Below are positions 1-64,000 of a stretch of DNA of 64,000 bases, piece by piece. Position numbers and translations under genes: made by a program. This stretch comes from Octopus vulgaris. Its lineage: Eukaryota. Positions within the stretch are counted from its first letter, which is position 1, and every line of letters starts with the position of its first letter. A model generated the notes under the pieces. That model worked only from the letters and a program-made list of their open reading frames with translations. It did no database searches and had not been told where the DNA came from. The DNA is taken from positions 29,450,001 through 29,514,000 of the forward strand of contig OX597824.1 of NCBI GenBank assembly GCA_951406725.2, in the 5' to 3' direction.

Positions 1-1800
1 GGGTGAGGTAGAGAGAGAAAAGGGGGAATGCAGCGGTGAGGTGGGTGTTAACGAGATGTGTGTGGTAGAGGGAGTAGGTGGAGGGAGAGGTGGTGTGGTA
101 GTAGTTTTGAAGCGGGTGAAGAAATATTACGGGCACTGGTGGTGGTGGTGGTAGTGGTGGTGGTGGTGGTGGTGGTGGCAGTGGGAGATGCAACTGTAAA
201 TAAGAGGAAGGTGCAGTTGAAGTAAGAGTAGGGATTATCTCGAGTACTGGCGTCGGTGGGGGTGTTCGTTGTGATGATGATGATGATGCTGATGACGGCA
301 GTGGCGATGGTGGTGGTGACGGTGGTAGTGGTGGTAGCGGTGATAGTATTGGCTGTAGTGCTAGTGATGGTGCTACCGCTGCTGGTAGTGATGATGAAGA
401 TGGTAGTGGTTGTGATGGTAGTTGTGGTGGTGGTTGTAGTGGTGGTGGTGTGGACGATGGTGATGATGGCGGTGATAGTGATAGGTGGTAGTGGCAGTGG
501 TGGTGGTGGTGGTGGTGGTGTTCCTACTGGTGATGGTAGTAGCAGTGGTGGTGGTGGTGGTGGTGGTAGTGGTAGTGTTGGTGGTGGTGGTGGTGGTGGT
601 GGTGGCGGCGGTGGCGCCGATGTTGGTGAGGGTGAGAGAAGAAAAGGTAGACGGGTACAAGTGTAAGTAGAAGGCGGGTACAGTTGCGAAACAGGAAGGA
701 TTATCATGAGAACTGGTAGTGAAGGTGGCGGTGGTGGTAGTGGTGGTGGTGGTGGTGGTGTGATGAGGGTGGTGGAGTTGTGGGTGGGTCTGCGAGTGCA
801 CCAGAGATTATGATGAGAAATGGGGCGGCAGGGGCTGACGGTAGGATACGTAGGAGTGTGCGGGGTAGGGATGGAAAAGGTGAAGGGGAGAATAGAGAAA
901 TATTGTGTAAGGGTACGTAGGGTAGCAGGAGATGAAATGAGGGTGCAGTAACACATGTTGGAGGGAGAGGGAGATAGAGAGAGAGGAAGAAGAGAATGAC
1001 AGAGAGATATGGTGTTAGAGAGAGAGAGAGAGAACTATGAGAGCGAGGGAGACAGAGAGATAGGGAGACAGAGAGAGAATGAGGCATAGCATGTGGGAGA
1101 CGGATAGAAAGAGAGAAACACAGAGAGGTAACGAAGTAGTGACAGTGGGAGTCAGAAAGAGAGAAGTAGGGTGACACAGAGAGAGGGCGATAGAGAAGGG
1201 GAGATAGACAGAAAGGGATATGGAGAGAAAGAAAGGCATCAAGAGTGACAAAGTGAGGAGACAGAGAGAGAGGGGAGACAGAGAGAGAGGAGAGACAGAG
1301 AGAGAGGGGAGACAGAGAGAGAGGAGACAGAGTGAGGACACAGAGAGCGAGACAAAGTGAGGAGACAGAGAAACTCAAGAAGAGGTGTAAAGAGAGAGAG
1401 AGAGAGACAGAGACAGAGAGAGACACAAGGAGAGGGAGTTAGAGAAAGTGGGAGTTGGAGAGATTGAGAGAGACACAAAGAGAGGACGACGGATAGACAG
1501 AAACAGAGAGACACAGAGAGAGGAAGACAGAGAGACTGAAAGCGAGAGGGATGTGTAGAGACTAGGCTTTAGTGAGGAGTGGGAGTGAGTTACTTTTTAA
1601 GTACGGGATAAGTATGGTACGGTATAGGGGTGGATGTCGAGTGGGGTGGAGAAGGGCAGAATGGTGTGGCTTGATAACGGTGATGGTGAAAGGAGTGGAG
1701 GTGTGGAAGAGCATGAGTAAAATGGTAGGAGATCGGTGGAACCAGAGAAAAACAGACAGAGGGGAGAGAGAAGCGGAGAGAGTAAGAGAGAGGTGAAGAT
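1..1800. repeat. Compound simple-repeat block: (GGT)n/(GAT)n-rich, then polypurine (GA/GACA)n
   Basis: Direct reading: GGT/GTA/GAT runs to ~800 and an almost pure purine tract ~960-1560; overlapping ORFs are homopolymeric translations. Confidence 0.95.
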
Positions 1801-2292
1801 GGAGAGGGTGTTGCGTTGATTACGCTCCGCTGTCATTAACGTTATCTTGTACCTATGTAATTTACGTTTGTGTGTGTATGTGTATGTGTGTGTGTGTGTG
1901 TGAATGTGTGTGTCAAAGAGAGAGAGAGAGACAGGTGGTGCGGAAAGAGAGATTATGGGTGTCTTGTTCCTAGAAAACCTGCAATAATAAGATAAAGACT
2001 AGATGAGACGACAATATCCCTGTAATTGGGCGTCTTAATGGGTGCACAAAGACACACACACGCGAGCACACGCACACGCACGCGCGCACGCAGATATTTG
2101 CACACACGCGCACATACGTACGTGTATGTATAGTTTAGTGTATTTGTGTGTGCACGCGCGCACGTATGTGTGTGTGTGTGTGTGTATACATGTTAAAATA
2201 AATGTATGCTTCACTCTTTTGTTTTGAACATGCATATTTGAGGCTTTTCAAAATCAGCCTTCACTGCAAAGGTATGGGTGTGTGTCTGTGTG

Positions 2293-2336
<44 letters not shown>

Positions 2337-2682
2337 TCATTGAGATACTAGGCCCCTAGATACTATGAAAAAGTGATATAGGGGCCTGATGATTGGGGTT
2401 ATATTTTAAGAATGGTTCCAGCAAAACACGGAGTAGTTTTGGAACCGGAAAATGTACCTCATGAAACATGTTTAGCCAAGTTATAAAGTAGTAGGTATTT
2501 AAAATAATTTTTTTTTATATGGTGAGATGAAGAGGCCTACTGTCTCTAAATGAAAATATATATTTCTTCATTGAGAAGAATTTGAACCCTGTTATGCCGT
2601 AATCTTTATTTCCTAACAAATAAAATTAAATATACATGCATACATACATAGATACATATACATACATACATACATACATACA

Positions 2683-2714
<32 letters not shown>

Positions 2715-3214
2715 CATATATATATGAGGATATTATTATCAGTGGCTTAGCATGCGTAAAAAACCCGTAACGGTAAAAAAAAAACATCAATGAATAATTA
2801 AGGGTGCTAACAAGCAGTACTGGCATGGTAAGTATAGCAGTCAAAATGACTAAACTACAAATTTTCACTTAAATACAAAAATGAAAGCGGGCAAATGAAT
2901 AAAAATTCTAAAACCCAGTACCAATGACGAAAATAATCGAAAATTGAAAACGCTAGACATACCCGTATCACAGTGATTTCAAAGTTTGAGAAAAAATCTT
3001 AGTTCATCTTCAGCGAGTCTTACTGTCCCCAGGGTTATAGAAATGCTCATCTCACCAATGTGTGCGTTGAACGTTTTTAATGCCACAGCAAATTTTGACT
3101 TCTATATCCAGCATGCCAATACGACTTGCTAGTACCCTTAATTATATATATATATACAGAATGGTAGAAATTTCGATTATCTCCACGTGTTGAGTTGTAA
3201 TATATATAAGAAAT

Positions 3215-4915
3215 TAAAGACGGAAAATGCGCACACTTTACATAGTTTTAATATATAATATATTTTATATTATGTTTGTCGACTGGTTTCGCTTTCGCTA
3301 ATCATGACATGAAAATTTATTTAAATACGTATTTTCTAAAGTCAAATGATTTTTGTCCATGTTGTGTGTGCAGTTTATGAATGAATGATTCAACAAGTAG
3401 AAAAAATCGAATGGGAGGTAATTGGTGATCGTTATTATTATAGACAGAGGAGACAATTGTCCGTCTTTCGCTGGTGGGGTGCGGAATATATACACAAAAT
3501 TTTGCCAAATTAAAGGTGGTATTTATTTTGATGTGTTTTGGGTGGCATGAGCTAAAAAGGAGATATTACTTCGAGTCCGTTGGTTTATGATAGATGTCAT
3601 TTATAATTTCGTTGTTGAATTTTTTTATCATAATATCCAAAACTGGGAGCTGTTCTTTGCTACATTCCATTGTGAAGTAAATGTTATGGTTTATATCGTT
3701 TAGTGTTAAATTGAATGTTGAAAGTTTATCAATGAAAGTTTATCAAATGATAAACAGTCATCCAGGTATCTTTCACAGTTTTCTCTTATATAATGGTGAA
3801 ATGAAGAACCATATTTTTGCAGTGACGCTTCATATATGGTGAATTCAAAATAACCCATTATCAGGTTCGCAAGAATAGGAGCTGCTTTCGTTCGCATCGC
3901 AATTCTGCATTTTTGACGATAGTAGGTGTCATAAAATAGGAAATAATTTTTCTGAAGTATAAATTCTAAAGATTCAATAATAAAGACCTGCTTTATGCGT
4001 TCCGGAAGTACTTCGGGATACTTATACAACCAGAATTTGATTGCTTTTATTCCATAGTCATGTGAGATGTTGGTGTGAAGATTGATTACATCGAAGGAAA
4101 CCAATAATACCTCTTTATTAATTGTTTTTGGTAGGTACTCTAGCATGTCTAAATCGTCTCGATTGAAACTTTTGATGTATTTCAGCAAGGGTTTCATTAG
4201 GATGTCTAGAAAATTGCTTAGGCGTTGGGTTTCACAGGCTAGGCCAGCTATAATGGGCCACATCTTTAAGTCTTCTGGCGCTTGGATATTTATATATTTG
4301 CCTGATGATTGTTTGCAGGCTTGATTAACTATTTTGCTCACCTGTATTTTAGGTAGGCCGTAAAAAATACTAGGTTTACATTTAAAGTTCGTGATATAAT
4401 ATATTTCTTTTTCTGTCTGGCCTTTTCCATGTAAAAGTATTAAGGACGCAAGATTTTTCATTGTTTTTTGTTATTTATAATTTACAACTTTTTCGTAGAA
4501 GGTATCGTTTTCTAGCATGGATAATACTAGGTTTTTGTAGAATCCTTTGTCCATCAAAACTACCTCACTTCCTTTGTCTGCTTTTTTAATTGTCAGGTCT
4601 TTGTCATTTTGTTGTTCAAATAGATTTTTCCATTCTAGATTGTGGAGGTTTGAATTAATTTTACATTTATGGAAAGTATATGAGAAATTTTGGATATGGT
4701 CGCAGAAGTCATCTAGTGTTATATTCCTACTTTTAGGTAAAAGGTAATTCTGATTTTAACCAGTGACTCATCTTCGTTGTTGTAGTCAGTTAGTGCTTCT
4801 GTGAGTCGTAGTTTTCTGCAGAATTCCGAAATACTGTCTTTAATTTCATTATAGTTAGATCTTCGTGGGGTTGGGGTAAATTTTAATCCTTTAGCCAGTA
4901 TACTTATTTTTGTCA
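3215..4915 (-). mobile_element. Decayed Penelope-like element (PLE) reverse transcriptase
   Basis: Minus-strand remnants LAKGLKFTPTP, IKKADKG, FYGLPKI..PIIAG, LVSFDV..L.TNI, NYF...YYRQ...AM.T..AP.LANL.M, RYLDD, YHKPTDS; several frameshifts and stops; no GIY-YIG domain visible. Confidence 0.88.
3277..3309 (-). ncRNA. Degenerate minimal type I hammerhead ribozyme motif at the PLE 3' end
   Basis: Minus strand reads TGTC-ATGATTA-GC GAAA GC-GAAA-CCAG-TC-GACA: stem I TGTC/GACA, core two mismatches from CUGAUGA, 2-bp stem II with GAAA loop. Confidence 0.6.
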
Positions 4916-5015
4916 TATATATATATATATATATATATACAAAGAAGTAAATATATGGCACAACGAAGTACCGATATTTACTAGTATTGCATTACTAATT
5001 TATATATATATATAT

Positions 5016-5165
5016 TCGACATGTTTCTTTCAGTGTCTGTCTACGAAATTTACTCACAAAGTTTTGGTCGGCCCTAGGCTATAATAGGAGAGGCTGGCCC
5101 CAAGGTGTCACACAGTGGAGCTGAATCCGGAAACATGTAGTTTGGAAGCAATGGCCACCACGCCT
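5016..5165 (-). mobile_element. tRNA-derived CORE-like SINE, 5' half, degenerate
   Basis: Reverse complement resembles the head of the copies at 25268 and 60421 (…CACCTTGGG…TATAGCC…GGCCGACCAAA…). Confidence 0.7.
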
Positions 5166-5339
5166 GTTAAAACTTACGTATAGTATAGACGAATTCATAT
5201 TTCTACTTATGTGCGATGATGATTTTGTTTTAATAAAACATGTCACACTAACAATCATGCAAAACAAAAAAGTAAAAAATTAAATAAGTAAGAAAGAGTT
5301 AGAGACATCATAAACTCACTGTTTCCTTCCTTCCTCCCT

Positions 5340-8525
<3,186 letters not shown>

Positions 8526-9306
8526 GTTTGGCTGCTGATGTTCCCCGAGAAGGTTTTATTACTATATTACACCTCATTTCGTTTCGGCTGTCGTTGTCGT
8601 CTGCTTTATACAAATTATATTTGCAAAGGTTTCGCCTCAGGAACCAGTATTTTCTTCCTTGGCACTTCTATTTAGTTTTATTTTCTTTTCCGAATTTTTC
8701 TTTATATATTTTTGTGTTGATTTTATTTCGTTGAAATATTGATTTTTATATTTATTTATTTGTTCAATCATTATTTTCATTATTTATTAGTAGATAATTT
8801 TTTTTACTTATTTTATTTTTTTCTGTTTATTTAATTTGTTTTTAATTCTGCCATCTCATATTACGAGAGTCTAGAATTGGCAGGCATTTTAGATAAAATT
8901 AAGCGAAATTGACTGGTGGGTGTATATAGAAAAAAGATTAAAGTGTTAGTGGCAGGTAGATGTGATGAATCGACGGGTGTATAAAAAGGAAAAAGGGAGA
9001 AAATGACTCGTGGTGGTGTTGATGATGGTGGTGGTGGTAGTGGTGGTGGTGGTGGTGGTAGTGGTGGTGGTGATCGGCATCGTTGTAATGGTTGCCGTGG
9101 GGTGATGGTAATGGTGGAAAATTAAACGGAAGACATTGTTGACACGAACATGGAGAGTATACGCGTGTGTGTGTGTGTGTGTGTGTGTGCGTGCGTGCAT
9201 GAGTGAGTGTGCGTGTGTGTGTGTGTGCGTGTGAGAAAATACTTATGTATTTACTTTACTACCTATGTAGCATGTGTATCTAGAATGTATGTATATATAT
9301 GTGTGC

Positions 9307-9345
<39 letters not shown>

Positions 9346-9432
9346 CGTGTGTGTGTGTTTATGTGTGTATGTGTGTGTGTATATATATATATATATGTGT
9401 GCATAAATATATATATATCATTATCATTATTA

Positions 9433-9485
<53 letters not shown>

Positions 9486-9734
9486 TTCATTATTATTATA
9501 TTATATTATGTTATATCATATAATATATTGCATTAGTTTCTATTATATTTTGCATTAATAAACTGTAATATAAAGTAAATAACTTCCAAGGCAATACTCA
9601 AAAATATATTCAGAAAGTACATGAATAGTTAATATGTTTTTATTTGAATAATTGATCACACTACAGCTGTTTCGACCGCAATTCTTTTAAAGTGTGTTAT
9701 ATATTTTAGTTTCATTCACATAATTATGGCGGTA

Positions 9735-9956
9735 CAGTAATACCTCGCCATATCGCGGTTCACCTATCGCATTTTATTATTTAAGCTTACGTCATTTCCT
9801 CCGTGGCGTTCTTTTGCATTTATAATAAAATAAATATATACAAATTATAAAAACAATTTTAAAAATATACAGTACAGTACTGTTTCTACTTCAGGAAGTT
9901 TCACTTATCGCGGGGAGGTTGGGAACGTAACACCCACGATAGTCGATGTATTACTG
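9735..9956. mobile_element. pogo/Tigger-like MITE (Tc1-mariner superfamily)
   Basis: TIRs CAGTAATACCTCG…/…CGATGTATTACTG flanked by TA on both sides; second copy at 41737-42227. Confidence 0.8.
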
Positions 9957-10299
9957 TATATGAAACGAGAACTGAAGCTCTCATTCAACAATATCACAGA
10001 AAGCTGTCACTAAAAGTATGTGGAAATAAAAATATGCATATTCCCGGTGTATTCTATATAATCTACATATGTTGTCAATCCCCACCATTCGGCAGTAAAA
10101 TATAGTGAAATAAATTTTTGGTGTAAAGAATTTCTAGAGTTATGAAGTTCTGAAGAACGGACTTTGGTAACGAGATTGGTTATTTCGAATCTGACTCTCT
10201 TCATTAAGAAACACGTCAAAACCCCAATTTGTAAGTCTACTCCCTAATTAGAATCTCACGGATACAGGGAAGCCATAGCACATATGTTGGGGTTGACAT

Positions 10300-10460
10300 G
10301 AGGCCAGCAATTTTGGAGGAGAGGATAAGATGATTACATCAAACTCAGTGCTCAACAAGTGCATATTTTCTCGACCACGAAAGGATGAAAGGCAAAGTCA
10401 ACCACGGCGTACACTCGAACGAACTGCTACTAAGCATTTTTCCAGACATGCTAACGATTC
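10300..10460 (-). mobile_element. Degenerate Meta-domain tRNA SINE
   Basis: CGAAAGGATGAAAGGCAAAGTCAACC core, the reverse complement of the family core seen at 30915-31146. Confidence 0.7.
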
Positions 10461-10479
10461 TTAGCATATACATTAAGAT

Positions 10480-11060
10480 CTACGGTTCTGGCATTGTGCT
10501 ATTCCTCTTCGGTGTATGCAAGTCCTGTCTGAGAAATATTAACCCATCTCAAGAAACATGACCCAACTTTGAACACCTGCCACATAACCACTGGTAGTTT
10601 GAAACTCACCAGCACTAACAACATTTGCCTCGTCGCTAGCGTTTCCCTTGCTGATATCTGAAGGAAAGCGACTCATTGAGTCGGAATGACAAAGGTTACT
10701 AGTGATGAAATACTCTTCTTTCATGGACGGCAAACATCGACCCACCAACTGAAGCCAAGGAGCTACCTCGGCCGTGTCTAATCCCTAACTACATGCCGGG
10801 GGGAAACTGGCTTCCATCTCTGGATGGAAAAGCTTGAGAACAATCCTCTAACTGACACGAGAATCTTCCCTGCTGAAGTACCAGGGACTCAATGGAAGAC
10901 ACTCAACCGCCTCTGAACGAGAGCGGGATTATCAAAATCTGTATTGATCAGATTGGGCTACAGGAGCATCCAAGCCTCATGTGAATGAGGAGAGGTGAAC
11001 CAGAGTATCGATCATTGGATTGTCTGCCCTCTACGACCCAAATCCTGCGGCATAATGTTC
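10480..11060 (+). mobile_element. Decayed non-LTR retrotransposon 3' ORF fragment (RTE-X/I-group-like)
   Basis: Broken translation LALCYSSSVYASPV* … WKTLNRL*T…CE*GE..QSIDHWIVCP, a C-terminal Zn-finger remnant. Confidence 0.6.
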
Positions 11061-11192
11061 TTGCAATGTTCAATAAAAAATATAAAGAACTGCAGAAAGA
11101 AAAGTGGAACTTTTATATAAACATTACATTTCGAAGAATCGCAAACACATGATGTTATCTTACGAGCTATGATGATGATGATGATGATGATG

Positions 11193-11262
<70 letters not shown>

Positions 11263-11281
11263 CAACAACAACAACAACAGC

Positions 11282-11640
11282 AACAAGAGCGGTCAGAGAG
11301 CGCAAACCTCCGTCAAGGCAACACAAACGTCTTCTCAACGATTAGCTTTTTAAAATGAGAATATCTGAAATAAACTTGACTGCTTCCACAAACGAGAATA
11401 CTAAAAATGAACACGACCGCTCACAAAACTTAATTTTAAAAATAGGAAAAATAATCCATCATCCTTGTCCGGTACCGAATCGATCCCAAAATCTAATCGG
11501 TTCGTACCAGTTACGAGGTTAAACATTGCTGAAAGTTTCATTATAATCTATACAGCGGTTTTTGAGATATCTTGTCCACGAATAAACAAACAAATACGAC
11601 TGAAAACAATACCACCGCCTTCGCTAAAGCGGAGGTAATA
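11282..11640 (-). mobile_element. Non-autonomous Helentron (HINE/DINE-1-like)
   Basis: Minus strand starts TATTACCTCCGC…hairpin…GTATTGTTTTC and ends …CCTTGACGGAGGTTTGCGCTCTCTGACCGCTC; subterminal inverted ACCTCCG/CGGAGGT; internal TTTG repeat. Confidence 0.7.
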
Positions 11641-11642
11641 GA

Positions 11643-12070
11643 CCTTTCTACTATAGGCAAAAAGGCCTGAAATTTGGTGGGAGGGATTAAGTCGATTACA
11701 TTGATCTTAGAATTTAACTGGAACTTAATCTATCGACCCTAAAAAGTTGAAGGAAAAGTTGAGCTCAGCAGAATGCAACCATGCATTTCGCCTGGCGTGC
11801 TAACGATTCAGCCATACTTTAAAAATTGCTTCTCTAGGCTCTATTTGTACTGCAGAAAAAATAAAATTCGAATTGTTCAAGACAAGAAATTTCAGGAGAG
11901 GACATAAGTCGATTACATAGACTTCAGTATTCAACTGGTACTTCATTTTATCAACCTCCGAATTGATTAAAGGCAAAGTCGACCTAAGCGGAATTTCAAC
12001 TTAGAACGTGAAGATGAAAGAAACACCGCAATGCATTTTTCCAGGAGTGGAAAATATTCTGCCAGTCTGC
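11643..12070 (-). mobile_element. Two degenerate Meta-domain SINE copies
   Basis: Two copies of the GTCGATTACAT…AACTGG…AAAGT(C/T)GA core. Confidence 0.7.
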
Positions 12071-12245
12071 AGCATTCAGTTATATGTAATATTAAAACAG
12101 CGTTGCATTTAGTTTAAAAGTGGAAAAAAAATAACAAGTCGGCTCTCTTTAAATAAATATGTAGAGTTATATAAAGAGCACATTTTCAGAGTAGTACAAT
12201 GAAAAACCGTGCCAATATTTGTGTATACATACATACATACATACA

Positions 12246-12373
<128 letters not shown>

Positions 12374-12502
12374 AGAATAAATGTTTTTATATGTAAAGAA
12401 CGTGAAATACAGGAAGGGACGAACACGGAACACAGACAAATCATTCGAAGCCTTCAATCTTCAGTCAGACACCGAATCATCATAGCAAATTTCGGCTGTT
12501 CA

Positions 12503-12606
<104 letters not shown>

Positions 12607-12981
12607 GTACACATAAACTTACATGCAAGCATAATTCATGTATATATTTATACAAACACGTATATATATGTGTGTGTATGCGTGTGTGAGTGTGTGTATG
12701 TATGTATGTATATCAGTACATATAAGTGCGTATGTATGTGTATGACACAAATACATGCACAAAGTTCAACAGATATAATTTTATGGATATATTTGTGTAT
12801 GTATATATGCATACATATGACAAACAAATAAACGTATAAGCGTATACATACACGTATATATATATGCATATATATATATATCTGCAAATATATGTACATA
12901 TATTCGTACATATACATATATATGTGTGTATACATACATATATATACGTACATATGTATATACGCAAACGCACACACGCAC

Positions 12982-13024
<43 letters not shown>

Positions 13025-13290
13025 ACATATATATATACTCGTTTTGCCATAAATACTCCACAATACACAATAGTCCTCCAAAAGTCCTACACACAATACA
13101 CCAAAGATATTGTGGGCTGTCATAAAAGGTTCCAATCATTTAATGCCATTTTGATGATTCTTCAAATGTCAGAAACAGAATGGCCACTGTTTTTCAAAGA
13201 TCTACAACTAATATTGCTTACAATCATCCTACATTGTTACGTGACAACTCACAAGAAGGAGGGTGAGCAGCTGGGAATAGCGCACAAGTC

Positions 13291-13321
<31 letters not shown>

Positions 13322-13449
13322 AGCTTAGAGAAGAAGAAGAAACGAAACCAAACCAAACGAATCGAATCGAATATATATATATATATATATATATTGGTAA
13401 GTATGTGTGTATTTGTGTAAATACAAATATATATATGTGTGTGGGGTGT

Positions 13450-13494
<45 letters not shown>

Positions 13495-13753
13495 CGTGTA
13501 TATATATATATATGTATATATATATTTATACATATATATACATGAATATATATATACATATATACATATTTATACATATATATATATATACATGAATATA
13601 TATATATATATATTTACACATATATACATGAATATATATATATATTTATACATATACATATACATGAATATATATATATGTGTGTGCGCGTTTGTGTGTG
13701 TGTGCACAAGTACATATACATATGTATTTTCTATATATATGTATATATGTATG

Positions 13754-13792
<39 letters not shown>

Positions 13793-13955
13793 AGAGAGAG
13801 ACAGAGACAGAAGAGAATGTGAAGGGGTGGGGAGAGAAATAAAGAAACACAGACAGGGACACAGAGGGACAGAAAACTGCGCGCTGGTGTGTTGTGTTGT
13901 GTGTATACATGTGTGTGTGTGTGTGTGTGTGTGCGTGCGTATGAGTTTGTGTATA

Positions 13956-14011
<56 letters not shown>

Positions 14012-14345
14012 TCTACAGAGAAACAGACACTCAAACAGACCGACAAACTGATAGATTCAGAGACTGACTGACACATTGACAGATAGACAGACAGACAAAC
14101 AGGCAGGCAGACAGACTGAAAGACTGACAGACAGACAGTCCGACAGACCGAGAAATACATCCACTTCTACGTTTTCATGAGTGTATGCATATGTTGCGCA
14201 TGTTTTTGTGTGTACTCGCTTTCCCACGTATCTATATTGCTGAGCTTCGTCCTCCTCAAAGCTTCTTGTCTATATTCCATGATACACCAAATAATAAATC
14301 TTTCCATTTTATTTCTTAAACTATAATTTTATACAGCGCATTTAT

Positions 14346-14414
<69 letters not shown>

Positions 14415-14532
14415 TATATATATATATATATATATCATCATCGTCGTTTAACGTCCGTTCTCCATGCTAGCATGGGTTGGACGGTTCGACTGGGGTTCTG
14501 GGAAGCCAATATATATATATGTATATATATAA

Positions 14533-14614
<82 letters not shown>

Positions 14615-14837
14615 ATATATATTAAGATAAAAGTTGTAGTTTTCTTTTAGAGTTAAGCTATTATTTGTTATTGTTGTTGATGATGATGGTGTTGAAGATG
14701 TCACTGTTGTTGCTGACGTCATCATCGTTGTTTTTTTTAATTATTTTTTGGCTTATTCATTTTGTTTAGTTATTTTTATCTTTCGTTGTCATTTTCGATA
14801 TGGTCTTTCTAGTTATTATGATTTTTATTATTTCTGC

Positions 14838-14884
<47 letters not shown>

Positions 14885-15339
14885 TGTAGTTGTAGTAGTA
14901 GTAGTAGTAGTAGTAGTTGCTGCTGCTGTTGTTGTTACTCGTTGGTGCTGGTGCTGGTGGTGGTGTTTTTTCTTGATGTTTACGCTTTTGCTTTTATAAC
15001 TGTTGTTGCTGTTCCTGTTGTTGATGCTATAACTATTGTTGTTGTTGTTGTTGTTGTTGTTGTTATGTTTGTTGTTATGTCGTTCATGTTGCTACTGCAG
15101 TCGTTGATTCTGTTATTCCTAAGTTCTCACTCCCCCACCTCACCTCTTGCTTCCCCCCACTAATCACATGCAAACCTGTTTAGGTTCCGCGCCAGTTGGG
15201 CGACTTCACATAAAAAAATAATAAATCTCAAACTCACATTCTGTGTATAAATAAACTCAGATAAAATATATATATCATAATATGTCATATCATATCATCA
15301 TTTTATATATACATTCATACTGATACACACACACGCACA

Positions 15340-15370
<31 letters not shown>

Positions 15371-16416
15371 GCGGTAATACTCAATATGTATGATAATACA
15401 CAATATTATGGATAAATATCATACATATATTACATTTACTTATATATATCTTATATGTATATTTATATATATATATATATAACTAGACATTTACTTACAT
15501 ATATATATACATACATTTATACGTATATATACATGCGTATATATATGTGCATACATACATATATATATATACACATCCATATATACTTGTATATATGCGA
15601 ATGTATTATGTAGATATATATGTGGAATTATGATGCATGTGCCCATACATATACATATATTACACACATATATATATATGTATATATATACATATATATA
15701 TAAATATATATATACATATATATAAGATATATATATATGTATACATATATATATGTATATATATATATATATATACATGCATATATATATACATATATAT
15801 ATGCATATATATATACATATATATATATATACATATATATATATACATATATACATATATATATATACATATATATATATATATTTCTCATTTCCGTTTT
15901 TTTAGTTGTTCTCTGTGTCTGTATATTCGTAATACTATTTTTCGCTATCCTTTTTTACTTTTGTTTTGTTACTGTTGTTGTTGTTGTTGTTGTTTTAACT
16001 ATAGAGCCACTGAGGGTTCCATTGGGAAGAGTTAAAGACAGACTTTAGACTTATATGCCGGAAGCTATGTTGAAATCTTGTAAAAAAAAAAAAAAATTAC
16101 AACCACAACCAACAGAACAACAATCACAGCAATAACTGCAACGCATAAATTTAAACAACTGCAAAATCTAAGTTGAAACGCAGTTTTAAATTTCTAAGAG
16201 TTTTTTTTTTTTTTGTTGATATTTTCATTTTTTTTTTTAAATAATAAATAACAAGAAATATTGAATACAAAATAAATACTTTTGGAAAACTTCTTTACGT
16301 TCTGATTTGATTTTGGGAAATATAAAAATAAAGAAACGCAGATATACGAAGAATTCTTGTAATATGAAAATATTTTCAATTGAAACAATCGGAAAAATTG
16401 CTGTAGCAGCAGCAGC

Positions 16417-16463
<47 letters not shown>

Positions 16464-16464
16464 C

Positions 16465-16524
<60 letters not shown>

Positions 16525-16564
16525 GGTTATGGTGGTGGTGGTGGTGGTGGTGGTGGTGGTGGTG

Positions 16565-16623
<59 letters not shown>

Positions 16624-16649
16624 GGTGGTGGTAGTAGTAGTAGTAGTAG

Positions 16650-17290
16650 TACCTCTTGAAATTTGGTGGAAGGGTTTATATTGTTTTTGGTTGCATCGAT
16701 TTTACCTCTACTGCTTGACTGGCACACAACTTTATTGACCGCGCAAGTAAAAAAGGTGAAGTTGATATCGGTGGAATTTGAACTCAGAACGTAAAAAGTT
16801 AGGAGAAAAAAAGCGCTAAGATTTTGTTCCGACAGGCGAACGACTCTATCAACTCGTTGCCTTTATAATGGCTTCAAATCTTGGCACAAGGTTAACAATT
16901 TTTTAAGGTGAGGGTTAAGTAGATTACAACGATTTCAATAGTTGACTGATACTTTATTTTATCGCTTCCAGAACACATTCAAAGCCTCACTGAAGTGTTT
17001 TGAGATCAACTTTATTGACCCCGCATGGATAATGGGCAAAGTTGATATCGGTGGAATTTCAACTTGAAAAGTAAATAATCATTAAAAAATCCTCGAGTCA
17101 TATTGTCCGACACGTTAGCGATTCTGCCAATTCTTCGCCTTTAAAATGAGTTCAGATTTTGGCACAAGGTGAGCAGATTTTTAAGGAGAGAGTTGAGCTG
17201 ATTACAACGATTCCAGTACTTGACTGGTACTTTAGTTTACGCTTCAAAGACACATTCAGAGCTTCAATGAAGAGTTTTGAGATCAACTCC
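16650..17290 (-). mobile_element. Tandem SINE-derived units (~280-bp period)
   Basis: AACTTTATTGACC…GTTGATATCGGTGGAATTT and CACATTCA…GTTTTGAGATCAACT each occur twice. Confidence 0.7.
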
Positions 17291-17299
17291 GAAACGAAC

Positions 17300-17545
17300 G
17301 CAAGCGGAAAACTCTCCTACCTGGCGAAGATGCACCAACAGAGCTGCCACTGCCAACAAACATAACAGGACTGCAGAGGAATAAAGGAAACGCGAACTAC
17401 GCAGGTCCAGACCCAACTCTTTGGCTTCAGTCCCAACAGACGACCCATGATCGACCTGCCTTCTGGGCACGTATCGGACTGATTGGCCATAACCGAACGC
17501 CATGTCCCCTGTCTTCTGGCATCTGATGTCCATTGTCGACAAAAA
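17300..17545 (+). mobile_element. RTE-like LINE 3' fragment
   Basis: Remnant …FWARIGLIGHNRT, resembling the RTE terminal RIGL.SH.R motif, followed by an (AAT)n tail. Confidence 0.5.
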
Positions 17546-17597
17546 ATAATAATAATAATGATATTAATAATAATGATGATGATAGTGATGATGATGA

Positions 17598-17860
17598 TGA
17601 TAGCAAAAGGGGCTGATTGCTACTTAGCTCAGATACCAGGAAACCCCAAAATGGCAGAAATTCAGAAGATAGTACTTATGGGAACTGCCCATATCCTACG
17701 CAAAATAGTTTCTATGTAATCTCAAGTTTTAAAACAAACATAATTTTCTTATGGTTTCTTAAACATTCTCTAGAATAACACTATGTACAAAATCTAAATT
17801 ATGGCACCCTAGGCATAACACCAGCATGAACTTCCAACTTGTTGTCTCTTGAGGCCTCTG
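17598..17860 (+). mobile_element. 3' fragment of an RLE-type non-LTR retrotransposon (R4/Dong- or CRE-like) with 3' UTR
   Basis: Translation …IPGNPKMAEIQKIVLMGTAHILRKIVSM*, matching the IQK.VL.GT..ILRK terminus typical of restriction-like-endonuclease LINEs. Confidence 0.65.
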
Positions 17861-17928
17861 GGTGAGATTTAGAGCGCGCGCAGACACATATACACACACA
17901 CATCTATCTGTCTATTTATCTATCTATA

Positions 17929-17963
<35 letters not shown>

Positions 17964-18357
17964 ATTTCTATCTGTATGTATGTATGTATGTATGTACGTA
18001 TGTATGAATGCATGCATGATGAACAGAGTTATATAGTTATATCAATATTTAATTGTATGGAAGAACACTTGGTGAATTGATGATTACATCGGGAGCTAGA
18101 TGTTTTCATAACAATCGACCCACACACACACATGCACACACACTCTCTGACACACCAACACACACTTTCAGACACACCAACACACACACACACAAATTTT
18201 GCAGTAGTTAAGTATTTGCATGTTTATTTACTGAAGAAAAAAAGACATAGAGCGAATTACGTTACAGCATCAAAATCACACATTTCGGGACAAACGCACA
18301 CACATACACACGTAAAATACACCCACTCCACCAGTACACACACACACATTTATACAT

Positions 18358-18427
<70 letters not shown>

Positions 18428-19248
18428 TTATCTTTACATTACACTGTTATCATATTTGCTTTAATGATAAATACATCCTTCTAAATGTACAGGTTACAAT
18501 TTATGCTCTGTAAAAAAGAGTATATATTACTTGGTTCACACAAGACGGAAGATTTGCTTGACTCACACAATACGTGTATATGTGTGTATTGTAAAAATAT
18601 GTGTTGTGAATATGTATGAATGTATGAATATATATTCTAAATAATGCGTATATGTATATGTATATATGGGTGTGCACACGCGTTTCTACGTGTGTTTGTA
18701 TATGTGAAAGTAATCATATGACTGCATATTACTTATTAGAGAATGTCTTTATGGAACTGAATATGTTTTAAATCAAAACGATACAAATTGCAACTCTGAG
18801 TTTCCTGCTTCACTTTTTATATTTTCAAATTATGGGGGAAATCAATTGAACGAACTTATTTTTATGGATAAATATTTTAAAGAAACATTGAATAAATATG
18901 TTAGTATTAAAAAAAATATTTTTCTTTTGTTCGAGAATGTGAAAGACGTCGAACGACAATGCCTTCTCTAACATTTCAACGAAAAATTTCTCATTTTGTC
19001 GAAAAAGAAAAATCTAAGCATTTTTAAAACAGTACTTTATATAACGAAAGCATTTAAAGAAGATATCGAAGTGACAAGAAATCCTTTCAAATCAAGAATC
19101 AGTCAAAATAATTTTTTCAGACATAATGAGCATTCTGCATATATACATGTATATATGCATATGTGTGTGTGTCTGTGTGTGCGTGTGTGTGTATGTGTGT
19201 GTAAACAACTAACATATTTCAACTCACCTAAATTCATATGTATATGTG

Positions 19249-19283
<35 letters not shown>

Positions 19284-19312
19284 TTATTCATGTGTGTGTA
19301 TGTATGTTTGTG

Positions 19313-19361
<49 letters not shown>

Positions 19362-19621
19362 GTGTGTGTGTGTGTGTGATATAGATGGCAAAACCGGCTG
19401 GAACACGAACAACAAAATTTATTAATCGGTGCATTTTATATACGTTGTCCTATATCGAAATGGATTAAAATTTCAAGAAGATGACCGCCACGACACAACA
19501 CACGGTTTAAAGACGAAGATTGTTAATTATGTAAATATAAAACTGAAGAGAGTAGGGAACTACATATGTTTCTATGCCAATGTGGAGTGTTTTACGTATT
19601 TCGTAATACATATAAAATTCC

Positions 19622-19830
19622 TATTTCTTTACTACCCACAAGGGGCTAAACACAGAGAGGACAAACAAGGACAGACAAACGGATTAAATCGATTATATCG
19701 ACCCCAGTACGTAACTGGTACTTAATTTATTGACCCCGAAAGGATGAAAGGCAAAGTCGACCTCGGCGGAATTTGAACTTAGAACGTAGCAGCAGGCGAA
19801 ATACCGTAACTCATTTCGTCCAGCGTGCTG
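19622..19830 (-). mobile_element. Meta-domain tRNA SINE with 16-bp TSD
   Basis: Family core plus tail ending GTAGTAAAGAAATA; flanking ATACATATAAAAT(T/A)CC at 19606-19621 and 19832-19847. Confidence 0.9.
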
Positions 19831-19917
19831 CATACATATAAAATACCAGTTAGCTTTTCTTCAGGTCGAATTACCTGCAGTAGTAAGTCATTGTAGGAAG
19901 GTCTCATTTTATATTTA

Positions 19918-19992
<75 letters not shown>

Positions 19993-20436
19993 AAACACGC
20001 ACATATTTATGTATGCATATATGTATGTATGATAAACACGTCTCCGAAGAAAGAGAACCTATATTTATGCATATTCTATCAGTACCTATTGATCATTAGT
20101 TGACAATTGTATTTTATTCCCTTACTGCTAAATATAGTTCCACTAAAAAGTGAAAATATATATATACATAGATACACACACACACATATATGTGTGTATA
20201 TGTATTTTTTGTGTGAATGTATGTATGTCTCTTTGTATGTATGCATGTGAATGTATGTAAATGTGTATATATATATATATACATATCCAATACATACACA
20301 CACAGTGAAAAAGAGACACATAAAGGGGTTGTGCTATAGAGCACGTGTTAATTTAATAACAAAAAATATTTAGTTATAAGTCTGATAGGTATATAGGATC
20401 GGTTACTAGTAGTATTATCATTATAAACCCCTTCAT

Positions 20437-20469
<33 letters not shown>

Positions 20470-20575
20470 CACTTCTATTATTACTACAACTACTACTGCC
20501 ATTACTGCTGCTGCAGTTGTCGTTAGTGTTGTTGTTGTTATTATTATTATTATCATTATTATTTTTATTATCATT

Positions 20576-20606
<31 letters not shown>

Positions 20607-20610
20607 TTAA

Positions 20611-20658
<48 letters not shown>

Positions 20659-20672
20659 CATTATTATTATTA

Positions 20673-20755
<83 letters not shown>

Positions 20756-21340
20756 ATTATTATTATTATTATTATTATTCCTCTACTTTGCAGCTGGAAG
20801 TTTATGAACCCTTCCTTTATTTTTTTTATGTACGGATCTTGTACCTCCGACATCCTTCCAAATCTACCTAGGTATTCGCTTACCTCCTCTTGATTGTCAT
20901 AGCAAAGACGGAAATTAAAGTAAAACCCCCCACCCTCCCCACCTACTCATCCCTCTTCATCCAGTCCATGGCTTGCAAAGTAATTTCTGTTATCAGATCC
21001 TATCAGTTTTACTACTTACTTTAAACTTACAAAAAAACGTGCTATTGATCTTAGCGATTACAACACTCTCACATTTCTCCTTTGTGCCCATGCTCGCTTG
21101 TAGATGCGCGCGCATGCGCAGACACGCGCGCATGCGCAGACACGCGCGCCCACATACACGCATACACACATATGAATATGTGCATGAAAATAGTACTTTT
21201 TCCTGTATTTTTTTATGTATGTGTTTGTGTATTCCTGAATATATACATTTATGTATATACCTATACTTATGCCTGTATGTATACATATAGCAGTGTAGCT
21301 ATCTCTCTCTATATATAAATATATATGTATAAATATGTAA

Positions 21341-21404
<64 letters not shown>

Positions 21405-21509
21405 GTATATGTATACGTATATATATGTGTGTCTATACGTAGCCAAACAAACAGATAGATAGATAGATGACGATGATAATAATGATGATGGAAATGATGA
21501 TGATGATGT

Positions 21510-21568
<59 letters not shown>

Positions 21569-21833
21569 TTGATGATGGTGGTGAAGATGATGATGTTGAT
21601 GATGATGATGATGATTATGACGACGACGACGACGATGATTATCATCATCATATAAATAAAATGATTGAACGTTAAATTTCTGGTTGAGTGTTTTTTATCG
21701 AATAGGTAGTATAACTAATTGATTCATTGATGACAGCCTTGATGACACTTGTTATCGGTTGGCTATAGTTTTGTTGTTGTTGTTGATTTTGTTGTTGTTA
21801 TTGATCTAACATGCATAATTTTTGGGAGATCTG

Positions 21834-21895
<62 letters not shown>

Positions 21896-22290
21896 CATTA
21901 TTCAGTGAGAGAGCAGTGCATGCCATTAAAGTGACACTGGGGCAAAATATACAAAGCCCAGTATACCCATCATGACTTTCCGTCTGATAATGGTACACCA
22001 GGCGCATGCATCACAAACATACATACATACATACATACATACACACATACATACATACATACATACATAAATACATACATACATACACACATACATACAT
22101 GCGTACATACATATGTATATATGTATATATACATATATATATATACGTCTACATAACAGCCTACTAACACAAACACGTGAATATGCAGAATATATACATA
22201 CATACAAACGTACACACACTTGCATACACACACAGACACATATATGCATACACACAGACACATACATGCCTAGACAAATATCTCTTCCTT

Positions 22291-22912
22291 ATATTCCTTT
22301 CTACTCTAGCCACAAGGCACGAAATTTGAGGTGGGGGCAGTCGATTATATCGACACCAGTGCGTAACTGGTACTTAATTTTTCGACCCCGAAAGAATGAA
22401 AGGCAAAGTCGACCTCGGCAGAATTTGAACTCAAAACGTAACGGCAGACGAAATACTGCTAAGCATTTCGCCCGGCGTGCTAACGGTTCTTATCTCTTTA
22501 TTGCCCACAACGGGTTAAACATAGAGGGGACAAACAAAGGCAGACAAAGTGATTAAGTCGATTACATCGAGCCCAGTGCGTAACTGGTACTTAATTTATC
22601 GACCCCGAAAGAATGAAAGACAAAGTCGACCTCGGCGGAATTTGACCTCAGAACGTAACGGCAGACGAAATACCTATTTCTATTTCTTTACTACCCGCAA
22701 GAGGCTAAACACAGAGAGGACAAACAAGGGCAGACAAACGGTTTAAGTCGATTATATCGACCCCAGTGCGTAACTGGTACTTATTTAATCGACCATGAAA
22801 GGATGAAAGGCAAAGTCGACCTCGGCGGAATTTGAACTCAGAACGTAACGACAGACGAAATACGGCTACGCATTTCACCCGGCGTGCTAACGTTTCTTCC
22901 AGCTTGCCGCCC
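22291..22912 (-). mobile_element. Head-to-tail array of three Meta-domain SINE units
   Basis: Three copies of the GAAAGGCAAAGTCGACCTCGGC core; inner units lack part of the head; two tail types. Confidence 0.9.
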
Positions 22913-23107
22913 ATATATCACTTTTTTATATTATATTGTATGCAATATCTGCGTTGAGGTAGACATAATATATAGTAGGGAATTGAAACGGCATCGCCTG
23001 TTTCATTCACAGATAATATAGTCCGTCTATTACTGCTTCTCTTTCTTTCTCTATTCCTCTGCCTCCCACACTTCCTTTCTGTTTGTCTGTCTGCCTCTAT
23101 CTATCTA

Positions 23108-23185
<78 letters not shown>

Positions 23186-23370
23186 TGTGTGTATGTACGT
23201 TATGTGCGTATGTACTCATACCACGATACAGTGAATGTGCGTATACTTGTGGAGAATATGTTAAAGGAGCTTCAGAAAGTGTATTTATAACCGGTTTTTA
23301 ATTAAACATGCGATAGCTTCATGTATTTGAAATCGTGTATGTTTATGAGATATTTATGGATATAGAAATC

Positions 23371-23412
<42 letters not shown>

Positions 23413-23523
23413 CATATATGTAAATATATATATATATATGTATATATATGTATATATATATACATATATATATATATACATACATATGCATATATATATG
23501 TATATCTTTATGCATATATATAC

Positions 23524-23562
<39 letters not shown>

Positions 23563-23646
23563 GATACAATATATAATTATTAAATGTGTATGCATTCATA
23601 CATGCATGCATACACACATGCATACATACATGCATACATACATACA

Positions 23647-23723
<77 letters not shown>

Positions 23724-24579
23724 GCATATACTCATATGTGTCTTGCGATCTCTCTAGACTCATTGCATTTGTGACTAATTATCAATTAAAAGAAACCATA
23801 AATGACAATGTGAATAACGCCCTGGATCGGTGGCTCACAAGTGATTAGAAATTTTATTTAAGAACTCCATTAAACAAGTTAAGATCTCTTAGCTGATAGC
23901 CACAATTCTCCCCTTGCATCATGTAGCAATCACTGCCCGAAAGATATACTAGCAGACAATTTGATTGCCTTTAATATAATCCTATTGCATATCTGGCGTC
24001 GACACCGTTTGCTCATATATCATATCAGTGAGCGGAACAGAAAAAGAAATACTACGGTGATAGTTAAACTGCTGATACTATCATATTACAGCTATCATTA
24101 TTGTCGTTCTTCTTTTAAGGCTTCTTTTTCCATTTTAAATTATGGTTCGGGCTTTGGATTTGAGTTTTGAGTTTTGGATTCGTTCAAGAAACATCGGGAA
24201 TATCTAAAATTCTATGACAGTGGAAACTGGACACTGGACGTTGGTCATAACTGAATCTGTAATTAATTCTGCCATAATGTGTCGATTAAATTTTACGAAA
24301 GTTTTAAGTGCAGCAACTACAGTTACGTGCTTCAGTATATAATTGTATATATGTGGTTCTGTGTATATATCATATGTGTGTGTGTGCTTGTGTGAGTGTT
24401 CATGCGTGCGCGTGTGTGTGAAATCTAGTAATAGTACACCTATATGTATATATATATTTATGTATATTATTTGGTGTCCAGTTTACTCAATTCGGCTTCA
24501 TTTGTACTTCTTGCAGGTATCAGAAATGTAATGCAACTGTACATAAGATAGCAAGCAAGATAGACAAACTTTCCGTCTG

Positions 24580-24646
<67 letters not shown>

Positions 24647-24853
24647 GTGTGTGAGAGAGAGAAGGTATGTGTGTGAGTGTGTATTTTTAGTTTATGCGTG
24701 ATTTGTTTGATTGCCTTGTCCAAATGAGTAAGTTAACTCCCTTGATGGAAATCTTTAATTAAGAGTTACGGAAATTCTGGTTTTATTTCTTAAGATATTG
24801 AATTATTGATACATTACAAACCCGTCATGCACGCACGCGTAGACACACACAGA

Positions 24854-24912
<59 letters not shown>

Positions 24913-25168
24913 GTAGAGAGAGAGAGAGAGAAATATATATTCGCACATAAATACATATAAGATGTATAGCCTCACAAGCATACATACTCACATCTCAGCA
25001 AACGAAACCGAATTTATGCTAACATATACATTCTTACATATGCTCACATACATGCAAATACATAAACTCATTTACTTTCACACTTCTGGACACGTGTACA
25101 CGCTCATGACTAGATTCACCTACAATACGACTGTGTATGCATACATAGAAATACACACACAGTCACAT

Positions 25169-25220
<52 letters not shown>

Positions 25221-25267
25221 GTGTATATGTTTGTGTTTGTGTGTGTGTGTGTGTGTGTATACATATA

Positions 25268-25442
25268 GGCGCAGAAGTGGCTCTGTGGTAAGAAGCTTAC
25301 TTCCCAACTACATATTTCCGAGATCAGTCCCTCTGCGTGGCACCTTGGCCGAGTGTCTTCTACTATAGCCTCGGGCCGACCACAGCCTTGTGAGTCGAAT
25401 TGGTAGACGGAAACCGAAAGAAGACCGTCGTATATATGTGTG

Positions 25443-25498
<56 letters not shown>

Positions 25499-25697
25499 AG
25501 TGTGTGTATGTATTTGTGTGTCTGTGTTTGTCCCACCACCACCGCCATCGCTTGTTGGTGTGTTTACGTCCATGTAACTTAACATTTCGGCGAAAAGAGA
25601 CCGATAGAATAAATACTAAGCTTACAAAGAATAAGTTCCGGGGTCGATTTGTTCGACTAATGGCAGTGCTCCAGCATCGACGCAGTCAAATGACAAC
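25268..25697 (+). mobile_element. Full-length tRNA-derived CORE-like SINE with internal microsatellite
   Basis: GGCGCAGAAGTGGCTCTGTGGTAAG head (A box), CACCTTGG core, (TA)n(TG)n middle, …CTCCAGCAT..CGCAGTCAAATGAC tail; matches 60421-60828. Confidence 0.85.
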
Positions 25698-25701
25698 TAA
25701 G

Positions 25702-25760
<59 letters not shown>

Positions 25761-26062
25761 TACATACATACATACATACATACATACATACATACATACA
25801 TACATACATTTACATACATAATCAGACACGTACGTAGATGGGTATGCCAATATACTTACATGCAAACTTCAAATCCTAGACCCTGCTCCTTTCCTTTCTT
25901 TTCTGTTAACATCACAGTTTTAAGAACTGGTATCAACCAATTGTTCGTACAAGAATCAGTAACGACATTCACACAAATATTTCCACAGCTACACACCTAC
26001 ATACACACAAATGCAACGCACATACAACGTCATACATTTACACTTATACATATATATACGTA

Positions 26063-27013
26063 CGAAGGGTACCCAAAAGTAACCGGAAACGTTCTCTGTG
26101 GGAAAAAAACCCGTCGTAGCTCAGCCTTCCGCCGCTAGAAGCCACTTGGTGCGACTTTCAGGCATCAGTCTGTGGACTGGCGTCATCCCTTGTGGTCATA
26201 CTATGTGGTGTGTCTTTGTTTTGCAGTGCTTCTCCCTTGTTCGTCTATTTTCGCGATAGCTGAAACGAAGCAACAGCATGCTTCCGTGAAATTCTGTTTT
26301 CTATTCGGGAAAACAACGGCCGAAACAGTTGTCATGCTTCAAACAGATTACAAGGATGCTGCCATGAGCAAAACACAAGTTTACCAGTGGTTTCCACGCT
26401 TTAGGAGCGGTCACTTGTCGCTTGAGTACTAACCTCGTTCAGGGCGACCGTTAACCTCTCGAACGAATGAAAACATCATGAACATTCATGAACCGCTTTT
26501 AGCAGGACCGTCATAGAACAATTGACGAAGTTGTTGATATGGCTGGTGTGTGTGTCCTGGAGCTTCTGCCAACGCATTTTGAGTGAGGAATTGTGAATGA
26601 AAATTTGTGCCTGGCTTGCTCACGGAAGATCAGAAGCAGTCACTTCTGATTGCGTGTCGTGAACTGAAATAACAGTTGGAAGTTGATCTGGACCTCTTTC
26701 GAAGGTCATCACTGGTGACGAAAGCTGATGCTGAGGAATTTACAGATGTGAAAGCGGTAAAAGAAAAATGACGGAGGGGTTAAAAAGTATCACTTCGGAA
26801 GAGCTCCAGCACTGCTCCGAATAATGGAAAATGCAGCGAGCTGGCAGAATCTTTAGTACACCGGGTAAAATGCTTAGCATAATGGAAAATGCGCCTGGAC
26901 CGATGCATTGCTTCAAATGAAGAATACTTCGAAGGCGTTAAAAGTGTAAACATGTAAAACTAAGTGAATAAAATAATATTGAAAAATTCCGCTTTCTTAT
27001 GGATACCCCTTCG
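26063..27013 (+). mobile_element. Decayed mariner transposon with transposase pseudogene (internal deletion)
   Basis: TIRs CGAAGGGTACCCAAAAG…CGGAA / TTCCG…GGATACCCCTTCG with TA TSDs; remnants QHASVKFCFLFGKTTAETVVML..Y…VYQWF.RF..G, PRSGRP, VITGDES. Confidence 0.9.
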
Positions 27014-27114
27014 TATCCATAGACACTTGTACAAGTATGTATGCATGTACATATACGCCTGTATTACACACTCAATGTCATATATGTGTATGCACACCTG
27101 CAAGCACACAATAT

Positions 27115-28077
27115 ATTGTTTAAAATTTCGTAAGAGGATCAGTAATTTTGAAGGGAGGGGTTAGTCGATTTCCATTAACCCTAGTATGTAATTGATGCTC
27201 TGTTTTATCGACCACGAAAAGTTGAAACGTGAAGTAGTCCTCGGTGGAATTTGAACTCAGAATGTAAAGAACTAAACAAAATTATGCAAAGTTAACGATT
27301 CAGCCAGCACATCGCCTTGATAATAATTTTCAAATTCAGGCACAAGACCAGCAATTTTAGGAGGAAAGGGGTTAGTCAATTACATCGACCTCATTACTTG
27401 GCAGGTACTTTATTTCATCGACTCTATAAGGATCAAAAGTAAAGTTGCCCTCGACAGAATTTCAACTTGGGACATAAAGAACCGGAATAAAAGTCATTAA
27501 GTAATTTGTCCGGCACGCTTACAATACTGCCAACACGCATCCTTTACCTTTTGTTTTTATAAAGATTTCACATTTTGGCACAGACACAGCAGTTTCGGTG
27601 GGAGAGATAAATTGATTATATCAACCCCAATGCTCAACTGGTACTTATCATCTTATTATCCCCGAAAGGATGAAAGGCAAATTCGACCTCGGCACATTTT
27701 GAACTCAGAAAGTAAAAATGCCGCCAAGTATTTTTTCCCCGCGTACTAACGATTCTTTTCTACTCTAGGCCCAAAGCCCAAACTTTTGAGGAGAGGGCCA
27801 GTCGATTAGATCGAACACAGTACGCAACTGGTACTTAATATATCAACCCCGAAAGGATGAAAGGCAAAATCGACCTCGGCAGATTTTGAACTCGGAATGT
27901 AACGACAGACGAAATACGGCTACACATTTCGCCCGGCTTGCTAACGTTTCTGCCAGTTCGCCGCCTTTGTCCTTAACAGTAACAGTAACATATAACTAAA
28001 CATATATGAACGTAAAAACGAATGAAATGCTGCTAAGCACTTTACCCGACGTACTTACGATTCTGCAAGCTCGCTGC
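27115..28077 (-). mobile_element. Array of about four Meta-domain SINE units plus a head fragment, of varying divergence
   Basis: Repeated core at ~27210, 27420, 27660 and 27850; heads at ~27960 and ~28070. Confidence 0.85.
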
Positions 28078-28078
28078 A

Positions 28079-28372
28079 TCTCTCTATATATAGACGGCAG
28101 TTTGTCTGTCTGTGTGTCTGTGTGTCTGTCAGGTTGTACCCGCACCCTGATCACGGCTTTCAACCGATTCTGATGAAACTTGACACACACGTAGCCCAAT
28201 GTCATAATTCAAAACTAACGCAGCGAAAATTTTGAAAAGTTCCCCCAGTTCTGAAAAAAATCGATAAATTCGACATGGGTCAAGAATCTAAGCTTTTTAT
28301 ATGCAACACATTTTCCACAGACTGTCTAGGGGACGCAACTCGACCTTTTTAACTCTCGGGCTATGCTGCTGG
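28079..28372 (+). mobile_element. Non-autonomous Helitron, internally deleted copy of the 44562-44940 family
   Basis: 5' A|TC…TATATA, (TGTC)n, CCGATTCTGATGAAACTT…; ends CTGG|T; near-identical to 44562-44820. Confidence 0.75.
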
Positions 28373-28399
28373 TTAGTTTTAAATAACATTTCTACAAAA

Positions 28400-28604
28400 A
28401 TTCTAGGGCCTGATTTTCTGGGGAAGAGGAGTGAGTCGATTACGTCGACCACAGTGCGTAACTAACTGGTACTTATTTAATCGTCCCCGAAAATATGAAA
28501 GGCAAAGTCGACCACGGCGGAATTTGAACTCAGGACGTAACGGCAGACGAAATACCAATACGCATTTCACTCGTCATGCAAACGTTTCTGCCAGCTCGCC
28601 GCCG
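28400..28604 (-). mobile_element. Meta-domain tRNA SINE
   Basis: Reverse complement of the GGCGGCGAGCTGGCAGAAACG head plus core. Confidence 0.85.
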
Positions 28605-28790
28605 TAGCTTTTGTTTTAATAATGCATACATACATACATACATACATACATACATACATACATACATACATACATACATACATACATACATGCATACATA
28701 TATATGAATATCATTTACACATATCATACAAAACACTCATAAGCATATAAACGCATAATCACAAACACACACACACACACACATACACAC

Positions 28791-28823
<33 letters not shown>

Positions 28824-28957
28824 GATGTTTATGCACATATACATACAAACGCATGTATGTATATATGTATGCACATATATATCTACATATATGTGTGTGT
28901 ACAGGTGTCAATATATGCCTAAATATATATATCATATCATATATATATATATATATT

Positions 28958-29014
<57 letters not shown>

Positions 29015-29026
29015 CATTTATGCATT

Positions 29027-29059
<33 letters not shown>

Positions 29060-29412
29060 GTATGTCAGATAATTTGAAATGAAAATTTGAGTGGAAATTA
29101 CTTGAATGCATTTATCTAGTTTTTCTGTAACTCTCATTGGTATACGAGATTTTATTTATTTATTTATTTATTTACTTTATATGTATGTATTTTTTTTTTT
29201 TTTGCTTTCTAAAGAACGACTCTTCTGTAGCTTCTGCGATATTTGCTTATATTTCCTTTTTTTTATACTTAGAGTCTTTTTGTTTGATTTGTTTGTTTTT
29301 ATTCAATTTTTGCATCCGTTTTTCTAAGATCTTAATTTTGTTTAAAGACTAAACGTACTCAGAAGTATATAAGAATATATGAATTACATTAAGAATTCTA
29401 CACGTTTCTGTC

Positions 29413-29463
<51 letters not shown>

Positions 29464-29837
29464 TGTATGTATGTATGTACGTATGTATGTATAATTACAT
29501 ATCTCATTTACTATGTATATATGTGTATATTTTGGGCTATACCTATATGTGTATGTGTGTGTTTGTGTGCACGTACGTGCATGTGCATGTGTGTAATTTA
29601 TATTGCCTACAAAGCATGAAATATTTCTATTCACTATTTTCTAAACATTTTGGTACTGTGTAATCCAATCGGCTCTCTCCCTCTCTTCTTTCTCTTTCCT
29701 CTCTCTCTCTATCCTTTCTCTCTCTCTCTATCCTTTCTCTCTCTCTCTCACCGTCTCTCTCTTTTTCCCTCTATATCTCTCTCTATCGGTGGATGGATGT
29801 ATGTATGTATGAATCTATCTATCTATCTATCTGTCTA

Positions 29838-29876
<39 letters not shown>

Positions 29877-29906
29877 GCCTATCTATCTGTCTATCTATCT
29901 ATCTAC

Positions 29907-29949
<43 letters not shown>

Positions 29950-30143
29950 ACTTTTTCTCTCTTTTTCTCTCAGAACCTCCTTCTTTTCGTCTCGCTCCTT
30001 GTTTACCTGTATCTTTCTTACTCTCCCTCTTTCTCTCCATATCCCTCTTTGTCTACCTATTCATTTTTCTATCTATCTATCTATCTGCCTATTTGTCTGT
30101 GCGTCTGTCTATCTATCCATCTATCTATCTACTCGATATATGC

Positions 30144-30215
<72 letters not shown>

Positions 30216-30914
30216 CGAGTAGATAGATAGATGGATAGATAGACAGATAGATAGATCAATCACCGCTTTATTTTTATCTACTTCTCTGTATACATCACAC
30301 TTCCGCTGTGTCACAGTATATATTTAAATATACGCATACTTATTAATTTAAGTATGCATATAATGAGGCAGTATAGTTAACAGGTTTGCTTCCCAAACCT
30401 GAAGCCTTAGGCTTAATCCCATAGCGAGGGAAGTTAGACACTTACTCTTATCATAGCTTCAGGTTGACACAAGTCTTGAGAGTGAACTTGTGGATAGGGA
30501 AATTGTGTGGAAGCCTGTTGTTTAGAATATACCTGTACTTCTAAGGTCGAACACTCACATGCATTAACGGAGCACGCAGCCACTTAGACGCTGATTTAAT
30601 AAGTATTTCGTCCCCTTTGTAGAGGAGCTGGACGCTCATATGTCGTAATTCAGAAGGAGACACATTCTTTGAATGCATGTGTTTGTGTGTGTGTGATGTG
30701 TGTGTGTGTGTGTACATGTGTGTGTGCGTGTGTCTACGAATGGCTATCGTCGTCATGCAAACTTAAATAAACTTTCATCTTTGAGTGTGTGAGCCTGTGT
30801 GTGTGTGCGTATAGGAATATATGCATACTTACATACCTGCATGTATATATAGATAGATATAGATATATACATATATACATACATACGTACGTACGTACAT
30901 ATATACATACATGA

Positions 30915-31146
30915 CGGCGGCGAGCTGGCAGAAACGTTAGCACGCCGGGCGAAATGCGTGGCCGTATTTCGTCTGCCGTTACGTTCTGAGTTCAAATTCC
31001 GCCGAGGTCGACTTTGCCTTTCATCCTTTCGGGGTCGATAAATTAAGTACCAGTTGTGCACTGGGGTCGATGTAATCGACTTAATCCCTTTGTCTGTCCT
31101 TGTTTGTCCTCTCTGTGTTTAGCCCCTTGTGGGTAGTAAAGAAATA
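30915..31146 (+). mobile_element. Full-length Meta-domain tRNA SINE with ~17-bp TSD
   Basis: GGCGGCGAGCTGGCAGAAACGTTAG (A box) … GAGTTCAAATTCC (B box) … GCCTTTCATCCTTTCGGGGTCGATAAATTAAGTACC … GGGTAGTAAAGAAATA; TSD CATATATACATACATGA. Confidence 0.92.
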
Positions 31147-31169
31147 CATATATACATACATGAATGCAT

Positions 31170-31274
31170 ACATACATATATGTATGTATATAGCGAGTAC
31201 ACTTATAAATACTTGAGTAATTACAAAAATATATCATATACACACCACATGTACGTATATATCTATATCTATCT

Positions 31275-31350
<76 letters not shown>

Positions 31351-31457
31351 GTGTGGGTCCTGGTGTGTGTATATAGCGTGTACACTTATAAATACTTGTG
31401 TAATTATATAAATATATTATATACATACACACGTACGTATATATTTATATCTATCTA

Positions 31458-31503
<46 letters not shown>

Positions 31504-31636
31504 CATACATAGATACATACATACATGTGTGTGTGTCCTGGTGTATGTATATAGCGTGTACACTTATAAATACTTGTGTAATTATATAAATATATCGTAT
31601 ATACACACACGTACGTATATATCTATATCTATCAAT

Positions 31637-31675
<39 letters not shown>

Positions 31676-31690
31676 AACATACATACATGC
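31170..31690. repeat. Three tandem ~180-bp units
   Basis: TATAGCG(A/T)GTACACTTATAAATACTTG(A/T)GTAATTA at ~31190, 31372 and 31550. Confidence 0.85.
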
Positions 31691-32248
31691 ACACATACAT
31701 ATACACAAATATACACCCTCAGTGTCATCATTACATATCGTTTAACGAGATACTCTACATTAACTCATTGACGGAAGACCTTGTAGTTATCACAAAATTG
31801 GAGTTTCTCTCTTTCTTTCCAATTTTCATTTCATACTTTAGTCTTTTAATGTATCTTTTTCATTTTATTATTCGCATAATTTTTTTCTTATTCGTTATTT
31901 TCTTCATTTTCTCTTTCATTCTTTTAGACATATATCTCTCAATAATTTTTTTTTTTCGTTCTCCTTAGTTCGAAATATTTCTTTCACAGTACACTTCAAC
32001 AATATTATGGCGGCAGCTAGTCTTTATCGTGGAAAGGTCTTTTTTTTCATATTTGGAGTGTGAGGGGTTGTTATTCTGTGTTCATGTTTTTTTTTGTTTG
32101 TTTATATGTGTGTGTGTGTGAGTATGTTTGTATTATGTGTATATGCATTTTAGTATTGTATGTGTGTAGAAAGCAAGAGCGAGAGAGGGTGGGTTGTTCT
32201 TATGTATTATGTGGATTTTCGCTTAATCATTTTTTTCTGTATGTGTTC

Positions 32249-32329
<81 letters not shown>

Positions 32330-32554
32330 TAAATATGTACATATTTCTGTCACCATTTATATTTAGATATAAATTCATACATGCATATACATTTATATAT
32401 ATATATATATATATATATGCATAAAAATATATATATATGCATAAAAATGTATATATATATATATATACATATAGATTTATATATATATGCTTATGCATAC
32501 CCATACATACGTATGCATGCATGTGAATTTCTATTCTGTTTAAATATATGCATA

Positions 32555-32627
<73 letters not shown>

Positions 32628-33085
32628 TAGTTGCTTATGACTATGTCATTGCTGTTATACTGCGCTTGGTTTTTTCTAATTCCTTTTTTGCACAACTGAA
32701 GAGACTTACTGTAAAGAACTTTCTACTAGAAAATGCTAAAATTTTTCTGTATAAAGCAGGAAAAGGAGGCACAAGATATATATACTACACAAATAAACAA
32801 ATAAAGAAGCAAATTGTTTGATTATGTACAAAGGATAAATATACAAAAAAAAAACAGGAAAGAAATAATGAATAAAATGATAAAAATTGAGAAAAATATG
32901 AGAGGGTTTCTGTATGTTAAACATTGACAGTGAGTTTGTGAGTTTTGGTTATTGAATTAGTTTTGCGTTTGTTCTTCTTGATTTGAAACGAATTGAGGAC
33001 CGAAGTATATAATGGGTTATGATGTGAAGGAGGGTAAGATGTGTGTACATGTGTATTTGTGTGTACATGTGTGTACGTGTGTTAG

Positions 33086-33133
<48 letters not shown>

Positions 33134-33217
33134 CAGAGAGGGAGAAAGAGATAGATAGACAGACAAACAGATACACAAGCAGATAGATAGATAGATAAAT
33201 AGATAGATAGATAGATT

Positions 33218-33277
<60 letters not shown>

Positions 33278-33326
33278 CATAGATAGATGAATCGATGGAT
33301 ATATAGATAGATAGATAGATTGATAT

Positions 33327-33369
<43 letters not shown>

Positions 33370-33424
33370 GGCAGACAGACATACAGACATACAGACAGAC
33401 AGAAAGACAGACAGACAGACAGAA

Positions 33425-33542
<118 letters not shown>

Positions 33543-33674
33543 TTAGTAACCGTACACAGAAATCATATAAATGCATACACAAAATATCTGGAAATGGTTA
33601 GACTAATGGTTACACAGGAATAATAGTAATAGAATGAGACACAGAGAATAAGAGAGACAGGAATATATTATGGG

Positions 33675-33992
33675 GCACCGTCGAGTAAAACGGCAAGCAT
33701 TCCAGTTGATCTGATCAATGGAACAGCCTGCTCGTGAACTTCACGTATAAAGGGCTGAACAATCCTGAGAAACGTGCAAACCCTTAACGTAGCTCTTACA
33801 GAGGTTCAGCATGACACAGAATGTGAAAAGACCGGCTCTTTCTACTACAAGTACTACTTATTTTTGGTTTTAGAGTAGACAAGAGCAACGTGAATTTGAA
33901 TGTTTTGTTCATGAACACAATGCGACGCCGGGAGTCGAACTCGCGACATAACGATAGTGAACCGAATTCCCTAACCATGAAGATATGCGCCT
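33675..33992 (-). mobile_element. tRNA-derived SINE (same family as 62662-63044), degenerate
   Basis: Reverse complement of the …GTTAATTTCACGAGCAGGCTGTTCC… tail and the GGCGCA…TGGTTAGGG…GTTCGACTCCC head. Confidence 0.75.
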
Positions 33993-34256
33993 TCACTAGT
34001 GATATATAGAAGCTAAGATTAAGAGAGAGAAAGAGAGGGAGAGAGACAGACAGAGAGACAGTTTGAAAGAGATAGAGGAATAGAGATAGAGAGTGTGAGA
34101 GAGAGGGAGAGACAGAAAGAAAGACATACAGACAGACGGATGGATGGACGGACGGACTGACAGATAGTTTGAAAGAGATATAGGAATAGAGATAGAGAGA
34201 ACAAGATAGTTTGAAAGAGAGATAGAGATAGATAGACAAATAGAGAGAAAGAGAAA

Positions 34257-34291
<35 letters not shown>

Positions 34292-34761
34292 GAAAGACAG
34301 ACAAACAGACGGACGGGTGGACGGACGGACGGACGGACGGACAGACAGATAGTGTGAAAGAGATATAGGAATAGGAATATAGATATAGGAATAGAGAAAG
34401 AGATATATAGAGTTAGAGGGGGAGAGAGAAGAGAGAGAGAGTCGGATATTGAAAGAAATAGGTAGAGAAAGACCGAGCTTACGATTTGGCAAGATATAAC
34501 CTGTTCATTTCCTACCGAGATTCGATCTCTCTTCTCTGAATCACCTTAGTTACATATATGTGTCACACGAATAAACAGGCTGCAAGCATGACTGCATAGT
34601 TAAGAAGCTCACTGGGAAAAGCCGTGGTTTCGAGTTCCGTCTCGGTGAGCGGTATCTTGGAGAAGTGCCTTCTGCTATATTTCATGAGAGACACCGATGC
34701 CTTGTGAATGAATTTGTTAGATGGAGTGTATGTAGAAGCTTGTTGTGTATACAAAGACAGA

Positions 34762-36026
34762 CAGGAAGTAAATAGACACCTTTAATTTTCAATATCTTTC
34801 ATTTAATGTGCAAAGCGAACAATTGAAATGTAATCGATAGGTAGGACTACATACTTTAGTATTTAGTTGACATTTCCTTAGCAATTTTAATACAGAAACT
34901 CTTTTTGGCATTGAACTGATGAGCTTTATGGTTGTCTCTTGTGAAATTTCTGCCCACTTTTCACGCAACAATTGAAACAATTTACCTTTAGATTTAGGTT
35001 TCTGTCGAGTTTTTCGTATAGCTCTATTTAGTATGCTCCAAAGATTTTCAATTGGGTTCCTGTCAGGTGATTGGCTCGGCCAAGGAAGCTTTTTGATCCC
35101 ATTTTGAGTCAGCCATTGTTGATTCCTTTTCACTGTGTAGCATGGAGCCCCATCTTCCATGAATAAAAACTCATTTTTTATGTTATCGTGTGAATACATC
35201 GGAAGTAGTCCTTGCTTAAGTATTTCGATGTATCTTTCAGAGTTTATGGTTCCACCACATTCGATCAGCTCAGAACGACCGTTGCTGGTACATCTCCCCC
35301 TACCATTTCATTGATACCGTTATGTTTCACAGTTTGCTGGAGTCGTTTCAAATCAAATTCTTAATTGGGAAGACTCCAGATTCAAACACGTCCACTGCCT
35401 GAAAATAATGTAAATCTGGATTCATCTGAGAAAATCACTCTACTCCAAAATTAACTGGATTTTTCTGACATCTCCTTAGCCCATTTCTTTCTTTTCATAT
35501 TAATTGGTTGAAGGAGAGGTGTTCTTCTAGCTGCTCGTCCATAATACCCAAGCTTATGCAGATATGTAACACACGTTCTTGGGCTAACTTCTAGCTGTTT
35601 TGCAATGCCAGAAGCCTTCGAACGGGGTTCGTTTTCCACAATTCTCTTCAAAGAGCGAAGCTTCCTTTCCGAGGGCCTATGTCGGCCGGGACGAGAATCT
35701 ATTGATTCTTTTCTTGGCTTTTGAATTGCACTATAATTCTATTAACAGTAGCAAGATGAATTTTGAAGATTTTCGGCATTTTTTCGCTGGCTAAGACCAG
35801 CCTAAGATTGCCCAACAATACGACTTCTTTGAAAGTCTGACAGTTCGGCTGATTTTTTTTTTTTTTTTTTGCGTGACATGGTTATATGGTTATTCTTCGC
35901 AAATATTTAATATAATGGCACCTGGAATGAAAAAGAATAATTGCATTGTAAATTCTACACGGCTGAAAATATATTAAGACGCTTAGATCAGAAATTTTGA
36001 AAATAAAGGTGTCTATTTACTTCCTG
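34762..36026 (-). mobile_element. Decayed Tc1 (DD34E) transposon with transposase pseudogene
   Basis: TIRs CAGGAAGTAAATAGACACCTTTA at both ends; remnants VIFSDESRF and FMEDGAPC…WPSQSPDRNPIENLW (34 residues between D and E); frameshifted. Confidence 0.92.
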
Positions 36027-37015
36027 CATGTCTGTGTATATATGTTTGTGTGTTTGTGTGTGTGTGTGTGTGTATGTGTGTATGTGTGTGCACGCGCGCA
36101 CGTGTCTTTGTTCTTGTGTGTGTCCTGCACCATTGCTTCACAACAACAACACAAGAAGGCCTGAGGTAAAAAGGGAGCTTCTCTGTGACAGTCTGATAAC
36201 TATTGTGCTCTAAACGGGTTCATTTTCTTGCCTCTACTGTAACAATCACCAGAATATACAACCAACATCGACCCCAGATTACAGTCTGCTAACTTAGAAA
36301 AGGTGCATCAAGGGCAATAAAGTCCTGTGTTTACTATGACTGTAAAATCAGACCGGATGGTCTCGGCCGGAACGCTTTCCATTTTAGGGATGTCTTAGAT
36401 GGTAAGGTAATGGAATCGTTAGGAAGTTGGACAAACTGGTAATTAATGACGTTTCTTCCACTCTTCAGGATCTGGTACAAATTCGTCTTTACCTTTTATC
36501 TGTTTAAGACCCCTAAATATGTATCTGTTGAACACTGGGTTCGATGTAATTGATTTAAGCCCTCATTTGAAATTGCTAGCCTTGTACCAAAATTTGGAAC
36601 CGTCGCAGTTCTGTCACGGAATCAAAGCTGACCTTAATCCAAAAAACATGAACGTATATCAAAACCTACTTCGAATAAAGTTAGAAAAATATGTGGGGTG
36701 GTCATGGATAGAACGCCTTTCATCATAGGTCTATCTGCTTCATTTCTACACGAATGAATTGAAAACATACAATGACATGTTACATATCCAAAGATAGACA
36801 ACACTTTTTTTTTCTTTCGACTATCAGAATTACCTTAAAATGTTTTCTTCAAAATCATTTTTCTCCGAAGTTGAATAACATTTTCACACGGGGAAAGGTA
36901 GAAAACTACAACACAACTGACCGTCAATAGACATACATACATATGCATGCATGTATGCATGTATGTATGTATGTATGTATGTATGTATGTATGTATGTAT
37001 ATATGTATTTATGTG

Positions 37016-37061
<46 letters not shown>

Positions 37062-37867
37062 TGTATGTATGTATGTATGTATATATATATACATACATAT
37101 ATATATGTATATATGTATATGTGTATGTATATATATATATATATATATATTACATACAAATATAACGACAGAATTCATGAATAGGAGTGTCAGATACAGA
37201 GCATATAATAAGACACACACACGCACACAAACAAAAAAAACAAACACACACACACACTCGCATGCTCATACGGAGAAGTGTCTGTAACAATATGGCTACA
37301 TAATATGTAAATTAAAAAATTGGCAAAAGGAAATGGAAAAGTGAAAGTGGAAGTTGGAGTGGAAGAGGTGGGGAGGAACAAGAGAGATAAGAATAGCAAT
37401 GTATACATACATAGACGCAGATATACATATACGTGTTCAAATACAAATATAAACATATCTATACATGCAAAAACACACACACACACATAATATGTATACA
37501 CATACTTTACACATAAATTAATATATATATATATATACATGAGTGTGTCTGTGTGTGTATGTGTATCTATATTTACGCATATATATACATGCATCTATGT
37601 ATGCATATACATTCATTGATACAAATATATGTATGCATGTTTGTGTGTATATATATATATATATGTGTGTGTGTGTGCGTGTGTATGTATATATGCACAC
37701 AAACACATATATATATAATATCATATTATATAACATATGCATACATATATATACTTATATAAATATACAAATATATATATACAGGCATATATGTATATAT
37801 ATATACATGCATATCTATATATATACACATATATACGCAAAAACATACACATATATATACACACACA

Positions 37868-37903
<36 letters not shown>

Positions 37904-38658
37904 AACATACATATATATGTATTTATGTATACACATACATATATATATATATATACACATACATATATATATATACACACATACATACATATATATATGT
38001 ATGTATGAATATATGTATGTCTGTATGTATGTAAGTTATATATGTATGTATGTATATATTTATATATGTATGTATGTATGTATGTGTACAAAGACAAAAA
38101 CACCAAATCCGGAGGAACACACAAAAACACAAGCACAAAAAACAAAAGTTCCCAGAATGCCACACGCAACCTCACACACAAAATGTTTAGCCAAAATTTC
38201 ATAATTTCTCACCCCAACACCCCACCCCGCCCCATATTTTTCGGTCTCTTTCACTTTTTCATTCAATACTTTTGTTTGTTTGTTTTTCTGTTTGTATGTT
38301 TTTTATTCATGCAAATTAGGTGTATTTAAGAGATTAATTAGTCAGGTTTACAACATTATCAGTTCTTTCGTGCTATTGGTCTAAGGAATTCTGAGATTAA
38401 AAATACAATACAGCGATAATTAGAGCTTATATTATTACCACAAGAGTTGACATGCAACGCAGTGTTGTATCTATCGCATGTGTAAATACCTAACACAAAA
38501 CTCGGACTTTGATTTATAACGAGTAAATATTCAGATTTCAAAAAGCCAAGAAAGAAAAATGCTAAAAACTACCACATGTCATATATTAAAACATTTTGCG
38601 TGTCAAGCTCTTTTTCACGTTTATACACACATACCGGTATATGTATGTATTCATGAAT

Positions 38659-38749
<91 letters not shown>

Positions 38750-39141
38750 CATACACACATATATATATATATATATGTATATACAGAGAGAGAGAGATGT
38801 CAGATTTTGTACGTTTGTATGTGTGTATGGGCGCTATATGTCTATCTATATTATCCTGTATGAATTTTTTTGTTGTTTGTGTACACACGTTGTAGTTTTG
38901 CGGATATACATGTACGACTGTATTTGTGTACCGCGAGTGTATGTGTTTATTGTACTGTGAGTTTATGTGTGTGTGTATGTGTGTATGCGGGTATGTGCGT
39001 GCGTACAAGTGTGTGTGTGTGTGTTTAATTTCTGTGCGTGCATTTACGGGCTTGGTTTTCATATTTCATACTTCTATGAATGGTTGTATATTTGTGATTA
39101 TATAATTTAAAATGCTAGGTTTTATGCATGTGTGTGTATAC

Positions 39142-39174
<33 letters not shown>

Positions 39175-39204
39175 TATATATATATGTATACATATATGTA
39201 TGTA

Positions 39205-39257
<53 letters not shown>

Positions 39258-39723
39258 GTATGTATATATGTATAGATATACGTGTATGTATACACACGTA
39301 TATACATAGATACGTGTGTATATGTATACATACACATGGCTGTGCGCATATCTGTATGCGTGCATGCGTGTATATCTATTGATATAGATTTGTATGTATA
39401 GATATGCATTCACACACCTGTGTATACACACCAACACACACGTACATGTATGTAAATATATACATAGATATATGCGTGCGCCCATATGAAGATATTCATA
39501 ATAAACATGTAAACATGCACATAATTATGTACATATTGTATATATGTGTATATATGTGTATATGTTTGTGTGTGCATGTGTGCGTGTGTGGTTGTGTAAT
39601 ACATACCTCTTATGTACAATAGGGCCGTGTGAATAGGATGTGAGATGTTAGAAGGAAAAACAAACCTAATAGTCAAGTGATATTATTTTTCATATTATCA
39701 TTATTGTTTTTGTTATTATTATT

Positions 39724-39769
<46 letters not shown>

Positions 39770-40118
39770 AGATAATTACGCTTTGATTATCATTATAGAA
39801 TATTTTTTTCGCTATATTTCTGACATCTATTTCCAGGCATACTGTTGTATTTCGTTCACCTCCTAACATTTCATGCGATATTTTACTCATACTTTCACTC
39901 ACACTCTGTCCCTATCTCTGTTTCTCTCCCCCTCTTCTTCCCTCTGTCTTTCGCAGCCTGTCTCTCAACCCCACTGTCCTTTCCCCCCTCTGGTTATCAC
40001 TATACAATTACATATATATAGTAGACTCACTAGAACATCTAGCAAATTGAAAAATGTTTTCAGTTTTGTGTTTTTCACTTCTCGGTTCAATCCCGACCGG
40101 TTTCTCTTTGCTTTTCAA

Positions 40119-40268
40119 TAGAGCCGAGGTAGACTTTGCCTTTCATCCTTTCGGGGTCGATAAATTAAGTACCAGTTACGCACTGGGGTCGATGTAATCG
40201 ACTTAATACCTATGTCTGTCCTTGTTTGTCCCCTCTGTGTTTAGCCCCTTGTGGGTAATAAAGAAATA
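40119..40268 (+). mobile_element. 5'-truncated Meta-domain SINE with 20-bp TSD
   Basis: TSD GGTTTCTCTTTGCTTTTCAA at 40099-40118 and 40269-40288; ends GGGTAATAAAGAAATA. Confidence 0.92.
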
Positions 40269-40500
40269 GGTTTCTCTTTGCTTTTCAAACTTCCTGGAGA
40301 AAATCTAGCATAGGCACCTGCATGGCTGTTTCGTAAATAAGGTCGTTTTGCAACCACGAGGCTTCGAGTTCAGGCCCACTGCACGACATCTTGGACAAGT
40401 ATCTTCTACTATCGCCTCGAACGGGACAATGAATTTGACAGAGAGAAATTGCACGGAAGTCCGTATACGCACGCACACATACACACACACATACACATAC

Positions 40501-40563
<63 letters not shown>

Positions 40564-40797
40564 ATTAATAATATCAGGGTAATAAAGATTTTAGAAATTT
40601 TTACTACCAGTGACCTAGCGTGTAGAAAAATTAGTCAATAGACTATATAGTATTCATATAAAATATAGTGTACATTTAAACACATAAGAGATGACCATAA
40701 TAGGACATCTGACTCACTAGAAAGAGCAGTTAAACTCCAAACCACTAATAGTTGTAATTCTGAAAGGGAATGAGAAATAAAAGTGTTTACCCTATCT

Positions 40798-40886
40798 TTC
40801 CTGGGCTATGCATAGTTTCGGCAATCTTTTGTAAATAAAATAAAATGACTTTAATTGACAATTGGCGTTGCCATCTTCAGCAGGAA
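40798..40886 (-). ncRNA. Type I hammerhead ribozyme motif (PLE-type, cleavage triplet mutated)
   Basis: Minus strand: TTCCTG-CTGAAGA-T-GGCAA…TTGCC-GAAA-CTATGCATAG-CC-CAGGAA; 6-bp stem I, 5-bp stem II, palindromic stem III. Confidence 0.75.
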
Positions 40887-41736
40887 GCCAAGGCTAACAT
40901 ATAGGCACAAGGCGATAAAGACCATGCCTCGTGTCTATATGTTATAACTTTTCAAAATCCACCACGCACGCGCGGTTTTTTCAGCAGTAAATACAAGTGC
41001 CGATTTTCTTTCAAAATTAGCCAAAAAAACCTTTTATCATTGCCGTTATGTTCTGAGTTGAATTTCTGCTGAGGTCAACTTTACCTTTCATCCTTTCGTG
41101 GTCGATAAATTAATATCTGAAACACTGGAGTCGATGTAATCGACTATCTCACTCTCCCAAATTTTAAGCCTTGTGCCTTTAGTAGAAAGGATTATTATTA
41201 TTAAGATGGTGATATGGCAGTAAGCCGAGTAAAAGGCTTAGCGGCATTTCGTCCGTCTTTACGCCCTACGTTCAAATGCTGCCGTTGTTCCACTTTGCTT
41301 TTCTTTTTCTTCCTTATGTGCCTTTAATGTCCCTTGTGGACAGTTGTAAGAGCTGGCGTGTGAAAATCATCTGACTGGAAGAAAGTTAAACCAAAGAAGG
41401 TTTTCGAATAAGTTTTGATTGCTCAAAAAATAAATAAATAAATAAAACACTGTATACTTCTAAAGGTATCTTGAAATGGACCATTGTCCACCAGATGTCG
41501 TCATTGAACAATTTCTTCCACTTCTACGCTATTTGGAAGATATAAAAAATATTTGTCTTGAAAATGTCACATCTAATTTTTGTCATACATGTCACAACTG
41601 GATAAATAAGAATTGTTACGAGATATTTCTGTCTAGCAACCATTATTAGGAATTTATTAAATTTCAAAACCATTGTAAAAAAACACAAAGAGACTTTTTA
41701 TGCTGCTCTCAAGAAATTCAGAGGAATTAGCAAATA

Positions 41737-42227
41737 CAGTAATCCCTCGCCATATCGCGGTTCACCTATCACGGTTTATTATTTAAGATTACATCTTTAC
41801 GTTCTGAGTTCAAATTCCGCCGAGATTGACTTTGCCTTTCATCATTTTAGGGTCGATAAATTAAGTACCAGTTGCGTACTGGGTTCGATCTAATCGAGTG
41901 GTTCCCTCCCCCAAAATTTCAGGCCTTGTGCCTAGAATAGAAAGGATATTTTAAGCTTACGTCTTTACGTTCTGAGTTCAAATTCCGTCGAGGTCGACTT
42001 TGCCTTTCATCCTTTCGGAGCCTTGTGCCTAGAGTAGAAAAGGTTATTTAAACCTTGCGTCGATTCCTCCGTGGTATTGTTTTGCATTTATAATAAAATA
42101 AAAATATACAAATTATAAAAATAATTTTAAAAAATTATACTCTACAATATTGTTTCTACTTCGCGGATTTTCTCCAATCGCGAGTGGGGTTTGGAACCTA
42201 ATATCCGCGATAGTCGAGGGATTACTA
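41737..42227. mobile_element. pogo/Tigger-like MITE carrying nested SINE fragments
   Basis: TIRs CAGTAATCCCTCG…/…CGAGGGATTACTA, TA flanks; homologous to 9735-9956 apart from the ~41790-42050 insert. Confidence 0.8.
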
Positions 42228-42526
42228 TAATGTTTTAAGGTGAAAATAGGGAGGCGAGTAGGCAGTATCGTTACCGCGCCGTCTTTATTTTCAAATTTCA
42301 AATTTCCCCGGGGTCATCTTTGCTTTTCTCCCTTTCGGTAGTCGTTAAAATAGGGACCCGTTTTATCACTGGGAAGCGATGTAATCGACTTGCCTCCTCC
42401 CACGAAATTACTGACTTTCTGCCAAAGTTCGAATCCAATAAATTCAGGTGAAAAAAATTAATTTCATTTAATGTCACATACGTCACACTTTTTGAAATCT
42501 CTTCAAAGAAATTCCTCATACATAGA

Positions 42527-42697
42527 TGCAGACATAGCTATGTGGTAAGAAGTTTGTTTCTCAACCACATGGCTCCAGGTTCAGTCCCACTAATTGGGGC
42601 CTTGACCAATTGTCTTCTACTGTAGCTTCGGGACGAACAAGGCCTTGAAAGTGAATTTGGTTGACAGAAACAGAAAGGAACCCATCGTGTATATGTA

Positions 42698-42744
<47 letters not shown>

Positions 42745-43260
42745 ACACGGTCCGAATCCCGGACCGTGCTGCGTGTTGTGTACTTGAGCAAGACACTTTA
42801 TTTCACGTGGCTCCAGTTCACTCACCTGTAGAAACGAGTTGCGACGTCACTGGTGCCAAGCCGTACCGGCCTTTGCCTTTCCCTTGGATAACACTGATGG
42901 CGTGGGGAGGGGAGGCCGGTATGCATGGGCGACTGCTGGTCTTCCATAAAAAGTACCTTGCCCGGGCTTGTGCCTAGGAGAGTAACTTTCTAGGTGCAAT
43001 TCCACGGTCAGTCATGACTAAGGGGGTCTCAGCATATATATGTGTGTGGTGTGTGTGTGTGTGTCCCTCTACCACTTGACAGCTTGTGTTAATATATTTA
43101 CGTACACGTAACTTAACGGTTTGGCCAAAGATCGATAGAATCAATGCCAGGCTTTACAAATATTAGTCACTGGTGTCAATTTGTTCGGCTAAAACCCCTT
43201 AAAGGCGACACCCCAGCATGGCCACAGTCAAATGGCTGAAACAAATAAACGATAAAAGAA
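42527..43260 (+). mobile_element. CORE-like SINE interrupted by (TAG)n and a second SINE-like insert (~42746-43032)
   Basis: Head 42527-42690 and tail 43040-43260 match the 25268/60421 family; the insert has its own TTGAGCAAGACACTT core-like motif. Confidence 0.7.
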
Positions 43261-44356
43261 AAAAGATACATCACAGGTAATTTTTTTAATGCTTACATGA
43301 GTCGTCAAACTTCACTGTGAAAAACGAAGCACTACAATTCTTGTAAATGCTCAAGATTTACAAATTAGACATTTCATTATTTGTGTCTCTGACTGTCACG
43401 AACATCACGCTAAAATAGCCCTATTAGCAGCAGAAAAAAGCAGACAGACATAACAAGATACACAAACAGATATAACGGTATGTTTCTATATGCACAAGGA
43501 TGGATTCGACGATAAAAATAGGAAACGAGTTTAAGCAAGGAATGGTTATATCCATGTCTTTGTATTAATGATATTGAAAACAATATACAGACAGTGTATT
43601 CGTTCTGCTCTAACTAATATTAAAATATACCACATCAAAAGATGACAGGTGAAGGGAAGCCGAACAGATGCGGTTACACTTTTAGAAACAGAGTCGAAAC
43701 ATATGACAAACAACGCAAAGGAAAGGAGACGGTTGTCAGTTAATCGGCCTTGTATATATATATATATATATATACACGTATGTACACGCTGACGTATATC
43801 ACAAATACGTTCTGACAAAAGCTTTCGAAATACGTACACATGTTGTGCTTCGCTTGTTTGCACACCCACAGACATTTTACACGTCCGCAAATATATGTCT
43901 GAAGAAAGATAATTGCAGCGGTGGATGCATTAAAGAGACAAAGATACGCAACCAGGACCACACGTGTGCATGCAGAAATGAGCAATCAAAGATACGCATA
44001 GTTAAATATTGTAACACGATATAACAAATACGTATGTGTGCCTGCGTATGTTAGAGAGAGAGAGAGTGAGAAGGGGTTGAAGCTCACTTTACAGACACCT
44101 GGTTTCGGGTTTCGTCGTTCTGCGCGGCACCCTAGGCAAGTATTTGCTACTGTAGACCCTCGCCGACCAATTCCTTGTTAGTGTATTTTGTAGAGAAAAA
44201 TCTGTGTGAAGCTTGTCGTATTTAAATACATCTAAAGTTTATGAACTAAGCCTGAAAGTTTAGTCGGAGATGCATGTTTTGTAAACCTGCCAATTTAATG
44301 TCTCTTAAAGCATGAAACTTTTAGTAGCTCTTTTATTATTGTGGATATTAAATTAT

Positions 44357-44433
<77 letters not shown>

Positions 44434-44561
44434 TTGCTGTCTTTGCTAGAATAGCATGCAGCTTGAGTGATTTATGAGCCCCAATTTTTATTCGGGATGC
44501 ATTCCTTCAGTTTTGAAATATAAAAAATGAATTGCACCTCGGCAGAATTTGAACTCAATTA

Positions 44562-44940
44562 TCTCTCTCTATATAAACGGCAGTTTGTGCGTTTTCTGTG
44601 TGTCTGTTTTCTCGTACCCTCACTCTGACCACGGCTTTCAACCGATTCTGATGAAACTTGACACACACATAGCCCAATGTCATAATTCAAAACTAACGCA
44701 GCGAAAATTTTGAAAAGTTCCCCCAGTTCTGAAAAAAATCGATAAATTCGACATGGGGTCGAGAATCAGAAACCCAAACCACAGACCGTCTAGGGGACGC
44801 AACTCCACCTTTTTAACTCTCAAAAAAAATTTACCATCATTTGTTTTCCATTTTTTTGCTATTTTTTGGCTATAACTCTCTAAAAATGCTTTATAGTTAT
44901 TTCCCTTACAAACCTGAGCAACGCCGGGCGATACTGCTTG
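44562..44940 (+). mobile_element. Non-autonomous Helitron
   Basis: A|TC start, subterminal hairpin CCTGAGCAACGCCGGG, CTTG|T end (CTRR-like). Confidence 0.78.
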
Positions 44941-46732
44941 TTGATTTATAAACTCTGTATATACTATTTCAGTAGAAAATGTAAAATATATATATAATTT
45001 AATACATGAAAAATTATATATTAAACTTTACGAAACAGCCTTCACAAAAAGGCACGTGACCTAATGGTTAGAGTGTTGGACTCACGAACACCAGATGGCT
45101 GGTTCGATTCCTGGATGGCGGGTTCGATTCCGGCGTGTTGTTCTTGGGCAAAACATTTCATTTCACATTCCTCTCATGCTGTGTGGGCATCGGCATTCCA
45201 AGATGTAGACCCAAAAGGTGACTAAAACAGGTATAGGAAGGATTTACACTCCGACCTCATAAAATTCTCACCAGCGACGACTACCCAAAACAGACCGATG
45301 AATTGGAGGATTCTGGTCTGAGTAGTGCAAAGGTGCCATTCGCCAGGAGTAGGGAATCAAAAGAAATGGTGTATGGATACAGCGATGCGCTGTTACAACG
45401 CATGTCCCCATACTACTACTGTTGCTGCTACTAAAAAGCGGAATGTATTCGTATGAAAAAATATTACATATTTTATATACATCGTTCCACATATAAAAAT
45501 ATATAGTTTTCTTTAATGAAATTCAAAGGATGCATACAGAGCCTTTAAGCTCTTGACAGAGTTTAAACAAATTTTATAAGATCTTTAGAAGGTCCAAAAC
45601 TGCGCAATTCGTTCGAAACTTACACTATCATGCCAGGATATTCAGACAAAATAAAACATTATTTATTGTTGATAATATTCATAATTTCCAGACTAATTAG
45701 ATATATTATTAATTACAATCACGTAATAAATTCCTCGCTATTTCTATCTTCATAAACAGCAGCTTGGCTCATAAGAACGGAATTACATTTGTGTTATCGC
45801 CAAGTGTTGGGGCGTTAGCCAATGGATTCGTTTTCGTTCCCCAACAGAACATTGTTGTTTTCATTCTTTTCGCTTTCCTCTTTATTTCCTGTTTATTTAA
45901 ACCTATTAATGAATTAATTGTTTAATGAGAAAACCTGAATCACATTCGAATATATGGCAAGCCTTTCGCACGCTATTATTTTTTGTTCATTTTTTTTTTA
46001 CGCTAATCCAGTACATCACCAGACTCGTCGATTTCCCTAGATCCGTATAGTCTTCGTGCGAGGTAGCAGAATCAAACCATTATTGGCACATATGATAAGT
46101 TAATCTAAAACAATATAAAGCTTGCACGCGTGTGAGCCTGTGTATGAGCATGTATGCAAATACATATATGTAGGTTTTTACGTAATATTTAAATAAGGAG
46201 CATGCACACGCACATGTGTAACGAATCGTTCCTTTCTGCTACCATTCGAGTACTTGAAGAATGATTGAGTTCGGCTGTGCATGAATCATATAATTGCAAC
46301 CAAAATGTGTACTCAATTTCCTGTTGGGAAATGAAAGCGAATCCCTTGACAAACGTCCCAACAATGTGTGTATATAAGCATACTTCGTGTTTTGCTTCGT
46401 TGCAGTGTACGTTAGCACCATTTCCGATTCGAATAGAACGAACCGCTCCAAATCCTAGTTACAGTATCCGTGTGAATCGAATACAGGAGTGGTTAGCTCG
46501 TATAGGATAGTCATATGACTTATCTTAACTGAAGAAGATTTCATGCAAGAGATGAAATTCACTTTTAATCTAATGCATAACTATCGGAAACGCACGTATT
46601 AGTTGCATTCACAATATCATTACTTAGGTTTGATTCCATATGTGTGTGTGTGCGCGCGCGTGTGTGAGCGTGCGTGTGTGCGTGCGTGTGTATGTGAAAA
46701 TGTATATATATATATCAAGAGAGAGAGAGAGA

Positions 46733-46893
46733 GAGGCATGGCTTTGTTGTACGAACTTTGCTTCCCAACCATATGGCTCTGGGTTCAGTCCAACAGTGTG
46801 GCACCTTCGGCAAGTGTCTTCAACTATAGCTTCGGGACGAGTACACCCTTCTGAGTGGACATGGTACACGGAAACTGAAAGAAGTCCATCGTA
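46733..46893 (+). mobile_element. CORE-like SINE 5' half
   Basis: …GGGTTCAGTCC…GGCACCTTCGGCAAGTGTCTTC…GGAAACTGAAAGAAG. Confidence 0.75.
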
Positions 46894-46899
46894 TATATA

Positions 46900-47380
46900 T
46901 CTTTATATATATAAAACTGAGAATGTGTGTCTGCCTGTCTGTCTGTCTGTGTGGTTCCCTAAAACTTGAGAACTACACAACCAATTTCATTCAAATTTTA
47001 CACATGCCTTACTTAGGGTCCATGTAGTTTCATGGGCAAAAAAAATGTTCAACTTCTTGCCTAGAGCGAGCCCATAGCAATATCATATCTTCTCCACTAT
47101 TTCAGTATTACGTGTTAAAAGTGAAACAAAAACATTTCTCTATTTTATGTCAGATACTTTCACTTTAACAATAAAAATAATAATAACAATTGAATTATAT
47201 GTAGTAAGTAATAATTAAAATCAAACTAAAGTATATTATCGTAACATAACAAAAGTAAAAATATAGCAATTGGTATAAAATTGCATCAATGACTTGAACT
47301 TGAATCAGTGGTTTCACATGAATGGGAATAAATAAAAAATAAAATTTAAGTGCAGAAATGGAATAGTCCAGATGGAGGTG
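46900..47380 (+). mobile_element. Non-autonomous Helitron 5' portion (candidate 3' end at 58958-58987)
   Basis: A|TCTTTATATATATAAAA start, (TGTC)n, CCAATTTCATTCAAATTTT motif similar to the other Helitrons here. Confidence 0.6.
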
Positions 47381-47429
47381 TGCACGGCTTTTACATTAGA
47401 TTATTTGCTAATTAGCTAGCATTAAGCAT

Positions 47430-47445
47430 TCTACTGAGTACCGCT
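47430..47445 (+). repeat. 16-bp target-site direct repeat TCTACTGAGTACCGCT, copy 1 of 3
   Basis: Identical copies at 47430-47445, 52706-52721 and 57982-57997 (period 5276 bp). Confidence 0.95.
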
Positions 47446-47629
47446 TCTGTTAATTGCGTTATTTTTCTGTTTGCGTTGTGAGAAAATTGCTGCCTCCATT
47501 TAAGAGAGTCGAAGTTGTGAATTTATTGTTTGTACCAACTGCTTTGAACAGTGCCCGTTGTGAAACGGTGATTTTCGCCCTACGGGGCAGAAAATTTTGT
47601 ATTATTTGAAATTTGCTACCTTTGAGGTG

Positions 47630-49054
47630 ATGGAGTTCGACTTAACGTCGAAGGACGATTTTCCCGTGATGGGAAAAGGTGAAACCATGGAAAACCCAGT
47701 AACCAAACAGTCATTCTCGGCCGCGGTGGGCGGCGCTATGATAGAGGTCGAATTCAAGATCGAACAGCTGTATGAATACAGGAATCTTGTAAAGGTGGAA
47801 GGAGGAGAGATAAGGCTGGTACCGCCGCAAGCGAAAGTGCAAGAAATCAAGGAAAGGATTGTAACTTATAAAGTGTATAGCTTTAAGGAAAAAAAGATTA
47901 TGGACGCGAAAAACGAAATTGTTGAGAAGTGCCTGTCCCCGGTGTGGGACAGAATTCGTCACATCGCGAGAGGCGCACGTAGTGCTACGGTAGAGGTGCA
48001 CTTCGACACGGCAGAAGTGGCGAAGGAGGTGTCGTCGTTAACCTTAAAAAGCGACGACATCATGTTGTTACCCTCGTATATGGGGAAACGAACTGCAAAG
48101 TTAGTGGTAGATGACATACCCAGAGGGTACGACATCATGTGGGTGGCAGCGGCGGTACTACACAACATGGAGCGGGAAATTTCAATTCTGCAAATGAGAA
48201 GGAAGGAAGTGGTACGCTGGAAGGGTCAGACCTTGGAACTCCTCGTACAGGCAGAGAACAAGATCTTGGAGAGCCTGCCTGACAGAATTTTTAATGAGGA
48301 CGGCACGTCCATGAGAGTGTCGGTGGAGGGACGTAGACCCAGATGCTTCAAGTGTGGAGAGAAGGGTCACGTCCGGTCCAACTGCATTAAGAAAAAAAGA
48401 ACAGAAGAAACGCCTCCTCAAAGTGTACCTGTCACTGAAGGGGAGGAAACAAGCAAGAACAACCAAATGAAGAAGACAAGTACGGAAACGAAAACGGATT
48501 CAAAAGAACCAATGGACTACACACAAGTCACACACAAAAGAAAAAAAGAGAACACCCAGGACTCCCCTCCCCAAACAAGGAAAAAAACAACAAACACAGC
48601 AGACACACACATTAAACAAATCCCCCAACCCTACCCCCATGGCACTGTTTTCATTGGAAAACAGTTTGCCAAACCCCTCCCCATAAAACAAGACATCAAA
48701 AAGTGCATATCGAAAAACGAAAGAATTATAGCCTTTGATGAAAAAAATGAAAAAGTTTACAAATGCTGCAAACTCGCGAGATTTCCACTGTATAGTAGAA
48801 CCTCAGATGGGAAGGCGACCGCTCGTTTCGCGAAGGTAGGGGAGAACGAGTGGAAGGAGGAGGTTCTTCAGGAACACCTGAGGAACCGTCTTATTAGAGA
48901 TGTAACCAAGGAGGTAATGGAGGGTAAACTGGCAATAACCCCGGCAACCACACCCACCCAGAGCCCAGTGGCAACGCCGGTCAAGAACCCTGCAGCAACG
49001 GAAGAAAGGGAAGCAGGCAGATTGAAACTGTCATGCTCCCTCTCGCAACCGTGA
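47630..49054 (+). CDS. ORF1 gag-like RNA-binding protein with zinc knuckle, intact in copy 1
   Basis: CFKCGEKGHVRSNC (CX2CX4HX4C) and N-terminal SFSAAV motif; first ATG at 47630, best Kozak context AACCATGG at 47687. Confidence 0.88.
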   Translation: MEFDLTSKDDFPVMGKGETMENPVTKQSFSAAVGGAMIEVEFKIEQLYEYRNLVKVEGGEIRLVPPQAKVQEIKERIVTYKVYSFKEKKIMDAKNEIVEKCLSPVWDRIRHIARGARSATVEVHFDTAEVAKEVSSLTLKSDDIMLLPSYMGKRTAKLVVDDIPRGYDIMWVAAAVLHNMEREISILQMRRKEVVRWKGQTLELLVQAENKILESLPDRIFNEDGTSMRVSVEGRRPRCFKCGEKGHVRSNCIKKKRTEETPPQSVPVTEGEETSKNNQMKKTSTETKTDSKEPMDYTQVTHKRKKENTQDSPPQTRKKTTNTADTHIKQIPQPYPHGTVFIGKQFAKPLPIKQDIKKCISKNERIIAFDEKNEKVYKCCKLARFPLYSRTSDGKATARFAKVGENEWKEEVLQEHLRNRLIRDVTKEVMEGKLAITPATTPTQSPVATPVKNPAATEEREAGRLKLSCSLSQP

Positions 49055-49082
49055 GTATATACATTTCCTTCTCTCACCCACA

Positions 49083-52000
49083 ATGGCTAAGCTGGGCTGT
49101 ATAAATGTACGTGGAATGGGGTCGAAACGGAAACAAATTTGTTTCCTGAACGACCTCACGACACACAGTGTAGATATTGCTATTGCAACCGAGTCCAAGA
49201 TGAGCGAGACCCAAGCGTTCTCGCCTCTTCTAAATGGTTTCGAGAAATTTATTTCTCCTAGCCGAGGAAGAGGCAGAGGCGTGGCAGTCTTCATCAGGAA
49301 GAGCTTGGACTTGCAGGTAAGTACTGTCTTTCTGGACCCAGAAGGCAGGCTGGTTGTCCTGGATGTGACTCACGTAAGTAAACAGTCCTTCAGGTTGGTA
49401 GCTGTCTACGCCCCGAACGAGGGTAGACAGACGGGTTTTTTCCGGAACCTGGAGCCCTTTTTAGCGACGTCGAAAACAGTAATCCTAGTAGGGGACTTTA
49501 ACACTGTCCTTGAAGCGCACATCGACAGTGTTGGCTCAACCAATAGGAAGGGGAACCCTAGCCTCAAGGGTCTACTAGAGAGCTTTGATCTAGTGGACCG
49601 TTACCGACTGGATGAGCCGAGCGTTCCACAGTGGACGTGGAGTAACAACGACGGCTCACACAGATCGTATCTAGATAGGATATTTATTAAGAAAAGAGAT
49701 AAGGATACGTTTAGTTGTCCACAATTTCATATTGTACCTTACTCGGATCACAAATTTGTGACGTGTGAGGTGCAATTAGACAAGTGTCATAGACAGGGAC
49801 CCGGGTACTGGAAGCTGAACAAGGCTATTTTGAATTGTGAAGACTTCCGTACCCGGATTAAGGTGTTAGTTCAGAGGGCATTGTGTGGCACCATCATTAA
49901 CAATAGATGGTGGCACGCCCTCAAAAGAGCCATTCGTTTAGAGTCCGTCAGATTTAGCAATCAGCTAAGGATAGATAGGGCTAGTCTAGAGGGCGATTTA
50001 GTCAAGAATCTAGACGAGGCAATGGAAGCTGGCTCTGCATCCGGAGTGTTGGCGGCAAGGACGGTATTGTACCGTCACCTTAACTCCAAGTACGAAGGTT
50101 GCAGAGTCAGAGCTAAGCTGCGTGCTGGGAAACGAGAAGGTATTAACGTGGCCGGATGGGCCCGTCGTGTGGAGAGTAAGAGAGGCAATAGAGCCTCAAT
50201 TAAATCTTTGACTGACGAACAGGGACAAAAGATCTATGGACAGGAGGAGATGCAAAAGTTTCTTCACCAGCATTTCGCTCGCGTGTTCGGGGGTGGTGGT
50301 TCGCTGGATCGGGGGAGGGCCTTAAAGGACTTCCTGGCCGGCGGACCGCGGCTCGCGGGGCGTGAAGTGGAGTGCTGTGAGGGAGCGATCACTCCCGCGG
50401 AGATAAAGGAGATACTGGCCGGATGCGCCGGGGAGAAGTCGCCGGGGTTGGATGGTCTGCCCTATGAGTTTTACCAAAGTATGCCGGACTTGTTCGGGGG
50501 AATACTGGCAGGCGTCTACACGAACTGGCAGCAGAATGGGAGAATCCCCAGTTCTGTAAGCCGGGGAGTGGTGACGCTAATCCAGAAAGACCCGAGCAAG
50601 GGGGATAATATTAGTAACTACAGGCCCATAACTCTACTTAATGTAGAGTTAAAGATTCTGGCCAAGGTGTTAGCAAAAAGGTTGACGGTTGTCGTGGAGA
50701 AACTTGTAGGGAGAGCACAGACATGTGCAATTCCAGGCAGGTCGATCCAGGACAATCTTCACCTTATACGCTACACCTTAGATAGGGTGGGTAAATTAGC
50801 CGGCAAAGGTGGGGTAATGGTCCATTTAGACCAAAGTAAAGCCTTCGATAGGGTAGACCATGGGTACCTGGCGACGGTCCTCGAAGCGACTGGGCTGGGC
50901 CCTGAATTTCGCGGGTGGATCTCCGCTATGTATAGCGGCATCAAGTCCACCGTCCAGATAAACGGTTACCTAACGGAACCGTTTTCGATCAAGTGTTCAG
51001 TGCGTCAGGGTGCCCCTTGTCACCACTTTTGTACGTATTGGCTCTTGAGCCACTGCTGCGAAAGTTGGAGAGGCTGGGGAGTAACTCGGATGAAATCGGA
51101 GGTGGGAGGACGGTGACTGCTTACGCGGATGACGTCACCCTCATCGTGTCCAAAGAGGCCCAACTACCTTGTGTGGAGGAGGTTATCAGAGGATACGAGG
51201 CGGTGGCAGGAGCAAAGGTTAACAAGGACAAATCGGTTGGCTTGCGCCTCGGCACCTGGAGGAGCAAGCCGATATCGTCCAGTGTCGTGGGACACTGGAC
51301 GGATGGCCCTGTTAAGTTGCTGGGAGTTTGGTTTGGACCAGACTCCCAAACGGAGAAGAACTGGAGCGAGGTGACGAGCAGGGTGGAGGCCATAGTACGG
51401 ACCTGGTCCGGAAGGTCTCTGTCCCTGAAAGGAAGGGCGGAGGTGGTGCAGATGTTTATTGCATCTGTAATCACCTACCGCCTGACCGTTGTCCCTTGCC
51501 CCGATTCATGGCTTAACAAGTTGGAACGAATCCTTTTCCGCTTTTTGTGGAAAGGAGGAAAGCCACTTGTGAGACGATCCGTTTGCTGCCAAGAACCGTT
51601 AAAGGGCGGGTTAGGGATGCCTTGGTTGATGATGCGCAGACATGCGTTGAGGCTAAGGCACCTCTGGCACCACCTGGAGGGTGATAAGGTGTGGAGTCCG
51701 CTGGCAGAGGGATTTTTCCCGAGACCGGCCTCCTTAGTTAATTTTAAACCCGGTTACATCAAAAGATGGAAACTGACTCCATGGCAAAAAGAGTGCCGAC
51801 AGGCACTCACGCTGATCCACAAGACGGGTAAGGCCGGCTGCGGAAATACCACCTCGGTATTTTATAGAGGGCTGGTGGAGGTAAAAAATGACGACGTCCT
51901 AGGAGGGGCTCTGGGGTTTGATGAAGACCAGCTCGCCAACCTGTTTAAAAAAACTTTCAGGTCGGGGTATTTGGATAATTTCCAAAGATCCCTGGCCTGG

Positions 52001-52471
52001 CAGTGCTACAGGAATGCTTTACCTGTTCGCGAGAAGTTATCGCGGCACGGAGTTCAAGTGCCACCGACGTGTCCAAGGTGCGGGTTGGACGATGAAACCG
52101 TCCAGCACGCCTTTGTTCACTGTCGGAAGTTGTCCGACTTGATAAGTTACGCAGAACACGTGTTGTCCCATCTGGGACGAGTACAGCTGTCGGCTGAGTC
52201 TATGATTAAGATGATACCGCCAACTGGACTCTCGAAGGAAGGTGAGGCATGTTTCCACTGCACGGTGGCAGTGGTAAAGGAATGCATGTGGAGAACGAGA
52301 ATGGAAGGAGCCGCGATAGGGTCCTTCATCTCCGGACCCGGCTTGCTCACTTACTTCAGATATCATCTGAAGAGCAAAATGGGGCTGGAGAAGAGGACCC
52401 TGCCGCGGGGTGTGTACGAGAAAAGATGGAAGGAAGTAGAAAGAAAGGTGGGTGTGAGAAACCCAGCTTGA
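49083..52471 (+). pseudogene. ORF2 (endonuclease-RT) of copy 1, split by a -1 frameshift at 51008-51010
   Basis: Same protein as copy 2 ORF2 except GGG instead of GGGG in the RQGCPLSP codons; may be a sequencing error. Confidence 0.85.
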
Positions 52472-52905
52472 TCATGGAGGAGAGAGAGGAAGTGGAAGCT
52501 GCAGGGCCTCACAAATTGCCGGGGTGTAAAAACGCCAGTGAGACGACAAGGTTACCTACTGTTGTTTGCTATACTAGTTAAGCAAAGGTTAATATTTTTA
52601 TAACGAATTTAAACAATTTTTAAACGATTCTCTTAAATGTTTTTGTATGTATGTCCTGTATTTGTAATTCTGTGTACCGATTTTTATAATCGTAATAAAG
52701 AAATATCTACTGAGTACCGCTTCTGTTAATTGCGTTATTTTTCTGTTTGCGTTGTGAGAAAATTGCTGCCTCCATTTAAGAGAGTCGAAGTTGTGAATTT
52801 ATTGTTTGTACCAACTGCTTTGAACAGTGCCCGTTGTGAAACGGTGATTTTCGCCCTACGGGGCAGAAAATTTTGTATTATTTGAAATTTGCTACCTTTG
52901 AGGTG

Positions 52906-54329
52906 ATGGAGTTCGACTTAACGTCGAAGGACGATTTTCCCGTGATGGGAAAAGGTGAAACCATGGAAAACCCAGTAACCAAACAGTCATTCTCGGCCGC
53001 GGTGGGCGGCGCTATGATAGAGGTCGAATTCAAGATCGAACAGCTGTATGAATACAGGAATCTTGTAAAGGTGGAAGGAGGAGAGATAAGGCTGGTACCG
53101 CCGCAAGCGAAAGTGCAAGAAATCAAGGAAAGGATTGTAACTTATAAAGTGTATAGCTTTAAGGAAAAAAAGATTATGGACGCGAAAAACGAAATTGTTG
53201 AGAAGTGCCTGTCCCCGGTGTGGGACAGAATTCGTCACATCGCGAGAGGCGCACGTAGTGCTACGGTAGAGGTGCACTTCGACACGGCAGAAGTGGCGAA
53301 GGAGGTGTCGTCGTTAACCTTAAAAAGCGACGACATCATGTTGTTACCCTCGTATATGGGGAAACGAACTGCAAAGTTAGTGGTAGATGACATACCCAGA
53401 GGGTACGACATCATGTGGGTGGCAGCGGCGGTACTACACAACATGGAGCGGGAAATTTCAATTCTGCAAATGAGAAGGAAGGAAGTGGTACGCTGGAAGG
53501 GTCAGACCTTGGAACTCCTCGTACAGGCAGAGAACAAGATCTTGGAGAGCCTGCCTGACAGAATTTTTAATGAGGACGGCACGTCCATGAGAGTGTCGGT
53601 GGAGGGACGTAGACCCAGATGCTTCAAGTGTGGAGAGAAGGGTCACGTCCGGTCCAACTGCATTAAGAAAAAAGAACAGAAGAAACGCCTCCTCAAAGTG
53701 TACCTGTCACTGAAGGGGAGGAAACAAGCAAGAACAACCAAATGAAGAAGACAAGTACGGAAACGAAAACGGATTCAAAAGAACCAATGGACTACACACA
53801 AGTCACACACAAAAGAAAAAAAGAGAACACCCAGGACTCCCCTCCCCAAACAAGGAAAAAAACAACAAACACAGCAGACACACACATTAAACAAATCCCC
53901 CAACCCTACCCCCATGGCACTGTTTTCATTGGAAAACAGTTTGCCAAACCCCTCCCCATAAAACAAGACATCAAAAAGTGCATATCGAAAAACGAAAGAA
54001 TTATAGCCTTTGATGAAAAAAATGAAAAAGTTTACAAATGCTGCAAACTCGCGAGATTTCCACTGTATAGTAGAACCTCAGATGGGAAGGCGACCGCTCG
54101 TTTCGCGAAGGTAGGGGAGAACGAGTGGAAGGAGGAGGTTCTTCAGGAACACCTGAGGAACCGTCTTATTAGAGATGTAACCAAGGAGGTAATGGAGGGT
54201 AAACTGGCAATAACCCCGGCAACCACACCCACCCAGAGCCCAGTGGCAACGCCGGTCAAGAACCCTGCAGCAACGGAAGAAAGGGAAGCAGGCAGATTGA
54301 AACTGTCATGCTCCCTCTCGCAACCGTGA
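52906..54329 (+). pseudogene. ORF1 of copy 2, split by a -1 frameshift in an A run at 53668-53673
   Basis: A6 versus A7 in copy 1 just after the zinc knuckle; may be a sequencing error. Confidence 0.82.
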
Positions 54330-54357
54330 GTATATACATTTCCTTCTCTCACCCACA

Positions 54358-57300
54358 ATGGCTAAGCTGGGCTGTATAAATGTACGTGGAATGGGGTCGA
54401 AACGGAAACAAATTTGTTTCCTGAACGACCTCACGACACACAGTGTAGATATTGCTATTGCAACCGAGTCCAAGATGAGCGAGACCCAAGCGTTCTCGCC
54501 TCTTCTAAATGGTTTCGAGAAATTTATTTCTCCTAGCCGAGGAAGAGGCAGAGGCGTGGCAGTCTTCATCAGGAAGAGCTTGGACTTGCAGGTAAGTACT
54601 GTCTTTCTGGACCCAGAAGGCAGGCTGGTTGTCCTGGATGTGACTCACGTAAGTAAACAGTCCTTCAGGTTGGTAGCTGTCTACGCCCCGAACGAGGGTA
54701 GACAGACGGGTTTTTTCCGGAACCTGGAGCCCTTTTTAGCGACGTCGAAAACAGTAATCCTAGTAGGGGACTTTAACACTGTCCTTGAAGCGCACATCGA
54801 CAGTGTTGGCTCAACCAATAGGAAGGGGAACCCTAGCCTCAAGGGTCTACTAGAGAGCTTTGATCTAGTGGACCGTTACCGACTGGATGAGCCGAGCGTT
54901 CCACAGTGGACGTGGAGTAACAACGACGGCTCACACAGATCGTATCTAGATAGGATATTTATTAAGAAAAGAGATAAGGATACGTTTAGTTGTCCACAAT
55001 TTCATATTGTACCTTACTCGGATCACAAATTTGTGACGTGTGAGGTGCAATTAGACAAGTGTCATAGACAGGGACCCGGGTACTGGAAGCTGAACAAGGC
55101 TATTTTGAATTGTGAAGACTTCCGTACCCGGATTAAGGTGTTAGTTCAGAGGGCATTGTGTGGCACCATCATTAACAATAGATGGTGGCACGCCCTCAAA
55201 AGAGCCATTCGTTTAGAGTCCGTCAGATTTAGCAATCAGCTAAGGATAGATAGGGCTAGTCTAGAGGGCGATTTAGTCAAGAATCTAGACGAGGCAATGG
55301 AAGCTGGCTCTGCATCCGGAGTGTTGGCGGCAAGGACGGTATTGTACCGTCACCTTAACTCCAAGTACGAAGGTTGCAGAGTCAGAGCTAAGCTGCGTGC
55401 TGGGAAACGAGAAGGTATTAACGTGGCCGGATGGGCCCGTCGTGTGGAGAGTAAGAGAGGCAATAGAGCCTCAATTAAATCTTTGACTGACGAACAGGGA
55501 CAAAAGATCTATGGACAGGAGGAGATGCAAAAGTTTCTTCACCAGCATTTCGCTCGCGTGTTCGGGGGTGGTGGTTCGCTGGATCGGGGGAGGGCCTTAA
55601 AGGACTTCCTGGCCGGCGGACCGCGGCTCGCGGGGCGTGAAGTGGAGTGCTGTGAGGGAGCGATCACTCCCGCGGAGATAAAGGAGATACTGGCCGGATG
55701 CGCCGGGGAGAAGTCGCCGGGGTTGGATGGTCTGCCCTATGAGTTTTACCAAAGTATGCCGGACTTGTTCGGGGGAATACTGGCAGGCGTCTACACGAAC
55801 TGGCAGCAGAATGGGAGAATCCCCAGTTCTGTAAGCCGGGGAGTGGTGACGCTAATCCAGAAAGACCCGAGCAAGGGGGATAATATTAGTAACTACAGGC
55901 CCATAACTCTACTTAATGTAGAGTTAAAGATTCTGGCCAAGGTGTTAGCAAAAAGGTTGACGGTTGTCGTGGAGAAACTTGTAGGGAGAGCACAGACATG
56001 TGCAATTCCAGGCAGGTCGATCCAGGACAATCTTCACCTTATACGCTACACCTTAGATAGGGTGGGTAAATTAGCCGGCAAAGGTGGGGTAATGGTCCAT
56101 TTAGACCAAAGTAAAGCCTTCGATAGGGTAGACCATGGGTACCTGGCGACGGTCCTCGAAGCGACTGGGCTGGGCCCTGAATTTCGCGGGTGGATCTCCG
56201 CTATGTATAGCGGCATCAAGTCCACCGTCCAGATAAACGGTTACCTAACGGAACCGTTTTCGATCAAGTGTTCAGTGCGTCAGGGGTGCCCCTTGTCACC
56301 ACTTTTGTACGTATTGGCTCTTGAGCCACTGCTGCGAAAGTTGGAGAGGCTGGGGAGTAACTCGGATGAAATCGGAGGTGGGAGGACGGTGACTGCTTAC
56401 GCGGATGACGTCACCCTCATCGTGTCCAAAGAGGCCCAACTACCTTGTGTGGAGGAGGTTATCAGAGGATACGAGGCGGTGGCAGGAGCAAAGGTTAACA
56501 AGGACAAATCGGTTGGCTTGCGCCTCGGCACCTGGAGGAGCAAGCCGATATCGTCCAGTGTCGTGGGACACTGGACGGATGGCCCTGTTAAGTTGCTGGG
56601 AGTTTGGTTTGGACCAGACTCCCAAACGGAGAAGAACTGGAGCGAGGTGACGAGCAGGGTGGAGGCCATAGTACGGACCTGGTCCGGAAGGTCTCTGTCC
56701 CTGAAAGGAAGGGCGGAGGTGGTGCAGATGTTTATTGCATCTGTAATCACCTACCGCCTGACCGTTGTCCCTTGCCCCGATTCATGGCTTAACAAGTTGG
56801 AACGAATCCTTTTCCGCTTTTTGTGGAAAGGAGGAAAGCCACTTGTGAGACGATCCGTTTGCTGCCAAGAACCGTTAAAGGGCGGGTTAGGGATGCCTTG
56901 GTTGATGATGCGCAGACATGCGTTGAGGCTAAGGCACCTCTGGCACCACCTGGAGGGTGATAAGGTGTGGAGTCCGCTGGCAGAGGGATTTTTCCCGAGA
57001 CCGGCCTCCTTAGTTAATTTTAAACCCGGTTACATCAAAAGATGGAAACTGACTCCATGGCAAAAAGAGTGCCGACAGGCACTCACGCTGATCCACAAGA
57101 CGGGTAAGGCCGGCTGCGGAAATACCACCTCGGTATTTTATAGAGGGCTGGTGGAGGTAAAAAATGACGACGTCCTAGGAGGGGCTCTGGGGTTTGATGA
57201 AGACCAGCTCGCCAACCTGTTTAAAAAAACTTTCAGGTCGGGGTATTTGGATAATTTCCAAAGATCCCTGGCCTGGCAGTGCTACAGGAATGCTTTACCT

Positions 57301-57747
57301 GTTCGCGAGAAGTTATCGCGGCACGGAGTTCAAGTGCCACCGACGTGTCCAAGGTGCGGGTTGGACGATGAAACCGTCCAGCACGCCTTTGTTCACTGTC
57401 GGAAGTTGTCCGACTTGATAAGTTACGCAGAACACGTGTTGTCCCATCTGGGACGAGTACAGCTGTCGGCTGAGTCTATGATTAAGATGATACCGCCAAC
57501 TGGACTCTCGAAGGAAGGTGAGGCATGTTTCCACTGCACGGTGGCAGTGGTAAAGGAATGCATGTGGAGAACGAGAATGGAAGGAGCCGCGATAGGGTCC
57601 TTCATCTCCGGACCCGGCTTGCTCACTTACTTCAGATATCATCTGAAGAGCAAAATGGGGCTGGAGAAGAGGACCCTGCCGCGGGGTGTGTACGAGAAAA
57701 GATGGAAGGAAGTAGAAAGAAAGGTGGGTGTGAGAAACCCAGCTTGA
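54358..57747 (+). CDS. ORF2: AP endonuclease, reverse transcriptase and C-terminal zinc finger (1129 aa), intact
   Basis: APE motifs INVRG, TES, VYAPN, GDFN, YLDRIF, SDH; RT motifs KSPGLDGL, YRPITLLN, DQSKAFDRV, RQGCPLSP, YADD; CPRC…H…C finger. Confidence 0.96.
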   Translation: MAKLGCINVRGMGSKRKQICFLNDLTTHSVDIAIATESKMSETQAFSPLLNGFEKFISPSRGRGRGVAVFIRKSLDLQVSTVFLDPEGRLVVLDVTHVSKQSFRLVAVYAPNEGRQTGFFRNLEPFLATSKTVILVGDFNTVLEAHIDSVGSTNRKGNPSLKGLLESFDLVDRYRLDEPSVPQWTWSNNDGSHRSYLDRIFIKKRDKDTFSCPQFHIVPYSDHKFVTCEVQLDKCHRQGPGYWKLNKAILNCEDFRTRIKVLVQRALCGTIINNRWWHALKRAIRLESVRFSNQLRIDRASLEGDLVKNLDEAMEAGSASGVLAARTVLYRHLNSKYEGCRVRAKLRAGKREGINVAGWARRVESKRGNRASIKSLTDEQGQKIYGQEEMQKFLHQHFARVFGGGGSLDRGRALKDFLAGGPRLAGREVECCEGAITPAEIKEILAGCAGEKSPGLDGLPYEFYQSMPDLFGGILAGVYTNWQQNGRIPSSVSRGVVTLIQKDPSKGDNISNYRPITLLNVELKILAKVLAKRLTVVVEKLVGRAQTCAIPGRSIQDNLHLIRYTLDRVGKLAGKGGVMVHLDQSKAFDRVDHGYLATVLEATGLGPEFRGWISAMYSGIKSTVQINGYLTEPFSIKCSVRQGCPLSPLLYVLALEPLLRKLERLGSNSDEIGGGRTVTAYADDVTLIVSKEAQLPCVEEVIRGYEAVAGAKVNKDKSVGLRLGTWRSKPISSSVVGHWTDGPVKLLGVWFGPDSQTEKNWSEVTSRVEAIVRTWSGRSLSLKGRAEVVQMFIASVITYRLTVVPCPDSWLNKLERILFRFLWKGGKPLVRRSVCCQEPLKGGLGMPWLMMRRHALRLRHLWHHLEGDKVWSPLAEGFFPRPASLVNFKPGYIKRWKLTPWQKECRQALTLIHKTGKAGCGNTTSVFYRGLVEVKNDDVLGGALGFDEDQLANLFKKTFRSGYLDNFQRSLAWQCYRNALPVREKLSRHGVQVPPTCPRCGLDDETVQHAFVHCRKLSDLISYAEHVLSHLGRVQLSAESMIKMIPPTGLSKEGEACFHCTVAVVKECMWRTRMEGAAIGSFISGPGLLTYFRYHLKSKMGLEKRTLPRGVYEKRWKEVERKVGVRNPA

Positions 57748-58032
57748 TCATGGAGGAGAGAGAGGAAGTGGAAGCTGCAGGGCCTCACAAATTGCCGGGG
57801 TGTAAAAACGCCAGTGAGACGACAAGGTTACCTACTGTTGTTTGCTATACTAGTTAAGCAAAGGTTAATATTTTTATAACGAATTTAAACAATTTTTAAA
57901 CGATTCTCTTAAATGTTTTTGTATGTATGTCCTGTATTTGTAATTCTGTGTACCGATTTTTATAATCGTAATAAAGAAATATCTACTGAGTACCGCTGTT
58001 AGTTTATTTCTGATCCATAAAGGTCTATAGCT

Positions 58033-58490
58033 TCAACAGAGTACTGCTTTTTGGTTTACCGTAAGGTTTGTTGTTATTATTATTTCTGTTTAACTATTGT
58101 TATCACGTTTGTTGGTTCCTCGTAAGGGAAGCATTGTTGTGTTGCATTTGTTAAATAATTGTAAACCCTAACCCTCCCCTTTTGGGAGAAGGACCTTTGG
58201 TTATTGTTTAAACATTGAATTGTGTCCCTGTTTGGGGTAATTGACAATATTTTCACCGTTTACACGGAAGTATTTTTGTTAGAATGTCTTCGATGGAAGA
58301 AAGTCCAAAAATGAATTTCGCTGCAGCCGTCGGATTGTAGCCACACTTCTTTACAAGCGGGAGGACAAATAACAATTGATCGAAATTACAAGAGACGGGC
58401 TAACAATTCCAGTCTGTTATATATTTTGAGTATTGTTATCACTAGCGATATCAAGATATAACTTTGTATTTTGTATTTTATGTGTAGATG
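58033..58490 (+). mobile_element. Putative short non-autonomous derivative of a related Tx1 element
   Basis: Starts with a 13/16 match to the 16-mer, has a hairpin-rich leader, a micro-ORF MSSMEESPKMNFAAAVGL* (58284-58340) resembling the ORF1 N-terminus, and a T-rich end resembling the Tx1 3' UTR. Confidence 0.5.
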
Positions 58491-58581
58491 TATATATATA
58501 CAATTGCAGCGTGGAAGGTGTTTATAAGCCATTTAAGAAACACGCAAAAGCCGTTCGATTCACTTCAACATTTAAGTTTAA

Positions 58582-58631
58582 TTTGTCAAAATATTTTCGT
58601 CGCTAAAATCCGCGACCTGTTCACTGACAAA
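58582..58631 (-). ncRNA. Minimal type I hammerhead motif, G3-C8 variant (left arm)
   Basis: Reverse complement of 58703-58752. Confidence 0.7.
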
Positions 58632-58702
58632 AATCCGTGCTGCATCCGATGCAGTGTGTGTGTGTGTGTGTCTGTGTGCTACTGGTAGATGCAGCACGGA
58701 TT

Positions 58703-58752
58703 TTTGTCAGTGAACAGGTCGCGGATTTTAGCGACGAAAATATTTTGACAAA
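58703..58752 (+). ncRNA. Minimal type I hammerhead motif, G3-C8 variant (right arm)
   Basis: TTTGTCA-GTGAACA-G-GTCGC GGATTTTA GCGAC-GAAA-ATAT-TT-TGACAAA. Confidence 0.7.
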
Positions 58753-58957
58753 TTAAACTTAAATGTTGAAGTGAATCGAACGGCTTTTGTGTGTTTCTTA
58801 AATGGCTTACAAACACCTTCCACGCTGCAATTGTTTTCGTTTCAGCACACGATCTCAGATCAAATTACTTGCTATGCGAGTACATCTCTGTATATATATA
58901 GATGTACATGTAATATGTACACATATATATACACATATATACATGCACAAGCACTAT

Positions 58958-58985
58958 GACCCGGCAACGACGGGTCTTTAATGCT

Positions 58986-58987
<2 letters not shown>
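58958..58987 (+). mobile_element. Helitron-type 3' terminus
   Basis: Hairpin GACCCG-GCAACGA-CGGGTC, followed 7 nt later by CTGG|T. Confidence 0.65.
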
Positions 58988-59028
<41 letters not shown>

Positions 59029-59614
59029 AGATATAGATAGATAGATAGATAGATATTGCATAAGCAGGTCTATAATCAACATCATTCCAATGGTGACCAT
59101 TCCAATTACTGAAACATCCAAGAATATTTCCACTCTTTTTCATTTCTATTCTTTCCACGTGTCTTCAATCCAATTCTTCCAACTTCCTATTCTCCTTATC
59201 TATTTATTTTTCAATTTACTATATTTATTTATTCTTTTATTTCTACATTTCGTATCGTATTCTTGCAGTCATTTAGCTTAATTTACTCAGCTTTTTACCA
59301 AACCCCACCATTTATTTATTAACCTTTTCCAATTTTTTTTTTATCATATGTGAACAATGGCGTATATCTGCAGCCCATGTGAAAACCATATCAGCTCATG
59401 TGAAACCTATCCGTTAGTTTGTCTATTTTCATATGGGGTGGAGTATCCCCCTTAATGCTCCTTACCTCCAAAACACTAATGTCTTATTTGTTTATTTCCT
59501 TTAAATCAACCCAATACACTCACCTAAACTAAACGCCCTGCCTATACTACATACATACGTCTAGGCACATACACCTATCACATACATATATATACATACA
59601 TAATTATATATAAG

Positions 59615-59646
<32 letters not shown>

Positions 59647-60016
59647 TGTATATATGTATAAATGTATGTATGTATATACGTATGTATGTATGCTCTTGTG
59701 TGTATAACCTTCAACCGTATGTTGGTTTTTAAATATTCTGAGAATGACACTTTGGCTAATTGTTCCATTCACATATTGCGGAGTGTTTTCTTAAGCAAAC
59801 TATTTTTGTCTATTATACAAGCGCCTTTGCGCATATGCGTATGTGTTTACCTCTCTTTCTATATGTGTGCGCGCGTGTATATTTGTCTGTGTGTGTGTGC
59901 GTGAGAGTTTGTATACGTGTGTGTGTGTACATGTTTGAGTATACATGTGTGTCTTATTATTATTGCTATTGTTGTTGTTGTTATTGATGTTATTATTATT
60001 ATTATTATTATTATTA

Positions 60017-60047
<31 letters not shown>

Positions 60048-60052
60048 CATTA

Positions 60053-60098
<46 letters not shown>

Positions 60099-60106
60099 CA
60101 TTATTA

Positions 60107-60137
<31 letters not shown>

Positions 60138-60420
60138 GGACTTATTGCCTTCTGAAAGTCTCAAAAGACTTTCAAAGTGCTGCGATTGTATCAACACACT
60201 CTTAAGTTGGATTGTGTAATAGAGATAACTAAACGACAAAATTGTATCTACCAGTAGCACACAGACACACACACACATATACATTATAAGGACAAGTTTA
60301 AATTGGTAATATATGTTAAAATTATAATCGCCAATTTCACACAGGAAGTCCAAACCGTCGGTTAATGGACATGGTTCTTTCGTGCCTGAGATTGTTTCTT
60401 ATGATATGTAATATCATATA

Positions 60421-60584
60421 GGCGTAGGACTGGCTGTATAGTAAGTAGCTGGCTTACCAAGTACATGGTTCAGTCCTACTGCGTGGCACCTTGGGCAAGT
60501 GTCTTCTGCTATAGCCCCGGGCCGACCAAAGCCTTGTGAGTGGATTTGGTAGACGAAAACTGAAAGAAGCCCGTTGTACATATG

Positions 60585-60620
<36 letters not shown>

Positions 60621-60828
60621 AATGTGTTTGTGTGTCTGTGTTTGTCCCCCAACATCGCTTCACAACAGATGGTGGTGTGTTTACGTCTCTGTAACTTAGC
60701 GGTTCGGTAAAAGAGACTGATAGAATAAGTACTAGGCTTACAAAGAATAAGCCCTGGGGTCGATTTGCTTGACTAAAGGTGGTGCTCCAGCCTGGCCACA
60801 GTCATATGACTGAAACGAGTAAAAGAGT
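60421..60828 (+). mobile_element. Full-length CORE-like tRNA SINE
   Basis: Head, CACCTTGGGCAAGT core, internal (TA)n, tail GACTGAAACGAGTAAAAGAG. Confidence 0.88.
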
Positions 60829-62004
60829 ATATATATATATATACTGCATAAAAGATCGTCATTGTTAAATACGTATTTCTGCATTAGTGGGCTTCATCAA
60901 TTGCATGTTATCACTGACCTTTGTTTCTGTTTTTTTTTTCTCACTAATTTCCTTACTGCACCAATAGTTTATCTCGTTTCAGCGTTTTCAACTTCGCTCT
61001 AGATCTTTTCTCCGTTTTGTTTCGGTCATTTCTTGGTCATGTTCCCAGATTTCTTCGTATGTTCTTTTCACATTCTCTTCTTGACCTGTTCTCGGTATTT
61101 TGTAGGTTTTCCTTGGTCTCTTGAGTTGTTGTTGTTGTTGTTTTTTTTCTATGATCTCCGTCTGATGTTGATATTTGTTCCTTCTTTCTCTTGCATCGGT
61201 GTTGTCGCGGGCAGTCTCGATCTATTTTTTTGTCTGATTTCGATGTCAGTCTTTTCTTGGTCTCAGTCCTTCCTTCGTTGGGTCTCGTCTTATTGTTTTC
61301 TCTGCTCGGTCTTCTATTCTCAGTTTTTCTCGATTTCACCTCGTCTCTTGTTGTTTTGTCGCAATCATTTATTAATTCAGCCTTTGTCTTTTCTCGGTCT
61401 GGTCTTCCTCTCCGTATGTTCTTCGTCTGATTTCGGCATCAGTCTTTCCTTTATCTTCTCTAATTTTTTTCCTTAGTACAGTCTCAGTATTTTGTGAGTT
61501 GATCTCGAACTTCTCTTGGCCTTGCCTCGCAGGTGTCTTCGTCCTTTCCCAGTCTTTTGCTGGATCTCGGTATTTTGTGCATTTGTCTTTGTTTTTTTTG
61601 CGGGGGAAGGGTTGTTTTTTTTTTATTTCTCAGGTCTCATTATTGGTCTCATCTTTATCTCATCTCGGTGTTTTCTAAGTCCGGTATTTATCTTTCCTCG
61701 CTTTCATCTCATTTCATTTCTTTCTTTCCGGTATCGGTCTTTTCTTTATATCAATCTTCTTTTGATCTGTTCTCGATATTTTGTTCGTTTGTACCGGTCT
61801 TTTACTCCTCTACTCTTGATCTGTTCTTGGTCTGGCGTTGGTCTCGATCTGTTCGTCTGGTTTTGAAATCGGTCTTTTTGTGTCTCATCTCGTCGTTTTC
61901 TACGTTTGCTCTTTTTTGTGTTTTCTCAGACTCGTCACAGGTTTTTCTTCCTCTGGTCTCAGAATTTTCTTACTTTTTCTCGATCTATTCTTTCTCTGCA
62001 GTCA

Positions 62005-62416
62005 CTTTACTTTACTTGTTTTTAGTCATTTGACTGCGGCCATGCTGGAGCATCGCCTTTAGTCGAGCAAATCGACCCCGGGACTTATTCTTTGTAAGCC
62101 CAGTACTTAGTCTATCGGTCTCTTTTGCCGAACCGCTAAGTGACGGGGACGTAAACACACCGGCATCGGTTGTCAAGCAATGCTAGAGGGACAAACACAG
62201 ACACACAAACATATACATACACATACATACATACATATATATACATATATACGACAGGCTTCTTTCAGTTTCCGTCTACCAAATCCACTCACAAGGCATT
62301 GGTCGGCCCGAGGCTATAGCAGAAGACACATGTCCAAGGTGCCATGCAGTGGGACTGAACCCAGAACCATGTGTTTGGTAGGCAAGCTACTTACCACACA
62401 GCCACTCCTGCGCCTA
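62005..62416 (-). mobile_element. Full-length CORE-like tRNA SINE
   Basis: Reverse complement of the 60421 family, starting GGCGCAGGAGTGGCTGTGTGGTAAG. Confidence 0.9.
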
Positions 62417-62661
62417 TAGTTGTTGTTTTTTTTTTGTCCTTTTTCTAAGTCTGGTCTTAGTCTCTGAATGTTTTCCGTCTAATTTCGGTTTTGCTCTTTT
62501 CTTCGTCTTATCTCGGTGTTTTCTAAGCAAGTTTCACTCTATTCTGGTTTCGTTGTCAGCTTTTCTTGGTCTTTATTCTTTCTTGCTTTTATTTCAATCA
62601 TGTCTTGCTCTTACTTCGCTGTACGTATTTGCTTGTTTGCTTGTGTCTATATGTGTGTGCT

Positions 62662-63044
62662 GTGGAGGCGCAATGGCCCAGTGGTTAGGGCAGCGGACTC
62701 GCGGTCGTAGGATCGCGGTTTCGATTCCCAGACCGGGCGTTGTGAGTGTTTATTGAGCGAAAACATCTAAAGCTCCACAAGTCTCCGGCAGGGATGATGG
62801 TGATCCCTGTTGTACTCTTTCACCACAACTTTCTCTCACTCTTACTTCCTGTTTCTGTTGTACCTGTATTTCAAAGGGCCGGCCTTGTCACTCTCTGTGT
62901 CACGCTGAATATCCCCGAGAACTACGTTAAGTGTACACTTGTCTGTGGAGTGCTCAGCCACTTACACGTTAATTTCACGAGCAGGCTGTTCCGTTGATCG
63001 GATCAACCGGAACCCTCATCGTCGTAACCGACGGAGTGCTTCCC
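62662..63044 (+). mobile_element. tRNA(Arg)-like-headed SINE with 11-bp TSD
   Basis: GGCGCAATGGCCCAGTGGTTAGGGCAGCGGACTCGCGGTC…GTTTCGATTCCC head; TSD ATGTGTGTGCT at 62651-62661 and 63045-63055. Confidence 0.85.
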
Positions 63045-63305
63045 ATGTGTGTGCTATACCCTCGTGCCTGTCGCCTTGGTCTATTTTCAGTCGTATATTG
63101 GTCTGTTCTCAGGCCAATATGGGTCTTTTCTCTGGTGTTGGTCTTTTCTTCGTCTAACTTCGGTCGCTTTTGTTTAACCCTGCGTCAGTCGTGATTGAAA
63201 TGACTTATAACTGGCGTAACGATGTCAATCCGTGCATAAGTATTTTGTTGTTAAACTCTAAACGAAACATTAACAGATTTTGGTGATGTTATTCACTAGG
63301 TCGAG

Positions 63306-63520
63306 GGCGGCGAACAGGCGGGTTCCTTAGAATATCGGATAAAATGTCCAATGGTATTTCTTTCGACCCCTTAGGTTCTAAGTCCAAATTTTGCCGAGGT
63401 TGACTGCTTTCATCCCTTCGGTCTCGATAAAATGCGTACAAGTCGTGAACCGGGGTCGATGAAATCAACTAACACCTCTCACTAATATTGCCGGCCTTGT
63501 GTCGAAATTAGAAACAGTTA
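63306..63520 (+). mobile_element. Degenerate Meta-domain SINE
   Basis: GGCGGCGAAC…GCCGAGGTTGAC…CTTTCATCCCTTCGG…GGGGTCGATG. Confidence 0.7.
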
Positions 63521-63790
63521 TTTATTTCCTCGTCTGTAGGTTTTGTTCGTCATATTGTAAACAAAATAAAATTCTTAGCATTCATTTTGATTTGGCTTAA
63601 ACTCTTTTGCTTTCTTTACAATGCTGCTACATAAATGAAAGAGGTCACCGTTTCTCTGCAGTTTCGGTTGTACAAGCAACACCTGTGATTATCATTGTTT
63701 TGTTAACCATGCAGATGGGGGGGGGATGTGATATTTCTGTATAAATGTCTGTATGTGTGAGTTTACATAAACATATACATATACATATAA

Positions 63791-63830
<40 letters not shown>

Positions 63831-64000
63831 ACATATACATGCATACACACATGCAAATATACATACCTACACCCTCACAAATTCATACATTCATATATAC
63901 ATATATACATTCATACATACATACATACATACATACATACATACATACAAATGTACATACATGCGTATAATCTGTACAGACAAAATCTTTCTCGTAATTG

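What the first reader, a model, noticed from the sequence alone, without database searches (positions are those of the whole stretch)
30915..31146. Abundant SINE shares its 3' tail with the Tx1 retrotransposon (candidate Tx1-mobilised SINE)
Seen: the SINE tail (copy at 40119-40268) TGTCTGTCCTTGTTTGTCCCCTCTGTGTTTAG-CCC CTTGT GGG-TAATAAAGAAATA aligns with the Tx1 end TGTATGTCCTGTATTTGTAATTCTGTGTAC-CGATT TTTAT AATCG-TAATAAAGAAATA (about 52648-52705). They share the last 13 nt, have a hairpin of different sequence at the same position, lack poly(A), and have similar TSD sizes (16, 17 and 20 bp for SINEs; 16 bp for Tx1). Established: SINEs borrow 3' ends from their partner LINE; L1-group elements usually rely on poly(A). 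Inference: stringent 3'-end recognition by a Tx1 family, probably a relative of this element since the target motifs differ.
Basis: partly seen in the sequence, partly recalled or inferred. Interest (0 to 1): 0.75.

Follow-up and report, generated by a model that had tools for sequence, protein, structure and literature searches.

The report
SINE with Tx1-type tails, probably octopus
A short jumping element with many copies in this stretch of what is probably an octopus genome ends in hairpin-forming tails that resemble the ends of Tx1-type retrotransposons, which suggests it is copied by them through a structured RNA end instead of the poly(A) tail that their L1 relatives use.

Summary
Observation largely confirmed, then extended. 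The SINE tail (type A, 5 copies) aligns with the last 60 nt of the tandem Tx1-type element (42 of 61 columns, best copy). For 4 of 5 copies the Tx1's terminal base is the best 3'-anchored match among 127,461 positions, by small margins. TSDs are as stated; neither element has poly(A). The identical 14-nt end holds for 1 of 5 copies only, and the hairpin is thermodynamically weak.

New: 17 other copies of the same SINE carry different tails (B/C), and these match the 3' ends of Tx1 relatives fetched from another genome record (28 of 31 nt; reciprocal profile hits). Those relatives end in covarying hairpins plus AATAAA, with no poly(A) at 51 of 51 ends, and form 16-nt-spaced tandem arrays.

Best reading: one SINE body has repeatedly used tails from a poly(A)-less Tx1-type lineage that recognises a structured 3' end. 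Mobilisation and stringency are inferred. Other LINE families of the host genome could not be checked. I found no tail-sharing SINE/Tx1 pair in the papers searched. New variant of a known kind; interest 0.6.

The parts
30916..31146 (+). Full-length SINE, tail type A. Head plus body to 31081, tail 31082-31146; 17-bp TSD at 30898-30914 and 31147-31163
30926..31000 (+). A-box-like (30926-30936) and B-box-like (30990-31000) Pol III promoter motifs, read by eye against recalled consensus
   Evidence: sequence; no tRNA call by ARAGORN and no Rfam match
31122..31134 (+). Apical hairpin of tail A: 4-pair stem, 5-nt loop CTTGT
   Evidence: weak by folding energy
40119..40268 (+). 5'-truncated type-A SINE, last 14 nt identical to the Tx1 end; 20-bp TSD at 40099-40118 and 40269-40288
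19622..19829 (-). 5'-truncated type-A SINE, 16-bp TSD (15 of 16 match)
22295..22911 (-). Nested cluster: a B-tailed SINE with a decayed flanking repeat (14 of 17 matches) holding two A tails (ending 22681 and 22491), with junctions at body positions about 49 and 16
   Evidence: the nesting order is inference
41205..41350 (+). Shortened, decayed A-type copy; stem GTCC/GGAC around the same CTTGT loop (compensatory relative to tail A)
41797..41946 (+). Best-kept B-tailed SINE; its tail block (about 41903-41935) matches the 3' end of Tx1 relatives at 28 of 31 nt
27320..27376 (-). Example of a C-type tail; second-best window hit of the relatives' 3'-end profile (E 0.039). 17 B/C tails lie in the window
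47446..52705 (+). Tx1-type element, copy 1. ORF1 47630-49054 open, with CCHC knuckle; ORF2 frameshifted near 51008
52722..57981 (+). Tx1-type element, copy 2. ORF1 frameshifted near 53667; ORF2 54358-57747 open (APE endonuclease, RT, zf-RVT)
52646..52705 (+). Tx1 3' end that aligns with tail A: hairpin 52678-52692 (loop TTTAT), AATAAA 52694-52699, no poly(A); same at 57922-57981
47430..47445 (+). 16-bp direct repeat (TSD), again at 52706-52721 and 57982-57997

Best explanation
A tRNA-type SINE with a 167-nt head and body carries exchangeable 3' tails taken from one lineage of Tx1-type LINEs. That lineage ends without poly(A), in stem-loop(s) followed by AATAAA. Tail A descends from the sub-lineage of the window's element, probably a sister family rather than this exact one. 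Tails B/C descend from members closer to the relatives in loci L001-L037. Mechanism: Pol III transcribes the SINE (inferred); Tx1-type ORF2p binds the structured 3' end, probably the stem with the 5-nt loop (inferred); it nicks the target, primes reverse transcription at the last templated base, and makes the second nick 16-20 nt away, giving the long TSD (standard target-primed reverse transcription; the products are seen). Shown: sequence match, shared terminal base, TSDs, no poly(A), covarying ends in relatives. Inferred: which protein acts, and that the structure is required.
For: Tail A: Tx1 terminal base ranks first of 127,461 positions for 4 of 5 copies; shuffles 0-14 of 3000. The minimum-energy folds of the Tx1 end and of copy 40119 are the same extended hairpin. 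Tails B/C: a profile of 9 relative 3' ends puts 6 of its 8 window hits on B/C tails, best E 1.3e-4; 0 of 200 block-shuffled windows reach that score; a covariance model gives E 3e-5 at the same place. A profile of 14 B/C tails gives 43 of 43 hits in 46 overlapping loci on the relatives' 3' block, best E 7e-4. The shared block starts where the SINE body ends and the tails part; the SINE body has no hit in the loci. Relatives share both ORFs with the window element (ORF2 39-41%, ORF1 E 1e-10 to 1e-13), and form its sister group with support 0.95. L001, 49% identical to the others in ORF2, keeps the block. Their terminal hairpin covaries: 95% of cells paired, covariation score reached by 0 of 500 shuffles. 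0 of 51 ends are followed by poly(A). The loop is CTTGT in A, in 9 of 17 B/C tails and CT(T/C/A)GT in 9 of 9 relatives, with different stems. Tail A has no T4 run where the Tx1 has T5, as a Pol III transcript needs.
Against: Tail A is only 68-69% identical to the Tx1 end and its first half is TG/TC-rich. Margins in the anchored test are 1-5 points, and copy 22673 fails. The A profile misses the Tx1 end and the relatives. The relatives' profile and model do not find the window Tx1's end, so that link rests on architecture, not sequence. Hairpins in the window are no more stable than shuffles. The covariation count rests on 9 related sequences, 8 of them 92-98% identical in ORF2; only 2 of 7 pairs change on both sides (27 of 500 shuffles), and the 3 pairs around the 5-nt loop never vary there. 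B/C tails lack the relatives' second hairpin and their AATAAA, and end differently. Most reverse-profile hits are individually weak (E 0.01-3). No host LINE library was available, and no named Tx1 was in the tree.
Confidence: 0.72

Rival explanations
1. Tail A is an edited B/C tail within the SINE family, and its likeness to this particular Tx1 end is partly convergence (TG-rich tract plus AATAAA). The Tx1-lineage link is then old and single, not repeated.
For: A and B tails share the CTTGT loop and 15 of 20 nt around it. The window Tx1 loop is TTTAT. The A profile misses the Tx1 end.
Against: Among 321 other sites with an identically placed A(A/G)TAAA the best anchored score is 11 v 19. Both elements stop at the same base. 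The match runs about 60 nt. 3 of 5 A copies lack AATAAA.
Confidence: 0.12
2. The true partner is a non-Tx1 LINE (CR1, L2, RTE, I/Nimb, Dong) with a similar end, or one that exchanged 3' ends with the Tx1 lineage.
For: Known mollusc SINE partners are CR1-Zenon, Nimb, L2 and CR1 (PMC11481361, section read). RTE, Dong-R4 and CR1 are active in Octopus vulgaris (PMC13282606). B/C tails end in a stretch the relatives lack. No test was possible: no other LINE protein domain was found among 65 frames of the window.
Against: Reciprocal profile hits fall on Tx1-type ends. TSDs of 16-20 bp equal the Tx1's. A tails have no microsatellite end.
Confidence: 0.1
3. Reverse direction: Tx1-type elements picked up SINE tail sequence in their 3' UTR, so the match says nothing about who mobilises the SINE.
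For: SINEs are far more numerous (over 20 pieces in 64 kb) and insert into other elements.
Against: No SINE head or body in the 46 loci. The block is kept between families 49% identical in ORF2. It sits at the very end of the LINE.
Confidence: 0.04
4. Chance similarity between low-complexity tails.
For: Unanchored scores are matched elsewhere in the window; 1 of 5 copies fails.
Against: Two separate tail types hit the 3' ends of one LINE lineage; shuffle, block-shuffle and reversed-sequence controls stay lower.
Confidence: 0.02

Closest known systems
SINEU and Tx1-Mar of crocodilians (Kojima 2015, PMC4494074; parts 1-4 of 5 read)
   Same: SINEs inferred to be mobilised by Tx1-clade elements; tandem copies sandwiching a 16-nt TSD; insertion into other elements.
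   Different: SINEU has snRNA heads and poly(A) tails; the link rests on shared targets, and no LINE sharing its 3' end was found. Here the link is a shared 3' end without poly(A).
Stringent L1-clade pairs: maize ZmSINE2/3 with LINE1-1_ZM, Chlamydomonas SINEX-3_CR with L1-1_CR (Ohshima 2012, PMC3472496, part 1 of 3 read; Ohshima 2013, PMC3747384, passages)
   Same: L1-group LINE and SINE share about 50 nt of 3' end with a hairpin whose stem varies and whose loop is kept.
   Different: Plants and an alga; the algal pair ends in poly(A), and 224 of 233 flowering-plant L1 families do. Only 3 of 58 listed pairs are L1-clade, and Tx1 appears in that review only in phylogeny passages.
Stringent SINE/LINE pairs such as eel UnaSINE/UnaL2, and bivalve SINEs with CR1-Zenon, Nimb, L2 or CR1 tails (PMC11481361, passages and one section)
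   Same: One SINE body with tails swapped among LINE partners; 35-61 nt shared at 72-95% identity; stem-loop recognition (the eel loop detail is recalled).
   Different: Other LINE clades; the term Tx1 does not occur in that paper. Tail A's 69% is below their range; tail B's 28 of 31 is within it in identity, slightly shorter.
Octopus SINEs OR1, OR2, OK (Ohshima and Okada 1994; not read; OR1 and OR2 seen only as cited in PMC4824008 and PMC4758252, OK recalled)
   Same: tRNA-derived SINEs of octopus; this family may be one of them or a Repbase/Dfam entry.
   Different: Identity could not be tested; no partner LINE is given in the passages seen.
Site-preferring Tx1 elements: Tx1L, Keno, Kibi, Koshi (as described in PMC4494074)
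   Same: Two ORFs, repeated insertion at one site.
   Different: No multicopy target was recognised here; in relatives the spacer differs between near-identical families.

Membership tests
SINE (tRNA-derived, SINE2) | Short, non-coding, dispersed multicopy element with TSDs and 5' truncations | tested here: met
   231 nt; 22 body-bearing pieces listed, TSDs 16-20 bp
SINE (tRNA-derived, SINE2) | [quoted passage not shown] | tested here: inconclusive
   Box-like motifs seen by eye against recalled consensus; ARAGORN and Rfam give no tRNA match; no T4 run in 5 of 5 A copies
SINE (tRNA-derived, SINE2) | Transcribed by Pol III | not testable with these tools
   needs transcript data
L1/Tx1 group of non-LTR retrotransposons | ORF2 with APE endonuclease, RT and C-terminal zinc domain, closest to L1 ORF2p | tested here: met
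   Pfam; best PDB matches human L1 ORF2p E 1e-67, R2 1e-25
Tx1 clade | ORF1 with CCHC knuckle rather than Transposase_22 | tested here: met
   zf-CCHC only; PMC5203782 passage calls such ORF1s consistent with Tx1; Atlas leads to CCHC and ZCCHC3-like clusters at 0.90-0.92
Tx1 clade | RT phylogeny groups with named Tx1 elements | not testable with these tools
   No named Tx1 sequence was available; the tree of 66 rows holds only unnamed relatives
Tx1 clade | Target-site preference | tested here: inconclusive
   Two copies share one 16-bp repeat; relatives form arrays; one locus only for this family
Stringent SINE/LINE pair | Shared 3'-terminal sequence beyond chance | tested here: met
   A, 4 of 5 copies; B/C with relatives
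Stringent SINE/LINE pair | Conserved stem-loop with compensatory changes | tested here: inconclusive
   Met for the relatives' terminal hairpin; modest for tail A against the window Tx1 (p 0.02-0.04, z about -0.6)
Stringent SINE/LINE pair | Partner is the best match among all LINEs of the genome | not testable with these tools
   no host genome or repeat library
Stringent SINE/LINE pair | 3' end required for retrotransposition | not testable with these tools
   needs an assay
SINEU | U1/U2 snRNA-derived head and poly(A) tail | tested here: not met
   no Rfam match; no poly(A)
CORE, Deu or Nin/Inv SINE superfamily | Shared central domain | not tested
   no reference domains in the tools; a likeness of the body to the Inv/Nin domain is recalled only

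The most novel reading that the evidence does not exclude
This lineage reads its RNA end twice: by structure, to pick the template without poly(A), and by base pairing, to pick the target. Transcripts run past AATAAA into the TSD copy, that extension pairs with the nicked DNA, and each family therefore re-inserts at copies of its own 16-nt TSD and builds its own array, whatever the endonuclease prefers. The SINE would inherit the rule, which would explain its insertion into its own copies and the GGT(A/T)TT start of 3 of 5 type-A sites. It would be an RNA-guided, self-propagating target choice in an L1-group element, and the engine of a major octopus SINE family. Basis: unrelated spacers in eight families 92-98% identical in ORF2, and a 16-nt spacer before 5'-truncated copies at 2 distinct junctions. 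Not excluded, but endonuclease recognition of the element's own 3' end, or array growth by unequal crossing-over, fit as well.
Probability: 0.2. Interest if true: 0.85.

Novelty: new variant of a known kind. Interest (0 to 1): 0.6.

Why it matters
L1-group elements are the textbook exception to SINE/LINE tail sharing: 3 of 58 pairs in Ohshima's survey, none in animals in the passages read. An animal Tx1-type lineage with a structured, poly(A)-less end that a SINE family has borrowed more than once bears directly on whether stringent recognition is ancestral in the L1 group and was relaxed in mammals. It also names a candidate driver for SINE expansion in octopus, where SINEs are 11.6% of the O. 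vulgaris genome and 13 L1-Tx1 families are recently active (PMC13282606). The window offers a ready test: an open ORF1, an open ORF2 and a 60-nt cis element with natural stem variants.

Tried and rejected
Rfam over the whole window: the 150 best of 328 matches shown were all microRNA-family hits on simple repeats below gathering score; none on the SINE. ARAGORN: no tRNA.

The stretch after the third 16-mer (57998-58460) looked like the start of another Tx1; this was not supported (blastx E 8.7, no ORF1-profile hit; 67 of 300 shuffles). Dropped.

The A-tail profile finds neither the Tx1 end nor the relatives. The window Tx1 3' UTR has no useful alignment to L001 or L002 3' UTRs.

Folding energy as proof of the window hairpins: not significant. 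The pair count on 17 B/C tails (41 of 68 v 17-33 when slid) is not relied on: the loop was located by its sequence, and 4 copies were visibly misplaced.

The unanchored competitor at 41281 proved to be another SINE copy; the one at 13841 was not examined.

Search for a rival LINE in the window: 65 frames of 75 aa or more gave only mariner/Tc1 pieces and two weak hits.

Literature: searches (the last by two short motifs) showed no SINE/Tx1 tail-sharing pair. The O. vulgaris supplement was searched by terms only and its repeat library is not in it. bioRxiv supplements, viral contigs and metagenome contigs stayed unchecked.

Full report
Setting. The window is microsatellite-rich animal DNA, probably octopus: the only hit of ORF1 residues 1-260 is an Octopus sinensis protein, 57% identical. 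The species is not known. No host gene was recognised among 65 frames of 75 aa or more.

The LINE. Two copies lie head to tail, 47446-52705 and 52722-57981, with the same 16-mer before, between and after them. They differ by two 1-bp indels only: copy 1 has an open ORF1 and a shifted ORF2, copy 2 the reverse. ORF1 has a CCHC knuckle; ORF2 has APE endonuclease, RT and zf-RVT, and its best solved relative is human L1 ORF2p. That is an L1-group element with a Tx1-type ORF1 (PMC5203782, passages). Membership of the Tx1 clade by phylogeny was not testable, so I write 'Tx1-type'. The element ends 6 nt after AATAAA, with no poly(A).

The SINE. A 167-nt head and body recurs in at least 22 pieces. After position 167 the copies part into tails: A (5 copies plus a decayed sixth at about 41205-41350) and B/C (17 tails, 14 of them used to build the profile). 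A copies have TSDs of 17, 20 and 16 bp and no poly(A). The cluster at 22295-22911 reads as a B copy with a decayed TSD (14 of 17) holding two A insertions; the order is inferred.

Is tail A like the Tx1 end beyond chance? Yes, moderately. Identity is 42 of 61 (copy 40119) and 40 of 59 (copy 30916). Shuffles reach the score in 0-14 of 3000 for four copies with +1/-1 scoring and in up to 56 of 3000 with blastn-like scoring; copy 22673 is not significant. Unanchored, other places in the window score as high, because the first half is TG/TC-rich. Anchored at the SINE's last base, the Tx1's last base is first among 127,461 positions for four copies, by 1-5 points. Poly(A)-signal convergence does not explain it: 321 other A(A/G)TAAA sites reach 11 and 10 against 19 and 17. 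An HMM of the five A tails does not find the Tx1 end. The exact 14-nt end holds for one copy of five.

The hairpin. In the register fixed by the shared flank, SINE and Tx1 both have a 5-nt loop (CTTGT, TTTAT) closed by four pairs, three changed on both sides. Shuffles give this in 3.9%, or 1.7% for five pairs. The minimum-energy folds of the Tx1 end and copy 40119 are the same extended hairpin, in which the conserved flanks pair with each other. But z is -0.7 and -0.6, and three other copies fold otherwise; the alignment consensus agrees with that hairpin at -3.1 kcal/mol. The sixth copy has the stem GTCC/GGAC around the same loop. This is suggestive, not proof.

Relatives. One scan of genome contigs with an ORF2 alignment gave 46 loci. 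Thirty-nine overlapping loci, from eukaryotic DNA inside one MAG record, are tandem arrays of elements 39-41% identical in ORF2 and homologous in ORF1. I took nine families, one 3' end each. They are the sister group of the window element in an unrooted, midpoint-rooted FastTree (support 0.95, 66 rows, 441 columns). All end in a C-rich tract, a small stem with loop CT(T/C/A)GT, a second hairpin and AATAAA; 0 of 51 ends (34 distinct contexts) are followed by poly(A). The second hairpin varies in sequence and length but keeps pairing: 95% of 63 cells paired, covariation score reached by 0 of 500 shuffles, slid controls 40-65%; only 2 of 7 pairs change on both sides (27 of 500), and eight families are close kin. 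Four of five folded had z from -1.9 to -3.9; L001 had -1.3. L001, 49% identical to the rest in ORF2, keeps the block.

The unexpected link. The C-tract and small stem of the relatives is the B/C tail of the window's SINE: 28 of 31 nt for the best copy. The relatives' profile puts 6 of 8 window hits on B/C tails, best E 1.3e-4; 0 of 200 block-shuffled windows reach that score, and the reversed window gives one hit at E 7.6. The reverse profile gives 43 of 43 hits on the relatives' 3' block, best E 7e-4, most at E 0.2-3; reversed loci give 7 hits at E 3.4. The block begins where the SINE body ends, and the body is absent from the loci, which favours LINE-to-SINE transfer. Limits: B/C tails lack the second hairpin and AATAAA, and the relatives' models do not find the window Tx1's own end.

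Targets. In the relatives a 16-nt spacer also precedes 5'-truncated copies (2 distinct junctions; L004 and L009 show the same one), so it behaves as a TSD and the window's tandem is likely real rather than an assembly duplication. Spacers are unrelated among families 92-98% identical in ORF2. So a different target motif does not show a different mobilising family. This is also the basis of the novel case.

How it most likely works. Pol III makes the SINE RNA (inferred from box-like motifs and the lack of T4 runs). A Tx1-type ORF2p binds the structured 3' end (inferred, by analogy with stringent LINEs as reviewed in PMC3747384), primes at a nick and leaves a 16-20 bp TSD (product seen). Tails were exchanged as Tx1 families turned over (inferred). 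My estimates: tails from this lineage 0.8; mobilised by it 0.72; structure required 0.6; this exact family 0.3.

Compared with what is known. SINE/LINE tail sharing and tail swapping are well known. Tx1-mobilised SINEs are reported (SINEU, PMC4494074) but through shared targets, with poly(A) and no shared tail. Stringent L1-clade pairs are reported in maize, sorghum and Chlamydomonas (PMC3472496, PMC3747384). 'Tx1' does not occur in the main text of PMC11481361, PMC4824008, PMC3531059 or PMC5786205 (term counts and passages); PMC4758252, PMC8967140 and PMC10294476 mention it only in other contexts (passages). Of PMC13282606 I read part 1 of 3 and searched its supplement. Nine searches showed no tail-sharing SINE/Tx1 pair, but Repbase, Dfam and the 1994 octopus SINE paper were out of reach, and the SINE itself is probably catalogued.

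Verdict. Real feature; new variant of a known kind; interest 0.6. The partner assignment needs the host's LINE library, and the mechanism needs an assay.

Noticed in passing
L001-L037, L042, L046: Long head-to-tail arrays of Tx1-type elements, one family and one 16-nt spacer per array as far as seen, sitting in contigs filed in a bacterial MAG record: eukaryotic contamination of a genome collection.
   Followed up: partly
window 47430-57997: The two Tx1 copies differ only by two 1-bp indels, each breaking a different ORF; sequencing error or real complementation between neighbours.
   Followed up: partly
window 57998-58460: Looks by eye like a 5' UTR and ORF1 start of another element, with a second near-copy of the 16-mer (12 of 16) at about 58033; statistics did not support it.
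   Followed up: yes
window 22295-22911, 27320-27965, 41041-41350, 41797-42053: SINE copies in tandem or nested; junctions recur at body position 16 (after an A tail at 22491 and after a B tail at 27757).
   Followed up: partly
window 22675-22680 (-): The last 6 nt of tail A are repeated once, as from template slippage.
   Followed up: no
window 60417-60823 (-), 62011-62418 (-), 25262-25694, 42533-42699, 46739-46960: A second SINE-like family with an internal microsatellite; partner not examined.
   Followed up: no
window 62660-63080 (+ strand 3' to 5'), partial copy 33700-33857: A third SINE-like element with a tRNA-like head; not analysed.
   Followed up: no
window 58500-58835: A long inverted repeat of about 150-bp arms around a short microsatellite, seen by eye.
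   Followed up: no
window 3706-4755 (-): Decayed reading frames that look by eye like a Penelope-type reverse transcriptase (recalled likeness; no Pfam RT hit).
   Followed up: partly
window 34792-35738 (-) and 26139-26429 (+): Tc1/mariner transposase remnants (DDE_3, HTH_Tnp_Tc3_2, HTH_48).
   Followed up: partly
window 61000-62030: About 1 kb of purine-skewed, degenerate repeats (A/G-rich on the minus strand) of unknown origin.
   Followed up: no
L001-L029 ORF1: ORF1 of the relatives is longer (636-756 aa where intact) than the window's 474 aa, with homology limited to the N-terminal 260 aa.
   Followed up: no

Follow-up and report, generated by a model that had tools for sequence, protein, structure and literature searches.

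The two LINE units that lie in tandem in the window (the 64,000-nucleotide stretch of Octopus vulgaris DNA analysed here) belong to a retrotransposon family which, we are confident, is real, young and strongly site-preferring. The 16-bp sequence that precedes, separates and follows the two units is a duplicated target site; it lies within a non-autonomous Helitron, and insertions at this Helitron site were repeated and independent. Rather than aiming at one fixed target, the family and a sister family probably select start sites of RNA polymerase II (Pol II) and use the landing sequence of the parent copy again.

Structure of the tandem pair

The 16-mer TCTACTGAGTACCGCT begins at 47430, 52706 and 57982, with a period of 5276 bp, and three matches were obtained in none of 100 shuffles. 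Each LINE unit is 5260 bp long, opens with TCTGTT after the 16-mer and closes with AATAAAGAAATA, and poly(A) is absent (Table 1). An earlier reading made from the DNA alone (the sequence-only reading) had reported exactly this arrangement, with three 16-mers at an exact period and two full-length copies that share their junctions and have no poly(A) tail. An alignment of the two units over both 5276-bp periods shows no substitutions and two 1-bp homopolymer indels. ORF1 is open in copy 1 (474 aa), where ORF2 is frameshifted, and ORF2 is open in copy 2 (1129 aa), where ORF1 is frameshifted. At 51007, contigs from all four sequencing runs examined carry the additional G seen in copy 2, so that the ORF2 break in copy 1 is probably a consensus error or a private variant. 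These run data consist of contigs only, and the 15 joints shown, out of 91, do not include the tandem joint of the window pair.

Pfam identifies an APE endonuclease (PF03372), a reverse transcriptase (RT, PF00078) and a zf-RVT domain (PF13966) in ORF2, and one CCHC zinc knuckle (PF00098) in ORF1. Among known structures, the endonuclease matches those of LINE-1 only. The combination of ORF1 with an ORF2 that has an N-terminal APE domain, an RT and a C-terminal zinc-binding domain is that of L1/Tx1-type non-LTR retrotransposons, and the family shows target-site duplications, 5'-truncated copies and no LTR. From these features the element is classified as an L1/Tx1-type LINE, with the Tx1 clade proper as a candidate; none of the 17 homologues found bears a family name.

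Table 1. Features of the tandem pair and of its host Helitron (window coordinates)
Feature	Position	Strand	Remarks
Non-autonomous Helitron bearing the target, ~1.1 kb without insertions	46900..58987	+	5' TC after A; 3' hairpin, CTRR before T
Target-site duplication copy 1, 16 bp	47430..47445	+	
LINE unit 1, 5260 bp	47446..52705	+	
Unit 1 ORF1, 474 aa, one CCHC zinc knuckle	47630..49054	+	
Unit 1 ORF2, frame broken by 1-bp homopolymer indel near 51007	49083..52471	+	
Unit 1 AATAAA, 6 bases short of unit end	52694..52699	+	sequence
Duplication copy 2 (tandem junction), 16 bp	52706..52721	+	
LINE unit 2, 5260 bp	52722..57981	+	
Unit 2 ORF1, frame broken by 1-bp homopolymer indel near 53668	52906..54329	+	
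Unit 2 ORF2, 1129 aa: APE endonuclease, reverse transcriptase, zf-RVT	54358..57747	+	
Unit 2 AATAAA, 6 bases short of unit end	57970..57975	+	
Duplication copy 3, 16 bp	57982..57997	+	
Helitron cargo, from a related element of greater age: 5' UTR and beginning of ORF1 (ATG 58293), internal deletion here	57998..58420	+	
13/16 copy of the 16-mer within the Helitron cargo	58033-58048	+	
Palindromic MITE-like insertion, absent from other Helitron copies compared	58500..58890	undefined	
Helitron 3' hairpin and CTGG end	58958..58987	+	

The target site and its host Helitron

The exact 16-mer occurs 73 times in the 2.8-Gb genome, and its reversed control once. A count of empty sites, as the sequence-only reading had proposed, gave 14 among the first 30 matches of the 16-mer. 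All 14 are alike over ~540 bp upstream and ~500 bp downstream. This host repeat begins with TC after an A and closes with a hairpin and CTAG before a T; the 5' end is found in 10 and the hairpin end in nine of the 14 empty copies (1.5 kb examined for each), and both ends are found in the window. We take these end rules (TC after A; hairpin and CTRR before T) to identify the repeat as a Helitron, and the full set of features of a non-autonomous member is present, namely 5' TC, 3' hairpin with CTRR, insertion between A and T, and neither terminal inverted repeats nor a duplication. A 23-mer adjoining the site has 89 matches, which puts the number of Helitron copies at 89 at least. Directly 3' of the 16-mer the Helitron carries a captured piece of a related but older element, namely its 5' UTR and the beginning of its ORF1; the cargo of a longer Helitron copy (L014) is 33% identical to ORF1 residues 32-191 (162 aa, E 1e-28). 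Copies elsewhere of the MITE-like palindrome that interrupts the window Helitron are targeted by related LINEs (L153, L155, L156, L270).

Two other readings of the 16-mer were rejected. It is not a part of the element, since full-length dispersed copies lack it; most of the dispersed loci have their own duplications, and the 16-mer is thus a true duplication of a strongly preferred, non-exclusive target. RNA genes are known as targets among Tx1 elements (U2, U5, 5S and tRNA). Rfam gives no gathering-score match in the window, and of 82 weak matches in three empty loci none overlaps the site, in line with the initial impression that the empty site resembles no known RNA-gene target.

A thirteenth Helitron is occupied at the identical 16-mer by a 1659-bp ORF1-only element of a different family (L080:3561-5219). 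A second insertion hot spot of ORF1-only elements lies within an ORF1-like piece of the same Helitron family (L259, L296, L303).

Family census and target preference

Members of the family were counted by an exact 20-nt 3'-end motif, a definition that places older copies having lost this motif outside the census. It gave 44 junctions, one of which (C9:58.89 Mb) has no element and was dropped. The other 43 units are distributed over 24 loci. Twenty-three units in 12 loci, comprising six arrays of 2-6 units and six single copies, occupy the Helitron 16-mer and have an identical start base. Nine of the remaining junctions fall in a second array on C9 and 11 are dispersed. The C9 array (C9:59203900-59253400, L081-L086) has at least 10 units, the tenth of which reaches an assembly gap; its 16-bp duplication is a different one, and one young unit is found among older ones. 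Among the dispersed loci, 8/11 have their own duplication of 15-19 bp and 0/11 have the 16-mer, and TCT(A/T) opens nine of the 11 junctions. No common sequence beyond TCTW is visible at the sites, and a search for a shared hairpin found z below -2 in just one of 13 folded sites. Both ORFs are open in 4/39 near-full units, so that the family is young enough for testing, and the youngest units differ by 0-9 bases over 5.26 kb.

According to the criterion of Kojima, a family is 'target specific' when more than 20% of its flanks are of one sequence type (PMC4494074, available text); here 12/24 loci and 23/43 units share one. The sequence-only reading had proposed a very young, recently active, site-specific element whose target was unfamiliar. 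Youth and strong preference were confirmed by the census. Strict specificity, with essentially every copy at one sequence, was not found: 12 of the 24 loci lie at unrelated sequences, an outcome that the same reading had named as evidence against itself and which applies in part, the 16-mer being present at 23 of the 43 3' junctions.

One explanation of this preference is that it is encoded by the endonuclease as in Tx1L, with the APE domain reading the Helitron site and the other sites representing off-target nicks at TCT(A/T). It would account for one site holding half of the loci, for the TCT(A/T) opening of the dispersed junctions and for the element of a different family at the identical 16-mer, and the Tx1L endonuclease nicks its own site almost exclusively (PMC1950540, available text). 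However, near-identical elements are found at unrelated sites that show no visible consensus past TCTW, an array of at least 10 units has grown at a different duplication, and both the TATA spacing and the junction bases differing from the target, described below, are left unexplained. We therefore consider specificity of the endonuclease unlikely as the source of the preference.

Sister family and related elements

The sister family shares ~87% DNA identity with the family in the window, and one main site accounts for 16 of its 30 loci. It inserts chiefly at the 5' ends of C2H2 zinc-finger genes. Six main or related sites were checked, and all six are located 1.3-4.3 kb upstream of C2H2 arrays on the sense strand, with a splice donor 240-370 bp in at the five C2H2 sites scanned, and a sense C2H2 array was absent from the 15 other flanks scanned alongside. 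In the window family, one dispersed site also precedes a sense C2H2 ORF. Sister copies are found at the 5' ends of clustered C2H2 genes at C27:22.8-26.3 Mb and C2:14.65-14.72 Mb (L193-L215, L315-L319), and some of the copies at such clusters may have spread via gene duplications.

Several non-autonomous ORF1-only families of 1.65-1.9 kb (L080:3561-5219, L133-L162, L259-L314) have a common AATAAAGAAAT end, and many of them are arranged in tandem arrays; one 25-nt end motif has 207 matches. At C6:120419330-120423947, ~30 copies of a 159-bp satellite unit contain the 3' end of an ORF1-only-type element. A young and abundant element whose long inverted ends are separated by 1.5-2.2 kb (L100-L129) is unrelated to the LINE. 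In run X14, from a second organism, close relatives of the LINE occur across all 30 bins.

A TATA-like motif upstream of the insertion sites

TATAWAWR is the consensus for the TATA box. We scored it with at most one mismatch, starting at -34 to -26 on the strand of the element, and excluded sites without a recognisable duplication (two in the window family, six in the sister family and 29 of 56 in more distant families). After tandem-internal and redundant sites were collapsed, with some counted sites still related, the motif was found at 17/31 sites, with a peak at -30 and counts of 0-4 in other 9-bp windows. It precedes 6/10 sites of the window family, whose sites had been viewed before scoring interval and motif were picked, 6/11 sites of the sister family, whose flanks were fetched after the idea arose, and 5/11 sites of the ORF1-only elements; at random genomic positions its frequency is 12.9%. 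For each of the two families, 0/1501 shuffles were as high, and when any window was allowed, 0 (window family) and 1 (sister family) of 1501 shuffles reached the count.

A test on the more distant families, stated beforehand, gave the motif at 4/21 non-redundant sites, with 142/2000 shuffles as high, which is background; this set comprised 56 loci with duplications in 27, mostly 5'-truncated copies and mixed families. A TATA rule across all related families was thus rejected. The Helitron variant in the window has no TATA at -30, while another variant does (L013, L026, L028, L029). A fixed spacing to a promoter element may be a feature of the window and sister families; it is seen neither in the distant families nor at the window site. 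The motif also stands before the unrelated, apparently unique sites C2_134, C9_77, L239, L240 and L208. Initiator motifs at the nick, inspected by eye, show no steady register.

The targets at L093, L097 and L134 have in common a promoter-like CCAAT-TATA arrangement and, immediately 3' of the insertion, a short hairpin in which changes are paired. A dispersed repeat with TATA at -29 is the common target of one sister sub-lineage (L243-L251).

Junction bases and possible RNA templating

The first junction bases track lineage in a tree of the 3' ends, and several copies have bases here that agree with those of relatives and not with the duplication at their own 5' end. The last duplication differs from the upstream ones in three of the 12 Helitron loci, one junction contains an additional 13-nt piece of the 16-mer, and three copies, read by eye, have 5' heads that open with 6-7 bases of their own duplication. 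Cleavage of transcripts ordinarily takes place 10-30 nt downstream of AATAAA. With AATAAA six bases before the unit end, ordinary cleavage would fall in the 3' duplication. The lineage-typical junction bases could also be simply the 3' end of the element itself.

These bases would be expected if memory in the RNA flank acted alone, that is, if read-through pairing with the duplication of the parent produced both the Helitron insertions and the arrays, and TATA merely reflected promoter-borne copies becoming parents. The window site without TATA and the failed test in distant families also point this way. Against it, TATA stands before unrelated unique sites, which are beyond parental memory, and what the TATA count enumerates is copies, whether or not they became parents. 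RNA memory on its own thus seems a rather doubtful explanation, and we favour the combination of RNA memory and attraction to start sites.

Formation of the arrays

Neighbouring units of the C27 array are 197-198 substitutions apart. Unit 2 of the C1b array differs by 53 substitutions from its neighbour and by only 2 and 1 from copies on C9 and C27, and unit 4 of the C5 array by 15 from a dispersed copy versus 46-50 from its array neighbours. Array members are thus up to 198 substitutions apart, yet within 1-2 of copies elsewhere. Among the 12 filled loci, Helitron flanks are 96.2% alike in 66 pairwise comparisons (94.8-97.7), and in a tree they are intermixed with the 14 empty copies. The mixed subtypes in several arrays and the flanks, which are far older than the elements, together establish repeated, independent insertion. 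They also substantiate the earlier suggestion that the arrays arose by re-insertion at a regenerated target. Hitchhiking of the LINEs on the Helitron was rejected because the flanks are much older than the inserted units.

Arrays occur at many unrelated duplications and between diverged subfamilies, and in one example a truncated copy lies within the 5' duplication of an older copy to which it is only 89.7% alike. Such cases would fit a machinery that picks out the 5' end of an element of the group already in place (the Helitron-captured piece included) and inserts immediately before it. Self-targeting of this kind leaves the first insertions at TATA sites and C2H2 gene starts uncovered and would be a special case of start-site choice, should the machinery be recognising the start site of the element itself; we consider it improbable. 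As the origin of the window pair, a dimeric RNA, unequal crossover, hitchhiking on the Helitron or an erroneous duplication in the assembly is very improbable. Units at other loci are equally close (1 substitution), five further arrays occupy the same site, three of them with mixed subtypes, and flank age contradicts hitchhiking. On the other side, the window units show no substitutions, their junction is known from the assembly, and the C9 array seems to contain duplicated parts, with differences of 6 between units 1/4 and of 2 between units 2/5; local duplication or artefact can hold for the window pair, not for the family.

Proposed mechanism

Attraction to Pol II start sites combined with priming by read-through RNA that pairs with the target is the mechanism we favour, at about even odds. 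We infer each of its steps; what is observed is the anatomy, the filled Helitron sites, the mixed arrays, the other sites with their own duplications, the TATA-like motif ~30 bp upstream of many sites and the C2H2 positions of the sister family. The family would be drawn to Pol II start sites, where its endonuclease would nick the template strand at about the start site. The RNA would end inside the 3' duplication, not with poly(A) at AAAGAAATA, and would pair with the nicked strand, so that no poly(A) would be copied. Transcription would begin near the left edge of the 5' duplication; the head of the RNA would therefore carry the duplication and join a matching site seamlessly. Every insertion would in this way recreate a start site with matching sequence, which would lead to arrays and would allow a parent within a repeat to seed the remaining members of that repeat family. 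The Helitron site itself would be a start site, since the captured 5' UTR of the older element comes next.

More broadly, and tentatively, an animal LINE group may insert with base-level spacing into Pol II start sites (its own, those of transposon promoters and those of C2H2 genes) and inherit its preference via RNA copies of the last duplication. If so, 'target-specific families' could arise and switch without any change of the endonuclease. This would provide a route for target switching by LINEs and possibly an RNA-reprogrammable insertion system, and would also mean a mutagen aimed at the 5' ends of the expanded C2H2 zinc-finger family. On its own, a target carried by a Helitron would simply lengthen the list of Tx1 targets by one; the broader pattern is of greater importance.

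Comparison with known systems

Tx1 families that target DNA transposons have been described, as have tandem copies with a 16-bp duplication between them. Tx1L of Xenopus targets Tx1D, Tx1-Mar and Tx1-9_AMi of crocodilians target Mariner-N4_AMi and Harbinger, and tandem copies of SINEU-3 sandwich a 16-bp duplication (PMC4494074, available text). Our search of the literature found no Helitron-targeting Tx1 and no LINE at a fixed Pol II TATA spacing; most subscription papers and Repbase Reports, which may describe such elements, lay outside its scope. A recent repeat annotation of the octopus counts 13 L1-Tx1 families with recent activity, and neither 'target' nor 'promoter' occurs in its available text (PMC13282606).

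Like Tx1L, Tx1-Mar and Tx1-9_AMi, the octopus element is an APE-RT LINE that prefers a site within a DNA transposon. In contrast to them, its host repeat is a Helitron, a term with 0 mentions in the available text of PMC4494074; furthermore, half of its loci are elsewhere, many of its sites have a TATA spacing and not a sequence in common, and its sister is found at C2H2 starts. A bias toward Pol II promoters is described for Tf1, the P element and the I-element, with broad windows of 100-500 bp and, for the I-element, a 1.74-fold bias ~150 bp upstream; a base-level TATA spacing is not described in the available text of these sources (PMC7175516, PMC10018349).

Position-specific insertion set by the transcription machinery, as proposed for the octopus family, is known from TRE5, TRE3 and NLTR-A of the Dictyostelium L1 clade and from Ty3, and ORF1 of Dictyostelium TRE5-A binds TFIIIB including TBP (PMC5911963, available text). 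The targets there are Pol III genes, whereas those of the octopus family would be TATA-bearing Pol II promoters of an animal, with ~30 bp as the spacing. HeT-A and TAHRE likewise form head-to-tail arrays, in which the next unit obtains its start from sequence upstream of it (PMC5537684, available text), but they do so at telomere ends and without duplication of a nicked site.

For R2Ol, annealing of read-through RNA to the target raises insertion (PMC6530143, available text), and R1 arrays, with units separated by the duplication, formed by double insertion (PMC5932611, available text). The likeness to R1 and R2 lies in arrays with the duplication between units and, in the proposed mechanism, in target sequence at the 3' end of the RNA that would aid insertion. 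The difference is that their rDNA target is fixed, whereas in the octopus family the pairing sequence would change with the landing site of the parent.

What the first reader, a model, noticed from the sequence alone, without database searches (positions are those of the whole stretch)
58500..58834. Long palindrome encoding two opposed minimal hammerheads with a compensatory G3-C8 core
Seen: each 147-bp arm contains 7-bp stem I (TTTGTCA/TGACAAA), core GUGAACA, one extra G, 5-bp stem II (GTCGC/GCGAC), GAAA, palindromic stem III AAUAUU and a UUU cleavage triplet. Established: C3 and G8 pair in the active hammerhead and the G3-C8 swap can retain activity; PLEs carry minimal dimerising hammerheads and often leave inverted terminal repeats. 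Standard CUGANGA searches would miss this motif. Inference: a non-canonical ribozyme family; transcription in either direction gives one sense ribozyme plus its antisense, a long dsRNA hairpin that could mask cleavage and be a substrate for A-to-I editing or Dicer.
Basis: partly seen in the sequence, partly recalled or inferred. Interest (0 to 1): 0.75.

Follow-up and report, generated by a model that had tools for sequence, protein, structure and literature searches.

The report
Octopus retroelement hammerhead with flipped core
The palindrome is two head-to-head leftover ends of a very common Penelope-like jumping gene of Octopus, each carrying a predicted self-cutting RNA (hammerhead) whose normally fixed C-G core pair is flipped to G-C in both subfamilies seen, a natural variant I did not find in the papers I could search; whether it cuts is untested.

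Summary
There are two 147-bp arms with 2 mismatches, each with the described type I minimal hammerhead, and 0 of 1,531 simulated windows match it at comparable stems.

It is not a stand-alone ribozyme locus. An ATG 57 nt after the predicted cut starts 29 codons that are 26/29 identical to an Octopus protein. That protein's relatives are reverse transcriptases with a linker zinc finger and a weakly matched GIY-YIG end, i.e. a canonical Penelope-like element (PLE), Neptune/Nematis type.

Thousands of sequencing contigs map to the unit. Copies end either where the left arm ends or past a ~57-bp 'tail', next to (TA)n. That is the published PLE inverted-plus-tail insertion, and opposite-strand hammerhead pairs are also published.

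What is new is the G3-C8 core, shared by two loop-II subfamilies. Natural U3-A8 is known and an engineered G3-C8 is partly active in a PLE hammerhead, but I found no natural G3-C8; four key papers were not held. Cleavage and phased covariation are not shown. In this locus the antisense arm is transcribed first in either direction and would mask the ribozyme, so the copy is likely inert. Editing or Dicer processing is untested.

The parts
58500..58646 (-). Inverted, 5'-truncated copy of the PLE terminal repeat (pLTR) plus first 11 codons; ends at the family's short 3' end
   Evidence: family loose ends at 58831-58836 followed by AT-rich/(TA)n sequence
58582..58631 (-). Minimal type I hammerhead motif, G3-C8 core (core starts 58624, predicted cut after 58589)
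58500..58532 (-). First 11 codons of the PLE ORF (MAYKHLPRCNC)
58647..58687 (.). 41-nt junction filler: C, a 7-nt restart of the arm (GATGCAG), then 33 nt that largely match 60243-60277 on the - strand
   Evidence: sequence; 35-bp 97% match; whether it is element-internal or locally templated is not settled
58688..58834 (+). Sense, 5'-truncated copy of the PLE terminal repeat
58703..58752 (+). Minimal type I hammerhead motif, G3-C8 core, extra G, palindromic helix III; predicted cut after 58745
58802..58891 (+). Start of the PLE ORF (29 codons matched, 26 identical to Octopus sinensis protein P0001)
58835..58891 (+). 'Tail' (~57 bp) present on one end only
   Evidence: contigs run on to 58884; a loose-end consensus reads through to the TA junction; tail concept
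58491..58499 (.). (TA)n target flank, left
   Evidence: sequence
58892..58900 (.). (TA)n target flank, right
   Evidence: sequence

Best explanation
The locus is two 5'-truncated ends of an abundant Octopus Penelope-like retroelement joined head to head in a TA repeat, each carrying a predicted minimal hammerhead whose 3-8 core pair is G-C instead of C-G. In the parent element the ribozyme likely cuts the RNA 57 nt ahead of the start codon, as a dimer or with help from the element's protein, while in this palindrome it would be masked and inert. Shown: sequence, ORF homology, high repetition, two preferred 3' ends, same core in a second subfamily. Inferred from PLE biochemistry (PMC11167929): the element's protein nicks both strands of the TA target and starts reverse transcription at two sites inside the ORF start (here about +33 and +90). 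This would give a short and a long cDNA pointing in opposite directions, joined at their 5' ends through the 41-nt filler. Inferred: cleavage activity.
For: ORF link. The window peptide matches P0001 at 26/29. P0001 1-218 finds 16 relatives, among them O. bimaculoides P0002 and O. vulgaris P0003 (10 of the 16 looked up). P0018, from P0003's cluster, is 41% identical over 477 aa to P0020, which has the YVDD motif. P0020 finds 93 relatives. Of 97 proteins examined, 78 have an RYxDD-type motif and 60 a CX2-5CxxC motif after it. ESM Atlas neighbours of full-length P0022 at 0.96-0.97 carry RVT_1, HTH_animal and GIY-YIG. Repetition: 14,348, 11,669 and 5,029 contigs were laid in three runs, and 19 of 24 listed runs hold half or more of the words. 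Ends: 22-43 contigs per row stop at 58831-58836, while others continue to 58884. The short end lies 89 nt past the cut; in the anole PLE, RT starts 85-92 nt past its cut (computed). Core: an alternative-loop-II subfamily (81, 77 and 58 contigs) keeps stem I, GUGAACAG and stem II. Non-CpG variable sites: loop II 4 of 7, stems and core 1 of 18 (Fisher p=0.012); that one site (58748 A>G, 7-17% of depth) leaves a U-G pair. Activity precedent: the C3G/G8C double mutant partly restores cleavage of a PLE hammerhead. Masking: stem II pairing probability is about 1e-20 in the whole transcript, and the antisense arm comes first on both strands.
Against: No DNA of a full-length parent was obtained, so the hammerhead-to-RT link rests on protein homology through a chimeric gene model (P0001 ends in a methyltransferase domain), backed by P0002. 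Pfam RVT_1 (4 of 20 members) and GIY-YIG (1 of 20) hits are below curated cut-offs, and my GIY-YIG pattern matched 0 of 97. Positions 3 and 8 lay too near the edge of the scored region to appear in the variant table, so a C3-G8 minority is not excluded. No two-sided compensatory change was seen, and the contigs are unphased. Stems and core are not more conserved than the downstream flank (1 of 18 against 10 of 89, p=0.69). The single contig from the RNA run (depth 3.3) reads A at position 8. Two of the three high-count runs may be the source of the window. The AAUAUU self-duplex is weak (-0.2 kcal/mol). Both arms break at the same 5' base, which also fits fold-back copying.
Confidence: 0.8

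Rival explanations
1. Same element, but the G3-C8 motif is a non-cleaving relic or a purely structural protein-binding fold, and the family spread without ribozyme activity.
For: Hammerhead mutants did not impair PLE insertion in vitro, and no RNA ends were found at the cut site in anole RNA-seq. Minimal PLE hammerheads cleave poorly. Helix III is all A-U. The core is no more conserved than the flank.
Against: A double change that keeps the 3-8 pair, with all other core positions, G10.1-C11.1 and the palindrome intact and loop II free to vary, is what selection for the active fold predicts. The engineered swap is partly active.
Confidence: 0.3
2. The palindrome arose by fold-back copying of one inserted PLE end (snap-back at a 1-nt loop plus a templated filler), not from two cDNAs. 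The ribozyme identity is unchanged.
For: Both arms start at the same base. The loop begins with C plus a 7-nt restart of the arm and contains 35 bp matching a site 1.6 kb away. Both arms share minority alleles at 58758, 58778 and 58784.
Against: The left arm stops exactly at the family's preferred short 3' end, next to (TA)n, which random fold-back would not pick. Inverted 5'-truncated copies with a one-sided tail are typical of PLE insertion.
Confidence: 0.25
3. One reading: the palindrome is a functional device in which antisense pairing regulates cleavage and feeds A-to-I editing or Dicer.
For: A 147-bp near-perfect duplex (-274 kcal/mol) would form if the locus is transcribed.
Against: No transcript of the locus is shown. 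RNA-labelled runs were guesses or held a small share, and the one RNA contig laid had no A>G change. The arrangement is a routine insertion by-product.
Confidence: 0.07
4. The motif is a chance match inside a MITE or Helitron-type fold-back element.
For: A hairpin followed by CTGG, recalled as Helitron-like, lies at 58958-58987. A looser descriptor has a 0.1-2% chance per window.
Against: The PLE ORF start lies 57 nt downstream in sense. The full descriptor gave 0 of 1,531 simulated windows at comparable stems. PLE-type ends are present.
Confidence: 0.03

Closest known systems
Minimal type I hammerheads of metazoan PLE pseudo-LTRs (Cervera & de la Pena 2014, PMC4209133; read: main text parts 1-2 of 4, supplement file 2 parts 1-2 of 3)
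   Same: Type I; U-rich 5' flank; extra nucleotide between 9 and 10.1; G10.1-C11.1; short palindromic helix III as in D. virilis and Aedes; NUH; AU-rich 3' flank; mostly single dispersed motifs; pairs on opposite strands 100-700 bp apart and an opposite-strand second motif at the 5' end of a truncated PLE (Fig. S4A legend).
   Different: Core pair is G3-C8. All 56 representatives in Fig. S3 read C3-G8 or U3-A8, and none is from a cephalopod. The extra nucleotide is G where the consensus is H (one listed example has G).
Poseidon element PAc of Anolis carolinensis (Frangieh et al. 2024, PMC11167929; read: parts 1-2 of 4, supplements searched without hits)
   Same: Hammerhead at the pLTR-ORF junction; AT-rich target; tail between two 3' ends inside the ORF start; first end about 85-92 nt past the cut (89 here); G3-C8 made by mutagenesis is partly active.
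   Different: The PAc core is C3-G8 and its ORF starts inside the ribozyme; here the ATG is 57 nt after the cut. The tail is about 57 bp rather than 30-40. The protein is of another clade (linker zinc finger, DKS motif, about 130 aa between RT motifs A and B).
Neptune and Nematis clades of C-terminal EN+ PLEs (Craig et al. 2021, PMC8557442 and preprint; read: passages and section 11)
   Same: [quoted passage not shown]
   Different: The clade was not resolved here (no tree against reference elements). A Nematis leaning rests on recall of DKS-type RTs and on an Atlas neighbour cluster rich in nematodes.
Natural U3-A8 hammerhead core variants (Perreault et al. 2011, PMC3088659, passages; Schistosoma Cercyon PLEs, PMC4209133)
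   Same: Natural covariation that keeps the 3-8 Watson-Crick pair; found at family scale in a PLE.
   Different: U3-A8 is a double transition; G3-C8 is a purine-pyrimidine inversion by two transversions and puts a pyrimidine at position 8.

Membership tests
Hammerhead ribozyme (type I, minimal PLE form) | Core U4 G5 A6 N7 A9, G12 A13 A14, A15.1-U16.1, H17 in a three-way junction | tested here: met
Hammerhead ribozyme (type I, minimal PLE form) | C3 and G8 as in the consensus CUGANGA | tested here: not met
   G3 and C8; no Rfam hammerhead hit up to E=10
Hammerhead ribozyme (type I, minimal PLE form) | Watson-Crick complementarity of positions 3 and 8 | tested here: met
   G-C in both arms and in the alternative-loop subfamily; one low-depth contig has G-A
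Hammerhead ribozyme (type I, minimal PLE form) | Stems I and II, extra nucleotide after A9, G10.1-C11.1, palindromic helix III | tested here: met
   against the consensus
Hammerhead ribozyme (type I, minimal PLE form) | Compensatory stem changes across copies | tested here: inconclusive
   Loop II more variable than stems and core (p=0.012), one wobble-keeping change, no two-sided change, unphased contigs, 5' half not scorable
Hammerhead ribozyme (type I, minimal PLE form) | Self-cleavage after H17 (as dimer or protein-assisted) | not testable with these tools
   needs an in vitro assay
Canonical (C-terminal EN+) Penelope-like element | Single ORF with PLE-type RT | tested here: met
   Through homology of the 29-codon start to P0001/P0002 and on to P0003/P0018/P0020/P0022; DKSG, LYGLRKDHK and YVDD motifs. 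The locus itself holds only the ORF start.
Canonical (C-terminal EN+) Penelope-like element | C-terminal GIY-YIG endonuclease with CCHH | tested here: inconclusive
   Pfam GIY-YIG E=0.003, below cut-off, in 1 of 20 relatives; degenerate motif with two Cys and two His visible by eye in P0022; Atlas neighbours carry GIY-YIG; my pattern matched 0 of 97
Canonical (C-terminal EN+) Penelope-like element | Hammerhead in the terminal repeat, in sense and next to the ORF start | tested here: met
   cut site 57 nt before the ATG
Canonical (C-terminal EN+) Penelope-like element | Inverted 5'-truncated copy, tail on one end, AT/(TA)n target | tested here: met
   definition
Neptune/Nematis clades | CX2-5CxxC linker between RT and endonuclease | tested here: met
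   60 of 97 proteins examined, including O. vulgaris P0054, which is a relative and not shown to be this very family
Neptune/Nematis clades | RT phylogeny placing it in one clade | not tested
   no reference clade sequences were at hand
Naiad/Chlamys PLEs | N-terminal GIY-YIG and DKA motif | tested here: not met
   ORF start aligns with RT-first proteins; motif is DKS
Non-LTR retrozyme | Head-to-tail tandem units each with a hammerhead | tested here: not met
   This locus is head-to-head. A go-back joint 58822 to 58700 in one run hints at tandem forms elsewhere.

The most novel reading that the evidence does not exclude
G3-C8 hammerheads are an active, selected ribozyme variant carried in thousands of copies by an Octopus PLE family, and perhaps by the whole DKS-type PLE lineage of marine invertebrates. 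They would be invisible to CUGANGA descriptors and Rfam, so PLE ribozyme censuses, including statements that some clades lack hammerheads, would undercount them. The cut 57 nt before the ATG would make the uncapped, translatable 5' end of the element's RNA.
Probability: 0.3. Interest if true: 0.65.

Novelty: new variant of a known kind. Interest (0 to 1): 0.45.

Why it matters
A natural, family-wide G3-C8 core would be evolutionary confirmation of the tertiary 3-8 pair by full inversion. It implies selection for the active fold in PLE hammerheads, whose role is still debated because they cleave weakly and are dispensable for insertion in vitro. It gives a natural substrate to test whether PLE hammerheads need dimers or the element's protein. 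It also exposes a blind spot in descriptor-based ribozyme surveys. The palindrome itself is an ordinary insertion product.

Tried and rejected
No whole genome was held for this window, so the genome-wide descriptor search could not be run. Rfam scan: no hammerhead; only sub-threshold hairpin and microsatellite matches. Metagenome pattern scan: 1 match, inside what reads as a bacterial sigma-factor-like gene and without stem II, dropped as chance. Viral collection: 0 matches to the DNA motif; 0 confirmed loci for P0018 and for alignment A2. Prokaryote genome collection: 1 locus (L002, 33% identity) whose 390 bp after the ORF show no hammerhead, so no relative's ribozyme could be compared. P0001 1-218 against longer proteins: 0 of 878 candidates at E<=1. 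PDB: no hit for P0020 alone; two weak RT hits for the profile. The other PLE RT fragment in the window (3706-4470, -) is only weakly similar to this clade (E=0.004) and shares no DNA with the unit, so it was rejected as the parent. Helitron reading: my first guess, rejected once the ORF link appeared; linkage of the hairpin at 58958-58987 could not be tested because the read-laying tool skipped 58885-58985 and 58620-58684 as repeats. Run X20 (share 0.18) gave a single low-depth contig and is not used as evidence of expression. No structure model was obtained. Earlier scan notes: nothing by sequence or place. Literature: searches gave only engineered G3-C8 or natural U3-A8. Lunse 2017, Arkhipova 2017, Seehafer 2011 and Hammann 2012 were not held and may report natural G3-C8; supplement file 1 of PMC4209133 was not searchable.

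Full report
Observation. The palindrome is real: arms 58500-58646 and 58688-58834, 147 bp, 2 mismatches, 41-nt loop. A loose descriptor is not rare in such DNA (about 0.9-1.1 hits per simulated window, and three loose hits at two other places in the real window). Adding the features published for PLE hammerheads (G10.1-C11.1, palindromic helix III, optional extra nucleotide) leaves only these two hits in the window, 1 in 1,531 simulated windows at the loosest stems and 0 at stems I>=5, II>=4. Rfam does not see the motif.

What carries it. An ATG at 58802, 57 nt after the predicted cut and in the same sense, opens 29 codons. These match the first 29 residues of an Octopus sinensis gene model at 26 positions (1 hit of 1 candidate). 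That model is a chimera ending in a methyltransferase domain. Its first 218 residues find 16 relatives, including O. bimaculoides P0002, which has the same start, and O. vulgaris P0003; P0018 from the same cluster runs into PLE-type RT motifs. P0018 is 41% identical over 477 aa to P0020, and P0020 has 93 relatives up to about 1,200 aa. Of 97 proteins examined, 78 show the catalytic RYxDD and 60 a CX2-5CxxC motif after it; many of the rest are truncated. Pfam evidence is weak: RVT_1 in 4 of 20 and GIY-YIG in 1 of 20, below cut-off. The Atlas neighbours of P0022 carry RVT_1, HTH_animal and GIY-YIG. By the definitions in Craig et al. 2021 (passages) this is a canonical RT-first PLE of Neptune/Nematis type. 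The host genus is inferred from these protein hits.

Family evidence. 20 of 24 listed runs, from 11 studies, hold the stretch or part of it; 8 may be the window's source. I laid 4 of the 24. Three gave 14,348, 11,669 and 5,029 contigs, two of the three being possible sources, and the fourth gave 1 contig. Summed depth is not a copy number, but thousands of distinct contigs on 200 bp imply a highly repeated family (inference). Many contigs stop at 58831-58836 and go on in AT-rich or (TA)n sequence, exactly where the left arm stops; others run to 58884, the edge of the scored region. The insertion is therefore a short-ended inverted copy plus a long-ended copy with a tail of about 57 bp, in (TA)n, the arrangement described for PLEs. 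In the anole PLE, reverse transcription starts 111-118 nt into the ORF and the cut lies at +26, i.e. 85-92 nt past the cut; here the short end is 89 nt past it. Opposite-strand hammerhead pairs are described for Schistosoma and for a wasp bracovirus PLE.

The core. A second subfamily with another loop II (81, 77 and 58 contigs; agreement 0.72-0.78) keeps stem I, GUGAACAG and stem II, so G3-C8 is not private to this locus. Among sites varying at 2% or more in at least one run, non-CpG changes hit 4 of 7 loop II positions but 1 of 18 stem and core positions (p=0.012). That one change, 58748 A>G, keeps a U-G pair. Against this: stems and core are not more conserved than the downstream 5' UTR and ORF start (10 of 89, p=0.69); CpG decay hits stem II and G12 (0.2-3.6% of depth); no two-sided change was seen; positions before 58721, including 3 and 8, were too close to the cut edge to be scored; and the single RNA-run contig has A at position 8.

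How it likely works. In the parent RNA the motif would fold as a type I hammerhead with an unstable helix III. By analogy with tested PLE hammerheads it would cut weakly as a dimer or when the element's protein is bound; in that protein-assisted system the engineered C3G/G8C swap partly restores cleavage. I put activity in the parent at about 55%. The cut would leave a 57-nt leader; self-cleavage promoting cap-independent translation is reported for viral hammerheads (passages), which is a lead only. At this locus no sense tandem exists. The antisense arm is transcribed first from either direction and stem II pairing drops to about 1e-20, so the copy is probably silent. It most likely formed when two cDNAs, primed on opposite strands of the nicked TA target at the two RT start sites, were joined at their 5' ends. 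Fold-back copying is the rival, since both arms begin at the same base and the filler starts with a 7-nt restart.

Novelty. The natural 3-8 covariation in the papers I could read is U3-A8. All 56 representative PLE hammerheads in the Cervera supplement are C3-G8 or U3-A8, and none is cephalopod. Searches for G3-C8 wording returned only engineered variants. A 2026 Octopus repeat annotation does not mention hammerheads or ribozymes (term counts 0), and the hammerhead-plus-octopus search listed no paper that, by title or abstract, reports one. Four relevant papers (Lunse 2017, Arkhipova 2017, Seehafer 2011, Hammann 2012) were not held, so a prior report cannot be excluded.

Verdict: new variant of a known kind. 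The palindrome is ordinary; the family-level G3-C8 core is the finding. Interest 0.45.

Noticed in passing
window 47430-57997: Two near-identical Tx1/L1-type LINEs in tandem (ORF1 with zinc knuckle; ORF2 with APE, RT and zf-RVT), with the same 15-bp motif at 47430, 52706 and 57982, suggesting a sequence-specific target. One copy is frameshifted in ORF2, the other in ORF1.
   Followed up: partly
window 3706-4900 (-) and 2960-3020 (-): Decayed PLE RT of another type (DKG motif), with a loose canonical-core hammerhead-like hit about 700 bp downstream (core at 3013, palindrome-like helix III, poor stem II).
   Followed up: partly
window 58958-58987: 6-bp GC-rich hairpin followed by CTGG and (TA)n; recalled as resembling a Helitron 3' end; link to the PLE fragment not testable.
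   Followed up: no
window 60243-60277 (-): 35-bp copy of the palindrome's loop and junction, 1.6 kb away; either the template of the filler or a fragment of a shared upstream sequence.
   Followed up: partly
family joint 58822 to 58700 (run X5): A go-back joint with depth about 1,590 implies some head-to-tail units of about 127 nt that would place hammerheads in tandem, as in retrozymes.
   Followed up: no
P0001 (O. sinensis LOC115227545): Gene model fusing about 220 residues of the PLE ORF to a methyltransferase domain; probably a mis-annotation, possibly a real chimera.
   Followed up: no
P0020-P0114: This PLE group has about 130 aa between RT motifs A and B (median of 81 proteins), roughly twice the spacing read by eye in the window's other PLE; the passages read describe a fingers insertion only for Naiad/Chlamys and some Coprina.
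   Followed up: partly
L002:1-2683: A PLE-type RT-endonuclease ORF on a short contig filed in a bacterial MAG, probably eukaryotic contamination.
   Followed up: partly
window 34789-35307 (-): DDE_3 (Tc1-type) transposase fragment.
   Followed up: no
window 60417-60600 and copies at 62228-62418, 25262-25454, 46782-46913 and others; 62660-62740: Dispersed SINE-like repeats; recalled as similar to Octopus tRNA-derived SINEs, not checked.
   Followed up: no
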